From the NCBI GenBank assembly GCA_963662405.2, contig CAXXKT010000001.1:1280001-1344000 (forward strand): a stretch of 64,000 nt of DNA, read 5' to 3'. This DNA is from Syntrophales bacterium (GTDB lineage: Bacteria > Desulfobacterota > Syntrophia > Syntrophales > UBA2210). Shown one piece after another: positions 1 to 64,000 of this stretch; within the stretch, counting starts at the first letter, position 1; the number at the start of each line of letters is the position of its first letter. The notes below the pieces were generated by a model that was not told the DNA's origin, did no database searches, and saw only the letters and a program-made list of their open reading frames with translations. Both the position numbers and the translations under genes were made by a program.

Positions 1-207
1 TCCTTCGCGACCCCGTGGACCGAGCTGGTGTCGTGGGTGTGGACGTTCATGCATCTCGACGGGGAGGTCATAGCCACACACTCGGGTCAGACCCCGGGGG
101 CCGTCAGTCTGGGAGGAGCCGGGACCTATGTGGTCACTCTGACGGTGACGGATGACAATACCCCCGGCCGGTCGGATACGGCGACGCAGATGGTGACGGT
201 GGAGTAG
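1..207 (+). CDS. PKD-domain protein, C-terminal fragment (runs off the window start)
   Basis: Frame 1 reads SFATPWTELVSWVWTF...GAGTYVVTLTVTDDNTPGRSDTATQMVTVE, stop TAG 205-207; W-x-W-x-F and GTYxVTLTVTD are PKD-domain motifs. Confidence 0.7.
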   Translation, partial: SFATPWTELVSWVWTFMHLDGEVIATHSGQTPGAVSLGGAGTYVVTLTVTDDNTPGRSDTATQMVTVE

Positions 208-248
208 AGGAAAAGCCTGCCTTGATTAATATTAATGGCCGGTGAAGA

Positions 249-593
249 TTATTGTTCTGACGTGGTTTCCGGATACCGGGCCTTCACCGTCGTGGAGATC
301 CCCCCGCGGACGTTGAAGGCCCCCGCCACCTCGACCCGGCGGGGGCGGATGGTCTCAACGAAGTCGTCGAGGATCCGGTTGACCGCCTCCTCGTGGAAGA
401 TCCCCCGGTCGCGGTAGGAGTGCAGGTATAGTTTGAGAGACTTGAGCTCGACCAGGAAGGCGTCGGGCACGTACGTTATCAGGATCTCGGCGAAGTCGGG
501 CTGACCCGTCTTCGGGCAGAGGCAGGTGAATTCCGGGGAGCGGATGACTACCTCGTACTCACGCTCTTTGTAGATGTTTTCTATCGCTTCCAT
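249..593 (-). CDS. queF: NADPH-dependent 7-cyano-7-deazaguanine (preQ0) reductase
   Basis: EFTCLCPKTGQPDF catalytic Cys motif, ELKSLKLY QueF motif, HEE, C-terminal RGGI. Confidence 0.95.
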   Translation of the reverse strand: MEAIENIYKEREYEVVIRSPEFTCLCPKTGQPDFAEILITYVPDAFLVELKSLKLYLHSYRDRGIFHEEAVNRILDDFVETIRPRRVEVAGAFNVRGGISTTVKARYPETTSEQ

Positions 594-1191
594 ACCACCT
601 CACCAGCAGATAACAGAAGGGGGTGTCCAAAAGGGCGATCCCCACCTTGACGATGTACTGACTCATGATCATGACGCCGATCGTCGCCGGGGGGACGGTT
701 CCCCAGAAGGCGATCCCGATGAAGAGGACCGAATCGATCATCTGCGAGACGATCGTCGAGAGGTTGTTGCGGACCCACAGGTGTCTTCCCGCCGTCCGTT
801 CCCGCCACCAGTGGAAGGCCCAGATGTCGTGGTTCTGCGCGATCAGATAGGCGATCACCGATGCCAGGACGATCCGCGGTGTCGATCCGAGGATGACATT
901 GTAGGCCTCCTGATGTCCCCAGAAACCCGCCGGGGGCAGGAGCCTGCCGACCAGGATGGCGATGACCATGAAGAGAGACAGATAGAACCCCGTCATGACC
1001 AGAGAACCGGCGCTCTTCTTACCCTCCACCTCGGCCACGACGTCGGTAAAGAGAAAGGTGAGCGGATACAGGATGATCGCCGCCGGGAGGATCAGTCCTC
1101 CCACCATGATGATCTTCGAGGCCAGGATGTTGGCCAACAGCAGGGAGGCCACGAAGAGATACTTTATCGATTGAATATTTGATGGACCCAT
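559..1191 (-). CDS. yhhQ: queuosine precursor transporter (YhhQ/Vut_1 family)
   Basis: Polytopic membrane protein with YPLTFLFTDVVAEV, RNNLSTIVSQMIDS and ALLDTPF motifs; overlaps queF start. Confidence 0.88.
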   Translation of the reverse strand: MGPSNIQSIKYLFVASLLLANILASKIIMVGGLILPAAIILYPLTFLFTDVVAEVEGKKSAGSLVMTGFYLSLFMVIAILVGRLLPPAGFWGHQEAYNVILGSTPRIVLASVIAYLIAQNHDIWAFHWWRERTAGRHLWVRNNLSTIVSQMIDSVLFIGIAFWGTVPPATIGVMIMSQYIVKVGIALLDTPFCYLLVRWYGSDRKHLQRA

Positions 1192-1299
1192 ATTACATTT
1201 TCATTGCACAAGCTTCATAAATGAGGGTAAGAGGAATATCACCGCGACAGGAATTATGTCAATTGATTTTTCTGAAGATTACCGGTAATAAGACCCGGA

Positions 1300-1942
1300 T
1301 TGGCGAGGGACATGGACGAGACGTATCGTGAGGAGAGGTATAATTACCTGTCGGATGCCGCGGCAGCTATGGATGATGGGCGGTACGACGACGCGATTGC
1401 CCGCGCGGATGCCCGGCTGAAGGACATTCCGGGAGACATGGACGCTCGCCTCGTGAGGGCCGCGTGTCTTGCCCGAATGGGGCATCCGATGGAGGCGTCT
1501 GAAATCGTTGAAGAATGGCAGGCTCTCCTGCGGGAACAGTCCCGGATCTATGAAATCCTTGGAGACTCCTACCGCCGAGGGGGGATGACCGCGGAGGCGA
1601 TCCGTTCCTACGAGCGCTTCATGGGGCTGAATGCCGGGACCGATGAGGCAGAGAGGGTATCCGAAAAGATCGGCGCATTGCGGGTCTCCGATGTGGACAA
1701 TGGTGAAGGGGGAACTTCTCCGCGGTCGGAAGACTTTTACACCATAACCCTGGCCAGGCTGTATGTGAAGCAGGGGACACTTCCTGATGGCCCGGGACGT
1801 GATCGACAAGGTGCTGGAACGGGACCCGGACAGCCCCGATGCCCGCGAATATGCCGGCCTCATCGATCGGTTGGTCGAGCAAGGATGGGATCCGGTGGTT
1901 GATGAATTGAACAGGTGGCTCAGTGTGCTCCACGGACAATGA
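1300..1942 (+). pseudogene. tetratricopeptide-repeat protein with a +1 frameshift (possibly a sequencing error)
   Basis: TPR-like helices; removing one G from the G run at 1773-1776 gives TLARLYVKQGHFLMARDVIDKVLERDPDSPDA...ELNRWLSVLHGQ with stop TGA 1940-1942. Confidence 0.7.
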
Positions 1943-3023
1943 AACCCATACGAGCCCGCAGCTGGAGGAGCGGATCCGGCGTGTGCGGGAGATCCTTTCC
2001 CGCTGTGATGTCGAGGGGATCTTTTTCTTCGGGGAGGCCAATATTCGGTACCTGACCGGTTTTACCGGAAGCGACGGGGTCCTCTTTCTGGGGACGGACC
2101 GGTTGGTCCTCCTGGTGGACGGGCGGTATACGACCCAGGCGAGAAGAGAGGTGGCGTGTGATATCAGCGAGTTCAGCGATCGAACGGAGGGAATGGCCCG
2201 ATTGATCGCCGACAGGGGGGTGAAGCGGGTGGGCCTCGAATCCGCGATCATGACCTTGCGCGACTACCACGCCTTCAAAGACCGGGTGGACGGGATCGCC
2301 CTCAAACCCCTGTCGGGAGAGATAGAGCATATACGGGTCGTCAAGGATGCCGGTGAGCGTAAGCTGCTTCGCGAGGCCGCACGGATCGCCGCCGCGGCGC
2401 TGACGGAGATCCTGGGAGATATCTCTCCCGGTATGGCCGAATGGGAGATCGCCGTGCGCCTGGAGCGCGCAATGCGGCAGGGCGGGGGAGAGAGGCCTTC
2501 CTTCGAGACGATTGTGGCCTCCGGAAGCAACTCCGCTCTTCCCCATGCGACCCCCGGTCGCCGGGAGATACGGGAGGGCGATTTCGTCACCATCGACTAC
2601 GGGACCGTCTGGGGCGGGTATCATTCGGATGAGACCTGCACCGTCGCCGTGGGAGAGATAACGGAGGAGCAGGCTGCCGTGTATGCCGTCGTCAGGGAGG
2701 CACATGACCGGGCAATCGATCGGGTAAGGGCGGGGGTCCCCTGTCGCGATATCGATACCGCCGCACGGGGGCATATCGATACAGCGGGGTACGGCGATTA
2801 TTTTGTACATGGAACGGGGCACGGTGTGGGGCTGGAGGTTCATGAGTCTCCCCGACTCTCCGGACGAGCCGATGATATCCTGGAGGAGGGCATGGTCGTT
2901 ACGGTGGAACCGGGGGTCTATATCCCCGGCCGGTGGGGGGTGCGGATCGAAGATACCGTTATGGTGGGGAGGGACGGATGCGAGATCCTGACCAGGATGT
3001 CGAAGGATCTGAAAATACTATAA
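1923..3023 (+). CDS. Xaa-Pro aminopeptidase/dipeptidase (M24 family)
   Basis: N-terminal RYLTGFTGS and DGRY; catalytic domain HGTGHGVGLEVHE, TVEPGVY, GVRIEDTV; exact start uncertain. Confidence 0.93.
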   Translation: MCSTDNETHTSPQLEERIRRVREILSRCDVEGIFFFGEANIRYLTGFTGSDGVLFLGTDRLVLLVDGRYTTQARREVACDISEFSDRTEGMARLIADRGVKRVGLESAIMTLRDYHAFKDRVDGIALKPLSGEIEHIRVVKDAGERKLLREAARIAAAALTEILGDISPGMAEWEIAVRLERAMRQGGGERPSFETIVASGSNSALPHATPGRREIREGDFVTIDYGTVWGGYHSDETCTVAVGEITEEQAAVYAVVREAHDRAIDRVRAGVPCRDIDTAARGHIDTAGYGDYFVHGTGHGVGLEVHESPRLSGRADDILEEGMVVTVEPGVYIPGRWGVRIEDTVMVGRDGCEILTRMSKDLKIL

Positions 3024-3042
3024 ATGAGTGAGGATTTAACGT

Positions 3043-3438
3043 ATGTCGTTTCCAGATGATTTAATTTACAGTAGCGAGCATACATGGGCGAGGATTGACG
3101 GAGACATAGTGACGGTGGGGATCACCGACTACGCCCAGGACAAACTGGACGAGATCCTCTCGCTGGAATTGTACCCGGTCGATTCGTCGGTCGAACAGGG
3201 GGAACCCTTCGGGGTGATCGAATCCGTCAAGGTAACCACCGAACTGATCTCTCCCGTGAGCGGAGACATCGTCAGTGTCAATGAGGACCTTGCCGACGAT
3301 GTGGGTATCCTCAACAGTGATACGTATGATACGGGATGGATGATCACCGTCGAGATAAGCGATACGGGCGAACTCGATAACCTCATGGATGCGGAGGAAT
3401 ACGCGGATTACATAGAAGCGAATGAGGAGGAAGAGTAA
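3043..3438 (+). CDS. gcvH: glycine cleavage system H protein (lipoyl carrier)
   Basis: HTW, VGITDYAQDKL, lipoyl-lysine motif IESVK, SPVSG, GW. Confidence 0.93.
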   Translation: MSFPDDLIYSSEHTWARIDGDIVTVGITDYAQDKLDEILSLELYPVDSSVEQGEPFGVIESVKVTTELISPVSGDIVSVNEDLADDVGILNSDTYDTGWMITVEISDTGELDNLMDAEEYADYIEANEEEE

Positions 3439-3443
3439 GGTCG

Positions 3444-4271
3444 GTGGACACCTGGAGATTGCTCCCGTTCAGGCGATATGATCCCTTTGAGAACATGGCC
3501 ATCGACGAGGCCCTGTTCCGGGTACACCAGCAGGAAGGGGGATCCCCGGTCCTCCGGTTTTTCGGTTGGAAAGACCCGGCCGTCTCACTTGGCTATTTCC
3601 AGGACGTTGAAGCGGAGATTAATGGTGAGTATTGTCGCGACAAAGGAATCAAGATCGTCCGGCGGCCGACGGGGGGGAAGGGGGTGCTCCACGGCGGAGA
3701 CCTGACCTATTCCCTTGTGGCCCGGGAGAACACGCCCCTGTTTTCCCCCGACATCATTGAAACGTACCGAACCGTGAGCAGATGCCTCATACGGGGTCTT
3801 GACCGGTCCGGGGTTGCAGTGGAGATCGTCAAAGAGGGACGGGGCGGGTCCGGGCCGGGAGGCGGGTTCTGCTTTACCACCCCGTACAAGAATGAAATTC
3901 TTGCGGGGGGGAGAAAGATCTGCGGCAGTGCCCAGATACGGGCGCGGGGCGTCTTCCTCCAGCATGGGTCCGTCCTGATTGATTTCGACCTCCACACGGC
4001 CTGCGCGGCAATGGGAAAAAGAGGAGACCCCAACCTCAAGGCGCTAAAAATCGCGTCTGCCGTCACCTCTGTCCGCGAGACGGTCGGGAAGGATATCGGC
4101 ATCGATACCTTGTGCCGGAATATCAGGGCCGGATTCGAAGAGATCCTGCAGGTGAGGCTGGTAGAGGGCGCGCTCTCCCCCGAGGAAGAGGCCCTGAAGG
4201 CCCGGCTTCTTGAAGAGAAATATCACTCTGACGAATGGAATATGAAAGGACGGGGAGGACGTGGATATTGA
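3444..4271 (+). CDS. lipoate-protein ligase A / LipM-like octanoyltransferase
   Basis: NMAIDEAL, VRRPTGGKGVLH, GRKICGSAQ, LQHGS motifs; adjacent to gcvH. Confidence 0.9.
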   Translation: MDTWRLLPFRRYDPFENMAIDEALFRVHQQEGGSPVLRFFGWKDPAVSLGYFQDVEAEINGEYCRDKGIKIVRRPTGGKGVLHGGDLTYSLVARENTPLFSPDIIETYRTVSRCLIRGLDRSGVAVEIVKEGRGGSGPGGGFCFTTPYKNEILAGGRKICGSAQIRARGVFLQHGSVLIDFDLHTACAAMGKRGDPNLKALKIASAVTSVRETVGKDIGIDTLCRNIRAGFEEILQVRLVEGALSPEEEALKARLLEEKYHSDEWNMKGRGGRGY

Positions 4272-5322
4272 GAAGGTCATAAAAGAGGGGATACGCTCAC
4301 AGAACGCATACCCCGCCGAGGAGCAGCCCTACCGTATCAAACTTGATGCCAATGAGAACCCGTATCCGCTTCCCCTTTCCCTGAAGCGCGTTATCTTCGA
4401 ACGCCTGGAAGGGGTGTCTCTCAACCGCTATCCAACCCCCGGATCCCCGGGCCTGAGAGCGGCTTTTGCCCGTTACTATGGCGTGGACGAAGAGATGATC
4501 CTCATGGGGAATGGGTCGGACGAGCTGATCCAGATCCTGCTCACGGCCGTCGGTGGTCCCGCGCCCTGCCGTATCCTCTTCCCGACCCCCACCTTCGCGA
4601 TGTACCGGATCGGTGCCCTGAACGCGGGACACGGGGTCGTGGAGATCCCCTTGAACAATCGCTTCGACCTGGATGCGGAGGCCATGCTTGCCGCGATAGC
4701 CGAGACACATCCCCCCCTTACAATCCTCAGCTACCCCAACAATCCCACGGGGGGATGCTTCGACAGGGAGGTAATCGAGCGGATCCTGGCGGCGTCCGAT
4801 GGTCTCGTGGTGATCGATGAGGCCTACGGCAATTTTTCGGGGAAGACCTTTCTTCCCGATCTCGGCCGATGGGATAATCTGGTTATCCTGAGGACCCTCT
4901 CCAAGATAGGGCTGGCGGCCCTGAGGTTGGGGATTCTCGTCGCATCCCCTTCGCTGGTTCATCAGCTGAATAAGGTGCGGCTCCCCTATAATGTGAATAT
5001 CTTCTCGCAGGTGGTCGGTGAGGTCTTTGTCGAATACCGAGAGACATTTCTGGAATCGGTTGACAGAATTCGTGCGGACAGGAAATGGCTTTCGGACGAA
5101 CTGGCGGCGATCGACGGGATCACCCCGTACCCGTCGGACGCAAACTTTATCCTTTTTAGTTGTGCTACGAGAAAAGATGATATATACGAACATTTGGTTG
5201 ATAAGGGGATCCTAGTCAAGACATTTACGTCCCCTGCCGCTCTCGGAGACTGCATGCGGGTCACGGTCGGCACAACGGGGGAAAACAGGGCGTTTATCGA
5301 GGCCCTGAGAGATATTCTGTAG
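4261..5322 (+). CDS. hisC: histidinol-phosphate aminotransferase
   Basis: KLDANENP, GNGSDELI, PNNPTG, DEAY, LRTLSK (PLP lysine). Confidence 0.93.
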   Translation: MDIEKVIKEGIRSQNAYPAEEQPYRIKLDANENPYPLPLSLKRVIFERLEGVSLNRYPTPGSPGLRAAFARYYGVDEEMILMGNGSDELIQILLTAVGGPAPCRILFPTPTFAMYRIGALNAGHGVVEIPLNNRFDLDAEAMLAAIAETHPPLTILSYPNNPTGGCFDREVIERILAASDGLVVIDEAYGNFSGKTFLPDLGRWDNLVILRTLSKIGLAALRLGILVASPSLVHQLNKVRLPYNVNIFSQVVGEVFVEYRETFLESVDRIRADRKWLSDELAAIDGITPYPSDANFILFSCATRKDDIYEHLVDKGILVKTFTSPAALGDCMRVTVGTTGENRAFIEALRDIL

Positions 5323-5353
5323 GGAGAGTGATAATTACATAGAGAAACAGAGA

Positions 5354-5398
5354 GGGGTGGATGGCGACTGTGTTGCAGGGTCGTTCTGCCCCTTTTTT
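5354..5398 (+). terminator. putative intrinsic terminator after hisC
   Basis: Imperfect stem GGGGTGGATGGCGAC...GTCGTTCTGCCCC followed by T6. Confidence 0.5.
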
Positions 5399-5480
5399 GT
5401 GTCTCGGCCACTTATTAATCGACACCGGCTGTTGTTCCCGCGGGAAGCATGCCGTGCGATACGGAAGGAGGTGAAGGTGC

Positions 5481-5681
5481 GTGGAGGTACGAGTATTCGA
5501 TAACGATGTCGAAAAGGCATTGAAGGTCTTGAAGAACAAGCTTTCGAAGAGCGGGTTTTTCAAGGAACTCAAGCTGCGCAGGGCGTACGAAAAGCCGTCC
5601 GTCAAGAAGAAGAGGAAGGCCCTGGAAGCCCGGAGGAGAGTTGCCAAGGCGGCGAGGAGACGCAGGTGGTCTTCCCGATAG
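5481..5681 (+). CDS. rpsU: 30S ribosomal protein S21
   Basis: VEKALKVLK...RRAYEKPSVKKKRK; strong SD AGGAGG upstream of GTG. Confidence 0.95.
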   Translation: MEVRVFDNDVEKALKVLKNKLSKSGFFKELKLRRAYEKPSVKKKRKALEARRRVAKAARRRRWSSR

Positions 5682-5764
5682 CCGACGGCGCCGCTGTCCT
5701 GTGTGCATAACGGCGAGGTGCAGAGAAGGCGTTCGCCGATCTGTAGTCGTGCTCTGGAGGAGAT

Positions 5765-6418
5765 ATGGAAGAAAAGCAATATCTTGTGGATGCCCTGTCT
5801 GTGGATGAGTCGTGGCGTGTCTTCCGGATCATGGCGGAGTTTGTGGACGCCATCGAAGAGCTCTCACGGGTCGGGCATGCCGTGAGTATCTTCGGGTCGG
5901 CCAGAGATGCCCCGGGAGATATCTATTACGAGAAGGCACGGGAGGTTGCCCGTCTTCTCGGTGCAAAGGGATTCAGTGTCATTACCGGTGGGGGACCCGG
6001 GATCATGGAGGCAGCCAATCGAGGGGCCAGTGAGGCGGGGGCCCCCTCGGTCGGGATGAACATCCAGCTTCCCTTTGAACAAACCCCGAATCCCTACACC
6101 ACAATCAGCATTGCCTACAAGTATTTCTTTATCCGGAAGGTCATGTTTGTCAAGTATGCTATGGCCTATGTCATTCTTCCCGGGGGATTCGGGACCATGG
6201 ATGAACTCTTTGAGGCCCTCACCCTCATCCAGACGAAGCGGATACGGAGCTTTCCGGTTGTTCTCATGGGAAGCGACTACTGGGGTGGATTGATCGACTG
6301 GATCAAGAACACCATGCTCCCGAGGGGAAAGATCTCCGAAGAGGACCTCGATCTGATTCAGGTCATTGACGAACCGGATCAGGTGGTACGACATATCCAG
6401 AAATTCGTTGTACTGTAA
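5765..6418 (+). CDS. LOG-family (TIGR00730-type) nucleotide-binding protein
   Basis: IFGSAR, TGGGPGIMEAANRGA, RKVMFVK, PGGFGTMDE. Confidence 0.92.
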   Translation: MEEKQYLVDALSVDESWRVFRIMAEFVDAIEELSRVGHAVSIFGSARDAPGDIYYEKAREVARLLGAKGFSVITGGGPGIMEAANRGASEAGAPSVGMNIQLPFEQTPNPYTTISIAYKYFFIRKVMFVKYAMAYVILPGGFGTMDELFEALTLIQTKRIRSFPVVLMGSDYWGGLIDWIKNTMLPRGKISEEDLDLIQVIDEPDQVVRHIQKFVVL

Positions 6419-6423
6419 GCGAC

Positions 6424-7770
6424 ATGGACGCAACACTCAAGAAAGTCCTCGGTGATATCAGCAGGGGGGATGTTTCCCCCTGCTATCTGATCTACGGGGA
6501 TGAAGAATTCCTGGTAGCGGACGCCGTGGGCCGGATCATCGACGTCCTCCTTCCCCCTGACCGGCGAGACCTCGGGCTCTTCCATATGGAAGGAGAAAAC
6601 GAGGAAGTGGACGCCCTCTGTGATTCTCTTCTTATGCCCCCCCTCCTCCCCGGTCGGAAGGTTCTGGTGGTGAGAGGGACACGTCTCTTTCAGTCCCGGG
6701 CGTCATCTCCCAACGTCATCGGTGAAATCAAGACACACCTTGCGGACGACCCCCGGCGGGCCGCACGGGCCTTTCTCTCCCTCATGGAGGTGGCGGGCTG
6801 GTCCGTGGGAGATCTCCGGGACGGACAGTGGAAGAGAATCACCGATGATGAGTGGCGGAGTGCGACCGGAAGCCCGGCGACGGACCGGGGAGAGTGGCTC
6901 CCCGCGGTCCTCGAGCTGTGTGAACGGCTGCAGGTATCAGGGGGCAGGGGGCAGGGGGATGTCAGCAGGTTGGAAGAAGTCTTGAGGGATGGGCTGCCTG
7001 CGGACAACTGTCTCGTCATGACCGCCGCCACCGTTGATAAACGGAAGAAGCTCTTCAAGGAGATTCAAGATATAGGAGTTGTCCTTTCCTTTGTGCAGGC
7101 CAGAAGCGAGTCTGGAAGACAGACCCTGCTTGCGGAGAGGGTAAAAGATGTCCTCGCGGAGCGGGGGAAAAAAATAACACCGGAGGCCCTCCGCGCCCTG
7201 GGAGGGAAGACGGGGTTTGTCCTTCGTGATTCGCTGCAGGAGATCGAGAAGCTGATTGCCTATGTGGGTGACCGGGAGACGGTTGACCGGGGCGATGTCG
7301 ACGCGGTTGTTGAAAAGACCGCGGAGGATTCGGTCTTCAACCTTACAAATGCCATCGTGGAACGAGATGCCGTTGCGGCGCTCCGTACTCTTGGAGATCT
7401 CCTCGACCGGGGGACCAACCATATCCTCATCCTGACGATGATTGCCCGGGAGGTGCGATTTCTCCTTCAGGGGCATATCCTCCTCGCGTCGGGGAAAATT
7501 CCTTCATTGCGCCCGCGTATGGACTATGGCGGTTTTCAGACCGGCATCTACCCGGCGGTCAAGGCCTTGGCGAGGAACAAAGGCACATGGCTCGCGAATC
7601 AGCACCCGTACGTCATCTACAACGCCCTCAGGAATGCCGGTCGGTTTTCCCGGGAAGAACTGATCGGGTATATGGAGCGTCTTGCCGATCTGGATCGTGC
7701 CATGAAGTCCTCCGGTGTCGATCCCGGACTGGCACTGAGAAATCTTCTTATCGTGATGTGCCGCCGATGA
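6424..7770 (+). CDS. holA: DNA polymerase III delta subunit
   Basis: YLIYGDEEFL N-terminus, VDKRKKLFK, EIEKLIAYVG, DLDRAMKSS C-terminus; contains an insertion. Confidence 0.85.
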   Translation: MDATLKKVLGDISRGDVSPCYLIYGDEEFLVADAVGRIIDVLLPPDRRDLGLFHMEGENEEVDALCDSLLMPPLLPGRKVLVVRGTRLFQSRASSPNVIGEIKTHLADDPRRAARAFLSLMEVAGWSVGDLRDGQWKRITDDEWRSATGSPATDRGEWLPAVLELCERLQVSGGRGQGDVSRLEEVLRDGLPADNCLVMTAATVDKRKKLFKEIQDIGVVLSFVQARSESGRQTLLAERVKDVLAERGKKITPEALRALGGKTGFVLRDSLQEIEKLIAYVGDRETVDRGDVDAVVEKTAEDSVFNLTNAIVERDAVAALRTLGDLLDRGTNHILILTMIAREVRFLLQGHILLASGKIPSLRPRMDYGGFQTGIYPAVKALARNKGTWLANQHPYVIYNALRNAGRFSREELIGYMERLADLDRAMKSSGVDPGLALRNLLIVMCRR

Positions 7771-7823
7771 ACGGGTGAGCAGTGGTCGTTACGCGTCGTG
7801 CCTCTCTGCGGGGATGCCTTGTG

Positions 7824-8345
7824 TCACAGCTTGTACAGGATCCTCCGGATCCGTCGCTCCCGCTTTGAGAGCTTCCGCGCGCTCCCCTTCTTTCTGGTCC
7901 CTGATTCCGGGTACCAATTATCGTCTTCCCCGGGGGACTCCTCGACGAGGGGTAACCATGCCGTGTCCATCCGCCCCTCGAATTCGGGTGATGGTATCGC
8001 CACCCCCCCCGCCCGCTCGGTTGCCTGTGCAACCTCCCTGTCGGAGCTGATGACCACCAGTTCTTTCCCCTTTTCCGTCCGGGCCATCCGCTTGATCACC
8101 TCATCCGCCGTCTCTCCCCTCCGTGAGTAGACAACGGTGACCCCATTTTCCCGGAGGCGTTCTTCATGCGCGCCGCCGCCAGCCCATCCGTCGAAGACCA
8201 CCGTTATGGTGTGCCCCCGTGACTTTCGATACGCGGCGAGCCGGCCTATCAGTTCAGTCCTTCCCTCCTCCAGGCTTCGCTTGTCGATACGCCGGAGGGT
8301 GTCGGATTGTCTGATCAGGTTGTAACCGTCGATAATGATATGCAC
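7824..8345 (-). CDS. NYN-domain (YacP-like) protein
   Basis: GTG start then HIIIDGYNLI, VVFDG, ETADEVI, VISSDRE acidic PIN/NYN motifs. Confidence 0.85.
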   Translation of the reverse strand: MHIIIDGYNLIRQSDTLRRIDKRSLEEGRTELIGRLAAYRKSRGHTITVVFDGWAGGGAHEERLRENGVTVVYSRRGETADEVIKRMARTEKGKELVVISSDREVAQATERAGGVAIPSPEFEGRMDTAWLPLVEESPGEDDNWYPESGTRKKGSARKLSKRERRIRRILYKL

Positions 8346-8431
8346 GGTGGTGCTTCCTTGCGCGAAAAAGGGGGCGTCCTGTCTGCCGTTCGGAACGTCC
8401 CCGAGATGGTTCCTCACCGGAAGATCGAAGA

Positions 8432-9088
8432 TCATGCCCCCAATATGGTTTTCATCTCTCTGATTGTGCGTGTGTAATCATCGCTGAGAAATATGGCGGA
8501 TCCCGCCACGAAGAGGTCGGCTCCGGCCTCACTAACAGTTGCCATGTTCCGAAGGGTGATCCCCCCGTCCACCTCGAGGAGGACACGGGGGAAGGTGCGG
8601 TCCAGCATTTCCCGTGTTCTTCGTATCTTGGGGAGCATGGTCTCGATAAACGCCTGCCCCCCGAATCCGGGGTTGACCGTCATGATGAGGAGGAGGTCGA
8701 TGTCACCGAGGACCTCTTCAACGGCGCTAAGAGGGGTTGCCGGGTTAAGTGAGACCCCTGCCCGCGCCCCCGTCTCCCTGATCAGGTGAACCGTCCGATG
8801 GAGGTGGCGCGCCGCCTCGGCATGCACGGTAATGATGTCGCTCCCCGCCTCCGCGAAGGCGGAGACATATCGATCGGGTTCTTTGATCATCAGGTGGACA
8901 TCAAGGGGAACACGAGCGATCTTTTTGATGGAGGCCACGACGGGAGGACCGATGGTGATGTTCGGGACGAAGTGTCCGTCCATGACATCGACGTGGATCA
9001 TATCCGCCCCGGCTTCCTCAACGGCCCGGATCTCATCGCCGAGTCTGCTGAAGTCGGCGGAAAGTATGGATGGTGCGATCTGTTTCAT
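8432..9088 (-). CDS. rpe: ribulose-phosphate 3-epimerase
   Basis: IAPSILSADF, HVDVMDGHFVPN, MTVNPGFGGQ, VDGG, VAGSAIF. Confidence 0.97.
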   Translation of the reverse strand: MKQIAPSILSADFSRLGDEIRAVEEAGADMIHVDVMDGHFVPNITIGPPVVASIKKIARVPLDVHLMIKEPDRYVSAFAEAGSDIITVHAEAARHLHRTVHLIRETGARAGVSLNPATPLSAVEEVLGDIDLLLIMTVNPGFGGQAFIETMLPKIRRTREMLDRTFPRVLLEVDGGITLRNMATVSEAGADLFVAGSAIFLSDDYTRTIREMKTILGA

Positions 9089-9089
9089 A

Positions 9090-9824
9090 TCAGAATTTCA
9101 TGATGAGTACGTGTATCATCCCCGTGTCAACTTCCTTCAGGGCCAGTCGAAGCTCACGTATCTGTTCTTTCACCTCGCCGGGGAAGAAAATAAAACCGTG
9201 CGATATGTCATTGGGGGGAACCGGTCGTTCTTCGAGTGACCGGTTGCGGAGGTCTTCGCCGATCCGGTGCGGTACTGCCTGATTGGCCAGTCCCGTCGCC
9301 CCCCCCATGGTGAGACCGGCGGCGGCCCCGAGGGCGGCTCCCGCCGCCGTCGATTCACCGACACTCCCGCCGGTGACGATTCCGATCGCGGCCCCGATGA
9401 CTGCACCGGCCGCACCCGCCAAGAGACCGGCCCGCGATCCTTCGGGGAGGACCTCTCCGAGATCCGTCTGCCGCGCGATCCGGTCATAGGCCAACTCCTG
9501 GTTCAGGACCGGCCAGAGGTTACTCGTAACATCCACCAGATAGGTCCGGCTCGCGATGACCTGCAGAGGGTGATTCCCTCGGTTGTCGAAAATCACCTGA
9601 ACGGGGAGTACCCCCCAGCCGACGATATCAAACCCGAAGGCGATCTCCGCCTCTTCGCGGGTGTAGCTCCGCGCCGCCACGGTCGTATTCGCCACCTCGA
9701 TCGCATTGATGTAGGCGTCCGGCATCTTGAAGGGGACCACCGTGCGTTCATACCGTGCACACCCGATTGTCGTACATAGCAGGAAAATCATGACGGCAAC
9801 CCATGCCCTGTCTTTTCGTGTCAT
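9090..9824 (-). CDS. putative lipoprotein with glycine-zipper segment
   Basis: Signal peptide with lipobox-like TIG-C; GAAGAVIGAAIG...GAALGAAAG glycine zipper. Confidence 0.7.
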   Translation of the reverse strand: MTRKDRAWVAVMIFLLCTTIGCARYERTVVPFKMPDAYINAIEVANTTVAARSYTREEAEIAFGFDIVGWGVLPVQVIFDNRGNHPLQVIASRTYLVDVTSNLWPVLNQELAYDRIARQTDLGEVLPEGSRAGLLAGAAGAVIGAAIGIVTGGSVGESTAAGAALGAAAGLTMGGATGLANQAVPHRIGEDLRNRSLEERPVPPNDISHGFIFFPGEVKEQIRELRLALKEVDTGMIHVLIMKF

Positions 9825-9940
9825 TGCCCCGGTTCCTTTTGTCTGTGATATGTTTAAGGATAATAATATCTTTTGTCATCCCTGTCAATCGGATTGTCGT
9901 GCTTGACAGGAACGGAAAAGGCCAGTATGTTTCAGCGACT

Positions 9941-11245
9941 ATGGCGAACATACTCTACAACGCCCTCCTTTCCGTGGCGGCCCTCTTTATCATCCCCTTT
10001 TTCCTGGTGAAGATTGTCTTCACGGGGAAATATCGCGCGAGCATCGGTGCAAAATTCGGCATATACCCGCCACGGATCTTTGCTCAGATGCACGGGACAC
10101 CGCGGATATGGCTCCACGCCGTATCGGTGGGGGAGGTGACCGCCGCCGCACCCATCATTTCCTCTCTGAGGGAGCGGTATCCGGGGGCCTGTCTCATCCT
10201 CTCCACGGGGACGGAGACGGGGCAGGAGATGGCCCGTCGGATCGTCACGGATGCCACCATATCGATCTATTTTCCCCTCGACATTCCCTCGGTCATCAGG
10301 AAGGTGCTCACCGCCGTGAATCCCGACATCTTTGTGGCGGTCGAGACGGAGATCTGGCCCAATTTCATCCGTGCCTGCAAGGCGCGTGGCATCCCGGTGG
10401 TGATGGTGAACGGGAGGATCTCCCCCCGTTCCTTCAAACGGTACCGCCTGACCCGATTCTTCTGGAAACGGGTGATGAACACGATCGATGCGATGGGGGT
10501 CATATCCGAACTCGATGCCTCCCGGTTGAAGGCCCTGGGGGTGGAGTCGGCGAAGATTCGTGTCAGGGGGAACGCCAAATACGACGGCCTCGCCGCACGG
10601 GCGGATGATGCCATAAAAAAGGAGATAGGAGCACGACTGGATATCGGACCCGGCACGCCGGTTTTTGTGGCGGGGAGTACGCATGAAGGGGAAGAGGCCG
10701 TCGTCATGGAGGTCTATCAGGGGCTCCGAGAGCGATACCCCGAGATGCTCATGGTCATAGTCCCGCGACATCCCGAGAGGAGTGACTCCGTTATGTCTCT
10801 TTTCCACGATGCGGGTTTTCATGACTGTGTGACCATGTCACGGATACGCGTGGGGGAGCGGCGTTGTGGGCGGCGAGTAGTGATCATTGATGTGATCGGG
10901 GAACTCTTTAAGATCTACAGCCTTGCCACGGTGGTCTTCTGCGGCGGGAGCCTCGTTCCCCGGGGGGGACAGAATATACTGGAGCCCGCCGCGTGGGGGA
11001 CGGTCGTTCTCTATGGTCCCTCGATGGAGGATTTTACCGACGAGCGGGAGCGATTGGAAATGGTGGGCGGGGGGATCACCGTCAGCGACGGTAACCGGCT
11101 CATGGACGAGATCCTCCGCCTGATGGAAGACCCGGATGCCCGCCGCAGGAGGGGGGAGGCGGGACGCACCGTCGTTGCCTCAAACAGGGGTGCCGCGCAG
11201 CGGTATGCCGATCTGATATCTGAAGTACTCGAATCGCAGGCCTGA
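9941..11245 (+). CDS. waaA: 3-deoxy-D-manno-octulosonic acid (Kdo) transferase
   Basis: WLHAVSVGE, ETEIWPN, GSTHEGEE, VPRHPER, GGSL..GGQNILEPA; start placed at ATG 9941. Confidence 0.95.
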   Translation: MANILYNALLSVAALFIIPFFLVKIVFTGKYRASIGAKFGIYPPRIFAQMHGTPRIWLHAVSVGEVTAAAPIISSLRERYPGACLILSTGTETGQEMARRIVTDATISIYFPLDIPSVIRKVLTAVNPDIFVAVETEIWPNFIRACKARGIPVVMVNGRISPRSFKRYRLTRFFWKRVMNTIDAMGVISELDASRLKALGVESAKIRVRGNAKYDGLAARADDAIKKEIGARLDIGPGTPVFVAGSTHEGEEAVVMEVYQGLRERYPEMLMVIVPRHPERSDSVMSLFHDAGFHDCVTMSRIRVGERRCGRRVVIIDVIGELFKIYSLATVVFCGGSLVPRGGQNILEPAAWGTVVLYGPSMEDFTDERERLEMVGGGITVSDGNRLMDEILRLMEDPDARRRRGEAGRTVVASNRGAAQRYADLISEVLESQA

Positions 11246-11252
11246 CGGGGCA

Positions 11253-12153
11253 CTATCCTTCCGCCCGTTTCAGACACTCCTCCCACCGGTGATTGACCGA
11301 CGCCTGGAGCGTGCCGAGCTGCTCGATGCTCATCTTCTTGAATCTGCTCTGTCGCTCCACGTAATTGACGAGGGGGAGGAGCTTCCCCCGCTCGGCCATC
11401 GTCTTGCTCCTCCCGGTGAAACGGAAGCGGCCATCCTCGATCTCGAAGAGGATAAAAAGCCCCGTCTCCACGGCGAGCTTCCCGATTCGGACCGTATCCT
11501 TTGTGGGATACCCCCACCCGGGGGGGCAGGGTGTGTCGATCTGGATGTACCGGGTTCCCCGTATCTTCTTGGCCTTGACGAACTTGTCGTACAGGTCGAC
11601 CGGGTAGGCGGGGGAGACGGTCGCCAGGTAAGGGATATGGTGCGCCTCCATGATCTTCAGGAAATCCTTCTTGGGGTCCTGCTTCGTCAGGACGGGGGTT
11701 GTCGTGGTAAGGGGCGCCCAGGGGGGTTGCGCCGGAGCGCTGCGTCCCCGTGTTCATGTAGGCCTCGTTGTCGTAGCAGGCGAAGATAAAGTCGGTGTTT
11801 CGCTCGGCCGCACCGCTCAGAGACTGGATCCCGATGTCATAGGTGCCGCCGTCTCCGGAAAGGGCCAGGACGGTGATGTCGGTCTTGTTAAGGGCCCGCA
11901 GGCCGGCCACCATCCCGGCGGCGGATGCCGCGTTCCCGGCGAAGGTGGTATTGAGGGCGGGGACGATGGTCGAGGTAGTGGGGTACAGCCCGTGCAGAAC
12001 ACAGAGGCAGCTCGGGGGGATTCCCACGATCGTGTTTTCGCGCAGTGCTTTGAGGATGTAGCGGTAGGCCAGAGAAAGACCGCACCCCTGACAGGCGCGA
12101 TTTCCCGGGAGGATGTATTCCTTCTCGTTGATCTTGAAGATGGTTTCGTGCAT
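11253..12153 (-). CDS. porB: 2-oxoacid:ferredoxin oxidoreductase beta subunit (TPP-binding), split by a +1 frameshift
   Basis: ACQGCG, GDGGTYDIG...YDNEAYMNTGTQRS; one extra base in the G run at 11711-11714; corrected frame continues GALTTTTP...KKDFLKIMEAHHIPY...PCPPGW. Confidence 0.88.
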
Positions 12154-12157
12154 TATC

Positions 12158-13366
12158 TTATCCTGTGTGGCAATTAAGCCATATCGTTTTGTTGTCCCTG
12201 TCGCCCGCTTCGACCGATGCATAGGCCGCCCGCGCCGCCCCCACCAGTTCGCGGGTCTTGACATCCCGACCCCCCAGCCCCGAGATATGGTCATGGATAG
12301 GGGCCGTGATATCCGTACCGTAGAAGGCGGCCTTCAGGTCGGACGCGATCCCCCCCTCGTACCCGTAACTGATGCACTTTTCGAAGATCGCGATGGCGCG
12401 GGCCTTGGCGAAGGCCCGCCGGACCTCTTTCTTCGGGAACGGTCGGTAGACCCTGATCCCGACGACCCCCGCCTTGATCCCCCCGGCGCGGAGCACGTCC
12501 GCGGCCAAGGTCGCCTCGGTGGCGATTGAGCCCATCCCGGTCAGGATCAGCTCGGCGTCGTCCGTGAGGTATTCCCAGAGCATCCCCCCGTGATCACGCC
12601 CCGTCAGTTTCGCCCAGTCATCGCTTGCCGCGGTGATGGTCTTCGGAGATCTCTCAAAGGCATCCTGCATCTTGTAGCGCATCTCCATATACCCGTCACA
12701 GAGGATCCCCTCCGCGTTTTCCCGGCGCGAGGCAAAGAAGACGGGATTGATCGTCACCGGCTTCTCCGGGGAGAGGGTGGTCTGCGGTACGTAGGGAGGG
12801 AGGTATGTCTTAACCGTCTCTTCCTTCGGGATATCCACCGGCATCATCGTGTGAGAGAGGACGAAGCCGTCGTAACAGACCATCACCGGGAGGTAGACCT
12901 CTTCGGCAATCCGGTACGCCTGGAGAACCGTGTCGAGGATCTCCTGGTTGTCCCGGCAGTAGATCTGTATCCACCCCGTGTCCCGTTGCGAGAAAGAGTC
13001 CTGCTGGTCGTTGAAGATGGACCAAGGAGCCCCGACGCCCCGGTTGACGCAGCACATGACGACCGGGAGGCGGGATCCCGCCGCCCAGTGCAGCTGCTCG
13101 TGCATATAAAGGAGCCCATTGGAACTGGTCGCCGTGAAGACACGGGCCCCTACCGTGGATGCCGAGATGCAGACGGTCAGAGAGGAGTGCTCCGACTCCA
13201 CCCGGACATATTCCGCCTTCAGTTCCCCCTTCTCGACGTATTCGGACAGGACCTCGGCCAGTTTGGTTTGTGGTGTGATGGGGTAGGCCGCGATGACGCC
13301 GGGCCGGGCCAATTTTACCGCCAGGGCCGCCGCCTCGTTCCCCATGATGATGCGGACGTCACTCAT
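12158..13366 (-). CDS. porA: 2-oxoacid:ferredoxin oxidoreductase alpha subunit
   Basis: GNEAAA, AYPITPQT, ESEHS, TATSSNGL, DGFVLSH, GLGGRD. Confidence 0.93.
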   Translation of the reverse strand: MSDVRIIMGNEAAALAVKLARPGVIAAYPITPQTKLAEVLSEYVEKGELKAEYVRVESEHSSLTVCISASTVGARVFTATSSNGLLYMHEQLHWAAGSRLPVVMCCVNRGVGAPWSIFNDQQDSFSQRDTGWIQIYCRDNQEILDTVLQAYRIAEEVYLPVMVCYDGFVLSHTMMPVDIPKEETVKTYLPPYVPQTTLSPEKPVTINPVFFASRRENAEGILCDGYMEMRYKMQDAFERSPKTITAASDDWAKLTGRDHGGMLWEYLTDDAELILTGMGSIATEATLAADVLRAGGIKAGVVGIRVYRPFPKKEVRRAFAKARAIAIFEKCISYGYEGGIASDLKAAFYGTDITAPIHDHISGLGGRDVKTRELVGAARAAYASVEAGDRDNKTIWLNCHTG

Positions 13367-13652
13367 CGATATCCACCTCCCGTACCATCTGTATCGCGTT
13401 GGGGGGGCATTCCTCCGCGCAGATCCCGCATCCCTTGCAGTAGTCCATGTCGATGACCACCGGAATCGTCATGGTGACCACCCCTTCCGGGCAGTAGAGC
13501 CAGCAGAGAAAACAGGCCGCTTTTCCCTTGATCTCGGGGATACATTTGGTCGGATCGATCACGGGACGCAGGTCCCGCCACTCTCCCGTTCTCCCCGCTT
13601 CGCCGGGGGCCGGCGTGCAGACCCCCGATATGTTGGTGTCAATCTTTTCCAT
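13359..13652 (-). CDS. porD: 2-oxoacid:ferredoxin oxidoreductase delta subunit (2x[4Fe-4S])
   Basis: TGEWR, CFLCWLYCPE, YCKGCGICAEECP. Confidence 0.92.
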   Translation of the reverse strand: MEKIDTNISGVCTPAPGEAGRTGEWRDLRPVIDPTKCIPEIKGKAACFLCWLYCPEGVVTMTIPVVIDMDYCKGCGICAEECPPNAIQMVREVDIDE

Positions 13653-14220
13653 TACCCTCCCAGACCTCGGTTCTGTCAAAGGCCGTTTTGATGGCCTGAA
13701 AATTAAAGGCCGCTTTATTTCGCGGCATCTTTTGCTTGATCCCCTCTTCGATGCTATCGAGGGAAACCAGCCCCGATGCCCGGCAGAAGGCCCCGAGGAG
13801 CGGCGTGTTCACGATCGGGGTCCCGCCCATGCTGAGGTGATGTTCCCACGCAATCCGCGCTGCATCGACCGTCGCAACGGAGAAGCACTCCCGGACCCCG
13901 AGCTGTTCCGGATTCAGGGGGGTGTTGATGATAACGATTCCGTTTTTCCTGAGCAGCTCCTCACCGGTCGCCGCCGCAAGGAGGGACGGGTCCAGAACGA
14001 CGGCGATGTCGGCCGGTGCGACCTGTGAGAAGGTCCTGACCGGCTCGTCCGCAATTCGTGTCGAAGCGGTCAGGGGCGCACCCCTGCGCTCCGGGCCGAA
14101 GGTGGGAGCAGAGGTGACACCCCGGAAGCCATGAATATAGGCCGCCTCGGCCAGTATCTGGGCCGCCAGGACCACGCCTTGGCCACCCCTTCCGTGCCAT
14201 AGTATCTCGTGCATTGCCAT
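13639..14220 (-). CDS. porC: 2-oxoacid:ferredoxin oxidoreductase gamma subunit
   Basis: HGRGGQG, FGPERRGAP, NTPLLGAF. Confidence 0.93.
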   Translation of the reverse strand: MAMHEILWHGRGGQGVVLAAQILAEAAYIHGFRGVTSAPTFGPERRGAPLTASTRIADEPVRTFSQVAPADIAVVLDPSLLAAATGEELLRKNGIVIINTPLNPEQLGVRECFSVATVDAARIAWEHHLSMGGTPIVNTPLLGAFCRASGLVSLDSIEEGIKQKMPRNKAAFNFQAIKTAFDRTEVWEGNGKD

Positions 14221-14233
14221 TGGATTTCCTCAC

Positions 14234-14268
14234 AAAAAAGGCCATGAAGCATTCGCCCATGGCCTTTT
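14234..14268 (-). terminator. attenuator terminator upstream of the oxidoreductase operon
   Basis: Minus strand AAAAGGCCATG-GGCGAATGCTT-CATGGCCTTTTTT, ending 13 nt before the porC ATG. Confidence 0.85.
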
Positions 14269-14288
14269 GAACTCTCTCTGCTGTTGCG

Positions 14289-14393
14289 TTACACTCCAGT
14301 GACGACAGGCCGCGGGCGGATTATGAGCCCGCTAAGGACGAGGCCGAGCAAGAACAGTAGATTCAGCAGCACTGCGTACAACCACCCTGTCAT
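14289..14393 (-). CDS. leader peptide (34 aa) of a putative Leu/Val/Ile attenuator: MTGWLYAVLLNLLFLLGLVLSGLIIRPRPVVTGV
   Basis: AAGGA SD, ATG at 14393, TAA at 14289-14291; 10 Leu, 5 Val, 2 Ile; followed by antiterminator and terminator. Confidence 0.8.
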   Translation of the reverse strand: MTGWLYAVLLNLLFLLGLVLSGLIIRPRPVVTGV

Positions 14394-14504
14394 CGGAGAT
14401 ATTCCTTTCAAGAAGTGCTACCCCTCCTACACCGGGTGCGTCGAAAAGTCAACGGAAAATGTACGGGTTCCGCTGTCGCATGGAAAATACCGGGCGGGGA
14501 AGGG

Positions 14505-16142
14505 TCATTCGGTAGCCAGATGCCGCATCTCCGCCTCCAGCTTTGCGAGGAGGGGAGGGAAGGTGCGGGGGTTGAGCGCCGACAGCGGAATAGCATCGAA
14601 GCGACGGCAGACGTTATCCAGGATTGCCTCACCGTCGGAGAAGAGATCGATCTTGTTGAAGACGCGCAGATACCGTTTCCCCTGCAGATCAAGTTCCTCG
14701 AGGATCCGGTCCACGGCGTGGATCTGTTGCTCAAAAGAGGGGTTGCTCACATCGATGACGTGGAGGAGGAGATCGGCTTCCTCCAGTTCCTCCAGGGTTG
14801 CGCGGAAGGCGGCGGCAAGCTCTTTCGGGAGATTCCGGATGAATCCCACCGTGTCCGTGATGATCGCCTCCCGATCCCGGGGAAAGCGGAGTCGCGAACT
14901 CTTCGGGTCGAGGGTGGCGAAGAGGAGATCCTCGGTCAGAACACGGCTCTGGGTCAGGGCGTTGAGGAGGGTCGACTTTCCCGTATTGGTATAGCCGACA
15001 ATGGAGATGACGGGGAGCCCCTGTTTGCGCCTGAGTCGACGTCGCTGACCCCTCCCCTTCCGGACATTTTTCAGTTCTTTCTTGAGACGTCCGATTCGTT
15101 CACGGACCCGACGACGGTTGATCTCAAGCTTTGTCTCCCCCGGTCCGGTTCCCCCGATTCCCCCGGTGAGACGGGACATGGCCGTGTTTTTGGTTGCGAG
15201 GCGCGGGAGGAGGTATTGAAGCTGGGCGAGTTCGACCTGGATCTTTCCCTCACGGCTGTGGGCGCGGCGGGCGAAGATATCCAGTATCAACTGGGAGCGG
15301 TCGATCACCTTCAGATCGGTAAAATCGGTGATGGAACGGATCTGGGCGGGGGAGAGCTCGTGGTCGAAGATCAAAAGTCCTGCCCCGATCTGGAGCGCCC
15401 GTATGACGACGTCGGAGAGCCTTCCCCTCCCCATCAGGTACCGGGGGTCGTAGTCATGCCGGTGCTGAACGACGGTGTCGAGAACCTCCACGCCGGATGA
15501 ACGTGCCAGTTCGCGCAGTTCTCCCAGTGAAGCCTTGCTATCGAACAGGGGATCAACGGCAACCCGTATCAGGATGGCCCCTTCGCTCGTACCCACCTTC
15601 CGCGTCCGTCCGCTCCGTGCGAACTCTTCCTCCAGGGCCTGGATGAATTCACTGAAATTCAGATCCACCGTGAAGACGGGGGTCGGGTCCATCAGGAGCC
15701 AGTAAGTACCCCCGGGATTTTCGGGGATGAGATGCGCCGAGTGAATCCTGCCGGGGAGTCCGTCCTGGTCGACCTCGATTGCCGAGACCATATCGAGTCG
15801 CAGGAGGGCAAGATCGGTGAGGTCGTCCTCGGTCAATTCCTCACCGCCGAGGTGGGTGTGGATGAGGCGCAGCCCCTTGAGGCGTGTTGAGGCTGACCGA
15901 ATTCCATCGAGAGCGGGGATAACGATCTGCCGGTGGTCACCGATGATGACCCGTGCGATCTCTCCCCGGCGGCTGACCAGGATGCCGATCTGTCGGTTCA
16001 CCCGGCGAGACAGCGCCGCGATCTCCCGTGCCATCTCGGTCGTCACGATCCTTTCGGGGGGCACCCTTCTGCGATAGAGACGCTGTATGTCCTTCATGTC
16101 CGATGGCTTGATGCCGTCGGTGTTTCCCTGGATTTTTTCTAT
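14505..16142 (-). CDS. hflX: GTPase HflX (long form)
   Basis: LIHTH N-terminal domain, LILDIFARRA, GPGETKLE, GYTNTGKST, FATLD, DTVGFI, NKID; start placed at ATA 16142 (see findings), alternative ATG 16244. Confidence 0.93.
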   Translation of the reverse strand: MEKIQGNTDGIKPSDMKDIQRLYRRRVPPERIVTTEMAREIAALSRRVNRQIGILVSRRGEIARVIIGDHRQIVIPALDGIRSASTRLKGLRLIHTHLGGEELTEDDLTDLALLRLDMVSAIEVDQDGLPGRIHSAHLIPENPGGTYWLLMDPTPVFTVDLNFSEFIQALEEEFARSGRTRKVGTSEGAILIRVAVDPLFDSKASLGELRELARSSGVEVLDTVVQHRHDYDPRYLMGRGRLSDVVIRALQIGAGLLIFDHELSPAQIRSITDFTDLKVIDRSQLILDIFARRAHSREGKIQVELAQLQYLLPRLATKNTAMSRLTGGIGGTGPGETKLEINRRRVRERIGRLKKELKNVRKGRGQRRRLRRKQGLPVISIVGYTNTGKSTLLNALTQSRVLTEDLLFATLDPKSSRLRFPRDREAIITDTVGFIRNLPKELAAAFRATLEELEEADLLLHVIDVSNPSFEQQIHAVDRILEELDLQGKRYLRVFNKIDLFSDGEAILDNVCRRFDAIPLSALNPRTFPPLLAKLEAEMRHLATE

Positions 16143-16275
16143 GACTGCCTCCTCCCCGCAGCACCTTGTATCATAAAACGGAGCGAGAAGACATACGTTA
16201 CCCGGTAAAGAGCCCCGGGAAGGGGTCCCCCGGGGCTCTGCCATTTTTATTCGTGCGTCGTAGATACACTCGCCC

Positions 16276-17571
16276 TTAGAAGCTCAAAGTCAACTTGTGC
16301 ATGACGAGGTAATCGCTGGCGACTTCTGCGGTTTTGTTAGGGCCTTTGTACCAGTCGCCGGGCCAGAAGTGACCGAAGCCGACCACGTATTCGAGATTGT
16401 CGAAGAGCCGGTATGTCGCGGTGATATCGAGTTCTTCCCCGATATCACGATCGACGGCATTCCCCTGTTCATCGACCCTGGCGTATGTCAGGGACACGAA
16501 GAGGTCGAGCCTCGGCATCGGTGTGATCCCGGCGTAGATCTGATACAACCAGGCGTTGGCCATCGTATCGCCGGTGGTATTGCCGCCGAGGCCCTCACCG
16601 AGGTCATGGCCGGACCATTTTACCAGTTCATCGTTCCAGAGGATCAGGCAGGGGCTGTAGTCCGAACCGGTAAAACCGCCTTCATGCCGGTCGTCTGTGT
16701 TGGGATCGTCTCCCTGGACAAAGGCGATCTGGCCGCCGATATACGCGTTCCCCCTGGTGTACTTCGCGTTGATGTAGGCGGACCAGGAGTCGAGATCGAT
16801 ATCCTCGGCAAGGGGGAAGAGATCCTTGATCCACTGGTCCAACTCCATATAGTTTCCAAAGGAGTAGATCGCCTCCGCTTCGACAGAGAGATTGCCGGCC
16901 CGATACTTGACGTAGGGGAGGAAAGAACAGAGGGACGTGTCGAAGATGGGCTTCATGTCGGCGTAGTCGAAATACCAGACGAGAAGACCGGCCTCTCCCC
17001 CCGCGAAGGGTTTGACGACGTACAGCTGGTATTCGTCCATATCGAGGTCCGTATAGGCTGTTCCCCGGTCACCCTCGTAGTACTTCGCGATGCTGGCGCC
17101 GACGATCCATCCCCTGATCTCGTTTTGCCAGGCGATGAGGGCACCGTCGTATTCTTCATCGCCGAAGGCCGTTCCCCAGAGCCCGTCCTGCTGATAGCCG
17201 ATCCGGAATCGTCCGTACTTCGTGGATGCATCGAGATAGGCACGATCGAAATCGATATTGTCATCGTCCCTTCCCGTATCATATTCACGGGGTCCCCCGG
17301 GGGTGTCCCAGTATCCCTCCAGGGCGTCGAAACGGGTGATCAGTTTGAGGGACGGGCTGATAGTAAATTCCGTCCGGACCCGGAGGCGGGTGTTGTACCA
17401 CGCGCTGGAGGAGCCGTTTGCACCGGCCTCCTCTTTCATCAGGTCACCGTTGTCATCGTACCAGCCTGCGACATAGAAACTGCCGCTGACGCTCAGGTCT
17501 GTCGCCATGGCAGAGGGGGCGAGTGCCGCCATCAGACTCAGTACGACAAATACCCCCAGATATTTTTTCAT
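16276..17571 (-). CDS. outer-membrane porin-like protein (paralog 2)
   Basis: Signal peptide MKKYLG...AMA, aromatic amphipathic beta strands, C-terminal LTLSF. Confidence 0.75.
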   Translation of the reverse strand: MKKYLGVFVVLSLMAALAPSAMATDLSVSGSFYVAGWYDDNGDLMKEEAGANGSSSAWYNTRLRVRTEFTISPSLKLITRFDALEGYWDTPGGPREYDTGRDDDNIDFDRAYLDASTKYGRFRIGYQQDGLWGTAFGDEEYDGALIAWQNEIRGWIVGASIAKYYEGDRGTAYTDLDMDEYQLYVVKPFAGGEAGLLVWYFDYADMKPIFDTSLCSFLPYVKYRAGNLSVEAEAIYSFGNYMELDQWIKDLFPLAEDIDLDSWSAYINAKYTRGNAYIGGQIAFVQGDDPNTDDRHEGGFTGSDYSPCLILWNDELVKWSGHDLGEGLGGNTTGDTMANAWLYQIYAGITPMPRLDLFVSLTYARVDEQGNAVDRDIGEELDITATYRLFDNLEYVVGFGHFWPGDWYKGPNKTAEVASDYLVMHKLTLSF

Positions 17572-17621
17572 TATCTCTTCCTCCTGTCGTATCGGTGGTT
17601 GCAAACTGTCCGTGCCTCGTT

Positions 17622-17658
17622 AAAAAAAGGCCCCGGAGGATGATTCCCCCGAGGCCCG
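17622..17658 (-). terminator. intrinsic terminator between the porin paralogs
   Basis: Minus strand GGGCCTCGGGGG-AATCAT-CCTCCGGGGCC followed by T7. Confidence 0.7.
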
Positions 17659-17703
17659 TTTTGTGTTTATCGGTGTATCAGGAATACACACCCGGTACCG
17701 ATA

Positions 17704-18975
17704 CTAGAAGCTCAGCGTCAGCTTGTGCATCACGACGTAGTCGTTCTCGACCTCGTCGGCCTTGGTGGCCTTGTAGTAATCACCGGCCATGAAGTACCCG
17801 AAGCCGACCATGTACTCGAGGTTGTCGAAGACCTTGTAGGTCGCCGTGATATCGATCTCGGAACCGATCTCGTCGTCTTGCAGCCCCCGGTCCTCATCCG
17901 CCGTGGCGTAGGTGTAGGAGGCGAAGAGATCGAGCCCCTTCATGGGGGCAAATCCTGCATAGATCTGATACAGCCAGGCATTGGCCATCGTATCGCCCGT
18001 GGTGGGACCATGGCCGAGATTCTGCCCCGACCACTTCACCTGATCGTCGTTCCAGAGGATCAGGCAGGGGTTGTAGTCGGAACCCGACAGACCCGTTTCG
18101 TCCTCGTCTTTGGTGTTGGGATCGTCACCCTGCACCCAGGCGATCTGACCGCCCACATAGGCATTCCCGAGGAAGAACTTGGCGTTGACGTACGCGGAAA
18201 GAGCTTTTCTGTCGACATCATCCATGGCAATGCCGTCATCCCATTCCCGGCTTGTTCCCCAGACGTAATCCAACTCCGCCTCGACGTAGACGTTTCCGAA
18301 CTTCGCCTTCACGTAGGGCTCGAGGAGATAGCAGTTATAGTCAAAGCCCGCGGTCTTCCAGCCGGCATAGTCGAGATAGACGAAGAGGAGACCCGCCATG
18401 CCGCCCTTGAAGGGTTTCACGACGTACAGCATGGGCTTGTCATTGTCGGCATCGGTCAGGTCGGTTCCCTGATCGTTTTCCGCGGCCTTCTCGAGGATGG
18501 CACCGAGGATCCAGCCGCCGATCATCTTCGACCACTGCATACGGGGGACATCGTCTTCGGTATCGCAGAAGACCGTACCCCAAGCACCACCGGACTTGTG
18601 GCCGATCTGGAAGGTACCGTACTTGGAGTTGAACACCATGTAGGCACGGTCGAAGTCGATGTTGTCGTCATCCCTGCCCGCGGCATATTCCGCCGGTCCA
18701 CCCGGGCTGTTCCAGTAGCCTTCCAGGGCGTCGAAACGGGTGATCAGCTGGATGGCCGGATTGACCTGGAATACGGTCTGGACACGGAGGCGGGTGTTGT
18801 ACCACGCGCTCGAAGAACCTTGCGCACCGGCCTCTTCTTCCAGGAGATCGCCATTGTCATCATAATAACCCGCAACATAGAAACTACCGCTGACACTCAC
18901 GTCCGTCGCAACGGCGGGCATGGCAAATGCCAATACCAAACTCAGTGCGAGCAGTCCAAGAAACAACTTCTTCAT
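17704..18975 (-). CDS. outer-membrane porin-like protein (paralog 1)
   Basis: Signal peptide MKKLFLG...AVA, strong SD, beta-strand pattern, C-terminal LTLSF; homologous along its length to the next gene. Confidence 0.75.
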   Translation of the reverse strand: MKKLFLGLLALSLVLAFAMPAVATDVSVSGSFYVAGYYDDNGDLLEEEAGAQGSSSAWYNTRLRVQTVFQVNPAIQLITRFDALEGYWNSPGGPAEYAAGRDDDNIDFDRAYMVFNSKYGTFQIGHKSGGAWGTVFCDTEDDVPRMQWSKMIGGWILGAILEKAAENDQGTDLTDADNDKPMLYVVKPFKGGMAGLLFVYLDYAGWKTAGFDYNCYLLEPYVKAKFGNVYVEAELDYVWGTSREWDDGIAMDDVDRKALSAYVNAKFFLGNAYVGGQIAWVQGDDPNTKDEDETGLSGSDYNPCLILWNDDQVKWSGQNLGHGPTTGDTMANAWLYQIYAGFAPMKGLDLFASYTYATADEDRGLQDDEIGSEIDITATYKVFDNLEYMVGFGYFMAGDYYKATKADEVENDYVVMHKLTLSF

Positions 18976-19178
18976 ATCTTTTCCTCCTGTTGTATTATAA
19001 TCTTAAACCCTTATGTTTGTATCTGTAACTCCCTTTTCGATTTCCTGCTTTCCGCGATCACCCCCCTTCCAATGCTTTCGGGGTGCACCACACCCCATAT
19101 ATATAACGAAACTTTTCTTCACCTAGCACTATGGTTGCTCAACTGTCAAGATATTTTTTAGCTATTTCCTAAGTAATT

Positions 19179-35115: not shown

Positions 35116-36102
35116 TCACGTCTCTTGGTCGACAGAGAACCGGCGTTTCATATCTAACAGGGAGAAGCGGTTAAAGGGGAGGGAGACGACTCCCAGGACG
35201 GTAATGATACCGATACTCAGAAAATGGAGGACGATGGCATAGATGAGCGCGTCGGTCTTGTGAATGCCGAACAGGCCGAGACCGAGCACGCAGAAAAAAT
35301 GCCAATTTCCGACGAATCCCGGTGCGGTTGGGATGGCGATGCCCATGACGATAACGACCATGAGAACAAAAGCGGCCGGTAGCGGCAGCGCAATCTCAAA
35401 CGCGAAGAAGAGAAGGTACATCACCACCGCGTTAATCACCCATATTGTTATGGAGAGCAATGCCACGTAGCACATGGATCTTCCGTTTGGGAGGATCTTG
35501 AATCCATCGATAAGGTTTCCCGTAAATCCTTCCAGCCCGACATGCCATTTCTTCGGAAATATTCTCAGAAGGGGTGTCAGCACATTGAGAGCCCCTTTTT
35601 TCCTGAAGATAAGAACGGCCATGAGACCGAAGAGCGCGAGGGTGAGACAGAGAAGGAAGACGCTGCCCCTGATCAGCCAGGGGGGGAGCGGCGTGAATAG
35701 AAAGACGGCAAAGAACAGCGCAAAAATGCTCAGGCTGTCAAAGACACGTTCCACCAGGATGGTTCCCAGTGCCGAAGAGAGGCTGGCCCCGGTCTTGGTA
35801 CTCACGAGGTAGGGGCGCGCAAATTCGCCGATCCGTGCAGGAATGGCAACCATAGCGAGAAAACCGAGGTTACTCACGGGAAAGAGTGAGGACTGGCCTA
35901 TGGCCATGATGGGTTTCAGTATGATTCCCCACCGATATGACCTGAGTACTTGAATGATAACCAAGAGGACCAGGGCCGGCGGCACATACCAGAGCTTCGC
36001 ACGTTTCAGTCCCGTGCCGATCCCCTCGAGATCAACTCCTTTCAGGGAAAGATAGACAAAAAACAGACCGACGGCAATTCCCAACAGCACTTTTTTAACC
36101 AT
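35116..36102 (-). CDS. lysylphosphatidylglycerol-synthase TM domain (YbhN/flippase-like) protein
   Basis: RSYRW, PARIGEFARP, ERVFD, PTAPGFVG; many TM helices. Confidence 0.85.
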   Translation of the reverse strand: MVKKVLLGIAVGLFFVYLSLKGVDLEGIGTGLKRAKLWYVPPALVLLVIIQVLRSYRWGIILKPIMAIGQSSLFPVSNLGFLAMVAIPARIGEFARPYLVSTKTGASLSSALGTILVERVFDSLSIFALFFAVFLFTPLPPWLIRGSVFLLCLTLALFGLMAVLIFRKKGALNVLTPLLRIFPKKWHVGLEGFTGNLIDGFKILPNGRSMCYVALLSITIWVINAVVMYLLFFAFEIALPLPAAFVLMVVIVMGIAIPTAPGFVGNWHFFCVLGLGLFGIHKTDALIYAIVLHFLSIGIITVLGVVSLPFNRFSLLDMKRRFSVDQET

Positions 36103-36184
36103 AGATCAGGCGGCTCTTCAAACGGTGATGAGGATTGGTGTATGCCCGGTACCAGATCGCATCCGGCACATCCGGGGTACGATG

Positions 36185-36580
36185 CTATTCAGACAGGTAG
36201 GCAGCCACCTTATCATGGAGGCGTTGTGACGCCACTTTGTTGCCGAACACGCCGACGCGAATGGACACCGTGGTCAGGTCCTTTGCCTTATATTCGACAG
36301 TGAACCACGCCCACTCGCCGTCTATGACGGCTTCTATGCTGCCTTTGCTTATCTCCTTTTCGGGGGACACATCGGTCGCGTTCATATGGGCGACGGTCTT
36401 TTCACAGGCGGTCCAGGTCTTATCAAACGGGTAGGGGTAATCGGTCTTCAAATCACCGTTGATGTAAAGGTACGCCCCGGTTCCTCCACTAAGGGCTGCC
36501 CCACCTATTAAAACAGGCGCACAGGCCAACAGTACGCTGGTGCCTCCCACCACAAGCAAGAGTAAAAGCGCTCTTTTCAT
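36185..36580 (-). CDS. DUF3568-like lipoprotein
   Basis: Lipobox LLA-C, Gly/Ala-rich segment, SIRVGVFGN C-terminal motif. Confidence 0.65.
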   Translation of the reverse strand: MKRALLLLLVVGGTSVLLACAPVLIGGAALSGGTGAYLYINGDLKTDYPYPFDKTWTACEKTVAHMNATDVSPEKEISKGSIEAVIDGEWAWFTVEYKAKDLTTVSIRVGVFGNKVASQRLHDKVAAYLSE

Positions 36581-36845
36581 ACCAGTATCCTCTCGATGTT
36601 ATTATTCCCCTGGTCTATTCCCGGTTCTTCCACCTACACCACCCACCAGCAGCCTTTTACCATATTCGCCCCCAACATTAAACCGGAAATGCCGATGCAA
36701 GGGGTGATAATCTCCCCGTGCGGCGCAGGGTCCTTTCTCTCTGTCGATCACGGGATAACGGCGCGTTTGTTCAGGATGTGATGGCACCGTGACATCATCT
36801 TTAATCTCTTTGACCATTTCTCTTTTCTGGTGTAAACGATTCGGC

Positions 36846-37745
36846 ATGAAGGTTCTCAGACTCCTTATGATCATGTTGCTCGTGTTGTCAATGATGGCAC
36901 CTGTTTCTCTGGATGCCTTCTCGATATCCGCGCCAACCGAGGACGGAATCGTGAGGGTTAGCTCGGAATATCGAAAAATCGGCCAAGGAGAGATCATCAA
37001 GATCACCCTTACACCCCCTGAAGCCGCCTCTGCACGCTTATCCTTTGACGGGAAGATATTCTCGTTTGTTTCGAACGGAAAAGGAGTGACTCTCTTTACT
37101 CTGCTTCCGCTCCGAGTCGACATGGAGCCGGGAGATTATGACGCCGTCATTCGTCTGGAACCGTTTTGCGGCTCCTCCAGAGAGATTCCTTTCAAGCTTG
37201 CCCTACCCAGGGGAATATTTCCCTCCACGAGGATACACGTTGCCCGCCGCTTCACCAGCCCCAGTCCGGAGGATCTCAAGAGAATGCATGATGATGAAGC
37301 ACTTCTCGACCGTATATATGAAAAATCCGTTCCCGCGTGGCTGGGCGCCGGCACATTTGTCATGCCCCTCAAGGGACCCGTATCCGGTGTGTTCGGAGAG
37401 CAGAGAATGTTCAATAACGAGGTGATGTCACGGCACCGGGGAGTCGATATCCGTGCCCCCCGAGGCGCCCCCGTTAAGGCCTCCAACGCGGGGCGTGTTG
37501 CCTTGGCTCGGAATCTGTACTTCGCAGGGAATACCGTTATTCTCGACCATGGGATCGGTCTGTTTTCAATGTACTGTCACCTGTCAAAGATCGTTGTGCG
37601 AGAGGGAACGGTGCTCGATTCAGGGACAGTCCTTGGATATGTCGGTTCGACCGGGAGGTCTACCGGCCCGCATTTACACTGGGGGATGAGGCTGGCCGGT
37701 GATTATGTCGATCCCCTGTCGGTGCTGCATCTCTCTTTTGATTAA
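36846..37745 (+). CDS. M23-family metallopeptidase
   Basis: HRGVD (HxxxD), YCHL, GRSTGPHLHW; signal peptide. Confidence 0.92.
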   Translation: MKVLRLLMIMLLVLSMMAPVSLDAFSISAPTEDGIVRVSSEYRKIGQGEIIKITLTPPEAASARLSFDGKIFSFVSNGKGVTLFTLLPLRVDMEPGDYDAVIRLEPFCGSSREIPFKLALPRGIFPSTRIHVARRFTSPSPEDLKRMHDDEALLDRIYEKSVPAWLGAGTFVMPLKGPVSGVFGEQRMFNNEVMSRHRGVDIRAPRGAPVKASNAGRVALARNLYFAGNTVILDHGIGLFSMYCHLSKIVVREGTVLDSGTVLGYVGSTGRSTGPHLHWGMRLAGDYVDPLSVLHLSFD

Positions 37746-37756
37746 AAGGGGTAGCG

Positions 37757-39136
37757 CTATGCCTTCGATGGCATGACGCCATCGAAACATTGGAGGCACA
37801 GATTGCCTCGGGGAATAAGAAGGGATGCCACAAAGGCATCCATGGTGTTAAATTTGACGGAATCCGCACCGATCGTACGGGCAATCCATCGTTCCAGACC
37901 CACCAGATCATCCATCGACATAATATCACCCGCCTTGATATGCTTTCGAGCCAGCAATTCTCCTTCGGAGCGAGTGGAGATCCCGAAGGCGCAGGGATAC
38001 ATGAGGGGGGGGCAGGCAACCCGGACATGAACCTCTTGTGCCCCTGCTTTTTTGAGGTCCCTGACCTTGTTGAGGATCTGGGTCCCTCGGACGACTGAAT
38101 CGTCGCAGAGAACAACCTTTTTCCCTTTTACATAGGGGAGAACGGACAATTTTCGTTTGGCCATTTTCTCACGGGCAACCTGAGTAATCTGGGTATAACT
38201 GCGATCGGCGTACCGATTGTAGAGGAACACATCCTGGTAACTGATCCCCGATCGCCGGTGATATCCGAGAGCATGTCCGACGCCAGACATCGGAACAGGG
38301 GCGACGATATCGGCCTCCAGACCTCCTTCATCGATATCCCGTTGGGCGAGGCTCTCTCCGAGGTTGTTTCGCGCCTCTTGTACGTAGACACCGTCTATGA
38401 TCGAATCGATACTTGCGGTGTACGCCCATTCGAAGGCGCAGTGTGCCGTGCGCGGTGCATCCAGTTGTTTTACGGTCTGGAAACCCTCATTGTTGATCAA
38501 GACGATTTCTCCCGGGGCAACATCCCTGACGACCTCCATCTCCATATTTTGAATAGCCCGTGATTCGGAGCTTACGGCATAACGCTCGGTGTCTCCGCCC
38601 AGGATGAGCGGTCTAAATCCATAGGTATCCCTCGTTGCGTAGATACCTTCTCCGGTGAGGACAACCAGCGAGTACGATCCTTCAATCTTATTTGCAATGG
38701 CGGATATCCCCTTTGCGATATCGCCCTCTCCTTCTTCAATAATAATCTTGGAGAGTATCTCGATGTCGTATCCTTTGTAGAACGATTTGCCCCGGTTCAT
38801 CATTTCTTTGAGGAGTTTGTCGCCGTTGATGATGTTGCCGCTGAAGGCGACCGATATCTCCCCGGCACGGGTCAACCATTTCATGGGTTGACGGTCCCGC
38901 AGACTGACATGCCCGATTCCCCACGTGCCCGTCAGACTCCGCAGCTCTTCCCCCGTGAACCGGTTGGTAACCCTTCCATGGTGGGTTACATGTTTGACTT
39001 CCATGTCAAAAGTGGATATGCCGCAGTATTCCTGCCCCCGGTGCTGGAGGAAATCCAGTCCCTGGTAGATGTCATCCACACAAGGTCCCGTTGAATATAT
39101 CCCGAATACACCGCAATTTTCCTCTATGAATTTCAT
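37757..39136 (-). CDS. purF: amidophosphoribosyltransferase-like protein (atypical glutaminase domain)
   Basis: EEN-CGVFG, LQHRGQE, RDTYGFRPL, CAFEWAY, DDSVVRGT, CLQCFDG. Confidence 0.85.
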   Translation of the reverse strand: MKFIEENCGVFGIYSTGPCVDDIYQGLDFLQHRGQEYCGISTFDMEVKHVTHHGRVTNRFTGEELRSLTGTWGIGHVSLRDRQPMKWLTRAGEISVAFSGNIINGDKLLKEMMNRGKSFYKGYDIEILSKIIIEEGEGDIAKGISAIANKIEGSYSLVVLTGEGIYATRDTYGFRPLILGGDTERYAVSSESRAIQNMEMEVVRDVAPGEIVLINNEGFQTVKQLDAPRTAHCAFEWAYTASIDSIIDGVYVQEARNNLGESLAQRDIDEGGLEADIVAPVPMSGVGHALGYHRRSGISYQDVFLYNRYADRSYTQITQVAREKMAKRKLSVLPYVKGKKVVLCDDSVVRGTQILNKVRDLKKAGAQEVHVRVACPPLMYPCAFGISTRSEGELLARKHIKAGDIMSMDDLVGLERWIARTIGADSVKFNTMDAFVASLLIPRGNLCLQCFDGVMPSKA

Positions 39137-39260
39137 GACACAGGCCTTTCTTTCCATCTCGAAGAGATACGAGTAACCACACTTGCGGTGCCGCGATCAT
39201 GCCGTTCACATGCCTGTTGCATGACGAACCGAAGGATAGCCGAAGTTGTGGAAAGCACCG

Positions 39261-42200
39261 TCATCTCATGTCCGCATGGTAGTCTTGGAGCGACTTCACA
39301 CGTCCGTGATCCTTCCGTATGGCGGCAATCCCTCTGACGGCGGCAAGGGCCGCGGCAGCCGTGGTTATGTAAGGGATCTTGTATCGAATGGCGGTTTTCC
39401 GAATGTATGAATCGTCGTACTTGCTCATCCTGCCGCTCGGGGTATTGATGACGAGTTGAACTTCCCGGTTTTTTATCCCGTCGGTTATATTGGGTCGTCC
39501 CTCGTGCAGCTTGAGTATCAGTTCCGAAGTGATTCCGTGATTCGCTAAAAACTGGTTGGTTCCCCTGGTGGTTTTCAATGTGAAGCCAAGCTTTTCAAAT
39601 TCCCGTGCCACGTCGAGAATAGCAGACTTGTCGTCGTCATATGCGGTGATCAGGACCGCGCCCTCCTCGGGGAGCATCTGCCCGGTGGCCTCCTGCGCCT
39701 TGAAGAAGGCCAGCCCGAAGGAATCTGCCATTCCAAGGACCTCTCCCGTTGATCGCATCTCCGGGCCGAGGAGGGGGTCGACCTCTTGAAACATATTGAA
39801 GGGGAAGACGGCTTCCTTGACGCCAAAGTGTTGTATCTGTGCCTCCTCAAGGTGGAGATCCTTCAGTTTCTTGCCCAGCATGAGCTGTGTGGCGATTCGC
39901 GCCATCGATATGTTGCAGACCTTTGAAACCAGCGGAACCGTTCGGGACGCCCGCGGATTGGCCTCAAGGATATAGACGACATCATCCATGATGGCGTACT
40001 GGATATTCATTAACCCTACGACCTGGAGCTCCCGGGCGATCTTCTGCGTGTATTCGGAGATAGTGGCCATCGCTGCATTAGAAAGGCTGACGGGAGGAAT
40101 CGCACAGGCGGAATCCCCCGAGTGGACGCCGGCCAGTTCGATATGTTCCATGATCGACGGGATGAAGACGTCCGTTCCATCGGAGATGGCGTCGGCCTCC
40201 ACCTCGATGGCATTTTCCAGAAACTTGTCGATCAAGATGGGTCTCTCGGGGGTGACGTCGACGGCGGCCGCGAGGTAGCGTTTCAACATCTCCTCGTCAT
40301 GGACCACCTCCATGCCGCGCCCTCCCAGGACGTACGATGGTCTGACCATCAGGGGGTAGCCGATTTCTTGAGCGATATCGAGGGCTTCTCCCAAGGTGCT
40401 CGCCATTCCCGATTTCGGCTCCGGTATCCCCAGTTTCTCCATTACCTTCCGGAAACGATCGCGGTCTTCCGCCAGGTCGATCATCTCCGGTGAGGTGCCG
40501 ATGATCTTTACGCCTGCGGCGGCCAACTCGTTCGCGATATTCAAGGGGGTCTGTCCACCGAACTGTACGATGACCCCTTCCGGTTGCTCCTTTTCGTAGA
40601 TGCTTAAGACATCTTCCACGGTCAAGGGCTCGAAGTAGAGCTTGTCCGAGGTGTCATAATCGGTGGAAACTGTCTCGGGATTGCAGTTTACCATGATTGC
40701 CTCAAGACCTTCATCCTTGATGGCGAAGGCGGCGTGAACGCAGCAGTAATCGAATTCTATCCCCTGCCCAATGCGATTTGGCCCCCCACCAAGAACGATG
40801 ATCTTTTTCCGGTCGGTTGATGGCACTTTGTCCGGCGTATTGTAGGTTGAAAAGTAGTATGCCGCATCCTCGACGCCGCTGACGGGGACCGGTTCCCACC
40901 CTTCGACAACACCCAAGGAGATACGTCGCTGGCGAATTTCCTCTTCCTTGATAGGGAGAAGCTTCGCCAGGTAACGGTCGGCAAAACCATCCTTCTTCGC
41001 CCGGATCAAGAGGTCTTCCGACAGTGTGCCCTTTTTGCATTGCAGGATTTCCTCCTCCAGCTCGACCAGTTCTTTCATCTGCTCGATGAACCACGCCTTG
41101 ATATGGGTCTTTTCATGGAGATCATCGATGCGGGCACCCTTGCGCAGGGCCTCATACATGATGAAGTGACGCTCACTCGTCGGCCTCGAGAGGAGTCCCA
41201 TCAGCTCATCGAGAGATCGTTCATGGAAGTCCTTTGCAAAACCGAGTCCGTAGCGGTTGATCTCCAGGGAACGGATCGCCTTCTGCAGGGCCTCCTTGTA
41301 CGTCTTGCCGATGCTCATCACCTCTCCGACCGCGCGCATCTGGGTCCCGAGCTCGTCGATGGCCCCCGGGAACTTTTCAAAGGCCCAGCGGGCGAACTTG
41401 ACAACGACATAGTCACCCGAGGGGGTGTATTTGTCCAAGGTCCCCTCTCGCCAGTACGGTATCTCATCCAGGGTCAGCCCGGCCGCCAGCATTGATGAGA
41501 TGAGGGCGATGGGGAATCCGGTTGCCTTGGAGGCCAGGGCTGAAGAACGGGATGTCCGGGGGTTGATCTCTATGACAACGACCCGTCCGCTCTCCGGGTC
41601 GTGGGCGAACTGGACGTTCGTCCCTCCGATGACCTGTATTGCCTCTACGATGTCGTAGGAATATTTCTGGAGACGCCCCTGCAGTTCGGAAGAGATCGTC
41701 ATCATGGGGGCGGTGCAGAACGAATCACCGGTATGGACACCCATCGCATCGACATTCTCGATGAAGCAGACCGTGATCATTTGGTTCTTGGTGTCTCGGA
41801 CAACCTCCAATTCCAGCTCTTCCCATCCCAGGACCGATTCCTCGACCAGGATCTGACCGATCAGACTCGCGGCGATCCCTCTGCCGGCGATGGTTTGAAG
41901 TTCTTCCTTGTTGTATACCAGTCCGCCTCCGGTCCCGCCCATGGTGTATGCCGGGCGGATTACCACCGGGTACCCCAGCTCTTCGGCGATCTCCTCCGCG
42001 TCCTCCACGCTGTAGGCGGGCTTGCTCCGTGGCATCTCGATACCGAGGCTGTCCATGGTTTCCTTGAAGGCGATACGGTCTTCTCCTCGTTCAATTGCGT
42101 CGACGTTGACGCCGATGATCTGGACTCCGTACTTGTCAAGGATCCCCTTTCGAGACAGTTCCGATGTCAGGTTGAGCCCTGACTGGCCACCCAAGTTGGG

Positions 42201-42461
42201 GAGGATGGCGTCCGGACGCTCCTTCTCGATAATCTCCTCGAGATATCGGGCATTCAAAGGCTCGACGTAGGTCGCGTCGGCCGTCCCGGGGTCGGTCATG
42301 ATGGTGGCCGGATTGGAGTTGACCAGGACAATCTCATATCCCAGCTTCTTGAGGGCCTTGCATGCCTGGGTCCCCGAATAGTCAAACTCACAGGCCTGCC
42401 CGATAATGATGGGCCCCGATCCTATGATCAGTATCTTATGGATATCCGTCCGTGCGGGCAT
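39261..42461 (-). CDS. carB: carbamoyl-phosphate synthase large subunit
   Basis: GSGPIIIGQACEFDYSG, two ATP-grasp halves (RPAYTMGG, RPSYVLGG), GGGPNRIGQGIEFDY, MGS-like C-terminus. Confidence 0.98.
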   Translation of the reverse strand: MPARTDIHKILIIGSGPIIIGQACEFDYSGTQACKALKKLGYEIVLVNSNPATIMTDPGTADATYVEPLNARYLEEIIEKERPDAILPNLGGQSGLNLTSELSRKGILDKYGVQIIGVNVDAIERGEDRIAFKETMDSLGIEMPRSKPAYSVEDAEEIAEELGYPVVIRPAYTMGGTGGGLVYNKEELQTIAGRGIAASLIGQILVEESVLGWEELELEVVRDTKNQMITVCFIENVDAMGVHTGDSFCTAPMMTISSELQGRLQKYSYDIVEAIQVIGGTNVQFAHDPESGRVVVIEINPRTSRSSALASKATGFPIALISSMLAAGLTLDEIPYWREGTLDKYTPSGDYVVVKFARWAFEKFPGAIDELGTQMRAVGEVMSIGKTYKEALQKAIRSLEINRYGLGFAKDFHERSLDELMGLLSRPTSERHFIMYEALRKGARIDDLHEKTHIKAWFIEQMKELVELEEEILQCKKGTLSEDLLIRAKKDGFADRYLAKLLPIKEEEIRQRRISLGVVEGWEPVPVSGVEDAAYYFSTYNTPDKVPSTDRKKIIVLGGGPNRIGQGIEFDYCCVHAAFAIKDEGLEAIMVNCNPETVSTDYDTSDKLYFEPLTVEDVLSIYEKEQPEGVIVQFGGQTPLNIANELAAAGVKIIGTSPEMIDLAEDRDRFRKVMEKLGIPEPKSGMASTLGEALDIAQEIGYPLMVRPSYVLGGRGMEVVHDEEMLKRYLAAAVDVTPERPILIDKFLENAIEVEADAISDGTDVFIPSIMEHIELAGVHSGDSACAIPPVSLSNAAMATISEYTQKIARELQVVGLMNIQYAIMDDVVYILEANPRASRTVPLVSKVCNISMARIATQLMLGKKLKDLHLEEAQIQHFGVKEAVFPFNMFQEVDPLLGPEMRSTGEVLGMADSFGLAFFKAQEATGQMLPEEGAVLITAYDDDKSAILDVAREFEKLGFTLKTTRGTNQFLANHGITSELILKLHEGRPNITDGIKNREVQLVINTPSGRMSKYDDSYIRKTAIRYKIPYITTAAAALAAVRGIAAIRKDHGRVKSLQDYHADMR

Positions 42462-42538
42462 ATGATTGTGTCCTTCCACTGATTTTCTTTGCACAGCCCC
42501 TCAGGGCGCAGCGAGTATAGAAAAGTCCCCCTCCCCTG

Positions 42539-44353
42539 TCAAGGTGTAAATAGTTCCCCGGGCAACCGGGGACACTGCCTGTATTCGCGGGAAAGGAGGC
42601 CTCCTTTTTCTTCCAACAATATTAATAACTTTCCGACTGCAAGGGGCTTGCGCTTTTTCCACTGACCTCGTCTCCGCAGGATAAGAACCGCCGAGATCAG
42701 AAGGATCAGGAACAGGATGATCATTCCCCACTCGTTCAGGGTGGGAATTGACATGGAGAAAGGTGTCAAGGCAATTCCGTCCGGCATAAAGCACCCGGTG
42801 ATCCAGCCCTGGTTCACGCCGGTCCCGTGCAGGGTAGCCCGGCCGATGGTTCCGCCCCAATTTGTCCAGTATACATATCCTGCATTCACGGTAACGCCAG
42901 CCGGTCCCGTGCACCCCGTGATCCAGTCCTGATCGGGGTTGGTTCCGTCGAGGTCTGCACGGCCGATGGTGTCATCATCGAAATTTGTCCAGTACACATG
43001 TCGCGCATCCACGGCGACACCGGCCGGTCCCGTGCACCCCGTGATCCAGTCCTGGTTGGGGTTGGTTCCATCCACGTTGGCCCGGCCGACGGTGTCGCTG
43101 CCGTAATTCGCCCAGTATATATAGTGTGCATCAACGGCGACCCCGTCAGGACCCGTACATCCCGTGATCCAGTCTTGGCTCACGCCGGTCCCGTCCAGAT
43201 TCGCCCGGCCGATGGTGTCGGATACGTTATTGGTCCAGTACACATGGGTGCCATCGACGACGATTCTGTACGGACCACCACACCCCGTGATCCAGTTATA
43301 GTCCACATGAGTCCCGTCCAGATCTGCCCTGCCGATAGTGCCGGGAGCGAAGGGCCAGGGCCCGAAGTTCGTCCAATACACGGAGTTTGCACCCACGGCG
43401 ACCCCGTACAACTCGAAGCATCCTGCCATCCATATCGGATCGGGATTGGAGCCGTCCAGATCTGCCCGACCGATGGAATGGGTGTTGTAATTCGGCCAGT
43501 ACACATAGGTCCCATCCACGGCGATCCCGTACGACTCGTCATACCCCTGGATCCAGCCCTGGTTCACACCGGTGCCATCCAGGTTTGCCCGACCGATCCT
43601 GTCTGATAATACATTGGTCCAGTATACGTACTGTGCATCGACAGCGATCCCCCACGGTCCCGCAAACCCCATAATCCAGTCCTGGTTGACGCCGGTTCCG
43701 TCCAGGTTTGCCCGGCCGATGGTGTCGCCGTCACGATTGGTCCAGTATATGTGGTTCGCATCCGTGGCGACGCCGGCCGGCTCAGCACACCCGGTGATCC
43801 AGTCCTGATTCGGGTTGGTTCCATCCAAAGTGGCCCGGCCGATTGAATCGCTGTCGTAATTCGCCCAGTATACATACTGTGCGTCAACGGCAACCCCGTC
43901 AGGACTCGTACACCCCGTAATCCAGCCCTGGTTCACGCCGGTGCCGTCCCGGTTTGCCCGGCCGATGGTGCCGTCGTCATAATTGGTCCAGTATACATAG
44001 TGCGCATCGACGGTAATCCCGTCCGGACCTTCACACCCCGTGATCCAGTCCTGGTTGACGCCGGAGCCGTCGAGGTTTGCCCGGCCGATGGTATTGTCAT
44101 GATAATTTACCCAGTATATGTAATTGGCATCGACGGCGACCGAAAGAGGTCCTTCGAATCCATGGATCCAGCGCTGATCGGGGTTCGATCCGTCCAGGTC
44201 GGCCCGGGCGACGGCATACATATCAGCACTGAAATCATTGTTTGTCCAATATACATACGCCGAACACATTTGACACAAAGGGTTCGTCAGCAAGATCACC
44301 GTAAAAAAACCTGTCAGGCACCAGATCATGCATCTCTTTGAAATAAAACTCAT
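42539..44353 (-). CDS. secreted YWTD-like beta-propeller repeat protein with IPTL-CTERM sorting signal
   Basis: Signal peptide; 12 repeats of about 41 aa (YVYWTN...TIGRANLDGT..NQDWITGC.GP.GVAVD); SIPTLNEWGMI + TM + RRR. Confidence 0.85.
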   Translation of the reverse strand: MSFISKRCMIWCLTGFFTVILLTNPLCQMCSAYVYWTNNDFSADMYAVARADLDGSNPDQRWIHGFEGPLSVAVDANYIYWVNYHDNTIGRANLDGSGVNQDWITGCEGPDGITVDAHYVYWTNYDDGTIGRANRDGTGVNQGWITGCTSPDGVAVDAQYVYWANYDSDSIGRATLDGTNPNQDWITGCAEPAGVATDANHIYWTNRDGDTIGRANLDGTGVNQDWIMGFAGPWGIAVDAQYVYWTNVLSDRIGRANLDGTGVNQGWIQGYDESYGIAVDGTYVYWPNYNTHSIGRADLDGSNPDPIWMAGCFELYGVAVGANSVYWTNFGPWPFAPGTIGRADLDGTHVDYNWITGCGGPYRIVVDGTHVYWTNNVSDTIGRANLDGTGVSQDWITGCTGPDGVAVDAHYIYWANYGSDTVGRANVDGTNPNQDWITGCTGPAGVAVDARHVYWTNFDDDTIGRADLDGTNPDQDWITGCTGPAGVTVNAGYVYWTNWGGTIGRATLHGTGVNQGWITGCFMPDGIALTPFSMSIPTLNEWGMIILFLILLISAVLILRRRGQWKKRKPLAVGKLLILLEEKGGLLSREYRQCPRLPGELFTP

Positions 44354-44517
44354 ATCGAATTCTCCTGCAGATACCTACCACGTTTGTGCATAACAAGAAA
44401 TAACGAACTCAGAAAAACAAGAAACCGGATGATCACCCTCCATTCGTTCAGAATGAAAATCGATGCACTGCGAATGAAGTCTCTTCCCTGGCGGCCAAGC
44501 CGCCGTGTGTTGCCATG

Positions 44518-44856
44518 CTACGATTCCGTAGCCTCGGGGCTACAAGGGGACGGGTCCCTTCTCTGTAACGGATGTTTGACTCGTCCGCGGTGATTTTCGA
44601 TTTTCCCAAGAATTGTCTCTATGTCGAAGGCCGCGCATATCAACTCCACCGAAAAGCCGCTTGCCCGGTTTTCCTGATCGACCACGCAGAAAGGGAGATA
44701 GTCAATCTCGGAGGCGGATGGAATGGAAGATTTGGCGGTTTCCGAAGGGCTTTCCGCCCTGGCGGTGATCCCCGACAGCAGGATGATTACCGTCACGAGT
44801 AACAAGGTCCCAATGAAATTGAGGTATTTTAATCGGGGTTGAAGGCCGGTCTGCAT
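44518..44856 (-). pseudogene. truncated N-terminal fragment of a PBP-domain sensor paralog
   Basis: SASEIDYLPFCVVDQENRASGFSVEL matches SASEIDYPPFCVLDADGRAGGFSVEL of 45842-49594, then homology stops. Confidence 0.7.
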
Positions 44857-44941
44857 ACCCGCGATTCCTCTTTGCCTCCTTTCAGGGAAAGAAAAAAAGG
44901 AATTGCTCCCGTCCGAACGCCCTTATAACTACAGCAAATTA

Positions 44942-44970
44942 GCAATACAAGTTTTCCATATGACTGTCAA
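44942..44970 (-). promoter_or_regulatory. putative sigma70 promoter of the truncated sensor gene
   Basis: TTGACA-N17-TATTGC; similar to the promoter at 49680-49708. Confidence 0.4.
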
Positions 44971-45115
44971 AGGATATCGTATGAACAGTTTGGCGAGTGG
45001 CGGGTCGGTCTTGTGATGGCGGGTCGGGACAGTACGCTGTGGAAAGCGGGGCAGGGAGGCATTGTTCAATACCGCCCTGTCCCCGGGTCGTGATCTTTGG
45101 CGTAGCGGTTTTTGT

Positions 45116-45613
45116 TCAATCCACGTTGAAGAATGCCTTCTGCTTGGCACCGCAGACGGGACAGGTCTCCGGCGCTTCGTTCTCGTGGGTGTAGCCGCAG
45201 ACCGAACAGACATAATAGCAATCGACTGTGGAAGGTTCGTCGAGGTTGCCCAGCATCTTCTGATACAATCCCGCGTGGACCTCTTCGACCGTATTGGCGT
45301 AGGTAAAGCTCCGCTCCGCTGCCTTGTCCCCCTCGTCTTTGGCTATTTCGATCATAGCGGGATACATTGATTTGAATTCATGGGTTTCACCCGCCACCGC
45401 CTCTTGCAAGTTTTCGCGTGTATTGTGTATACCACTCAGGGCTCTCAGATGCGCGTGGGCGTGCACCGCCTCCGCCTCCGCCGCGGCCCTGAACAGCTTG
45501 GCGGCCTGGGGATACCCCTCCTGATCCGCCTGCTTCGCGAAGGCCAGATACTTTCTGTTCGCCTGGGACTCTCCCGCGAACGCCTCCTGGAGATTCTGCT
45601 CCGTTGTGCTCAT
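45116..45613 (-). CDS. rbr: rubrerythrin
   Basis: AFAGESQANRKY, ExxH diiron motifs, C-terminal CSVCGY...CPVCG rubredoxin-like domain. Confidence 0.93.
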   Translation of the reverse strand: MSTTEQNLQEAFAGESQANRKYLAFAKQADQEGYPQAAKLFRAAAEAEAVHAHAHLRALSGIHNTRENLQEAVAGETHEFKSMYPAMIEIAKDEGDKAAERSFTYANTVEEVHAGLYQKMLGNLDEPSTVDCYYVCSVCGYTHENEAPETCPVCGAKQKAFFNVD

Positions 45614-45841
45614 GGTTTTTCCTTTCGAAGGTTTGTTTGGACGTGCTTGATGATAATCTATGCACGCCTGCGGGAAAAGCAAGGGTTGGATTATCGATAT
45701 TCCGCCCAGGCGCCTTTGAAGCGACGAGCTATAGCTCCCGTCAGGGGGAGTCTTGATGTACAGGCTCGTTAGGATTTCTCCCTTCGGTCGAAATGACAAG
45801 CACTGACAGGTATTCAACCCTCTCGGATTTCTATCGACAGA

Positions 45842-48800
45842 TCACGGAAGCTGATACCCTTTTTCACGGAATAGTCTCAGACAGGCATCCGCGACGGCAT
45901 CGTCGTAAAGCGTTCCCTTATTGTCCTCAATCTCCTCGAGGGATGCCTCGATGCCCAAGGCCGCACGATAGGGACGGTGGGAGGCCATGGACTCCACGAC
46001 ATCAGCCACGGCCATGATGCGGGCCTCCATGATAATCTCATCCCCCTTGAGGCCGCGTGGATAGCCGGAGCCGTCCATCCGTTCATGGTGCTGGTAGATG
46101 ATTTCCGCCAGGGGCCAGTCGGTTTCCACATTCTTCAGGATCTCATACCCGCTCCGCGGGTGTTCTTTGATGAGGGCGAATTCGTTAGCTGACAGCTGCG
46201 TCGGCTTGGACAGTATCTCCGCCGGGACGGACAGTTTCCCGATGTCATGGATCGACCCGGCCATCCGGATGGCTTCGACTTTCTCCTCTGGCAGTTCCAT
46301 TTTGGCGGCAATGGCACGGGCAAGGTCCGCGGATCGACTCTGATGCCCGGCCGTATAGGGGTCTCGTATCTCCACGGCGGATACCATGGCCTGAATGGTT
46401 ATGCCGACCGATTCCCTGAGCCTTTCCAGGGTTCGCTGAAGTTGCTCCGCCGCCTGCCTGCGGTCGGTGATGTCCCTGAACACACCGAGAAGCCCGGTCA
46501 ATACGCCCTGGTCATCCCGAATCCCGGTGACGGTCGTTTCCATCCAGCGGGTTGAGCCGTCCTTATGATAATATTCCAACTCAACGGTTTTGGTTCGATC
46601 GGGATCCACCTCACCCCCTTCTTCGCCTGCAAGTTCCTCTGCCAAGAGATTAGACGCATAGGACAACGAATCAGGGGTCATTTGTTCCTCAATTGGCTGG
46701 AGCATTCGTTCTTCCGGGGTGAATCCGAGTACCGTCTGGAGTGAGGGGGTGACGAAGGTCGTCCGCAGGTTCATGTCCGTCATCCAGACGATATCACTCA
46801 TCTTTTCGACAATCATCCGGTAGCGTTCTTCGCTCTCCCGCAGTTCCTCCTCCGCCTGCTTGCGGTCGGTGATGTCCCTGGCGATGCTCAGGATTGCCGG
46901 TTTCCCCTGGTACGTCACAAGACTGGAGTACACCTCGACGGGGAACGTCCTTCCGTCCTTGGTCGTATGTGATGTCTCAAAAATCTGTCGTTGATCCGAC
47001 TGCATCGCGGCAGCAAGCGCTTTAATATCATCCTTTTTGAGTTTCGAATCGATACCGTAAAGCCCGACTTCAAGCAATTCTTCCTTCGAATAGCCCAAAA
47101 GCTCAACGGCAGTATTGTTTACATCGATAAGGATCCCGTCAAAATCGATGACCCACACCGTTTCGTTCATTCCGTCAATTAATTCTCTATATTTTTTTTC
47201 GCTTTCCAGGAGCGCCTCCTCCGCTTTTTTACGGTCGGTGATGTCCTTGGACACGCCGTGAAGTCCGGTCAAAACACCCTGCTCATCCCGAATCCCGCTC
47301 ATGATAGTTTCCATCCAGCGGGTTGAACCGTCCTTGTGATAGTATTCCAAGACGAGAGTCGCGCTCCTGTCGGGATCCGCCTTCTCTTCCTCGAGGGCAA
47401 GCTCCTGTGCCAGGGCATCCAACCCCAAGGACAGGGAGTCAGGGGTCATTTGTTCATCAATGCTCATACGCATCCGTTCTTCCTGGCTGAATCCAAGCAC
47501 CGCCCGTACCGAGGGGGAGACATAGGTCGTCCTCAGGTCCATATCCGCCATCCAAACGATATCCTGCATTCTTTCTGTAAGGAACCGGTATTTCTCTTCG
47601 TTTTCCCTAAGCACCTCTTCGGCGCGTTTCAGCTCGGTAATGTCGCGTGCCGTGGACAGTACGCCGGAAACCGTCCCGGATGTATCCTTGAGAACGCGGG
47701 ACCACCAGGCCAGCAGGCGCTCCTGGCCGTCCTTCCGCCGCTGCCAGCTCTCGATATAGTGCACGTTTTCGTCGCCGTCGAACAGTGGCTGCACCGTGTC
47801 ATACGTGTCCTGCTCACCGACAAAGTAGTACGCGGCTTCCCTGCCGATCACGTCATCTCCGAAGAAATCGAATCCCGCCCGGTTTGCCCACGTGTAGATT
47901 TTGCCGGGATCCACCTCCATGATGATGTCCGGAACCGCGGCGAGGATGGCCCGGTGACGCTGTGAGACGGCGGCCAGTTCCGCCGTCCGGCTCGCCACCT
48001 GCCTCCGCAGTGACCAGGACCACAGGGAAACCGCCAGGAGGATCAGGATGAGCGGGACGAAGACCATTGCAACATAGCGGAGCACGCTGATAAAAGAGAG
48101 CGTATTTCCCCGGTACATGCCCATCCATTTTTCATAGATGCGGCGGTATTCGCCGTTTTCCTCCAGAACCTTCAGTCCTTCGCTGAACTGGGCCAGAAGC
48201 GCCCTGTGATTGTTCAGGACGACATAGCAGTACTCGTTTGAAATGAGAGGCTTTCTTCCCACGACGAGGTTCGTCCATCCCTCTTTCTTGATGCAGTACA
48301 GGGCCGTTATACGGGACACCAGCGCGCAGTCGTGCTTCCCCTCGGCCAGTTCCCGCAGGGCGTCCTCCTCGGTGTCAACGGCTGAGACCTCCTTCCCGAG
48401 GCCGTTTTCCAGCGCGAAATCGTGCATGATGTCGCCCCGCTGAACCACGATGCGCTTGCCCTTCAGCTCGCCGACCGCGGTCGGCGGATCACCCTCGCCT
48501 GTGCGCACGACGCTGACGCAGTGATTCACCGTATGCGCCTGCGTGAAGTCGAATTGCAGGTCGCGCTGCGGGGAATAGAACATGCCCTGAATGGCGTCGA
48601 TCTCGCCCCGCGCCAATGCCTCCCGAACCTCCGCCCAGGGGCCGAGGCGGATCTCGATATCCAGGCCCATTTCACGGGCGATGGCGCGTGTGAGCTCGAC
48701 ATTATAGCCGGCGGGGAGGCCCTTCTCATCCAGATATTCATAGGGCGGGAAGTTGTGGTCCCCGCCGACCACGATCCGCCGCTGAGAGGGCAGCTGCAGG

Positions 48801-49594
48801 GCGGCAAACCACTTGGCGTGCAGATGGCGGTAAGTGCCGTCAGCCATGATCAGGGCCAGGCCCTCGTTCAGGAGGGCCAGCGTTTCCCGGTCGCCCTCCC
48901 TGACGGCGAAGCAGAAGTCCTGCCGGAATCCCTCTATGGACTTGTTGACGATGCGAAGATTGGTCAGCCCGGCTTCCTGGATGAGACGCAGCGCCACGAG
49001 CCGCTGGATGACCACGGCGTCGTAGCGGCCTTCGGAAAGCTCGCGCAGGGCCTCATCGAAGGTGGCCGTCGTGTGAATCCCGATCCCGCGGCTCTCCCGC
49101 CGAAGGAACTCCTCGGCGTTGTCCCCTTTCATGACGGCCACCTGCCGTCCCTCAAGATCGCTCAGGTTCTCGATATCGCGTGTGTCCCTTCTGACGACGA
49201 TGGCGCCGTGGATGGACATGTAGGGAAAGGTGAAATCAAAAAGGGCTTCGCGTTCCGGCGTGCGGCCCACCAGGGGAAGGGCCTGCACCTCGCCCCGCTC
49301 CAGCCAGCCGCGGACCTTGCCCCAGGTTCCGGTGCGGAAGGTGACCTCTCGCCCCATGGCGGCCAGGGCCGCCTGCATCAGTTCCACCGAAAAGCCGCCT
49401 GCGCGGCCGTCCGCGTCGAGGACGCAGAAGGGGGGATAGTCGATCTCGGAGGCGGAACGAATGGGTGCCCTGAAGGTTTGAGCGGCATTGCCCGCCCCGG
49501 CGGGAATACTCAGCGCCAACATCGCGACTATGCTGAACAGCACGACTGTGGCGGTGCCGAGAGGCTTGAATCGGAATTGAGAATCTGTCTTCAT
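45842..49594 (-). CDS. membrane c-di-GMP phosphodiesterase-type sensor: 2x periplasmic binding domain, TM, 4x PAS/PAC, HD-GYP
   Basis: Two SBP family-3 domains (DYPPF, NFPPY), TM, four ...DIT PAC ends, RDPYTAGH, HDIGK, HHERMDGSGYP. Confidence 0.92.
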   Translation of the reverse strand: MKTDSQFRFKPLGTATVVLFSIVAMLALSIPAGAGNAAQTFRAPIRSASEIDYPPFCVLDADGRAGGFSVELMQAALAAMGREVTFRTGTWGKVRGWLERGEVQALPLVGRTPEREALFDFTFPYMSIHGAIVVRRDTRDIENLSDLEGRQVAVMKGDNAEEFLRRESRGIGIHTTATFDEALRELSEGRYDAVVIQRLVALRLIQEAGLTNLRIVNKSIEGFRQDFCFAVREGDRETLALLNEGLALIMADGTYRHLHAKWFAALQLPSQRRIVVGGDHNFPPYEYLDEKGLPAGYNVELTRAIAREMGLDIEIRLGPWAEVREALARGEIDAIQGMFYSPQRDLQFDFTQAHTVNHCVSVVRTGEGDPPTAVGELKGKRIVVQRGDIMHDFALENGLGKEVSAVDTEEDALRELAEGKHDCALVSRITALYCIKKEGWTNLVVGRKPLISNEYCYVVLNNHRALLAQFSEGLKVLEENGEYRRIYEKWMGMYRGNTLSFISVLRYVAMVFVPLILILLAVSLWSWSLRRQVASRTAELAAVSQRHRAILAAVPDIIMEVDPGKIYTWANRAGFDFFGDDVIGREAAYYFVGEQDTYDTVQPLFDGDENVHYIESWQRRKDGQERLLAWWSRVLKDTSGTVSGVLSTARDITELKRAEEVLRENEEKYRFLTERMQDIVWMADMDLRTTYVSPSVRAVLGFSQEERMRMSIDEQMTPDSLSLGLDALAQELALEEEKADPDRSATLVLEYYHKDGSTRWMETIMSGIRDEQGVLTGLHGVSKDITDRKKAEEALLESEKKYRELIDGMNETVWVIDFDGILIDVNNTAVELLGYSKEELLEVGLYGIDSKLKKDDIKALAAAMQSDQRQIFETSHTTKDGRTFPVEVYSSLVTYQGKPAILSIARDITDRKQAEEELRESEERYRMIVEKMSDIVWMTDMNLRTTFVTPSLQTVLGFTPEERMLQPIEEQMTPDSLSYASNLLAEELAGEEGGEVDPDRTKTVELEYYHKDGSTRWMETTVTGIRDDQGVLTGLLGVFRDITDRRQAAEQLQRTLERLRESVGITIQAMVSAVEIRDPYTAGHQSRSADLARAIAAKMELPEEKVEAIRMAGSIHDIGKLSVPAEILSKPTQLSANEFALIKEHPRSGYEILKNVETDWPLAEIIYQHHERMDGSGYPRGLKGDEIIMEARIMAVADVVESMASHRPYRAALGIEASLEEIEDNKGTLYDDAVADACLRLFREKGYQLP

Positions 49595-49679
49595 ATCCGT
49601 GGCGCCTCCTTGCTACACTCTCAGGGCAGGGAGTGCTGGAAGTTGCCCCATATGAATACATATAGATAATAACAGCTGG

Positions 49680-49708
49680 ATAATACAGGTTTAGCGCACA
49701 GCTGTCAA
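49680..49708 (-). promoter_or_regulatory. putative sigma70 promoter of the HD-GYP sensor
   Basis: TTGACA-N17-TATTAT. Confidence 0.55.
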
Positions 49709-49830
49709 AATATATCGTACTATCGTTTTAAGTGAATCTGGGGTAGTCCTGTTTCCTGATATACCGTTTCGTGCGGGAAATTGCTTCCCGCCATCGGGTT
49801 CATCTCGGGGACAGTGCATCGCGATAGTGA

Positions 49831-50087
49831 TCAGATGTCATGAATTAACCCGGCCACGCGCATGATTTCCATTCGTTCCTCGCCAAATTCAATCTCTGCC
49901 GCGATGGCACGGGCAAGATGCGCGCCCCGCGTCTGGTGGCCGGCTGTGTAGGGGGCTCTGATCTCCAAGGCGGAAAACAGGGCCTCCCCCCTTAGCCAGG
50001 GTGTCGCGCGCCGGGGCACTGAATTAGGGGTCAGTAGTTCATTGATCGGCTGAAGCATCTGTTCCTCCGGGGGTGAAAATCCGACCT
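49831..50087 (-). pseudogene. relic of a PAS/HD-GYP paralog with internal deletion
   Basis: FTPEEQMLQPINELLTPNS joined to SALEIRAPYTAGHQ...AGLIHDI then TGA; both blocks match the neighbouring intact gene. Confidence 0.75.
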
Positions 50088-50275
50088 ACATACAGTGTTA
50101 TCCGTTGTTGTCGAAGCGAAGTTCTGATTGCGTATGCCTTCAACGTATCAACAGAATCTCAGGAGAAAAATGATTATTCCTGGTTCACGGGCTCGCCATA
50201 ATATCCCTTGACATGTTATGCGGATAAAGTTAGTGATTTCACTTGATCTCATCATCTATGCTCAGGAAGGCGAAC

Positions 50276-50920
50276 ATGAAGAAACTCTATGCCGGTGTGG
50301 CGCTCGTATTTTTTGTTCTTTCTTTCAGCTCTTATGCAATAGGCCAGCAACGCACAACCCCGGCATCCGCCGATACCAGCCCGCATGTGGTCTCTGCCGA
50401 TCAGGGCGAAAAAGGTGCCACAACTGAGAGCCAGGGAGACGGGGAAGCTGAACGCGCCCAGGGTGATAAGCATTACTATGGCCGAGAGGCTACCCAATCA
50501 TTCGAAGAGGCAGGTAAATGGTACCGCAAAGGGGCCGCGCGGGGGAATGCCGGAGCCCAGAGTATGCTGGGGTTTATGTATTATTATGGTCAGGGTGTCC
50601 CCCAGGACTACGCAGAAGCAGTCACATGGCACCGGAAAGCAGCCGAACAGGGGAATGCCGCCTCGCAGGGTATGTTGGGATTGTCATATTATTTCGGCGA
50701 AGGTATCACTCAAGATTATAAAAGAGCCGCGGAGTGGTTTCACAATGCTGCCAAACAGGACGATGTCCTCTCACTGGGTATGCTGGGGATCTTATATGAA
50801 AAAGGACGGGGTGTCCCCCAAGACTACGGGAAGGCGGCAGAATGGTACCGAAAGGCGATAGGAAAAGGAGACACTACCTTCCAAGTCTTTCTGGACAGGG
50901 TGTTGGAGAAGATCAACTAG
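50276..50920 (+). CDS. Sel1-repeat exported protein
   Basis: Signal peptide; repeats of AQSMLGFMYYYGQGVPQDYAEAVTWHRKAAEQG type. Confidence 0.92.
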   Translation: MKKLYAGVALVFFVLSFSSYAIGQQRTTPASADTSPHVVSADQGEKGATTESQGDGEAERAQGDKHYYGREATQSFEEAGKWYRKGAARGNAGAQSMLGFMYYYGQGVPQDYAEAVTWHRKAAEQGNAASQGMLGLSYYFGEGITQDYKRAAEWFHNAAKQDDVLSLGMLGILYEKGRGVPQDYGKAAEWYRKAIGKGDTTFQVFLDRVLEKIN

Positions 50921-51042
50921 TGCAATATTGAGGGGAGTGAATTTCCCTCCCGGAGGTTGCACCGCAGGGGAGGTGTCCGAAACGGCGCTCTCTCGATGAG
51001 TGATTCCCCGTTGTAATATACTCGAACGAACAAATTCTTCCC

Positions 51043-52431
51043 TTACGCGAATATTTTTCCGGGATTCAGGACCCGGTGGGGATCAAAGATCTCCTTGATG
51101 GCTTTTTGGATGCGGATACTCTCCGCAGAGAGTTCCATCGGGAGAAACGGTTGTTTTGTAATCCCGATTCCGTGTTCGCCGGAGATGGTTCCGCCCATAG
51201 AAAGAACACGTCGGAGCAGCGCTTTGATTCCTTCCTCGATCCGATCCCTTTGCCGTCGGTCTTCCGCTCCGATATTCACGTGGATGTTCCCGTCACCGGC
51301 GTGACCGAAGGCGTAGAGCTGCATTCCGTATTCCTCTTCAAGACCCCGCAGGCAACCAACCAGTTCGGCGATTTTGCCGATGGGGACCACGATGTCCTCG
51401 TGGAGGTAGAGGGGGTATTGCTCCTCGATCCGTAGAGAGACCGACCGGCGGATCTCCCAGATCCGAGTCCTCTTGAGGGAGTCGGGGGCCATGATGACGT
51501 CGCTTGCCCCCTGCGCCATGCAGATAGATCCGATCTCCTCTATCTGTCGCTCTATCACGTCCTGGACCCCGTCCGTCTCAATGATGAGCATGGCCTGTGC
51601 CGCCCGCGCCTCCTCAAAGGGGAGGAGATCTTTTGTAATCTCCAGGCACCGGTCGTCGAGAAACTCGACGGCACACGGGACATAACCGTTGATAAGCATG
51701 GTGATAACCGCCTCCATGGCTGATATCATCCGGGGGAAAAAGGCAACCGCTGTAGTGGTCGCCGGGGGGAGGGGAATCAGCTTGAGAATCAGTTTCGTGA
51801 TGACGCCCAGCGTTCCCTCCGAGCCGAGGAGCAGATGACGCAGGTCATAGCCGACGACACCCTTTCGCGTTCGAACACCGGCCGTGATCAGTTCCCCGGA
51901 CGGGAGGATCGCTTCGAGCCCGAGGACGTAGTCGCGGGTGGTGCCGTACTTGACGCAGGCGGGTCCGCCTGCGTTTGTGGCTGCGTTTCCACCGATGGAA
52001 CAGGTATCAAGACTCGCCGGATCGGGGGGGTAGAAGAGGCCGTGCTTTTTCACGGCGTTCTGGAGATCGAGCGTGATGACCCCCGGCTCCACCTCTGCGA
52101 TCAGGTTGTCCCGTTCGATGGAGAGGATGCGGTTCATCTTCGCGAGGGAGAGGAGGACTCCGCCGAAAAGCGGCACCGCCCCCCCTGTCAAGCCGGTTCC
52201 CAGTCCCCGCGGTGTGACGGGGAAACGGTATCGGTTCGCCAGGCGCATGAGTGCTTGGATCTGATATGCGGACGTTGCCTCGACGACGAGGTCGGGGGTA
52301 TTGGACTGATCCGAACCGTCATTCCCGAACTCGGTCAGTTTCTCCGGGTCTCGGACAACCGCTCCGGGACCGACGGCTGCGGTGATTGCGTTCAGGATCT
52401 CAGGGGTGATGGGCGCGTATGCAGGAGGCAT
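51043..52431 (-). CDS. FAD-linked 2-hydroxyacid oxidase/dehydrogenase (GlcD-like)
   Basis: PRGLGTGLTGG, YPPDPAS, GSEGTLGVIT, GHAGDGNIH, GEHGIG, LNPGKIF. Confidence 0.9.
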   Translation of the reverse strand: MPPAYAPITPEILNAITAAVGPGAVVRDPEKLTEFGNDGSDQSNTPDLVVEATSAYQIQALMRLANRYRFPVTPRGLGTGLTGGAVPLFGGVLLSLAKMNRILSIERDNLIAEVEPGVITLDLQNAVKKHGLFYPPDPASLDTCSIGGNAATNAGGPACVKYGTTRDYVLGLEAILPSGELITAGVRTRKGVVGYDLRHLLLGSEGTLGVITKLILKLIPLPPATTTAVAFFPRMISAMEAVITMLINGYVPCAVEFLDDRCLEITKDLLPFEEARAAQAMLIIETDGVQDVIERQIEEIGSICMAQGASDVIMAPDSLKRTRIWEIRRSVSLRIEEQYPLYLHEDIVVPIGKIAELVGCLRGLEEEYGMQLYAFGHAGDGNIHVNIGAEDRRQRDRIEEGIKALLRRVLSMGGTISGEHGIGITKQPFLPMELSAESIRIQKAIKEIFDPHRVLNPGKIFA

Positions 52432-52444
52432 CGTATCACCGTGT

Positions 52445-53116
52445 CTAGCCGTACTGCTCGAAGCCGGGGAGGTGGAGACGGATTTCCAGACGGTGAAGGA
52501 GCCATGCCGCCGCCGAGGTCAGGACGAGATAGATGGCCCCGATCACGAGAAATGTTTCGGTGTACCGGAAGCTGTCGGAGGCGATGACCTTTCCCTCGCC
52601 GGTCAACTCGATGCAGGTGATCATGTAGGCCAGCGACGAATATTTGATGAGATAGATAATCTCGTTTCCACATCCCGGGAGGGCGCGGCGGAATGCCTGG
52701 GGAAGGGTCACGAAGAAGATCATCTTGATCCGGGAGAAACCGAGCGCCTGGGCCGCGAGCATCTGCCCTGTCTTGACGGAGCGAAATGCCCCCCGCACGT
52801 ACTCCGACTGGTAGGCGCCGCTGCACAGCGAAAAGCCGAGCACCGAGGCCACGAAGGGGGTCAGATAGATCCCAATGTAAGGAAGTCCGAAATACCAGAT
52901 GAAGAGCTGGACGACCAGGGGAAATCCACGGAAGACAAGAACAAACGCATCACCGATCGTCTTCACGGTAGTGTTTCCATAAAACCTCAATGCCCCGACG
53001 GTTACCCCGATGATGACGCCGAAGATCGTGGAGGGGATAATCAACTGGACGCTGACCACCAGTCCCCTGGCGAGGGCGGAGAGGATATCAGGTTGGAGAA
53101 AAAAAAGTTCTTTCAT
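52445..53116 (-). CDS. polar amino acid ABC transporter permease
   Basis: FRGFPLVVQL, AYQSEYVRG, LPQAFRR, IKYSSL. Confidence 0.92.
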   Translation of the reverse strand: MKELFFLQPDILSALARGLVVSVQLIIPSTIFGVIIGVTVGALRFYGNTTVKTIGDAFVLVFRGFPLVVQLFIWYFGLPYIGIYLTPFVASVLGFSLCSGAYQSEYVRGAFRSVKTGQMLAAQALGFSRIKMIFFVTLPQAFRRALPGCGNEIIYLIKYSSLAYMITCIELTGEGKVIASDSFRYTETFLVIGAIYLVLTSAAAWLLHRLEIRLHLPGFEQYG

Positions 53117-53118
53117 AA

Positions 53119-53886
53119 TTAAGACGATGAGTTTCCGTACAGGTCGGTTATTTTAGAGCAGAACTCCCGTGTCCGGGCACAATCAGCCGTAAAGAGGATC
53201 TTCGCCGGAGGGCCTGTCTCCGCGATGACGCCGTTCTCCAGAAAGATCATTTCATCCGCCAACTCGCTCGCGAAGGCGATCTGGTGTGTGGACATGATCA
53301 TCGTCATGCCGTCGGCCCGGACGGCCCGGATAACATCCAGAACCTCCGATATCAGCTCGGGGTCAAGGGCAGAGGTTGGCTCGTCAAGGAGCATGATCTC
53401 GGGATCCATCGCCAGGGCGCGCGCAATCGAAACGCGTTGTTTCTGTCCCCCGGAAAGCTCGGCGGGATACTGGTGCATGTGCTCCTTGAGGCCGACGCGG
53501 TCCAGTTCACGGACGGCCCGTTCCTTCGCCTCGCTCTTGTGCATCCCCTTGACCCGCACCAGCGCGATCTGGACGTTGTTGAGGGCTGTGAGGTGATCGA
53601 AGAGGTTGAAGTCCTGAAATATCATCCCCACCTTCTGGCGGTAGTCGTAGAGTTCTTCTCCCTTGGCGCGGATGATCTCGGTCCCGTCAAGCCATATCCG
53701 TCCTCGGTCCGGTTTGATCAGGAAGTTGATGCACTGGAGGAGGGTGCTTTTCCCTCCCCCGGAGGGACCGAAGAGGACCTTGAGTTCCCCCTTATTGATC
53801 GCAAGGGAGGCATCCTTCAGCACCTGCTTGTCGCCGTACCACTTGGTCATATGTTCGATCCTGAGGATCGGTATCGTATCTGTCAT
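53119..53886 (-). CDS. polar amino acid ABC transporter ATP-binding protein
   Basis: GPSGGGKST, LSGGQKQR, LLDEPTSALDPEL. Confidence 0.95.
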   Translation of the reverse strand: MTDTIPILRIEHMTKWYGDKQVLKDASLAINKGELKVLFGPSGGGKSTLLQCINFLIKPDRGRIWLDGTEIIRAKGEELYDYRQKVGMIFQDFNLFDHLTALNNVQIALVRVKGMHKSEAKERAVRELDRVGLKEHMHQYPAELSGGQKQRVSIARALAMDPEIMLLDEPTSALDPELISEVLDVIRAVRADGMTMIMSTHQIAFASELADEMIFLENGVIAETGPPAKILFTADCARTREFCSKITDLYGNSSS

Positions 53887-53897
53887 AGCAAAAATCC

Positions 53898-54566
53898 TTA
53901 TGAGGAGTACCCCGGAATCCGTACCTTTTCCTCAAGTATCCGGAGCCCTTTGGTTCCGAGATAGGTCATGATCATGAACATGAAACCCGCGGCAAAGTAC
54001 AGGGGGAGGTGTTCATAGGTCCGAGAGGCGACGAAATGCGCGCGAGCCATCATCTCCATGACCCCCAGTGCATAGGCGACTGCGGAGTCCTTCAGGACGA
54101 TGGAGTACTCGTTCGACCATCCCGGGATCGAGAGGCGCAGGGCCTGGGGCAGGATGATCAGGGCGATTGCCTTCCGATCGCTCATTCCAAGGGCGCGGGC
54201 GGCCTTGATCTGCCCCTCGGGAAGCGACATGATTGCCCCCCGGAATATCTGAGACTGGTAGGCCGAGCTGATCAGTCCCAGTACAATAACGGAGACCGTA
54301 AAGGCGGAAAGGTTGATGTGCAGGAGCGAACAGAGCCCGAAATAGAAGAGAAACAGAAGCACAAGCAGGGGTACCCCGCGGAAAAACCATACGTAGACAC
54401 CGATCGGACGGCGTAGCCACCTGCCGCCGTAGATCTGCCCGACGGCGAGGTTGATTCCCACCACCAACCCCAGCATCATCGCCCCCGCGACGACCGCGAT
54501 GGTAACCAACGAGCCCCGGAGAAGATACGGGAGGGCTCCATACAATACGATTAGACTTTCCGGCAT
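53898..54566 (-). CDS. polar amino acid ABC transporter permease
   Basis: FRGVPLLV, AYQSQIFRG, LPQALR, LKDSA. Confidence 0.92.
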   Translation of the reverse strand: MPESLIVLYGALPYLLRGSLVTIAVVAGAMMLGLVVGINLAVGQIYGGRWLRRPIGVYVWFFRGVPLLVLLFLFYFGLCSLLHINLSAFTVSVIVLGLISSAYQSQIFRGAIMSLPEGQIKAARALGMSDRKAIALIILPQALRLSIPGWSNEYSIVLKDSAVAYALGVMEMMARAHFVASRTYEHLPLYFAAGFMFMIMTYLGTKGLRILEEKVRIPGYSS

Positions 54567-54671
54567 TCAATCCTCCGGTACTAATAAAGCAGAAGGCACC
54601 AGGATACCCCCTGATGCCTTCCATAAAAGACTATGCACGTGAGCGTCCATGGACGCGGCGATATTCCGATA

Positions 54672-55427
54672 TTATGGTTTATATTTTTCCTGCAGCTCTT
54701 CCCAGTAGGGATCCGCCATCAACTGTTTCAACCCTTTGTTCATCATGTCGAGGAGTTCAGTGTCTTCCTTGCGGACGGCGTACCCGAAGTCCTCGCTGGC
54801 CATGCCGAAGGTCCCGACGATCTTGACGGGTTTCTTTCTCATTGCGTCTTTCGCGGGTGCATCATCCATGGCCGCTCCTATGATCCGGCCGTTGAGGACA
54901 TCTTCGACCGCCAACGGCGCCGAGTCGTACTCCACGAGGACAAAATCCTTTCCCTTGGCGATCAGGTTGTCTTTCATCCATTTTGCCTCGGTGGTCCCTC
55001 TCTGGACGCCGATCTTGTTGCCCCGCGACAGTAACTGATCCACCGTCTGGAGGCACTCCTTCTTGGACACAATCACCTGGGCGATTTTCCAGTAGGGAAT
55101 GGTGAAATTGACCTGTCCTTTTCGCTTCTCGGTGATGCTCATGCCGGAGGCGACCATGTCGATCTTCTTCGCGCGCAGGCTCGGAATGATACCATCCCAG
55201 TCCATCGGCTGGTGTTTAACCGTGAACCCCATCTTCTGGGCAATCCAATCGACCGCTTTGACATCGAACCCATCCGGGACACCGTTCTTGTCAACATAGG
55301 CGAAGGGAGGAAAGTTGGCATCGATACCATTGATGTATACCTTCTCCGCCGCGAGACAGGTGGCGCCGCCTGCGATCAGGGAGACGGCGACACAGACGAC
55401 CAGGAACCTGACTATTTGCTTTACCAT
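54672..55427 (-). CDS. polar amino acid ABC transporter substrate-binding protein
   Basis: Signal peptide, FPPFAY, GFDV, WDGIIPSL, GVQRGTT. Confidence 0.93.
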   Translation of the reverse strand: MVKQIVRFLVVCVAVSLIAGGATCLAAEKVYINGIDANFPPFAYVDKNGVPDGFDVKAVDWIAQKMGFTVKHQPMDWDGIIPSLRAKKIDMVASGMSITEKRKGQVNFTIPYWKIAQVIVSKKECLQTVDQLLSRGNKIGVQRGTTEAKWMKDNLIAKGKDFVLVEYDSAPLAVEDVLNGRIIGAAMDDAPAKDAMRKKPVKIVGTFGMASEDFGYAVRKEDTELLDMMNKGLKQLMADPYWEELQEKYKP

Positions 55428-55501
55428 GAGAAGCCCTCCTTGGTAGGTATAAAAGCATGAAACCGCGGGGCGAACATGCGATGCATGTTGCGCCTGAAAA
55501 A

Positions 55502-55577
55502 TGGTGGAGATGAGGGGGATCGAACCCCTGACCTCGGCATTGCGAACGCCGCGCTCTCCCAGCTGAGCTACATCCCC
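55502..55577 (-). tRNA. tRNA-Ala(CGC)
   Basis: GGGGATGTAGCTCAGCTGGGAGAGCGCGGCGTTCGCAATGCCGAGGTCAGGGGTTCGATCCCCCTCATCTCCACCA; G3:U70 pair. Confidence 0.96.
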
Positions 55578-55660
55578 ACTGAACCACCGTCAGGTGAAAC
55601 TGCATATCCTATCTGCAGAGGATATGTCAAGCAATTGTTGGTTGAATCGCGACCCTTCTC

Positions 55661-56617
55661 TCAGGAAAACACCCCCAGAGCGCGAGCCTGTTTGTACGTT
55701 GCCCGGGCCTCTTCGTCCCATCCCAGTGCCTCGCATGATTTTACCAGATTGAGATAGTGGAAGGGGTTTTTCGGATCCGCCGCGAGGGCCTTCTTGAAGG
55801 CTTCCACCGCTCGATCGTGGTGTCCTTCACCGGCGAGTGTATTTCCCAGACGGTTGTAATACCCTCCCGTCGAGGCCGGATCGCGTCGAACGGCTTCTTC
55901 ATATGCCTCTTCGGCATCGGCAATCCTTTCCCTGCTGACGAGGATGTCACCGAGGCTGCAATACACAAGCGGTTGATCGGGCTTGTGTCGCAACGATTTC
56001 CTCAGGGCAGTCTCCGCGCGTCCCCGTTCTCCTTTATGGAACAGAGTGTTTGCCAGGGCGCTATAAAATCGGTGTGCCTCAGACGGCTCTATCGAAACCG
56101 CCCTTTCATACGCTTTCTCGGCGTCGTCGTAGTCTCCAGTCTCGATCCGGGCATCACCGAGGCGGCAGCAGAGTGCCGAGGCATCCGGCTCCAGCTCGAT
56201 GAGAGCGGAGAAGATCTCGGCGGCCTCGGCCGGCTTTCCCGCCTCCAGATATGCATCTCCCAGGGAGGTCCTGATAGAGAGGTCATCGGGTTGGACGGCG
56301 GCCGCCCGTTCGCAGATGGCGATCAGCCGATCGTGATGGCCCTCGTCTCGGTAGATACGTACCAGTTCGTCAAAGGCAAAACCGGTAAAAGTTGCCCTGT
56401 TCAGTTCTTTTTCCAGGAGACCTTCCAGACAGCGGATCGCATCGGTCACCTTCCCGCTGTCGCGATAGGCCCAGGCCAGAGACATGACGATTGATTCATC
56501 TTCCGGGTGTGCCTCCGCCAGTTTAAGATACAGGTCAATTGCCTCGCCGTAGCGCCCCTCGCTGACGTACCGGTCCGCCTGATCATAAAAGGCGTCGATG
56601 TTCGTTGTAATGGTCAT
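55661..56617 (-). CDS. tetratricopeptide-repeat protein
   Basis: Multiple TPR units (LGDAYLEAG..EA..IF..LIELEP and similar); start placed at MTITTNID. Confidence 0.88.
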   Translation of the reverse strand: MTITTNIDAFYDQADRYVSEGRYGEAIDLYLKLAEAHPEDESIVMSLAWAYRDSGKVTDAIRCLEGLLEKELNRATFTGFAFDELVRIYRDEGHHDRLIAICERAAAVQPDDLSIRTSLGDAYLEAGKPAEAAEIFSALIELEPDASALCCRLGDARIETGDYDDAEKAYERAVSIEPSEAHRFYSALANTLFHKGERGRAETALRKSLRHKPDQPLVYCSLGDILVSRERIADAEEAYEEAVRRDPASTGGYYNRLGNTLAGEGHHDRAVEAFKKALAADPKNPFHYLNLVKSCEALGWDEEARATYKQARALGVFS

Positions 56618-56762
56618 GGTACAAATCCTGACAATTTTCGGCGATTTATACATTAAACGCCCGGACAAGTCAACCCCATATACTCGGGGGGACGCATCTG
56701 TGGAATGATTCCTGTACCGTGCAGCCGCAATCTTTCCCGCAATCCCTGTTTCCCGAAATCCC

Positions 56763-56790
56763 TTGACAAATATCGCAACGTGCGTAGTAT
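56763..56790 (+). promoter_or_regulatory. putative sigma70 promoter
   Basis: TTGACA-N16-TAGTAT. Confidence 0.5.
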
Positions 56791-56932
56791 CTGGGCGTTG
56801 CATTCATTCAGACGTGGCCATACAGAGAGAGCACTTTTTGGCGAAAAAGAGCGTTCTTTATCCTGAAACTTACTGGAGTGAGGAAAAGAGACCTCACCAA
56901 TAAATTTTCCCCTGAGACGAAGGAGCGTATCT

Positions 56933-57208
56933 GTGGAGAAACTTCACAACTTCCTTGAACACCCCATCACCAATGTTGTCACCGCGCTTATCCTGATTGC
57001 CGCCAGCCTCGCCGAAGGTTGGGGTTCCCTCATAGATGATTTGACCGCATGCAACTTCGGGGTGCACCATGGGGTCCTTGTCTTTGGCGTTATCATGCTG
57101 CTGAAGGGAGTTGTCGAAGCCCTGGAAACCATCAGCCGGGCACACCGGAAGCTGAAGAGAGAACACGGGGGGGCAGTCATTGAAAAAATTCAATCGACGA
57201 ACATATAA
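56933..57208 (+). CDS. small hypothetical membrane protein (2 TM)
   Basis: AAGGAG SD, GTG start, two hydrophobic segments flanking GVHHG. Confidence 0.6.
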   Translation: MEKLHNFLEHPITNVVTALILIAASLAEGWGSLIDDLTACNFGVHHGVLVFGVIMLLKGVVEALETISRAHRKLKREHGGAVIEKIQSTNI

Positions 57209-57662
57209 GAATATATCGACCTTTGTTGCTGACTTGAAGGCCATAATTGCAAAACGAGATCTCGTAAGACCTCTGATACGTGGAAAAATCATCAATGGGG
57301 CATTTCGGGAGCGTCTGATGCTGGCTGTCACGGCGGTGAACGGCTGCACGTATTGTACGTATGCCCATGCGAGGCGAGCATTAGTCGAAGGGCTTGATGA
57401 AGATGAAGTGAGGGCGCTGAAAGATGGGATGGTGGAAGATTGTCCAACAAATGAATTGCCCGGGTTGCTATATGCTCAACACTGGGCGGAAACACACGGT
57501 CGTCCCGCAGTGGCGGCTCGTGAGCGGCTTATTGCTGAGTACGATGAAGAGACGGTGAGGGCGATAGAGTTGACACTCCAGACCGTGCAGATGGGGAACT
57601 TACTGGGAAACACGATGGATTGGTTTCTCTATCGGTTGTCGTGTGGGCACTTAGGAGTGTAG
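57180..57662 (+). CDS. carboxymuconolactone decarboxylase / AhpD-like protein
   Basis: RERLMLAVTAVNGCTYCTYAH (CxxC...H). Confidence 0.85.
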   Translation: MKKFNRRTYKNISTFVADLKAIIAKRDLVRPLIRGKIINGAFRERLMLAVTAVNGCTYCTYAHARRALVEGLDEDEVRALKDGMVEDCPTNELPGLLYAQHWAETHGRPAVAARERLIAEYDEETVRAIELTLQTVQMGNLLGNTMDWFLYRLSCGHLGV

Positions 57663-57779
57663 GGTAAATAAGAAGACACAGGACGCATAGCCTGACAAGA
57701 CGGTTTTCCATGAGCCGGGGATTGACCGGATTCCTTAAGATATGAATCACCCTATTTATACTGGAGGTATACGGAGAGA

Positions 57780-58253
57780 ATGGGTGTTGATCGTGCACAA
57801 TTGGCGGATTTTGATGCGTGGATCACACTCGCGCGGGAAGTCGAACCATTATTTGGCCCCATGGCGGATAAAGTGGCTTTTCACGATGCCTTGCGACGGG
57901 CGATTTTTGGAAAGGCAGCTTTCTGCATCCGCTCAGCTCCCAATGAAAACGATCGGCCCTTAAAAGGCGGCATAGTTATTTCAAGAGAGGCAAGCGCGAT
58001 AGAATGGTTTGCCGTTTCGGCTCAATACCGCAGCAGGGGCTATGGCAGGCAATTACTTCAACGTGCACTCGGTGAGCTGAATCCTCACGAAGGCATATGG
58101 GTGCAGACATTTAATGGATCGGTTCGTGAAGGAAAGGCTGCCAGGAAGCTGTACTCTGATTTTGGATTTGCCGACTATCAAAATGGCGGCTTAAATCCGG
58201 CAGGGGTGCCGACGGTCGTCATGCGGTTGGCACAGCCCGATATCGTCTCATAG
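57780..58253 (+). CDS. GNAT-family acetyltransferase
   Basis: FAVSAQYRSRGYGRQLL acetyl-CoA motif, ARKLYSDFGF. Confidence 0.85.
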   Translation: MGVDRAQLADFDAWITLAREVEPLFGPMADKVAFHDALRRAIFGKAAFCIRSAPNENDRPLKGGIVISREASAIEWFAVSAQYRSRGYGRQLLQRALGELNPHEGIWVQTFNGSVREGKAARKLYSDFGFADYQNGGLNPAGVPTVVMRLAQPDIVS

Positions 58254-58277
58254 CACCTCCTCACAGGTGGCTATTGT

Positions 58278-58322
58278 AACCCGGACAGATTACGTGCTAC
58301 AAACCCGGACATATTACGTGCT
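58278..58322. repeat. 21-bp direct repeat, two copies, 24-bp period (IS-end-like)
   Basis: AACCCGGACAGATTACGTGCT (58278-58298) and AACCCGGACATATTACGTGCT (58302-58322), 20/21 identical. Confidence 0.75.
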
Positions 58323-58346
58323 CCTGAAACACTGTTGAAAATTCTC

Positions 58347-58374
58347 TTGACAAATGGATTGTTTTGTATAGAAT
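58347..58374 (+). promoter_or_regulatory. sigma70 promoter of the ilv leader
   Basis: TTGACA-N16-TAGAAT. Confidence 0.7.
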
Positions 58375-58407
58375 CGATTTCCACCTTAGCTTGAGGAGCA
58401 GTGAACA

Positions 58408-58488
58408 GTGAGTCGTCTGTTTGGATTAACGGTAGTCCTTTTGAACGTACTTGTACTCGTCGTAGTACTTACGGGGACCGCCGCTTGA
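58408..58488 (+). CDS. ilvB leader peptide (26 aa): MSRLFGLTVVLLNVLVLVVVLTGTAA
   Basis: GAGGAG SD 9 nt before GTG; 7 Leu and 7 Val codons; followed by antiterminator and terminator. Confidence 0.85.
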   Translation: MSRLFGLTVVLLNVLVLVVVLTGTAA

Positions 58489-58513
58489 TCCGGATGAATT
58501 AAAAGAAAAAATC

Positions 58514-58546
58514 AAGCCGCGGGCCCCAAACCCCGCGGCTTTTTTT
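58514..58546 (+). terminator. ilv attenuator terminator 1
   Basis: AAGCCGCGGG-CCCCAAAC-CCCGCGGCTT followed by T run. Confidence 0.85.
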
Positions 58547-58549
58547 GCG

Positions 58550-58589
58550 AAAAAGCCGCATCTCGAAAAAAGAGCCTGCGGCTTTTTTT
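58550..58589 (+). terminator. second tandem terminator-like hairpin in the ilv leader
   Basis: AAAAAGCCGCA...TGCGGCTTTTTTT. Confidence 0.7.
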
Positions 58590-58658
58590 ATAGCTTCATT
58601 TCCCCGTGAGTAAAGGGAAGCGGGGCGTACGACAATACGGAGATCAGGAAGGGAAGAC

Positions 58659-60335
58659 ATGGAAACGATAGGTGCTGATATACTGATAAAGACATTACAG
58701 AACGAAGGCGTGGATACGATCTTCGGTTATCCGGGGGCGAATAGCCTGCCGATCCACGACAGGCTGCTGAAGAGCTCGATACGTCACTATCTGGTGCGGC
58801 ACGAGCAGGCGGCCGCTCATGCCGCCGACGGCTACGCGCGGGCGACCGGGAAGGTGGGCGTCTGCCTCGCCACGTCGGGACCGGGGGCCACCAACCTGGT
58901 AACCGGTATCGCGACGGCATATATGGATTCGACCCCCCTCGTCGTCTTGACCGGGCAGGTGACGACCAATCTCCTGGGGAGCGACGCCTTCCAGGAGACG
59001 GACATTGTGGGGATTACGATGCCGATCACGAAGCACAGCTACCTGGTCAGTGACCCGTGCGATATCGCCTCCACGGTGAAGGAGGCCTTTGAGATCGCCC
59101 GGACCGGGAGGCCGGGGCCGGTTCTGGTTGATCTTCCCCGGGACGTGATGGCAGCTTCCTGTGAGTACAGTGAACCAAAGGAATCCCCATCCCGGATAAA
59201 ACCCACTCCCCAGGGGGAACAGGTCAGCGAACCGCTTCGGAAGATCGCCGCCTCCCTGAACCGGGCCGAGCGACCGGTCCTCCTGATCGGCGGCGGTGTA
59301 AAACTCGCCCAGGCCTGTGACAATCTGGCCGGACTCATCGAGAAGGGGAGCCTTCCCTTTGTGTCGACGATGATGGGGATTGGTTCGGTGACCGCCGCGA
59401 ACGGGTACAACCTGGGATTCATCGGGACCCACGGGAACGAACTGGCCAACCGTATCGTGCATGATTCAGACTTTATCCTGACGATCGGGGCCCGCTTCAG
59501 CGACCGCAGCACGTCAATCGTCTCGGAGTTCGCCCCGCTCGCAACGATCGCGCAGATCGATATCGATGCATCCTCCATCGGGAAGGTTATCAAGGCGGAT
59601 CTGTCCCTGGTCTGTGATATCCGTGAGGCCTTGGAAGAACTGCTCCCCCTCGTAGAGGAAAAGGAGCGCACGGAATGGCTGGAGCGGATCAAACGGGAAC
59701 GAGAGGCCCGGAATCAGACCGAGGCGATGGACGAATGCGGAGCGGTGGGACCGTTTATACGGGATGTCCAGGCGGCGATGCCGGAAAAGGCCACCGCGAT
59801 CACGGATGTGGGGCTGAACCAGATATGGGCACTGCGGTCATGGAAGGCGAGGGCACCCCGGAGCGTGATCACGCCGGGCGGGTTGGGGACTATGGGTTTC
59901 AGCCTCCCCGCGGCTATGGGCGTTCAGGTGGGGGTACCGGATCATGCCGTGGTCGTCTTTTCCGGGGACGGTGGTTTCTTCATGAACATACAGGAACTTG
60001 TCACGGTCACGTGCTACCAGATCCCGCTCAAGATCGTGGTCTTCAACAACGGGAACCTCGGTATGATCCGCCAGATACAGGATCTCTTCTATGGGGCCCG
60101 TTTCTGCGATATCGAACTGGGGACCAGCACGGTCGATCTGGTCGCCATTGCCCGAGGATTCGGGATCGAGGCGGACCGGGTTCCGGTCGGTGATGCCGCA
60201 GCCGGGATCGAGAAGATGGCCGTCTCCACGGGTCCGTTCCTGTTGGAGGTCATGGTCGATCCCGACAACTATGTCTACCCGATTATCCCTCCGGGAAAAT
60301 CGAATATCGACATGATCAGCGGACGGCAGGGATGA
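58659..60335 (+). CDS. ilvB: acetolactate synthase large subunit
   Basis: FGYPG, RHEQAAAHAADGYAR, TSGPGATN, FQE, GTMG, GDG...NN TPP motif. Confidence 0.95.
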   Translation: METIGADILIKTLQNEGVDTIFGYPGANSLPIHDRLLKSSIRHYLVRHEQAAAHAADGYARATGKVGVCLATSGPGATNLVTGIATAYMDSTPLVVLTGQVTTNLLGSDAFQETDIVGITMPITKHSYLVSDPCDIASTVKEAFEIARTGRPGPVLVDLPRDVMAASCEYSEPKESPSRIKPTPQGEQVSEPLRKIAASLNRAERPVLLIGGGVKLAQACDNLAGLIEKGSLPFVSTMMGIGSVTAANGYNLGFIGTHGNELANRIVHDSDFILTIGARFSDRSTSIVSEFAPLATIAQIDIDASSIGKVIKADLSLVCDIREALEELLPLVEEKERTEWLERIKREREARNQTEAMDECGAVGPFIRDVQAAMPEKATAITDVGLNQIWALRSWKARAPRSVITPGGLGTMGFSLPAAMGVQVGVPDHAVVVFSGDGGFFMNIQELVTVTCYQIPLKIVVFNNGNLGMIRQIQDLFYGARFCDIELGTSTVDLVAIARGFGIEADRVPVGDAAAGIEKMAVSTGPFLLEVMVDPDNYVYPIIPPGKSNIDMISGRQG

Positions 60336-60384
60336 GATGCCGGAGCAGAACCGACGATACACGTAATGAAAGGGTAAATACATC

Positions 60385-60873
60385 ATGGGGATACAGGAAC
60401 GGATCATTGAGATATTGGTGAACAACAAACCGGGCGTCTTGGCCCGCGTTGCCGGCGTCTTCGGGCGGCTCGGCTATAATATCGAGAGCCTCTGCGTGGC
60501 GGAGACGATCTCCCCCGAGATCTCGCGGATCACATCGATCACCAACGCGGATTCCGACTTTATAGATAAGGTGAAGAAACAGTTGACACGGCTGGTGGAT
60601 GTGATCGAAGTGACGGAATTGGTTTCCGGACATTCCGCCCAGAGGGAAATGGTCTTGGTCGGGATCAAGATGACTCAAAAAAACCGGCAGGAGGTAGCGC
60701 AGGCCGTTGGCATGTTTGACTGCAAGATCATCTCCATGCGAGATAACTATTGCATCATCCAGGTTGCCGGGAGCCGGGAAGAGGTGGAGACGATCATTAA
60801 TTTCCTGCGGCCCCTCGGTGTCGACAAAATCGGGCGAACGGGGGTTCTTGCCCTCCAGCAGACAAAAAAATAG
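60385..60873 (+). CDS. ilvN: acetolactate synthase small regulatory subunit
   Basis: ACT domain [34 protein letters not shown]. Confidence 0.93.
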
Positions 60874-60991
60874 GCGCGCTTTTAGGATTTGGCGGTCTTG
60901 CTCAGGTTATAGGTTGCCTGTTGATGGTAAAGTGTGGTATCAGGGCAGATTCATAAAATTCAGGATCTATACCACACGCAGGAGACCGATA

Positions 60992-63781
60992 ATGGACTAC
61001 AAGGACACGTTAAATCTACCGAAAACGAGCTTTTCAATGAAGGCAAACCTGGCCCGCAAGGAGCCGGAACAGCTTGAAAAATGGAACGAAATAAATATTT
61101 ACGAGAAAATACGAAAAGCGGCGAAGGGACGCGATCGCTACATCCTTCATGACGGTCCTCCCTACGCAAACGGGGATATCCACCTCGGAACCGCCCTCAA
61201 TAAAATCATCAAGGACATCGTCATCAAGGCGAAGAGCATGACCGGTTTTGACTGTGTCTATGTGCCCGGATGGGACTGCCACGGTCTCCCCATCGAGCAT
61301 CAGGTCGATCAGGAACTGGGAGACAAACAGTACACCATGCCCCAGGCGGAGAAAAGGCGTCTCTGCCGGACCTATGCCAACAGGTATCTCGACATTCAAC
61401 GGGAACAGTTCAAACGATTCGGTGTCTTCGGCGAGTGGGATAACCCGTACGTGACGATGGATTACGACTATGAGGCCACCACGGTGGAGGAATTCGGAAA
61501 ACTCCTCCTGAGCGGCGACGTCTACAAGGGGAAAAAACCGGTTTACTGGTGCGCCTCCTGCAAGACGGCCCTTGCCGAGGCGGAGGTGGAATACGCCGAC
61601 CATACCACCCCCTCCATCTATGTGAAGTTCCCGATGGTCTCCGATATATCATCCGTCCTTCCCGCCGTGGCCGGTGAGCAGGTCAGCGTCGTTATCTGGA
61701 CGACCACCCCGTGGACGATCCCCGCCAACCTCGCCATTGCCCTCCACGAGGACTTCGATTATGTGGCGGTCAAGATCAATGGTGAGGTGTTGATCTTTGC
61801 AGAGGAGCTGTTGGATTACTGCCTGGATGCCTTCGGCTTCCGAGGGAAAGAATACGAGATTCTCGCGACATTCAAAGGGGCGGTCATGGAGGGCCTGAGG
61901 TGTCGGCACCCATTCATCGATCGGGAGAGTGTCCTGATTCTCGCCCCCTTCGTCACCCTTGATGCCGGGACGGGATGTGTTCACATCGCCCCCGGACACG
62001 GCCAGGAGGATTATGAGATCGGTCTCAAGTATGGCCTGGATGTCTATGCCCCGGTGGATGACGACGGGAACTTTACCCCCGATGTGGATTTCTTTGCCGG
62101 CGGCTTCGTCTTCGACATGAACGAGGCGGTCAACGAAAAACTGGAGGAAGTTGGAGCTCTTCTGGGACAGATGGACATTGAACACCAGTACCCGCACTGC
62201 TGGCGATGCAAGAATCCCATCATCTTCCGCTCCACGGAGCAGTGGTTCATCTCGATGGAGAACAACGACCTGCGCAAAAAGGCCCTTGCGGCCATCGACA
62301 GTGTCACGTGGGTCCCTTCATGGGGACGCGATCGGATCTACGGAATGATCGAGAACCGGCCCGACTGGTGCATATCGCGGCAACGCTCGTGGGGGGTCCC
62401 CATCACGGTCTTTTACTGTAAGGAGTGCGGTGCCCATCTGGCAACCAAGGAGATCCTTGATCGTGTCGTCGCCCTGGTGCGGGAGCATGGGGCCGATATC
62501 TGGTTCGAAAAGGATGCAAAGGAGTTTCTCCCCGACGGGACGGTCTGCCCTGACTGCGGCGGGAAGGAGTTCAAAAAGGAGACCAACATACTTGATGTCT
62601 GGTTCGATTCCGGGGTCAGTCATGCGGCGGTCCTCGAGAAACGGGATGATCTCGGTTCTCCCTGTGACATGTACCTGGAGGGGAGCGACCAGCACCGTGG
62701 GTGGTTTCACTCCTCCCTCCTGGAGTCCGTCGGGACCCGGGGAAGGGCGCCATACAAGAATGTTCTCACCCACGGTTTCGTTGTCGACGGCGAGGGGAAG
62801 AAGATGTCCAAATCGCTGGGCAACTTCGTCGATCCTCAGAAAATGGTCGATCAGTACGGGGCGGAAATCCTGCGCCTGTGGGTTGCCGCCGAGGACTACA
62901 CCCTCGATATCCGGATATCCGAGGAGATCATGAAACGCCTTGTCGAGGCGTACCGGCGGATCCGCAATACGAGTCGGTACATCCTGGGGAACCTGTACGA
63001 CTTTGACTGTGAAAAAGACCTGGTCCCTGTGGAGAATATGGAGGAGATGGATCGGTGGATACTCCACCGTCTCCAGGAGATCATCCGCCGGGTGCGGAGC
63101 GCCTATGAGAAGTATCAGTTTCACGCCGTCTACTATACGTTGTACAATTTCTGCAGTGTCGATCTGAGTTCCTTCTACCTCGATGTCCTGAAAGACCGGC
63201 TCTACACCTCGAAGGCCGCCTCACACGAGCGGCGGTCAGCCCAGAGCGCGATGTACCGTGTCCTTGATGCCATGGTGAAGCTTCTTTCCCCGGTCCTGGT
63301 TTTTACGGCCGAAGAGATCTGGGGGCACATGCCCGCCCATGAAGGGAAGACAGAGAGCGTGCACATGACACGGTTCCCCGATGTGGACCCGCGCTGCCAT
63401 GATGAAGAACTCGGGAGAAAGTGGGAGACGCTGATCGCCGTGCGGGGAGAGGTATCAAAGGCGATCGAGATAGCACGGCAAAAAAAGGTGGTGGGACATT
63501 CTCTCGACAGCTGCGTATCCATCTGTGTTCCGGAGAAGCTCCAGACACTGCTCACGGAATACCGCGACATGATGTGTGACCTCATGATCGTATCTCAGGT
63601 GGACTTGGTAACAGCCGATGCGATCGCCGATCCGTATGAAAGCACGGAATTTGACGGCCTGAAGATCGGTGTTGCAAAAGCGCGGGGTGTCAAGTGTGAG
63701 CGGTGCTGGAACTACAGTGAGACGGTGGGGGAGGTTGCCGATCATCCCACCATCTGTACACGGTGCGCGCAGAACCTGTAA
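60992..63781 (+). CDS. ileS: isoleucine--tRNA ligase
   Basis: [36 protein letters not shown]-terminal CERCW...CTRC zinc motif. Confidence 0.98.
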
Positions 63782-63792
63782 GGACGGTGTCG

Positions 63793-64000
63793 GTGCGAAG
63801 GAACTATATCCTTTTCCTCATCCCTATGGCGTTGATTGTGGGGCTGGACCAACTCACCAAGTGGTATGTCAGCTCGGTGATGCCTCTCCATGCCTCCTAT
63901 CCGGTCGTCGATGGATTTTTCAGCATCACCTATGTGCGTAATCCCGGAGCCGCCTTCGGGTTTCTGGCGAATGCCGTCCCCCTCTTCCGGTCGACCTTTC
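63793..64000 (+). CDS. lspA: lipoprotein signal peptidase II, N-terminal part (runs off the window end)
   Basis: GTG start; LDQLTK and RNPGAAFGFL motifs; canonical position after ileS. Confidence 0.92.
   Translation, partial: MRRNYILFLIPMALIVGLDQLTKWYVSSVMPLHASYPVVDGFFSITYVRNPGAAFGFLANAVPLFRSTF

What the first reader, a model, noticed from the sequence alone, without database searches (positions are those of the whole stretch)
11253..14220. The attenuated oxidoreductase may make branched-chain 2-oxoacids by reductive carboxylation
Seen: a gamma-delta-alpha-beta operon of the POR/VOR family behind a Leu/Val/Ile attenuator. Established: attenuators switch on biosynthetic genes under starvation, and some anaerobes (rumen bacteria, methanogens) make Leu, Val and Ile by ferredoxin-dependent carboxylation of isovaleryl-, isobutyryl- and 2-methylbutyryl-CoA. 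Inference: this is an anabolic enzyme salvaging branched short-chain fatty acids, or one supplying pyruvate/2-oxobutyrate to IlvBN, rather than a catabolic POR. With the ilvBN attenuator in the same window, this would form a two-route, translation-sensed regulon.
Basis: inference. Interest (0 to 1): 0.7.

Follow-up and report, generated by a model that had tools for sequence, protein, structure and literature searches.

The report
Leucine-starvation switch controls 2-oxoacid oxidoreductase
A four-gene ferredoxin-dependent 2-oxoacid oxidoreductase operon of a Syntrophales bacterium sits behind a leucine-codon leader and a terminator, so it is likely switched on by leucine shortage and would then build leucine's keto acid from isovaleryl-CoA and CO2 rather than break keto acids down.

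Summary
Window 14220-11253 (minus strand) encodes gamma, delta, alpha and beta subunits of a POR/VOR-type oxidoreductase. In front lies a 34-codon leader ORF with 12 Leu codons, an antiterminator and a terminator.

- **Beta frameshift.** It is one extra C at 11711. Both independent read contigs that cross the site lack it, and 28 of 28 relatives with both halves are in frame. It is not an ancient pseudogene.
- **Leader.** Leader and terminator recur in 85 of 102 Syntrophales loci with enough upstream DNA. Leu makes up 26% of leader residues, Val 7% and Ile 3%, so the sensor reads leucine.
- **Not the only POR.** The genome has 10 POR_N loci, including a POR-like four-subunit paralogue and a nifJ-type PFOR.
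- **Other attenuators.** PFOR has its own Val-type attenuator, an IOR has a Trp (WWW) attenuator, and two ilvBN operons and cimA-leuACD have their own leaders.
- **leuA loss.** Eleven of 41 related genomes lack leuA, and nine of these keep this operon. In two, leuA is missing from an otherwise intact cimA-leuCD-leuB operon.

Best reading (about 0.5): a leucine-regulated anabolic enzyme that carboxylates isovaleryl-CoA to 2-oxoisocaproate. The substrate is inferred, not shown. Earlier notes of this scan on the same genome had already flagged the Leu, Trp and Val attenuators.

The parts
14447..14452 (-). Putative -35 hexamer TTGACT of the leader promoter (inferred)
   Evidence: Sequence read. 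A TTGAC(T) box stands at a similar place in several relatives' upstream regions printed. The consensus scan found no full sigma-70 match here.
14289..14393 (-). Leader ORF: 34 codons plus stop, MTGWLYAVLLNLLFLLGLVLSGLIIRPRPVVTGV, with 12 Leu codons; AAAGGA lies 9 nt upstream
   Evidence: Homologous Leu-rich leaders were found in 85 of 102 loci with more than 250 nt upstream (76 distinct peptides).
14325..14369 (-). Run of regulatory Leu codons (codons 9-23), the predicted ribosome stalling zone
   Evidence: Codon list. That stalling occurs here is inferred from the classical attenuation model.
14312..14332 (-). Hairpin 1:2 (GCGGGC, 9-nt loop, GCCCGC), predicted anti-antiterminator
   Evidence: (also in the centroid fold). 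The equivalent stem in the majority variant shows compensatory changes by eye in alignment A1.
14307..14318 (-). Antiterminator 5' strand CGCCCGCGGCCT, inside leader codons 26-29
   Evidence: It pairs with 14265-14254 in 11 of 12 positions. In own sequence the duplex is -23.7 kcal/mol against a shuffled mean of -15.2, z -3.1.
14254..14265 (-). Antiterminator 3' strand AGGCCATGGGCG, which is the terminator 5' arm plus part of the loop
14234..14264 (-). Intrinsic terminator GGCCATG-loop-CATGGCC followed by TTTTTT
   Evidence: The RNAalifold consensus on 76 leaders has 11 pairs, 6 of them with compensatory changes.
13639..14220 (-). Gamma subunit, 193 aa
   Evidence: PF01558 at 127 bits and TIGR02175 PorC_KorC at 167 bits.
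13359..13679 (-). Delta subunit (ferredoxin-like; the likely ATG is at 13652)
   Evidence: Fer4 families and TIGR02179 PorD_KorD at 87 bits. The CKGCGICAEECP motif is visible.
12158..13366 (-). Alpha subunit, 402 aa
   Evidence: POR_N at 229 bits and PFOR_II. PorA_Arch scores 426, POR alpha 361 and VOR alpha 357 bits, all below their cut-offs. The closest solved chain is 9bt4_B, a PFOR alpha, at E 1e-90.
11253..12153 (-). Beta subunit (TPP-binding), read in two frames in this assembly
   Evidence: The N half matches profile positions 6-147 and the C half 149-296 of PRK11864/PRK11865. Both halves lie in one frame in 28 of 28 relatives' loci that hold both.
11711..11711 (-). Extra base in a C-run that breaks the beta frame; probably an assembly error or a strain-private indel
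   Evidence: One base is left out here in the only two read contigs that cross the site. They are from run X2 (same sample, depth 2.3) and run X3 (another study, depth 4.12). Run X1 has no contig across it.
58408..58588 (+). Companion Val/Leu leader (VSRLFGLTVVLLNVLVLVVVLTGTAA) with twin terminators before ilvB-ilvN

Best explanation
A four-subunit POR/VOR-type 2-oxoacid:ferredoxin oxidoreductase operon lies directly behind a leucine-codon leader-peptide attenuator, and the enzyme likely runs in the reductive direction, carboxylating isovaleryl-CoA with reduced ferredoxin to 2-oxoisocaproate, which a transaminase would turn into leucine.

**Shown**
- The four subunit genes.
- The leader ORF, the terminator and a mutually exclusive antiterminator.
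- Conservation of these parts across Syntrophales.
- The Leu bias of the leader.
- The presence of other PORs in the genome.

**Inferred mechanism**
- When Leu-tRNA is scarce, the ribosome would stall in the Leu run (14369-14325). It would cover hairpin arm 1 and leave 14318-14307 free to pair with 14265-14254. The terminator then cannot form and the operon is transcribed.
- With ample leucine, the ribosome would reach the stop codon over or next to the antiterminator strand. The terminator forms 13 nt before gamma.

**Inferred substrate**
- Leucine is the only amino acid the sensor reads, and 2-oxoisocaproate is the only 2-oxoacid used for leucine alone.
- The source of isovaleryl-CoA would be imported isovalerate. 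This genome has no HMG-CoA lyase.
For: 1. **Gene content.** Pfam and NCBIfam identify all four subunits.

2. **Attenuator anatomy.** It was read base by base.
   - Leader plus terminator occur in 85 of 102 orthologous loci with enough upstream DNA, from named Syntrophales, Syntrophus and Smithella MAGs.
   - The terminator shows covariation.
   - The antiterminator duplex has a median of -23.8 kcal/mol against -14.5 for shuffles, with z <= -2 in 67 of 76 leaders. It sits on the last ~9 leader codons.
   - The element follows the operon, not the upstream gene: hflX is upstream in only 17 of 57 loci.

3. **Leu specificity.** Leu is 654 of 2517 leader residues (26%). The medians per leader are 9 Leu, 2 Val and 1 Ile.

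4. **Not the housekeeping POR.**
   - The genome has 10 POR_N loci.
   - Paralogue P4 scores POR 429 against VOR 325 bits and carries the substrate loop of the solved POR 9bt4 (NRALSGPINIW against NRAVSAPINIW).
   - This enzyme ties 361 to 357 and has a different loop, NRGVGAPW(S/T)IF. That loop was found in 103 of the 110 loci scanned and varies only slightly.

5. **Same wiring elsewhere in the genome.**
   - IOR sits behind a WWW leader, conserved in 10 of 11 orthologous loci.
   - PFOR sits behind a Val-type leader that is 108/136 nt identical to the ilvBN attenuator.
   - A genome scan found a Leu-rich leader only before this operon.

6. **leuA loss.**
   - leuA is not found in 11 of 41 related genomes, and 9 of the 11 keep this operon.
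   - In 10 of the 11, no LeuA-type HMGL protein exists.
   - G018 and G027 have cimA-leuC-leuD-leuB contiguous without leuA.
   - G029 (10 contigs) and G006 lack a leuC orthologue as well.
   - HMG-CoA lyase, a marker of isovaleryl-CoA metabolism, occurs in 8 of 11 genomes without leuA against 8 of 30 with it (Fisher p 0.012; kin are not independent).

7. **The chemistry is known.** Rumen work cited in PMC7356843 (Discussion passage read) states that leucine can be made by direct carboxylation of isovalerate followed by amination.
Against: - No assay, labelling or expression data exist. No RNA run was listed.
- Profile scores do not favour VOR over POR. The best profile is the archaeal pyruvate synthase PorA (426 bits, below its 550 cut-off). 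The nearest solved structure is a PFOR at about 50% identity by eye.
- The Ile that I recall contacts pyruvate's methyl group in D. africanus PFOR seems conserved (WSIF). That mapping is from memory.
- This genome has the complete classical pathway: cimA, leuA, leuCD, leuB, ilvC, ilvD and two ilvBN. The route would therefore be auxiliary here.
- No CoA ligase or transporter with a Leu leader was found, unlike the Trp module.
- Presence of the operon is not enriched among genomes without leuA (9 of 11 against 22 of 30, p 0.70).
- G012 and G032 lack both leuA and this operon, so genomes without leuA may simply import leucine.
- In G026 this is the only four-subunit POR/VOR-type enzyme found at E <= 1e-60 and no Leu leader was seen. 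That hints it can serve as a general POR.
- The single nifJ-type PFOR is rare in relatives (4 of 25).
Confidence: 0.5

Rival explanations
1. The enzyme is a pyruvate synthase (acetyl-CoA + CO2 to pyruvate) that is raised when leucine runs short. Leucine costs two pyruvates plus acetyl-CoA in an organism that lives on acetyl-CoA units.
For: - The best profile is archaeal PorA (426 bits) and the nearest solved chain is a PFOR alpha.
- The T of YPITPQT and the R of NR, which I recall bind the carboxylate in PFOR, are present.
- The nifJ-type PFOR is found in only 4 of 25 relatives.
- G026 has only this four-subunit enzyme and no Leu leader.
Against: - A sensor that reads leucine alone, conserved across at least 17 families, is odd for a product needed by Ala, Val, Ile and gluconeogenesis.
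- A POR-like paralogue (P4 type) gives matches in 32 of 41 genomes by my reading.
- In this genome the PFOR carries its own Val-type attenuator.
- The substrate loop differs from that of P4 and of the solved POR.
Confidence: 0.2
2. The enzyme is a broad branched-chain 2-oxoacid synthase whose main job is 2-oxoisovalerate from isobutyryl-CoA. That product feeds LeuA (and valine), as in archaeal VOR.
For: - ilvC was not found at E <= 1e-40 in 8 of 41 genomes, and 7 of those 8 carry this operon. They include G013 (100% complete) and both genomes of genus g2, which do have leuA and leuB.
- The VOR alpha profile scores as high as the POR profile.
- The window's own leader also has 5 Val and 2 Ile codons.
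Against: - Across the order the leaders hold a median of only 2 Val and 1 Ile against 9 Leu.
- This role cannot help the genomes that lack leuA.
- Absence of ilvC in MAGs may reflect a missing contig, because ilvBNCD is one operon.
Confidence: 0.17
3. There is no regulatory link. The small ORF is a small membrane protein or chance ORF, the hairpin merely ends the upstream hflX transcript, and the oxidoreductase is an ordinary catabolic POR/VOR.
For: - The peptide is hydrophobic enough to be a transmembrane helix.
- The whole 266-nt leader folds no better than shuffles (z -0.03).
- No Rfam family matches.
Against: - hflX is upstream in only 17 of 57 loci, yet leader and terminator persist.
- Only the Leu run and the nucleotides that pair with the terminator are conserved, while the N-terminal parts vary.
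- The antiterminator beats shuffles in 67 of 76 leaders.
- The terminator ends 7-72 nt before gamma in most loci.
Confidence: 0.05
4. The operon is dead in this strain. The beta frameshift is real and fixed, so the enzyme is not made.
For: The assembly shows the extra base. Read support against it is thin: two contigs at depth 2.3 and 4.1, and run X1 of the same sample has a contig break exactly there.
Against: - Both contigs that cross the site lack the base, one of them from an independent study.
- There are no other lesions.
- Both halves keep 92-99% identity to the same-genus relatives.
Confidence: 0.05

Closest known systems
Leader-peptide attenuators of the enterobacterial leu, ilvBN and ilvGMEDA operons (properties recalled; modelling paper PMC1183508 seen only as a search listing and abstract)
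   Same: It has a short ORF with a run of codons for the regulating amino acid and an intrinsic terminator before the first gene. An alternative antiterminator is freed by a stalled ribosome.
   Different: The controlled genes encode a ferredoxin-dependent 2-oxoacid oxidoreductase, not leuABCD. There is no sequence relation: Rfam, Leu_leader included, gave no match. Two structural variants of the antiterminator exist within Syntrophales.
Four-subunit archaeal-type pyruvate:ferredoxin oxidoreductase (PDB 9bt4; NCBIfam PorA_Arch and PorB)
   Same: The same gamma-delta-alpha-beta make-up. The alpha aligns over residues 6-372 at E 1e-90.
   Different: It scores below the PorA_Arch cut-off (426 against 550 bits). 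The loop after the conserved NR differs (GVGAPWSIF against AVSAPINIW). There is an 11-residue insertion near residue 213. It is leucine-regulated.
2-ketoisovalerate:ferredoxin oxidoreductase (VOR) of hyperthermophilic archaea and methanogens (NCBIfam PRK08366 and PRK11864; biochemistry recalled)
   Same: Same subunit family. The VOR beta-type profile is the best beta match (173 + 162 bits). VOR is the enzyme class that accepts 2-oxoisocaproate.
   Different: All scores lie far below the equivalog cut-offs (357 against 646; 335 summed against 405). No substrate data exist for this clade.
Leucine from isovalerate by carboxylation in rumen bacteria (PMC7356843, one Discussion passage read; the original Allison papers are recalled only)
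   Same: The proposed physiology is the same: a branched short-chain acid plus CO2 gives the 2-oxoacid, then leucine.
   Different: That work is physiological. Here a specific operon and a leucine sensor are proposed for it, in syntrophic Deltaproteobacteria-like bacteria.
Predicted 'tryptophan (iorAB-paaK)' regulatory element of Geobacter (PMC2700814, Table 2 row read), and the Trp-attenuated IOR of this genome
   Same: An amino-acid-sensing leader stands in front of a 2-oxoacid:ferredoxin oxidoreductase, which implies an anabolic use.
   Different: The amino acid is Trp, the enzyme is the two-subunit IOR, and a CoA ligase is included. The Leu operon has no ligase or transporter of its own.

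Membership tests
2-oxoacid:ferredoxin oxidoreductase, four-subunit POR/VOR type | Gamma (PF01558), delta (two-cluster ferredoxin), alpha (POR_N + PFOR_II) and beta (TPP-binding) genes in one operon | tested here: met
   The same order is found in 28 relatives' loci.
2-oxoacid:ferredoxin oxidoreductase, four-subunit POR/VOR type | Intact beta subunit with the GDG TPP motif | tested here: inconclusive
   The GDGG motif is present (LSGDGGTYDIG). The frame is broken by one base in the assembly, but both read contigs across the site lack that base, at low depth.
Pyruvate synthase PorA/PorB equivalogs (NF040682, NF008819) | Score above the curated equivalog cut-off | tested here: not met
   Alpha scores 426 against 550. 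The beta halves score 171 + 145 against 405.
VOR equivalogs (PRK08366 alpha, PRK11864 beta) | Score above the curated cut-off | tested here: not met
   Alpha scores 357 against 646. The beta halves score 173 + 162 against 405.
VOR (EC 1.2.7.7) by activity | Turnover of 2-oxoisovalerate and 2-oxoisocaproate, and reversibility with branched acyl-CoA + CO2 | not testable with these tools
   Needs anaerobic enzyme assays.
Ribosome-mediated leader-peptide attenuator | Short ORF with a start codon and SD-like site and a cluster of codons for one amino acid | tested here: met
   There are 12 Leu in 34 codons here, and Leu is 26% of residues in 76 distinct leaders.
Ribosome-mediated leader-peptide attenuator | Intrinsic terminator between the leader and the first gene, with a mutually exclusive antiterminator overlapping the leader's end | tested here: met
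Ribosome-mediated leader-peptide attenuator | Read-through rises when the cognate aminoacyl-tRNA is scarce | not testable with these tools
   No RNA run was listed. Needs Term-seq or reporter fusions.
Rfam Leu_leader (RF00512) or any Rfam family | Covariance-model match | tested here: not met
   Nothing at gathering score in the window. Only two chance-level hits at E 0.13-0.29 in 14150-14560.

The most novel reading that the evidence does not exclude
In the Syntrophales lineages that have lost leuA, and in some the whole isopropylmalate pathway, this leucine-attenuated oxidoreductase is the only route to leucine. Together with their liu-like genes (carboxyltransferase, enoyl-CoA hydratase, HMG-CoA lyase) run in reverse from acetyl-CoA units, it forms a de novo, LeuA-independent leucine pathway: HMG-CoA to isovaleryl-CoA to 2-oxoisocaproate. 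More widely, Syntrophales would wire three classes of 'catabolic' ferredoxin oxidoreductases (PFOR, this enzyme, IOR) as amino-acid synthases, each under a leader that reads its own product amino acid.
Probability: 0.12. Interest if true: 0.9.

Novelty: new variant of a known kind. Interest (0 to 1): 0.65.

Why it matters
**Naming the genes.** Reductive carboxylation of branched short-chain acids to amino acids has been known from labelling work in anaerobes for decades. The responsible genes are rarely named, and POR/VOR-type genes are annotated by default as catabolic pyruvate oxidoreductases.

**A built-in sensor.** A conserved leucine sensor in front of one such operon is a sequence-level sign of an anabolic, leucine-specific role. 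It also gives a simple rule for other genomes: read the leader to learn the product.

**Predictions and consequences.**
- It makes a testable prediction for cultured Syntrophus.
- It would change metabolic models of syntrophs, whose apparent leucine auxotrophy in MAGs without leuA may be false.
- It adds, with the Trp-IOR and Val-PFOR cases, to a picture of ferredoxin-driven CO2 fixation into amino acids under translational control.

Tried and rejected
- **RNA evidence.** The look-up of sequencing runs listed no RNA holder, so expression could not be examined.
- **Tree against characterised POR/VOR/KOR enzymes.** The search for homologous proteins returned only close orthologues: the best 120 of 7963, all at least 69% identical, with automatic names such as 'pyruvate ferredoxin oxidoreductase'. 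No characterised sequences were at hand, so profile scores were used instead.
- **Rfam.** No family matched the leader.
- **Whole-leader fold.** It was no better than shuffles. Only the specific alternative helices stand out.
  - Eight searches found no paper on an attenuator before a POR/VOR-type enzyme, nor on leucine synthesis in Syntrophus.
  - The ninth gave the rumen paper PMC7356843, read.
  - Rodionov 2004 (PMC545781, term search only) has no text on branched-chain attenuators.
  - The library lacks most subscription journals, so this is not proof of absence.
- **Phyletic complementarity of the operon and leuA.** Not significant (p 0.70).
- **Active-site reading.** The loop differs from bona fide PORs, but without a VOR structure or mapped residues nothing could be said about pocket size.
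- **First genome-wide leader scan.** It was too strict and missed the cimA and ilvB2 leaders. A relaxed scan found them.
- **Programmed +1 frameshift in beta.** Rejected. No relative has it, reads lack the base, and no stop codon follows in the zero frame.


Full report
**What is there**

On the minus strand of window 14220-11253 lie four genes.
- Gamma: 193 aa, PF01558, TIGR02175 at 167 bits.
- Delta: ferredoxin-like, TIGR02179 at 87 bits.
- Alpha: 402 aa, POR_N plus PFOR_II.
- Beta: TPP-binding.

No curated equivalog cut-off is reached.
- The alpha scores 426 bits on archaeal PorA (cut-off 550), 361 on the POR alpha profile and 357 on the VOR alpha profile.
- The beta halves score 173 + 162 on the VOR-type beta profile and 171 + 145 on PorB.
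- The nearest solved chain is a four-subunit PFOR alpha (9bt4_B, E 1e-90), followed by oxalate oxidoreductase.

The operon ends against a convergent waaA-like gene (9803-11245). An hflX-like GTPase lies upstream.

**The broken beta gene**

In the assembly the beta frame shifts by one base in a C-run at about 11711.
- The two halves abut in the beta profile at positions 147 and 149.
- In 28 of 28 relatives' loci that hold both halves, they are in one frame. One further locus is cut by its contig end.
- Read contigs were laid on the region. The only two that cross the site leave out one base at 11711. One is from run X2 of the same sample (depth 2.3). The other is from run X3 of another study, a 2016 marine sediment metagenome (depth 4.12).
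- Run X1 has contigs ending at 11640 and starting at 11712.

I read the extra base as an assembly error or a strain-private indel. Depth is low, so I keep a 5% rival that it is real.

**The attenuator**

Between hflX and gamma lie these parts:
- a TTGACT box and an AAAGGA site;
- an ATG leader of 34 codons (14393-14289) with 12 Leu, 5 Val and 2 Ile;
- a hairpin GCGGGC/GCCCGC;
- a 12-nt strand inside codons 26-29 that pairs in 11 of 12 positions with the terminator's 5' arm and loop;
- the terminator GGCCATG..CATGGCC-T6, which ends 13 nt before gamma.

Orthologous operons were collected from 29 related genomes and from 80 named MAG records of Syntrophales, Syntrophaceae, Syntrophus and Smithella.
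- Of 102 loci with more than 250 nt upstream, 85 passed my filter for a Leu-type leader plus a GCC-rich terminator. They give 76 distinct peptides.
- Leucine makes up 654 of 2517 leader residues. The medians per leader are 9 Leu, 2 Val and 1 Ile.
- The terminator is the RNAalifold consensus, with compensatory changes in 6 of 11 pairs.
- The duplex between the last 16 leader codons and the terminator's 5' half has a median of -23.8 kcal/mol, against -14.5 for shuffles. It reaches z <= -2 in 67 of 76 leaders and z <= -3 in 48. It lies 28 to 2 nt before the stop codon.
- Two variants of the antiterminator exist, one in the window's own genus-level clade and one in the majority.
- hflX is upstream in only 17 of 57 loci with at least 1500 nt of upstream DNA, so the element travels with the oxidoreductase.
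- No Rfam family matches.

The geometry is that of a classical attenuator that opens on starvation. That ribosomes stall there is inferred.

**The enzyme is one of many oxidoreductases**

The genome (3.8 Mb, 3 contigs) has 10 POR_N loci.
- A nifJ-type PFOR of 1172 aa.
- Three four-subunit enzymes: this one, P1 and P4.
- A PRK08659-type, an OAFO-type and a VorB-type enzyme.
- Three IORs.

P4 looks like a true POR. It scores 429 on the POR profile against 325 on VOR. Its loop after the conserved NR (NRALSGPINIW) matches the solved POR (NRAVSAPINIW).

This enzyme ties between POR and VOR. Its loop, NRGVGAPW(S/T)IF, was found in 103 of the 110 loci scanned and varies only slightly. It also has an 11-residue insertion. 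P4-like matches occur in 32 of 41 genomes by my reading. This enzyme is therefore not the sole or housekeeping POR.

**A regulon of leaders**

The classical branched-chain pathway is complete: cimA (TIGR00977, 721 bits), leuA, leuC, leuD, leuB, ilvC, ilvD and two ilvBN. Its operons carry their own leaders.
- Ile/Val-rich before ilvB2-N-C-D.
- Ile/Leu/Thr-rich before cimA-leuACD.
- Val/Leu-rich before the window's ilvB1N.

A relaxed genome-wide scan found nine convincing leader attenuators in all.
- Three are Trp leaders: before a TrpB-like gene, a CoA ligase and IOR.
- One is a Phe leader before a gene for a 414-aa protein with a signal peptide.
- One is a Val leader before PFOR.

The PFOR leader (MIGPFGKAVAVSLKRVYVLAVVLMGSAA) and its twin terminators are 108/136 nt identical to the ilvB1N attenuator. 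A Val-rich version is present in G003, and the twin terminators in G001.

The IOR leader (MKPVNNLSTNWWWCEITGRGLFAV) recurs with WWW or WWWW in 10 of 11 orthologous loci.

A Leu-rich leader occurs only before this operon. Three classes of ferredoxin oxidoreductase are thus wired like biosynthetic genes, each to a different amino acid. Earlier notes of this scan on the same genome reached the same reading for the Leu, Trp and Val elements. I found them independently and checked them.

**What the enzyme most likely makes**

A switch that opens on starvation rules out a catabolic role with respect to leucine.

Pyruvate is needed for many products. In this genome the PFOR already has a Val-type switch.

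2-oxoisovalerate serves valine, leucine and pantothenate, yet Val codons are few in the leaders.

2-oxoisocaproate is the only 2-oxoacid used for leucine alone. By analogy with IOR and Trp, I propose reductive carboxylation of isovaleryl-CoA. That leucine can arise by carboxylation of isovalerate is stated in PMC7356843 (one Discussion passage read).

**Comparative support and its limits**

leuA (TIGR00973, E <= 1e-100) is not found in 11 of 41 genomes. Nine of the 11 carry this operon.
- HMGL-domain scans of 10 of the 11 found no LeuA-type protein. The best match scores 165 bits, against 309 for the window genome's LeuA. The hits are only CimA-like and HMG-CoA lyase-like proteins.
- In G018 and G027 the operon reads cimA-leuC-leuD-leuB on one contig with no room for leuA. 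The window's genome has cimA-leuA-leuC-leuD-leuB.
- G006, G016, G029 and G005 also lack a leuC orthologue.
- HMG-CoA lyase occurs in 8 of 11 genomes without leuA and 8 of 30 with it (p 0.012; kin are not independent).
- In G029 the lyase sits in a liu-like cluster with a carboxyltransferase and an enoyl-CoA hydratase.

These genomes handle isovaleryl-CoA and keep the Leu-sensing operon.

Against this reading:
- The operon is not enriched among genomes without leuA (9 of 11 against 22 of 30, p 0.70).
- G012 and G032 lack both leuA and the operon.
- MAGs are incomplete.
- Genomes without leuA could simply import leucine.
- G026 has this enzyme as its only four-subunit type and no Leu leader.
- ilvC is not found in 8 of 41 genomes, 7 of them with the operon. 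That keeps the 2-oxoisovalerate reading alive.

**Verdict**

My confidences are as follows.
- About 0.85 that the attenuator is real and reads leucine.
- About 0.75 that the enzyme serves leucine supply.
- About 0.5 that its product is 2-oxoisocaproate.

In the searched library I found no description of an attenuator before a POR/VOR-type oxidoreductase. The only precedent seen is one table row for Trp and iorAB-paaK in Geobacter (PMC2700814). I class it as a new variant of known kinds.

Noticed in passing
own genome C1:2550765-2550401 (minus), outside the window: The nifJ-type PFOR (1172 aa) is preceded by a promoter-like site, a Val/Ala-rich leader (MIGPFGKAVAVSLKRVYVLAVVLMGSAA) and twin terminators. 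These are 108/136 nt identical to the ilvB1N attenuator of the window. A Val-rich version is present in G003. This PFOR occurs in only 4 of 25 relatives.
   Followed up: partly
own genome C1:2013132-2014830 (plus), outside the window: Two Trp leaders (…YWWWQ… and …NWWWC…), each with a terminator, precede a PaaK-like CoA ligase and an IOR alpha. The IOR leader recurs with WWW or WWWW in 10 of 11 orthologous loci.
   Followed up: partly
own genome C1:784476 and C1:2712783 (plus): A third Trp leader (…FFWWWR…) stands before a 453-aa TrpB-like gene. A Phe-rich leader (MFELLGNFFSFFGFFGEV…) stands before a 414-aa protein with a signal-peptide-like start.
   Followed up: no
window 58408-58588 and 58659-63781: A Val/Leu leader with twin terminators precedes a second AHAS (ilvB 558 aa, ilvN 162 aa), followed by ileS. 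The main ilvB2-N-C-D operon elsewhere (C1:~2177242) has an Ile-rich leader.
   Followed up: partly
L164 (G018:C1:3501-11500) and L165 (G027:C71:18001-25700): The cimA-leuC-leuD-leuB operons have no leuA between cimA and leuC. No LeuA-type gene was found elsewhere in these genomes, which are 97% and 100% complete.
   Followed up: yes
L147 (G029:C1:131001-149000), about 7674-13056 minus strand: A liu-like cluster: carboxyltransferase (557 aa), enoyl-CoA hydratase (266 aa), an HMGL-like protein of no NCBIfam family (396 aa) and HMG-CoA lyase (309 aa). The genome has no leuA, cimA or leuC orthologue.
   Followed up: partly
relatives G008, G009, G011, G013, G016, G017, G023, G035: ilvC (TIGR00465) was not found at E <= 1e-40. 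The set includes both genomes of one genus and a 100% complete MAG. Either the ilvBNCD operon is often unbinned, or these lineages get 2-oxoisovalerate another way.
   Followed up: no
window 11726-11846 and 13405-13520: Read-contig depth spikes here (78.6 in X1), with many loose ends, and one X1 contig joins 11778 to 13483. These are the conserved TPP-motif and ferredoxin-motif stretches, so the extra contigs probably come from other organisms' or paralogous genes.
   Followed up: no
window 20623-25781: A complete rRNA operon (16S, two tRNAs, 23S, 5S). A further tRNA lies at 55505-55577.
   Followed up: no
window 16276-17604 and 17704-18975 (minus): Two tandem genes with weak N-terminal matches to the Desulfovibrio-type outer-membrane porin family NF033939 (49 and 57 bits, below the 250 cut-off).
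   Followed up: no
window 12700-12735 (alpha residues ~213-223): An 11-residue insertion (FFASRRENAEG region) relative to paralogues P1 and P4 and to the solved POR and OOR alphas. Its structural place is unknown.
   Followed up: no

What the first reader, a model, noticed from the sequence alone, without database searches (positions are those of the whole stretch)
14234..14393. Leu/Val/Ile leader-peptide attenuator in front of a 2-oxoacid:ferredoxin oxidoreductase operon
Seen in sequence (minus strand): AAGGA SD, then a 34-aa ORF MTGWLYAVLLNLLFLLGLVLSGLIIRPRPVVTGV (10 Leu, 5 Val, 2 Ile, using CTA, TTG, CTT and ATA codons). The 3' part of the ORF (14307-14321) is complementary to the terminator 5' arm and loop (14251-14265): 12 of 15 positions Watson-Crick plus one G-U, which is an antiterminator. 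A GC hairpin with T6 (14234-14268) ends 13 nt before porC. Established knowledge: this layout matches ribosome-mediated attenuators of the leu, ilvGMEDA and ilvBN operons. Inference: the por operon is derepressed on branched-chain amino acid starvation. I know of no described attenuator on a ferredoxin oxidoreductase operon, but I could not search.
Basis: partly seen in the sequence, partly recalled or inferred. Interest (0 to 1): 0.9.

Follow-up and report, generated by a model that had tools for sequence, protein, structure and literature searches.

The report
Leucine leader-peptide attenuator before oxidoreductase operon
A tiny leucine-rich gene and a set of switchable RNA hairpins in front of a four-gene ferredoxin oxidoreductase operon look like a classic ribosome-read leucine sensor, which suggests that this enzyme helps the cell make leucine.

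Summary
The 34-codon ORF (14393-14289, minus strand), the hairpin with T6 (14268-14234) and the proposed antiterminator are all present.

They are also conserved. A covariance model built from 20 such leaders hit 135 of 151 genomes of the same order. Of the 110 best hits, 68 lie before porC homologues, 40 before leuA homologues and 2 at contig ends.

All 68 por leaders keep an ORF that runs into the antiterminator strand. Median Leu content is 26%, against Val 7% and Ile 3%. Terminator, antiterminator and anti-antiterminator share strands and covary.

One conserved RNA word is read in different frames in por and leuA leaders. That stretch is therefore conserved as RNA, not as peptide.

My reading is a classical Leu-specific attenuator, not a Leu/Val/Ile one. 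No in vivo data were available: no RNA run was listed.

The same genome puts a Trp leader before iorAB. This supports, but does not prove, that the enzyme makes the leucine 2-oxoacid.

This scan noted the same por attenuator earlier in other Syntrophales-type genomes. I found no paper on it.

The parts
14447..14452 (-). -35-like box TTGACT
   Evidence: TTGAC(A/T) is conserved in all 11 leaders compared, followed by a 17-nt spacer and TAnnnn. The simple promoter scan did not list it.
14424..14429 (-). -10-like box TAGGAG (weak). The inferred transcription start is near 14417.
   Evidence: Position and T1/A2 are conserved. The start site is inferred, not shown.
14403..14408 (-). Shine-Dalgarno AAAGGA of the leader ORF, 9 nt before the ATG
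   Evidence: GAAAGG(G)A is conserved in the window's genus and a sister genus.
14289..14393 (-). Leader ORF of 34 codons with 10 Leu codons
   Evidence: An ORF is kept in 68 of 68 por-type leaders.
14325..14381 (-). Block holding the 10 Leu codons (L5 to L23), the proposed ribosome stall sites
   Evidence: In 68 leaders the Leu codons lie a median of 62 to 11 nt before the antiterminator strand.
14386..14393 (-). Strand 1a, AUGACAGG (start codon plus 5 nt). It pairs with 14309-14302.
   Evidence: RNAalifold consensus. Helix pairs in 91.2% of cells, with column 36/202 CG:47 UA:9. Duplex -16.1 kcal/mol and present in the MFE of the full leader.
14327..14332 (-). Strand 1b, GCGGGC. It pairs with GCCCGC 14317-14312 as a local anti-antiterminator.
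   Evidence: Folds. Relatives have other local hairpins at the same place (GGUGGG/CCCACC, GACGCGG/CCGCGUC).
14302..14321 (-). Strand 2, the 3' end of the ORF. It pairs either with strands 1a/1b or with strand 3.
14251..14265 (-). Strand 3, the 5' arm and loop of the terminator. It pairs with strand 2 (antiterminator) or strand 4 (terminator).
   Evidence: 13 of 15 positions pair. The antiterminator pairs in 92.7% of 1103 cells in 69 sequences.
14234..14268 (-). Intrinsic terminator: A4, stem, loop, stem, T6
   Evidence: -18.8 kcal/mol. 99.3% paired, with 6 of 10 pairs changed on both sides.
13639..14220 (-). porC (gamma subunit)
   Evidence: PF01558 E 1e-36. TIGR02175 167 bits, cut-off 81.1.
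13359..13679 (-). porD (delta subunit, 2x[4Fe-4S])
   Evidence: TIGR02179 87.4 bits, cut-off 60.05.
12158..13366 (-). porA (alpha subunit)
   Evidence: PF01855 and PF17147. Below every equivalog cut-off, POR and VOR alike.
11253..12160 (-). porB (beta subunit). It reads in two frames in this assembly, with the frame change near 11711.
   Evidence: The family match covers only profile positions 5-147 of 300. Sequence read. One public contig lacks a base at 11711. Relatives have an intact porB of 298-310 aa.

Best explanation
This is a ribosome-mediated, leucine-specific transcription attenuator controlling porCDAB.

**Proposed mechanism**
- Transcription starts at a promoter about 25 nt upstream of the leader ORF. 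This is inferred from a conserved TTGACT-17-TAGGAG.
- The por genes have no room for a promoter of their own. The terminator ends 13 nt before porC, so they are expressed only by readthrough.
- **Leu-tRNA plentiful:** the ribosome runs to the stop codon and covers strand 2 (14321-14302). Strand 3 then pairs with strand 4, the terminator forms and transcription ends at the T6.
- **Leu-tRNA scarce:** the ribosome stalls in the Leu-codon block (14381-14325). It hides strand 1b and leaves strand 2 free. Strand 2 pairs with the terminator's 5' arm, and RNA polymerase reads into porC.
- **No translation:** strands 1a and 1b hold strand 2, and the terminator forms.

**Shown and inferred**
- Shown by sequence and comparison: all the parts, their conservation, and their competing pairings.
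- Inferred: stalling, termination, and the response to leucine.

**Further inference (about even odds)**
The enzyme works in the synthase direction. It would make 4-methyl-2-oxopentanoate (or 2-oxoisovalerate) from a branched acyl-CoA, CO2 and reduced ferredoxin, giving a second route to leucine.
For: **Anatomy in the window**
-. With the 5' RNA masked to 14328 and arm 4 unmade, the MFE is the antiterminator (-25.9 kcal/mol).
- The full leader's MFE contains AUGACAGG:CCUGUCGU, GCGGGC:GCCCGC and the terminator (-62.7).

**Conservation**
- The DNA search hit 5 of 7 same-genus genomes over the whole leader.
- Model R1 hit 135 of 151 genomes of the order, 108 of 117 high-quality ones and 58 of 62 genera.
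- Of the 110 best hits, 68 lie before porC homologues, 40 before leuA homologues and 2 at contig ends.

**Coding signal**
- 68 of 68 por leaders keep an ATG/GTG ORF that reaches strand 2.
- 64 of 68 have at least 7 Leu, 49 of 68 have LLL, and all six Leu codons are used.
- In 66 of the 69 aligned rows, the frame read from the aligned start column stops between strand 2 and the terminator. That is 3-12 nt past strand 2 in all but a few of them.

**RNA signal**
- Antiterminator: 16 pairs, 92.7% of cells paired against 36-55% when slid. 6 pairs are changed on both sides, and 0 of 500 shuffles reach this.
- Terminator: 99.3% paired, with 6 of 10 pairs compensatory.
- Start-codon helix: 91.2% paired.
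- Column 202 pairs with column 36 in one state and column 276 in the other. Column 276 pairs with 311 in the terminator, and the changes agree three ways.

**RNA rather than peptide at the 3' end**
- The word GTTTTTAG is read in frame 0 in 44 of 45 por leaders and in frame 2 in 16 of 17 leuA leaders.
- One por leader (L119) stops before it.

**Calibration in relatives**
Leaders sharing the same terminator stem carry codon runs that match the gene downstream:
- Leu runs before HMGL-like LeuA in 14 loci.
- Trp runs before TrpE or TrpD.
- Tyr/Phe runs before DAHP synthase.

**Own genome**
Attenuation is used before trpE, cimA-leuA, a DAHP-synthase-like gene (homologous to a Pfam-typed one) and iorAB.

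**Leader and operon travel together**
- Four of five model-negative genomes checked have only 40-44% identical PorC paralogues.
- The fifth has an orthologue with a shorter, diverged LLL leader plus terminator.

**Enzyme role**
- A Trp leader precedes iorAB in 8 of 9 orthologous loci.
- The genome has 10 POR_N genes, including a 1194-aa PFOR.
- The operon holds only the four por genes, in conserved synteny, in 5 other genomes.
Against: - No transcript data: no RNA run was listed for this DNA, so premature termination is unshown.
- The spacer as a whole folds no better than shuffles (z -0.47).
- The simple scan listed no promoter and not this hairpin.
- With the finished RNA and a stalled ribosome, the terminator state (-29.6) is slightly more stable than the enforced antiterminator (-26.5). 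The switch must therefore be kinetic.
- Alignment A2 was fitted by the model to the terminator and start-codon helix. The antiterminator columns were derived from one member (L136). Both inflate pairing percentages against the slid controls.
- Most antiterminator pairs vary on one side only. Kin are not independent.
- A purine-rich stretch pairs with the Leu-codon block (helix 2, 83.7%). Part of the CUN richness could therefore serve RNA structure.
- Four of 68 leaders have fewer than 7 Leu.
- The substrate is unresolved. The alpha, beta and gamma subunits score alike against POR and VOR models and reach no equivalog cut-off.
- porB is out of frame in this assembly.
Confidence: 0.82

Rival explanations
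1. The attenuator is real, but the enzyme is an ordinary pyruvate synthase or pyruvate oxidoreductase (or a broad 2-oxoacid enzyme). In this reading leucine control only tunes the supply of pyruvate and acetyl-CoA for the canonical leuABCD route. There is no reductive carboxylation of isovaleryl-CoA.
For: - The best family scores for the alpha subunit are to archaeal PorA (426 bits). POR and VOR models score almost alike.
- The operon carries no CoA ligase, transferase or aminotransferase.
- A canonical leuA is present in the genome.
Against: - The genome already has a 1194-aa PFOR and 8 further POR_N genes.
- Control is by Leu alone, not by Ala or Val, which also derive from pyruvate.
- The parallel Trp leader before iorAB (8 of 9 loci) fits 'each oxidoreductase is governed by the amino acid whose 2-oxoacid it handles'.
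Confidence: 0.35
2. The ORF encodes a small hydrophobic membrane peptide with its own terminator, and por expression is unrelated to its translation.
For: The peptide is hydrophobic and long enough for one membrane helix. No family matched it.
Against: - The terminator ends 13 nt before porC, so por has no separate promoter.
- The conserved 3' part is read in two different frames in por and leuA leaders. It is untranslated in L119.
- Residues other than Leu are poorly conserved.
- Sister leaders with the same terminator carry Trp, Tyr/Phe or Ala runs that match their operons.
Confidence: 0.03
3. The leader is a ligand- or tRNA-binding RNA (a riboswitch or a T-box-like element) and the ORF is incidental.
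For: The helices are conserved and covary. Part of the Leu-codon block is itself base-paired.
Against: - No Rfam family matched at E up to 10.
- An open frame of 30-41 codons, with start and stop in fixed register to the helices, is kept in 68 of 68 leaders.
- Leu is kept through synonymous codon changes.
- No conserved unpaired pocket or specifier-like loop was seen in the alignment.
Confidence: 0.04
4. The hairpin is simply the terminator of hflX (or a shared two-way terminator), and the rest is chance.
For: hflX ends 237 nt upstream on the same strand. No other terminator was seen between them. The hairpin is flanked by A4 and T6.
Against: - A promoter-like box and the ORF lie between hflX and the hairpin and are conserved with it.
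- The same leader precedes porC where the upstream gene differs (loci L012 and L010).
- The antiterminator pairing is conserved.
Confidence: 0.03

Closest known systems
Enterobacterial leu operon leader (leuL; Rfam RF00512 Leu_leader). Its properties are recalled from textbook knowledge, not from a call.
   Same: A short Leu-rich leader ORF, an intrinsic terminator before the first structural gene, a competing antiterminator that involves the ORF's 3' end, and a further pairing that blocks the antiterminator when nothing is translated.
   Different: - No sequence or structure match to RF00512.
- The Leu codons are spread over about 19 codons rather than forming one short run.
- One anti-antiterminator strand is the start codon itself.
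- The regulated operon encodes a ferredoxin oxidoreductase, not leuABCD.
Leaders of leuA homologues in the same order (loci L161, L175-L241, found with the same model)
   Same: The same covariance model detects them (40 of the 110 best hits). They have the same terminator stem, the same CGUCGUUUUUAGG antiterminator word and a Leu-rich ORF.
   Different: The shared RNA word is read in another frame, giving RRPSFLG rather than SPVVFR. Their downstream gene is an HMGL-like synthase. G000 itself has no such leuA leader: its cimA-leuA operon has an Ile/Thr-rich leader.
Trp-leader attenuator before iorAB in this genome and relatives (G000:C1 about 2,014,700)
   Same: A classical leader with a terminator placed before a 2-oxoacid:ferredoxin oxidoreductase, with codons matching the amino acid whose 2-oxoacid the enzyme family handles.
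   Different: A WWW run instead of Leu codons, a two-subunit IOR-type enzyme, and a different terminator sequence in G000.
Four-subunit POR/VOR enzymes of archaea and Thermotogae (NCBIfam TIGR02175/TIGR02179 subfamily)
   Same: Gene order gamma-delta-alpha-beta and the same domain set. The gamma and delta subunits pass the subfamily cut-offs.
   Different: No equivalog cut-off is reached for POR, VOR, phenylglyoxylate or oxalate enzymes. The substrate is open.

Membership tests
Ribosome-mediated leader-peptide transcription attenuators (trp, leu, his, ilv, thr, pheA class) | Short translatable ORF with SD and start codon between the promoter and the first structural gene | tested here: met
   AAAGGA, 9 nt, then ATG at 14393. 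An ORF is kept in 68 of 68 por-type leaders.
Ribosome-mediated leader-peptide transcription attenuators (trp, leu, his, ilv, thr, pheA class) | ORF enriched in codons of the regulating amino acid | tested here: met
   10 of 34 codons in the window. Median 26% Leu, with LLL in 49 of 68 leaders. Val and Ile are not enriched.
Ribosome-mediated leader-peptide transcription attenuators (trp, leu, his, ilv, thr, pheA class) | Intrinsic terminator between the leader ORF and the structural gene | tested here: met
   -18.8 kcal/mol hairpin with T6. 99.3% paired with compensatory changes. Termination itself has not been observed.
Ribosome-mediated leader-peptide transcription attenuators (trp, leu, his, ilv, thr, pheA class) | Antiterminator mutually exclusive with the terminator, whose 5' strand a translating ribosome can cover | tested here: met
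   In 66 of the 69 aligned rows the frame from the aligned start stops between the antiterminator strand and the terminator, mostly 3-12 nt past that strand.
Ribosome-mediated leader-peptide transcription attenuators (trp, leu, his, ilv, thr, pheA class) | Anti-antiterminator (1:2 pairing) that restores termination without translation | tested here: met
   Start-codon helix 91.2% paired, with column 36/202 covarying. Local GCGGGC:GCCCGC in the window. The alignment was fitted to this helix.
Ribosome-mediated leader-peptide transcription attenuators (trp, leu, his, ilv, thr, pheA class) | Promoter upstream of the leader and none between terminator and gene | tested here: inconclusive
   TTGAC(A/T)-17-TAnnnn is conserved, and only 13 nt separate the terminator from porC. 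However, the scan tool listed no promoter and no start site has been mapped.
Ribosome-mediated leader-peptide transcription attenuators (trp, leu, his, ilv, thr, pheA class) | Readthrough rises when the cognate charged tRNA is scarce | not testable with these tools
   No RNA run was listed for this DNA. This needs Term-seq or reporter assays.
Rfam RF00512 Leu_leader | Match to the family's covariance model | tested here: not met
   cmscan of 13900-14900 at E up to 10 gave only four chance-level hits to unrelated families.
T-box leaders and riboswitches | Match to a known aptamer or T-box model; regulation independent of translation | tested here: not met
   No Rfam hit. The conserved frame argues for translation.
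2-oxoacid:ferredoxin oxidoreductase, pyruvate/2-ketoisovalerate family (four-subunit) | Gamma, delta, alpha and beta subunits with POR, 2x[4Fe-4S], POR_N/PFOR_II and TPP-binding domains | tested here: met
   (TIGR02175 at 167 bits against 81.1; TIGR02179 at 87.4 against 60.05). The beta subunit is split by a frame change in this assembly.
2-ketoisovalerate (VOR) or pyruvate (POR) oxidoreductase equivalogs | Score above an equivalog cut-off that would fix the substrate | tested here: not met
   Alpha subunit: PorA_Arch 426 against 550, PRK08367 361 against 625, PRK08366 357 against 646.

The most novel reading that the evidence does not exclude
In Syntrophales-type anaerobes, several 2-oxoacid:ferredoxin oxidoreductase paralogues are not catabolic enzymes. 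They are amino-acid 'synthases' run in reverse, each wired to a leader-peptide attenuator for its own product: Leu leader to porCDAB, Trp leader to iorAB.

If so, the leader peptide predicts the substrate of an otherwise untypable enzyme. It also reveals a regulated salvage route from volatile fatty and aryl-acetic acids to amino acids.

In addition, attenuators for at least four amino-acid classes in this phylum share one terminator stem (GGCCAUGGG...). This points to spread of a common attenuator module rather than independent invention.
Probability: 0.4. Interest if true: 0.75.

Novelty: new member of a known kind. Interest (0 to 1): 0.6.

Why it matters
Leader-peptide attenuators are among the few regulatory elements whose signal can be read directly from sequence. 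Here that signal is leucine, and it sits on an operon that annotation pipelines call 'pyruvate ferredoxin oxidoreductase'.

This gives a concrete, testable functional assignment: the synthesis of the leucine 2-oxoacid by reductive carboxylation, a reaction known from old rumen physiology (recalled). The assignment applies to an enzyme conserved across an order of syntrophic anaerobes that matter in digesters and sediments.

It also shows how codon runs in leaders can be used to sort the many oxidoreductase paralogues of anaerobes by substrate.

I found no paper describing an attenuator on such an operon. The full-text searches were made, and read passages of PMC545781. Subscription journals are not covered.

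Tried and rejected
- **RNA evidence.** The look-up of sequencing runs listed no RNA holder, so expression and transcript ends could not be examined.
- **Rfam.** Nothing useful at E up to 10.
- **Simple promoter/terminator scan.** It listed no promoter and missed the hairpin because of its loop rule.
- **Whole-spacer folding z-score.** Uninformative.
- **Literature.** Seven full-text searches and passages of PMC545781 gave nothing on attenuators before ferredoxin oxidoreductases or on amino-acid attenuators in these taxa.
- **Other oxidoreductase operons in G000.** I looked upstream of the other POR_N operons for leaders. None was convincing, apart from a possible small ORF before the large PFOR.
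- **A failed call.** One search failed because my coordinates spanned a stop codon. I read the DNA directly instead.
- **Crude leader classification.** The rule-based classing of the 117 hairpin loci misfiles some leuA leaders as Tyr/Phe. I use it only as 'roughly 80 of 117'.
- **C-terminal peptide motif.** I considered an arrest-peptide role for the conserved RPVV/PVVFR motif. I rejected it because the same RNA is read in another frame in leuA leaders.
Full report
**1. What is there**

All coordinates are on the minus strand. hflX (16244-14505; TIGR03156 at 430 bits) is followed by these elements:
- a TTGACT box (14452-14447), a 17-nt spacer and TAGGAG (14429-14424)
- AAAGGA (14408-14403)
- a 34-codon ORF (14393-14289)
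- 20 nt of spacer
- a hairpin flanked by A4 and T6 (14268-14234)
- 13 nt holding GAGGAA
- porC at 14220

The genes after the hairpin are the gamma, delta, alpha and beta subunits of a pyruvate/2-ketoisovalerate-family ferredoxin oxidoreductase. The operon ends against a convergent waaA.

**2. Is it more than chance?**

Folding energy alone does not say so. The spacer's z-score is -0.47, and the simple scan tool listed neither a promoter nor this hairpin. Conservation does say so.

- A DNA search of 40 relatives found the whole leader in 5 of 7 same-genus genomes. It found the 3' half, or the hairpin alone, in other genera and families.
- In all 11 loci where the match lay before a porC homologue, I saw the same sequence of parts: TTGAC(A/T)-17-TAnnnn, a 33-38-codon Leu-rich ORF, the hairpin, then porC.
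- A covariance model built from 20 distinct leaders hit 135 of 151 genomes sampled from the order. That is 108 of 117 high-quality genomes and 58 of 62 genera.
- I fetched the 110 best hits. 68 lie directly before a porC homologue, 40 before a leuA homologue, and 2 at contig ends.
- By my reading of the handle table, the 68 por cases come from 15 of the 24 families sampled.
- Of five model-negative genomes checked, four have only 40-44% identical PorC paralogues. The fifth has an orthologue (58% identical) with a shorter, diverged leader (…ELLLQGNLAL…) and a terminator.

**3. Translated, and leucine-specific**

- All 68 por leaders keep an ATG or GTG frame that reaches the antiterminator strand.
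- Leu is 25.7% of residues (median 26% per peptide, range 7.5-40%), against Val 7.1% and Ile 3.1%.
- 64 of 68 have at least 7 Leu, 66 have LL and 49 have LLL. All six Leu codons occur.
- The Leu codons lie a median of 62 to 11 nt upstream of the antiterminator strand.
- In 66 of the 69 aligned rows the frame from the aligned start stops between that strand and the terminator, mostly 3-12 nt past the strand. A ribosome at the stop codon therefore covers the strand, and one stalled on Leu codons leaves it free.
- Within the window's genus, Leu positions change between CTT, CTG and TTG while staying Leu.

**4. The 3' end of the ORF is conserved as RNA, not as peptide**

- por leaders end …SPVVFR… and leuA leaders end …RRPSFLG…. 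Both are translations of the same word, CGUCGUUUUUAGG.
- GTTTTTAG is read in frame 0 in 44 of 45 por leaders that have it and in frame 2 in 16 of 17 leuA leaders. 18 por and 18 leuA loci lack the exact 8-mer, and 5 of each have it without a Leu-rich ORF across it.
- One por leader (L119) has its stop codon before this word and still keeps it.
- This removes the arrest-peptide and small-protein readings for that part.

**5. The competing structures**

*Terminator.* 10 pairs, 99.3% of cells paired, and 6 pairs changed on both sides, for example U-A in 60 rows against C-G in 8.

*Antiterminator.* It pairs the ORF's 3' end with the terminator's 5' arm and the A-rich stretch before it.
- 16 pairs, with 92.7% of 1103 cells paired against 36-55% when slid.
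- 6 pairs are changed on both sides, and 0 of 500 shuffles reach the observed values for the three main measures.

*Anti-antiterminator.* RNAalifold itself proposed a long-range helix between the start-codon region and the antiterminator strand. It is 91.2% paired, with C-G in 47 rows against U-A in 9 at one pair.

*Shared columns.* The same column (202) pairs with column 36 in one state and with column 276 in the other. Column 276 pairs with 311 in the terminator, and the substitutions agree in all three.

*Caveats.*
- A2 was aligned by a model that contains the terminator and the long-range helix.
- I derived the antiterminator columns from one member.
- Related sequences inflate shuffle tests.

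*In the window itself.*
- If 14335-14329 is free, GCGGGC:GCCCGC forms instead.
- The untranslated full leader folds into AUGACAGG:CCUGUCGU, GCGGGC:GCCCGC and the terminator (-62.7).
- With everything transcribed, the terminator state (-29.6) and the antiterminator state (-26.5) are close. The choice must therefore be kinetic, as in the classical cases (recalled).

**6. Calibration**

By a crude rule, about 80 of them carry a small ORF with an amino-acid run just upstream. Pfam typing of the first downstream ORF pairs up as follows:
- Leu runs with HMGL-like synthases (14 loci) or POR gamma
- Trp runs with TrpE, TrpD, an IOR-like protein and a UbiD-like protein
- Tyr/Phe runs with DAHP synthase, an aminotransferase and a beta-eliminating lyase
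- Ala runs with class I/II aminotransferases (7 loci)

G000 itself has the following leaders:
- a WWW leader before trpE
- an ITTIIIS leader before cimA-leuA
- a YWFSYFYF leader before a DAHP-synthase-like gene
- a WWW leader before iorAB

In this lineage, codon runs in leaders track the pathway downstream. That is the hallmark of ribosome-read attenuation.

**7. What the enzyme may do (inference)**

- The operon holds only the four por genes. Its synteny (hflX, leader, porCDAB, convergent waaA, rpe) is kept in five other genomes.
- Family models cannot tell POR from VOR.
- G000 has ten POR_N genes, including a 1194-aa PFOR. A specialised role is therefore plausible.
- The best clue is the parallel with iorAB. 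Its alpha subunit scores 642.6 bits against a cut-off of 650.9. It carries a Trp leader in 8 of 9 orthologous loci found in 61 genomes.
- If each enzyme is governed by the amino acid whose 2-oxoacid it handles, the Leu-controlled one would make 4-methyl-2-oxopentanoate from isovaleryl-CoA by reductive carboxylation. That reaction is known from rumen bacteria (recalled, no paper read here).
- The rival is a pyruvate synthase tuned by leucine. I put the first at about 0.45 and the rival at 0.35.

**8. State of the operon in this assembly**

- porB reads in two frames, and the family match stops at profile position 147 of 300.
- The DNA near 11711 (…GCCCCTTACC…) gives GA-P then TTTTPV… in the next frame.
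- One public contig of run X2 (depth 2.3, possibly the source sample) lacks one base at 11711. X1 has no cover there.
- Relatives have an intact porB of 298-310 aa.
- An assembly error or a strain variant is more likely than a dead gene. The evidence is thin.

**9. Known or new**

- Mechanistically this is a textbook attenuator.
- It does not match Rfam's Leu_leader.
- I found no paper on an attenuator before a ferredoxin oxidoreductase. Subscription journals were not searchable.
- Earlier agents of this scan reported the same Leu leader before porCDAB in other genomes, and Ile and Met/Cys leaders before other oxidoreductases. Those are unchecked notes. I repeated the order-wide search independently and agree with them.
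I did not look up the frame-shifted reading of the shared RNA word, the shared terminator stem across amino-acid classes, or the porB frame change.

**10. Verdict**

- It is a new member of a known kind.
- Its interest is moderate to high, for what it says about the enzyme.

Noticed in passing
window 11700-11720 (porB, minus strand): porB changes frame near 11711. A public contig (run X2, depth 2.3) lacks one base there, which would restore the frame. Relatives have an intact porB of 298-310 aa.
   Followed up: partly
G000:C1:2014680-2017165 (locus L247/L248): A Trp leader (…NWWWC…) with a terminator lies directly before iorA-iorB. WWW leaders occur in 8 of 9 orthologous iorA loci found in 61 genomes of the order. 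The upstream gene ends like an aryl-acetate-CoA ligase, a resemblance I recall rather than tested.
   Followed up: partly
loci L015-L131 (genome-contig scan): The same terminator stem (GGCCAUGGG…CAUGGCC-U4+) follows leaders with Leu, Trp, Tyr/Phe or Ala runs. They occur in Syntrophales, Desulfuromonadales, Desulfobacterales and Syntrophorhabdus MAGs, in roughly 80 of 117 loci by a crude rule. Why one stem is shared is unexplained.
   Followed up: partly
L022, L028, L048, L051, L054, L060, L061: Poly-Ala leader ORFs (6-9 Ala in a row) with a terminator before class I/II aminotransferase genes in Desulfuromonadales-type MAGs. This is a candidate alanine attenuator.
   Followed up: no
L052, L077; L058; L062; L056, L064: Other pairings of leader and gene:
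- a Phe-run leader before family III CoA-transferases
- a Trp-run leader before a UbiD-like enzyme
- a Tyr-run leader before a beta-eliminating lyase
- leaders before class Ib (Trp/Tyr) tRNA synthetases
   Followed up: no
G000:C3:185100-187070: In this genome leuA follows a second HMGL-like gene (cimA-like). That operon has an Ile/Thr-rich leader (…LITTIIISGLLIG…) with its own terminator. The only leader found by the Leu-leader model R1 in G000 is therefore the one on por.
   Followed up: partly
G000:C1:2550600-2550760 (minus strand), upstream of the 1194-aa PFOR: A 28-codon ORF rich in Val and Ala, followed by two tandem terminator-like hairpins, lies about 200-360 nt before the large PFOR gene. 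It may be another attenuator.
   Followed up: no
window 14505-16244 (hflX): HflX here has an extra N-terminal region of about 220 residues before the HflX domains, which start at residue 223. No family match covers it.
   Followed up: no
G000:C1:499225-499251 (minus strand): A similar hairpin (GCCAUGGG…CCCAUGGC-U6) lies 54 nt before a 301-aa ORF that looks DapA-like to me (not typed with any family tool), with a 30-codon ORF upstream that has no obvious codon run.
   Followed up: no
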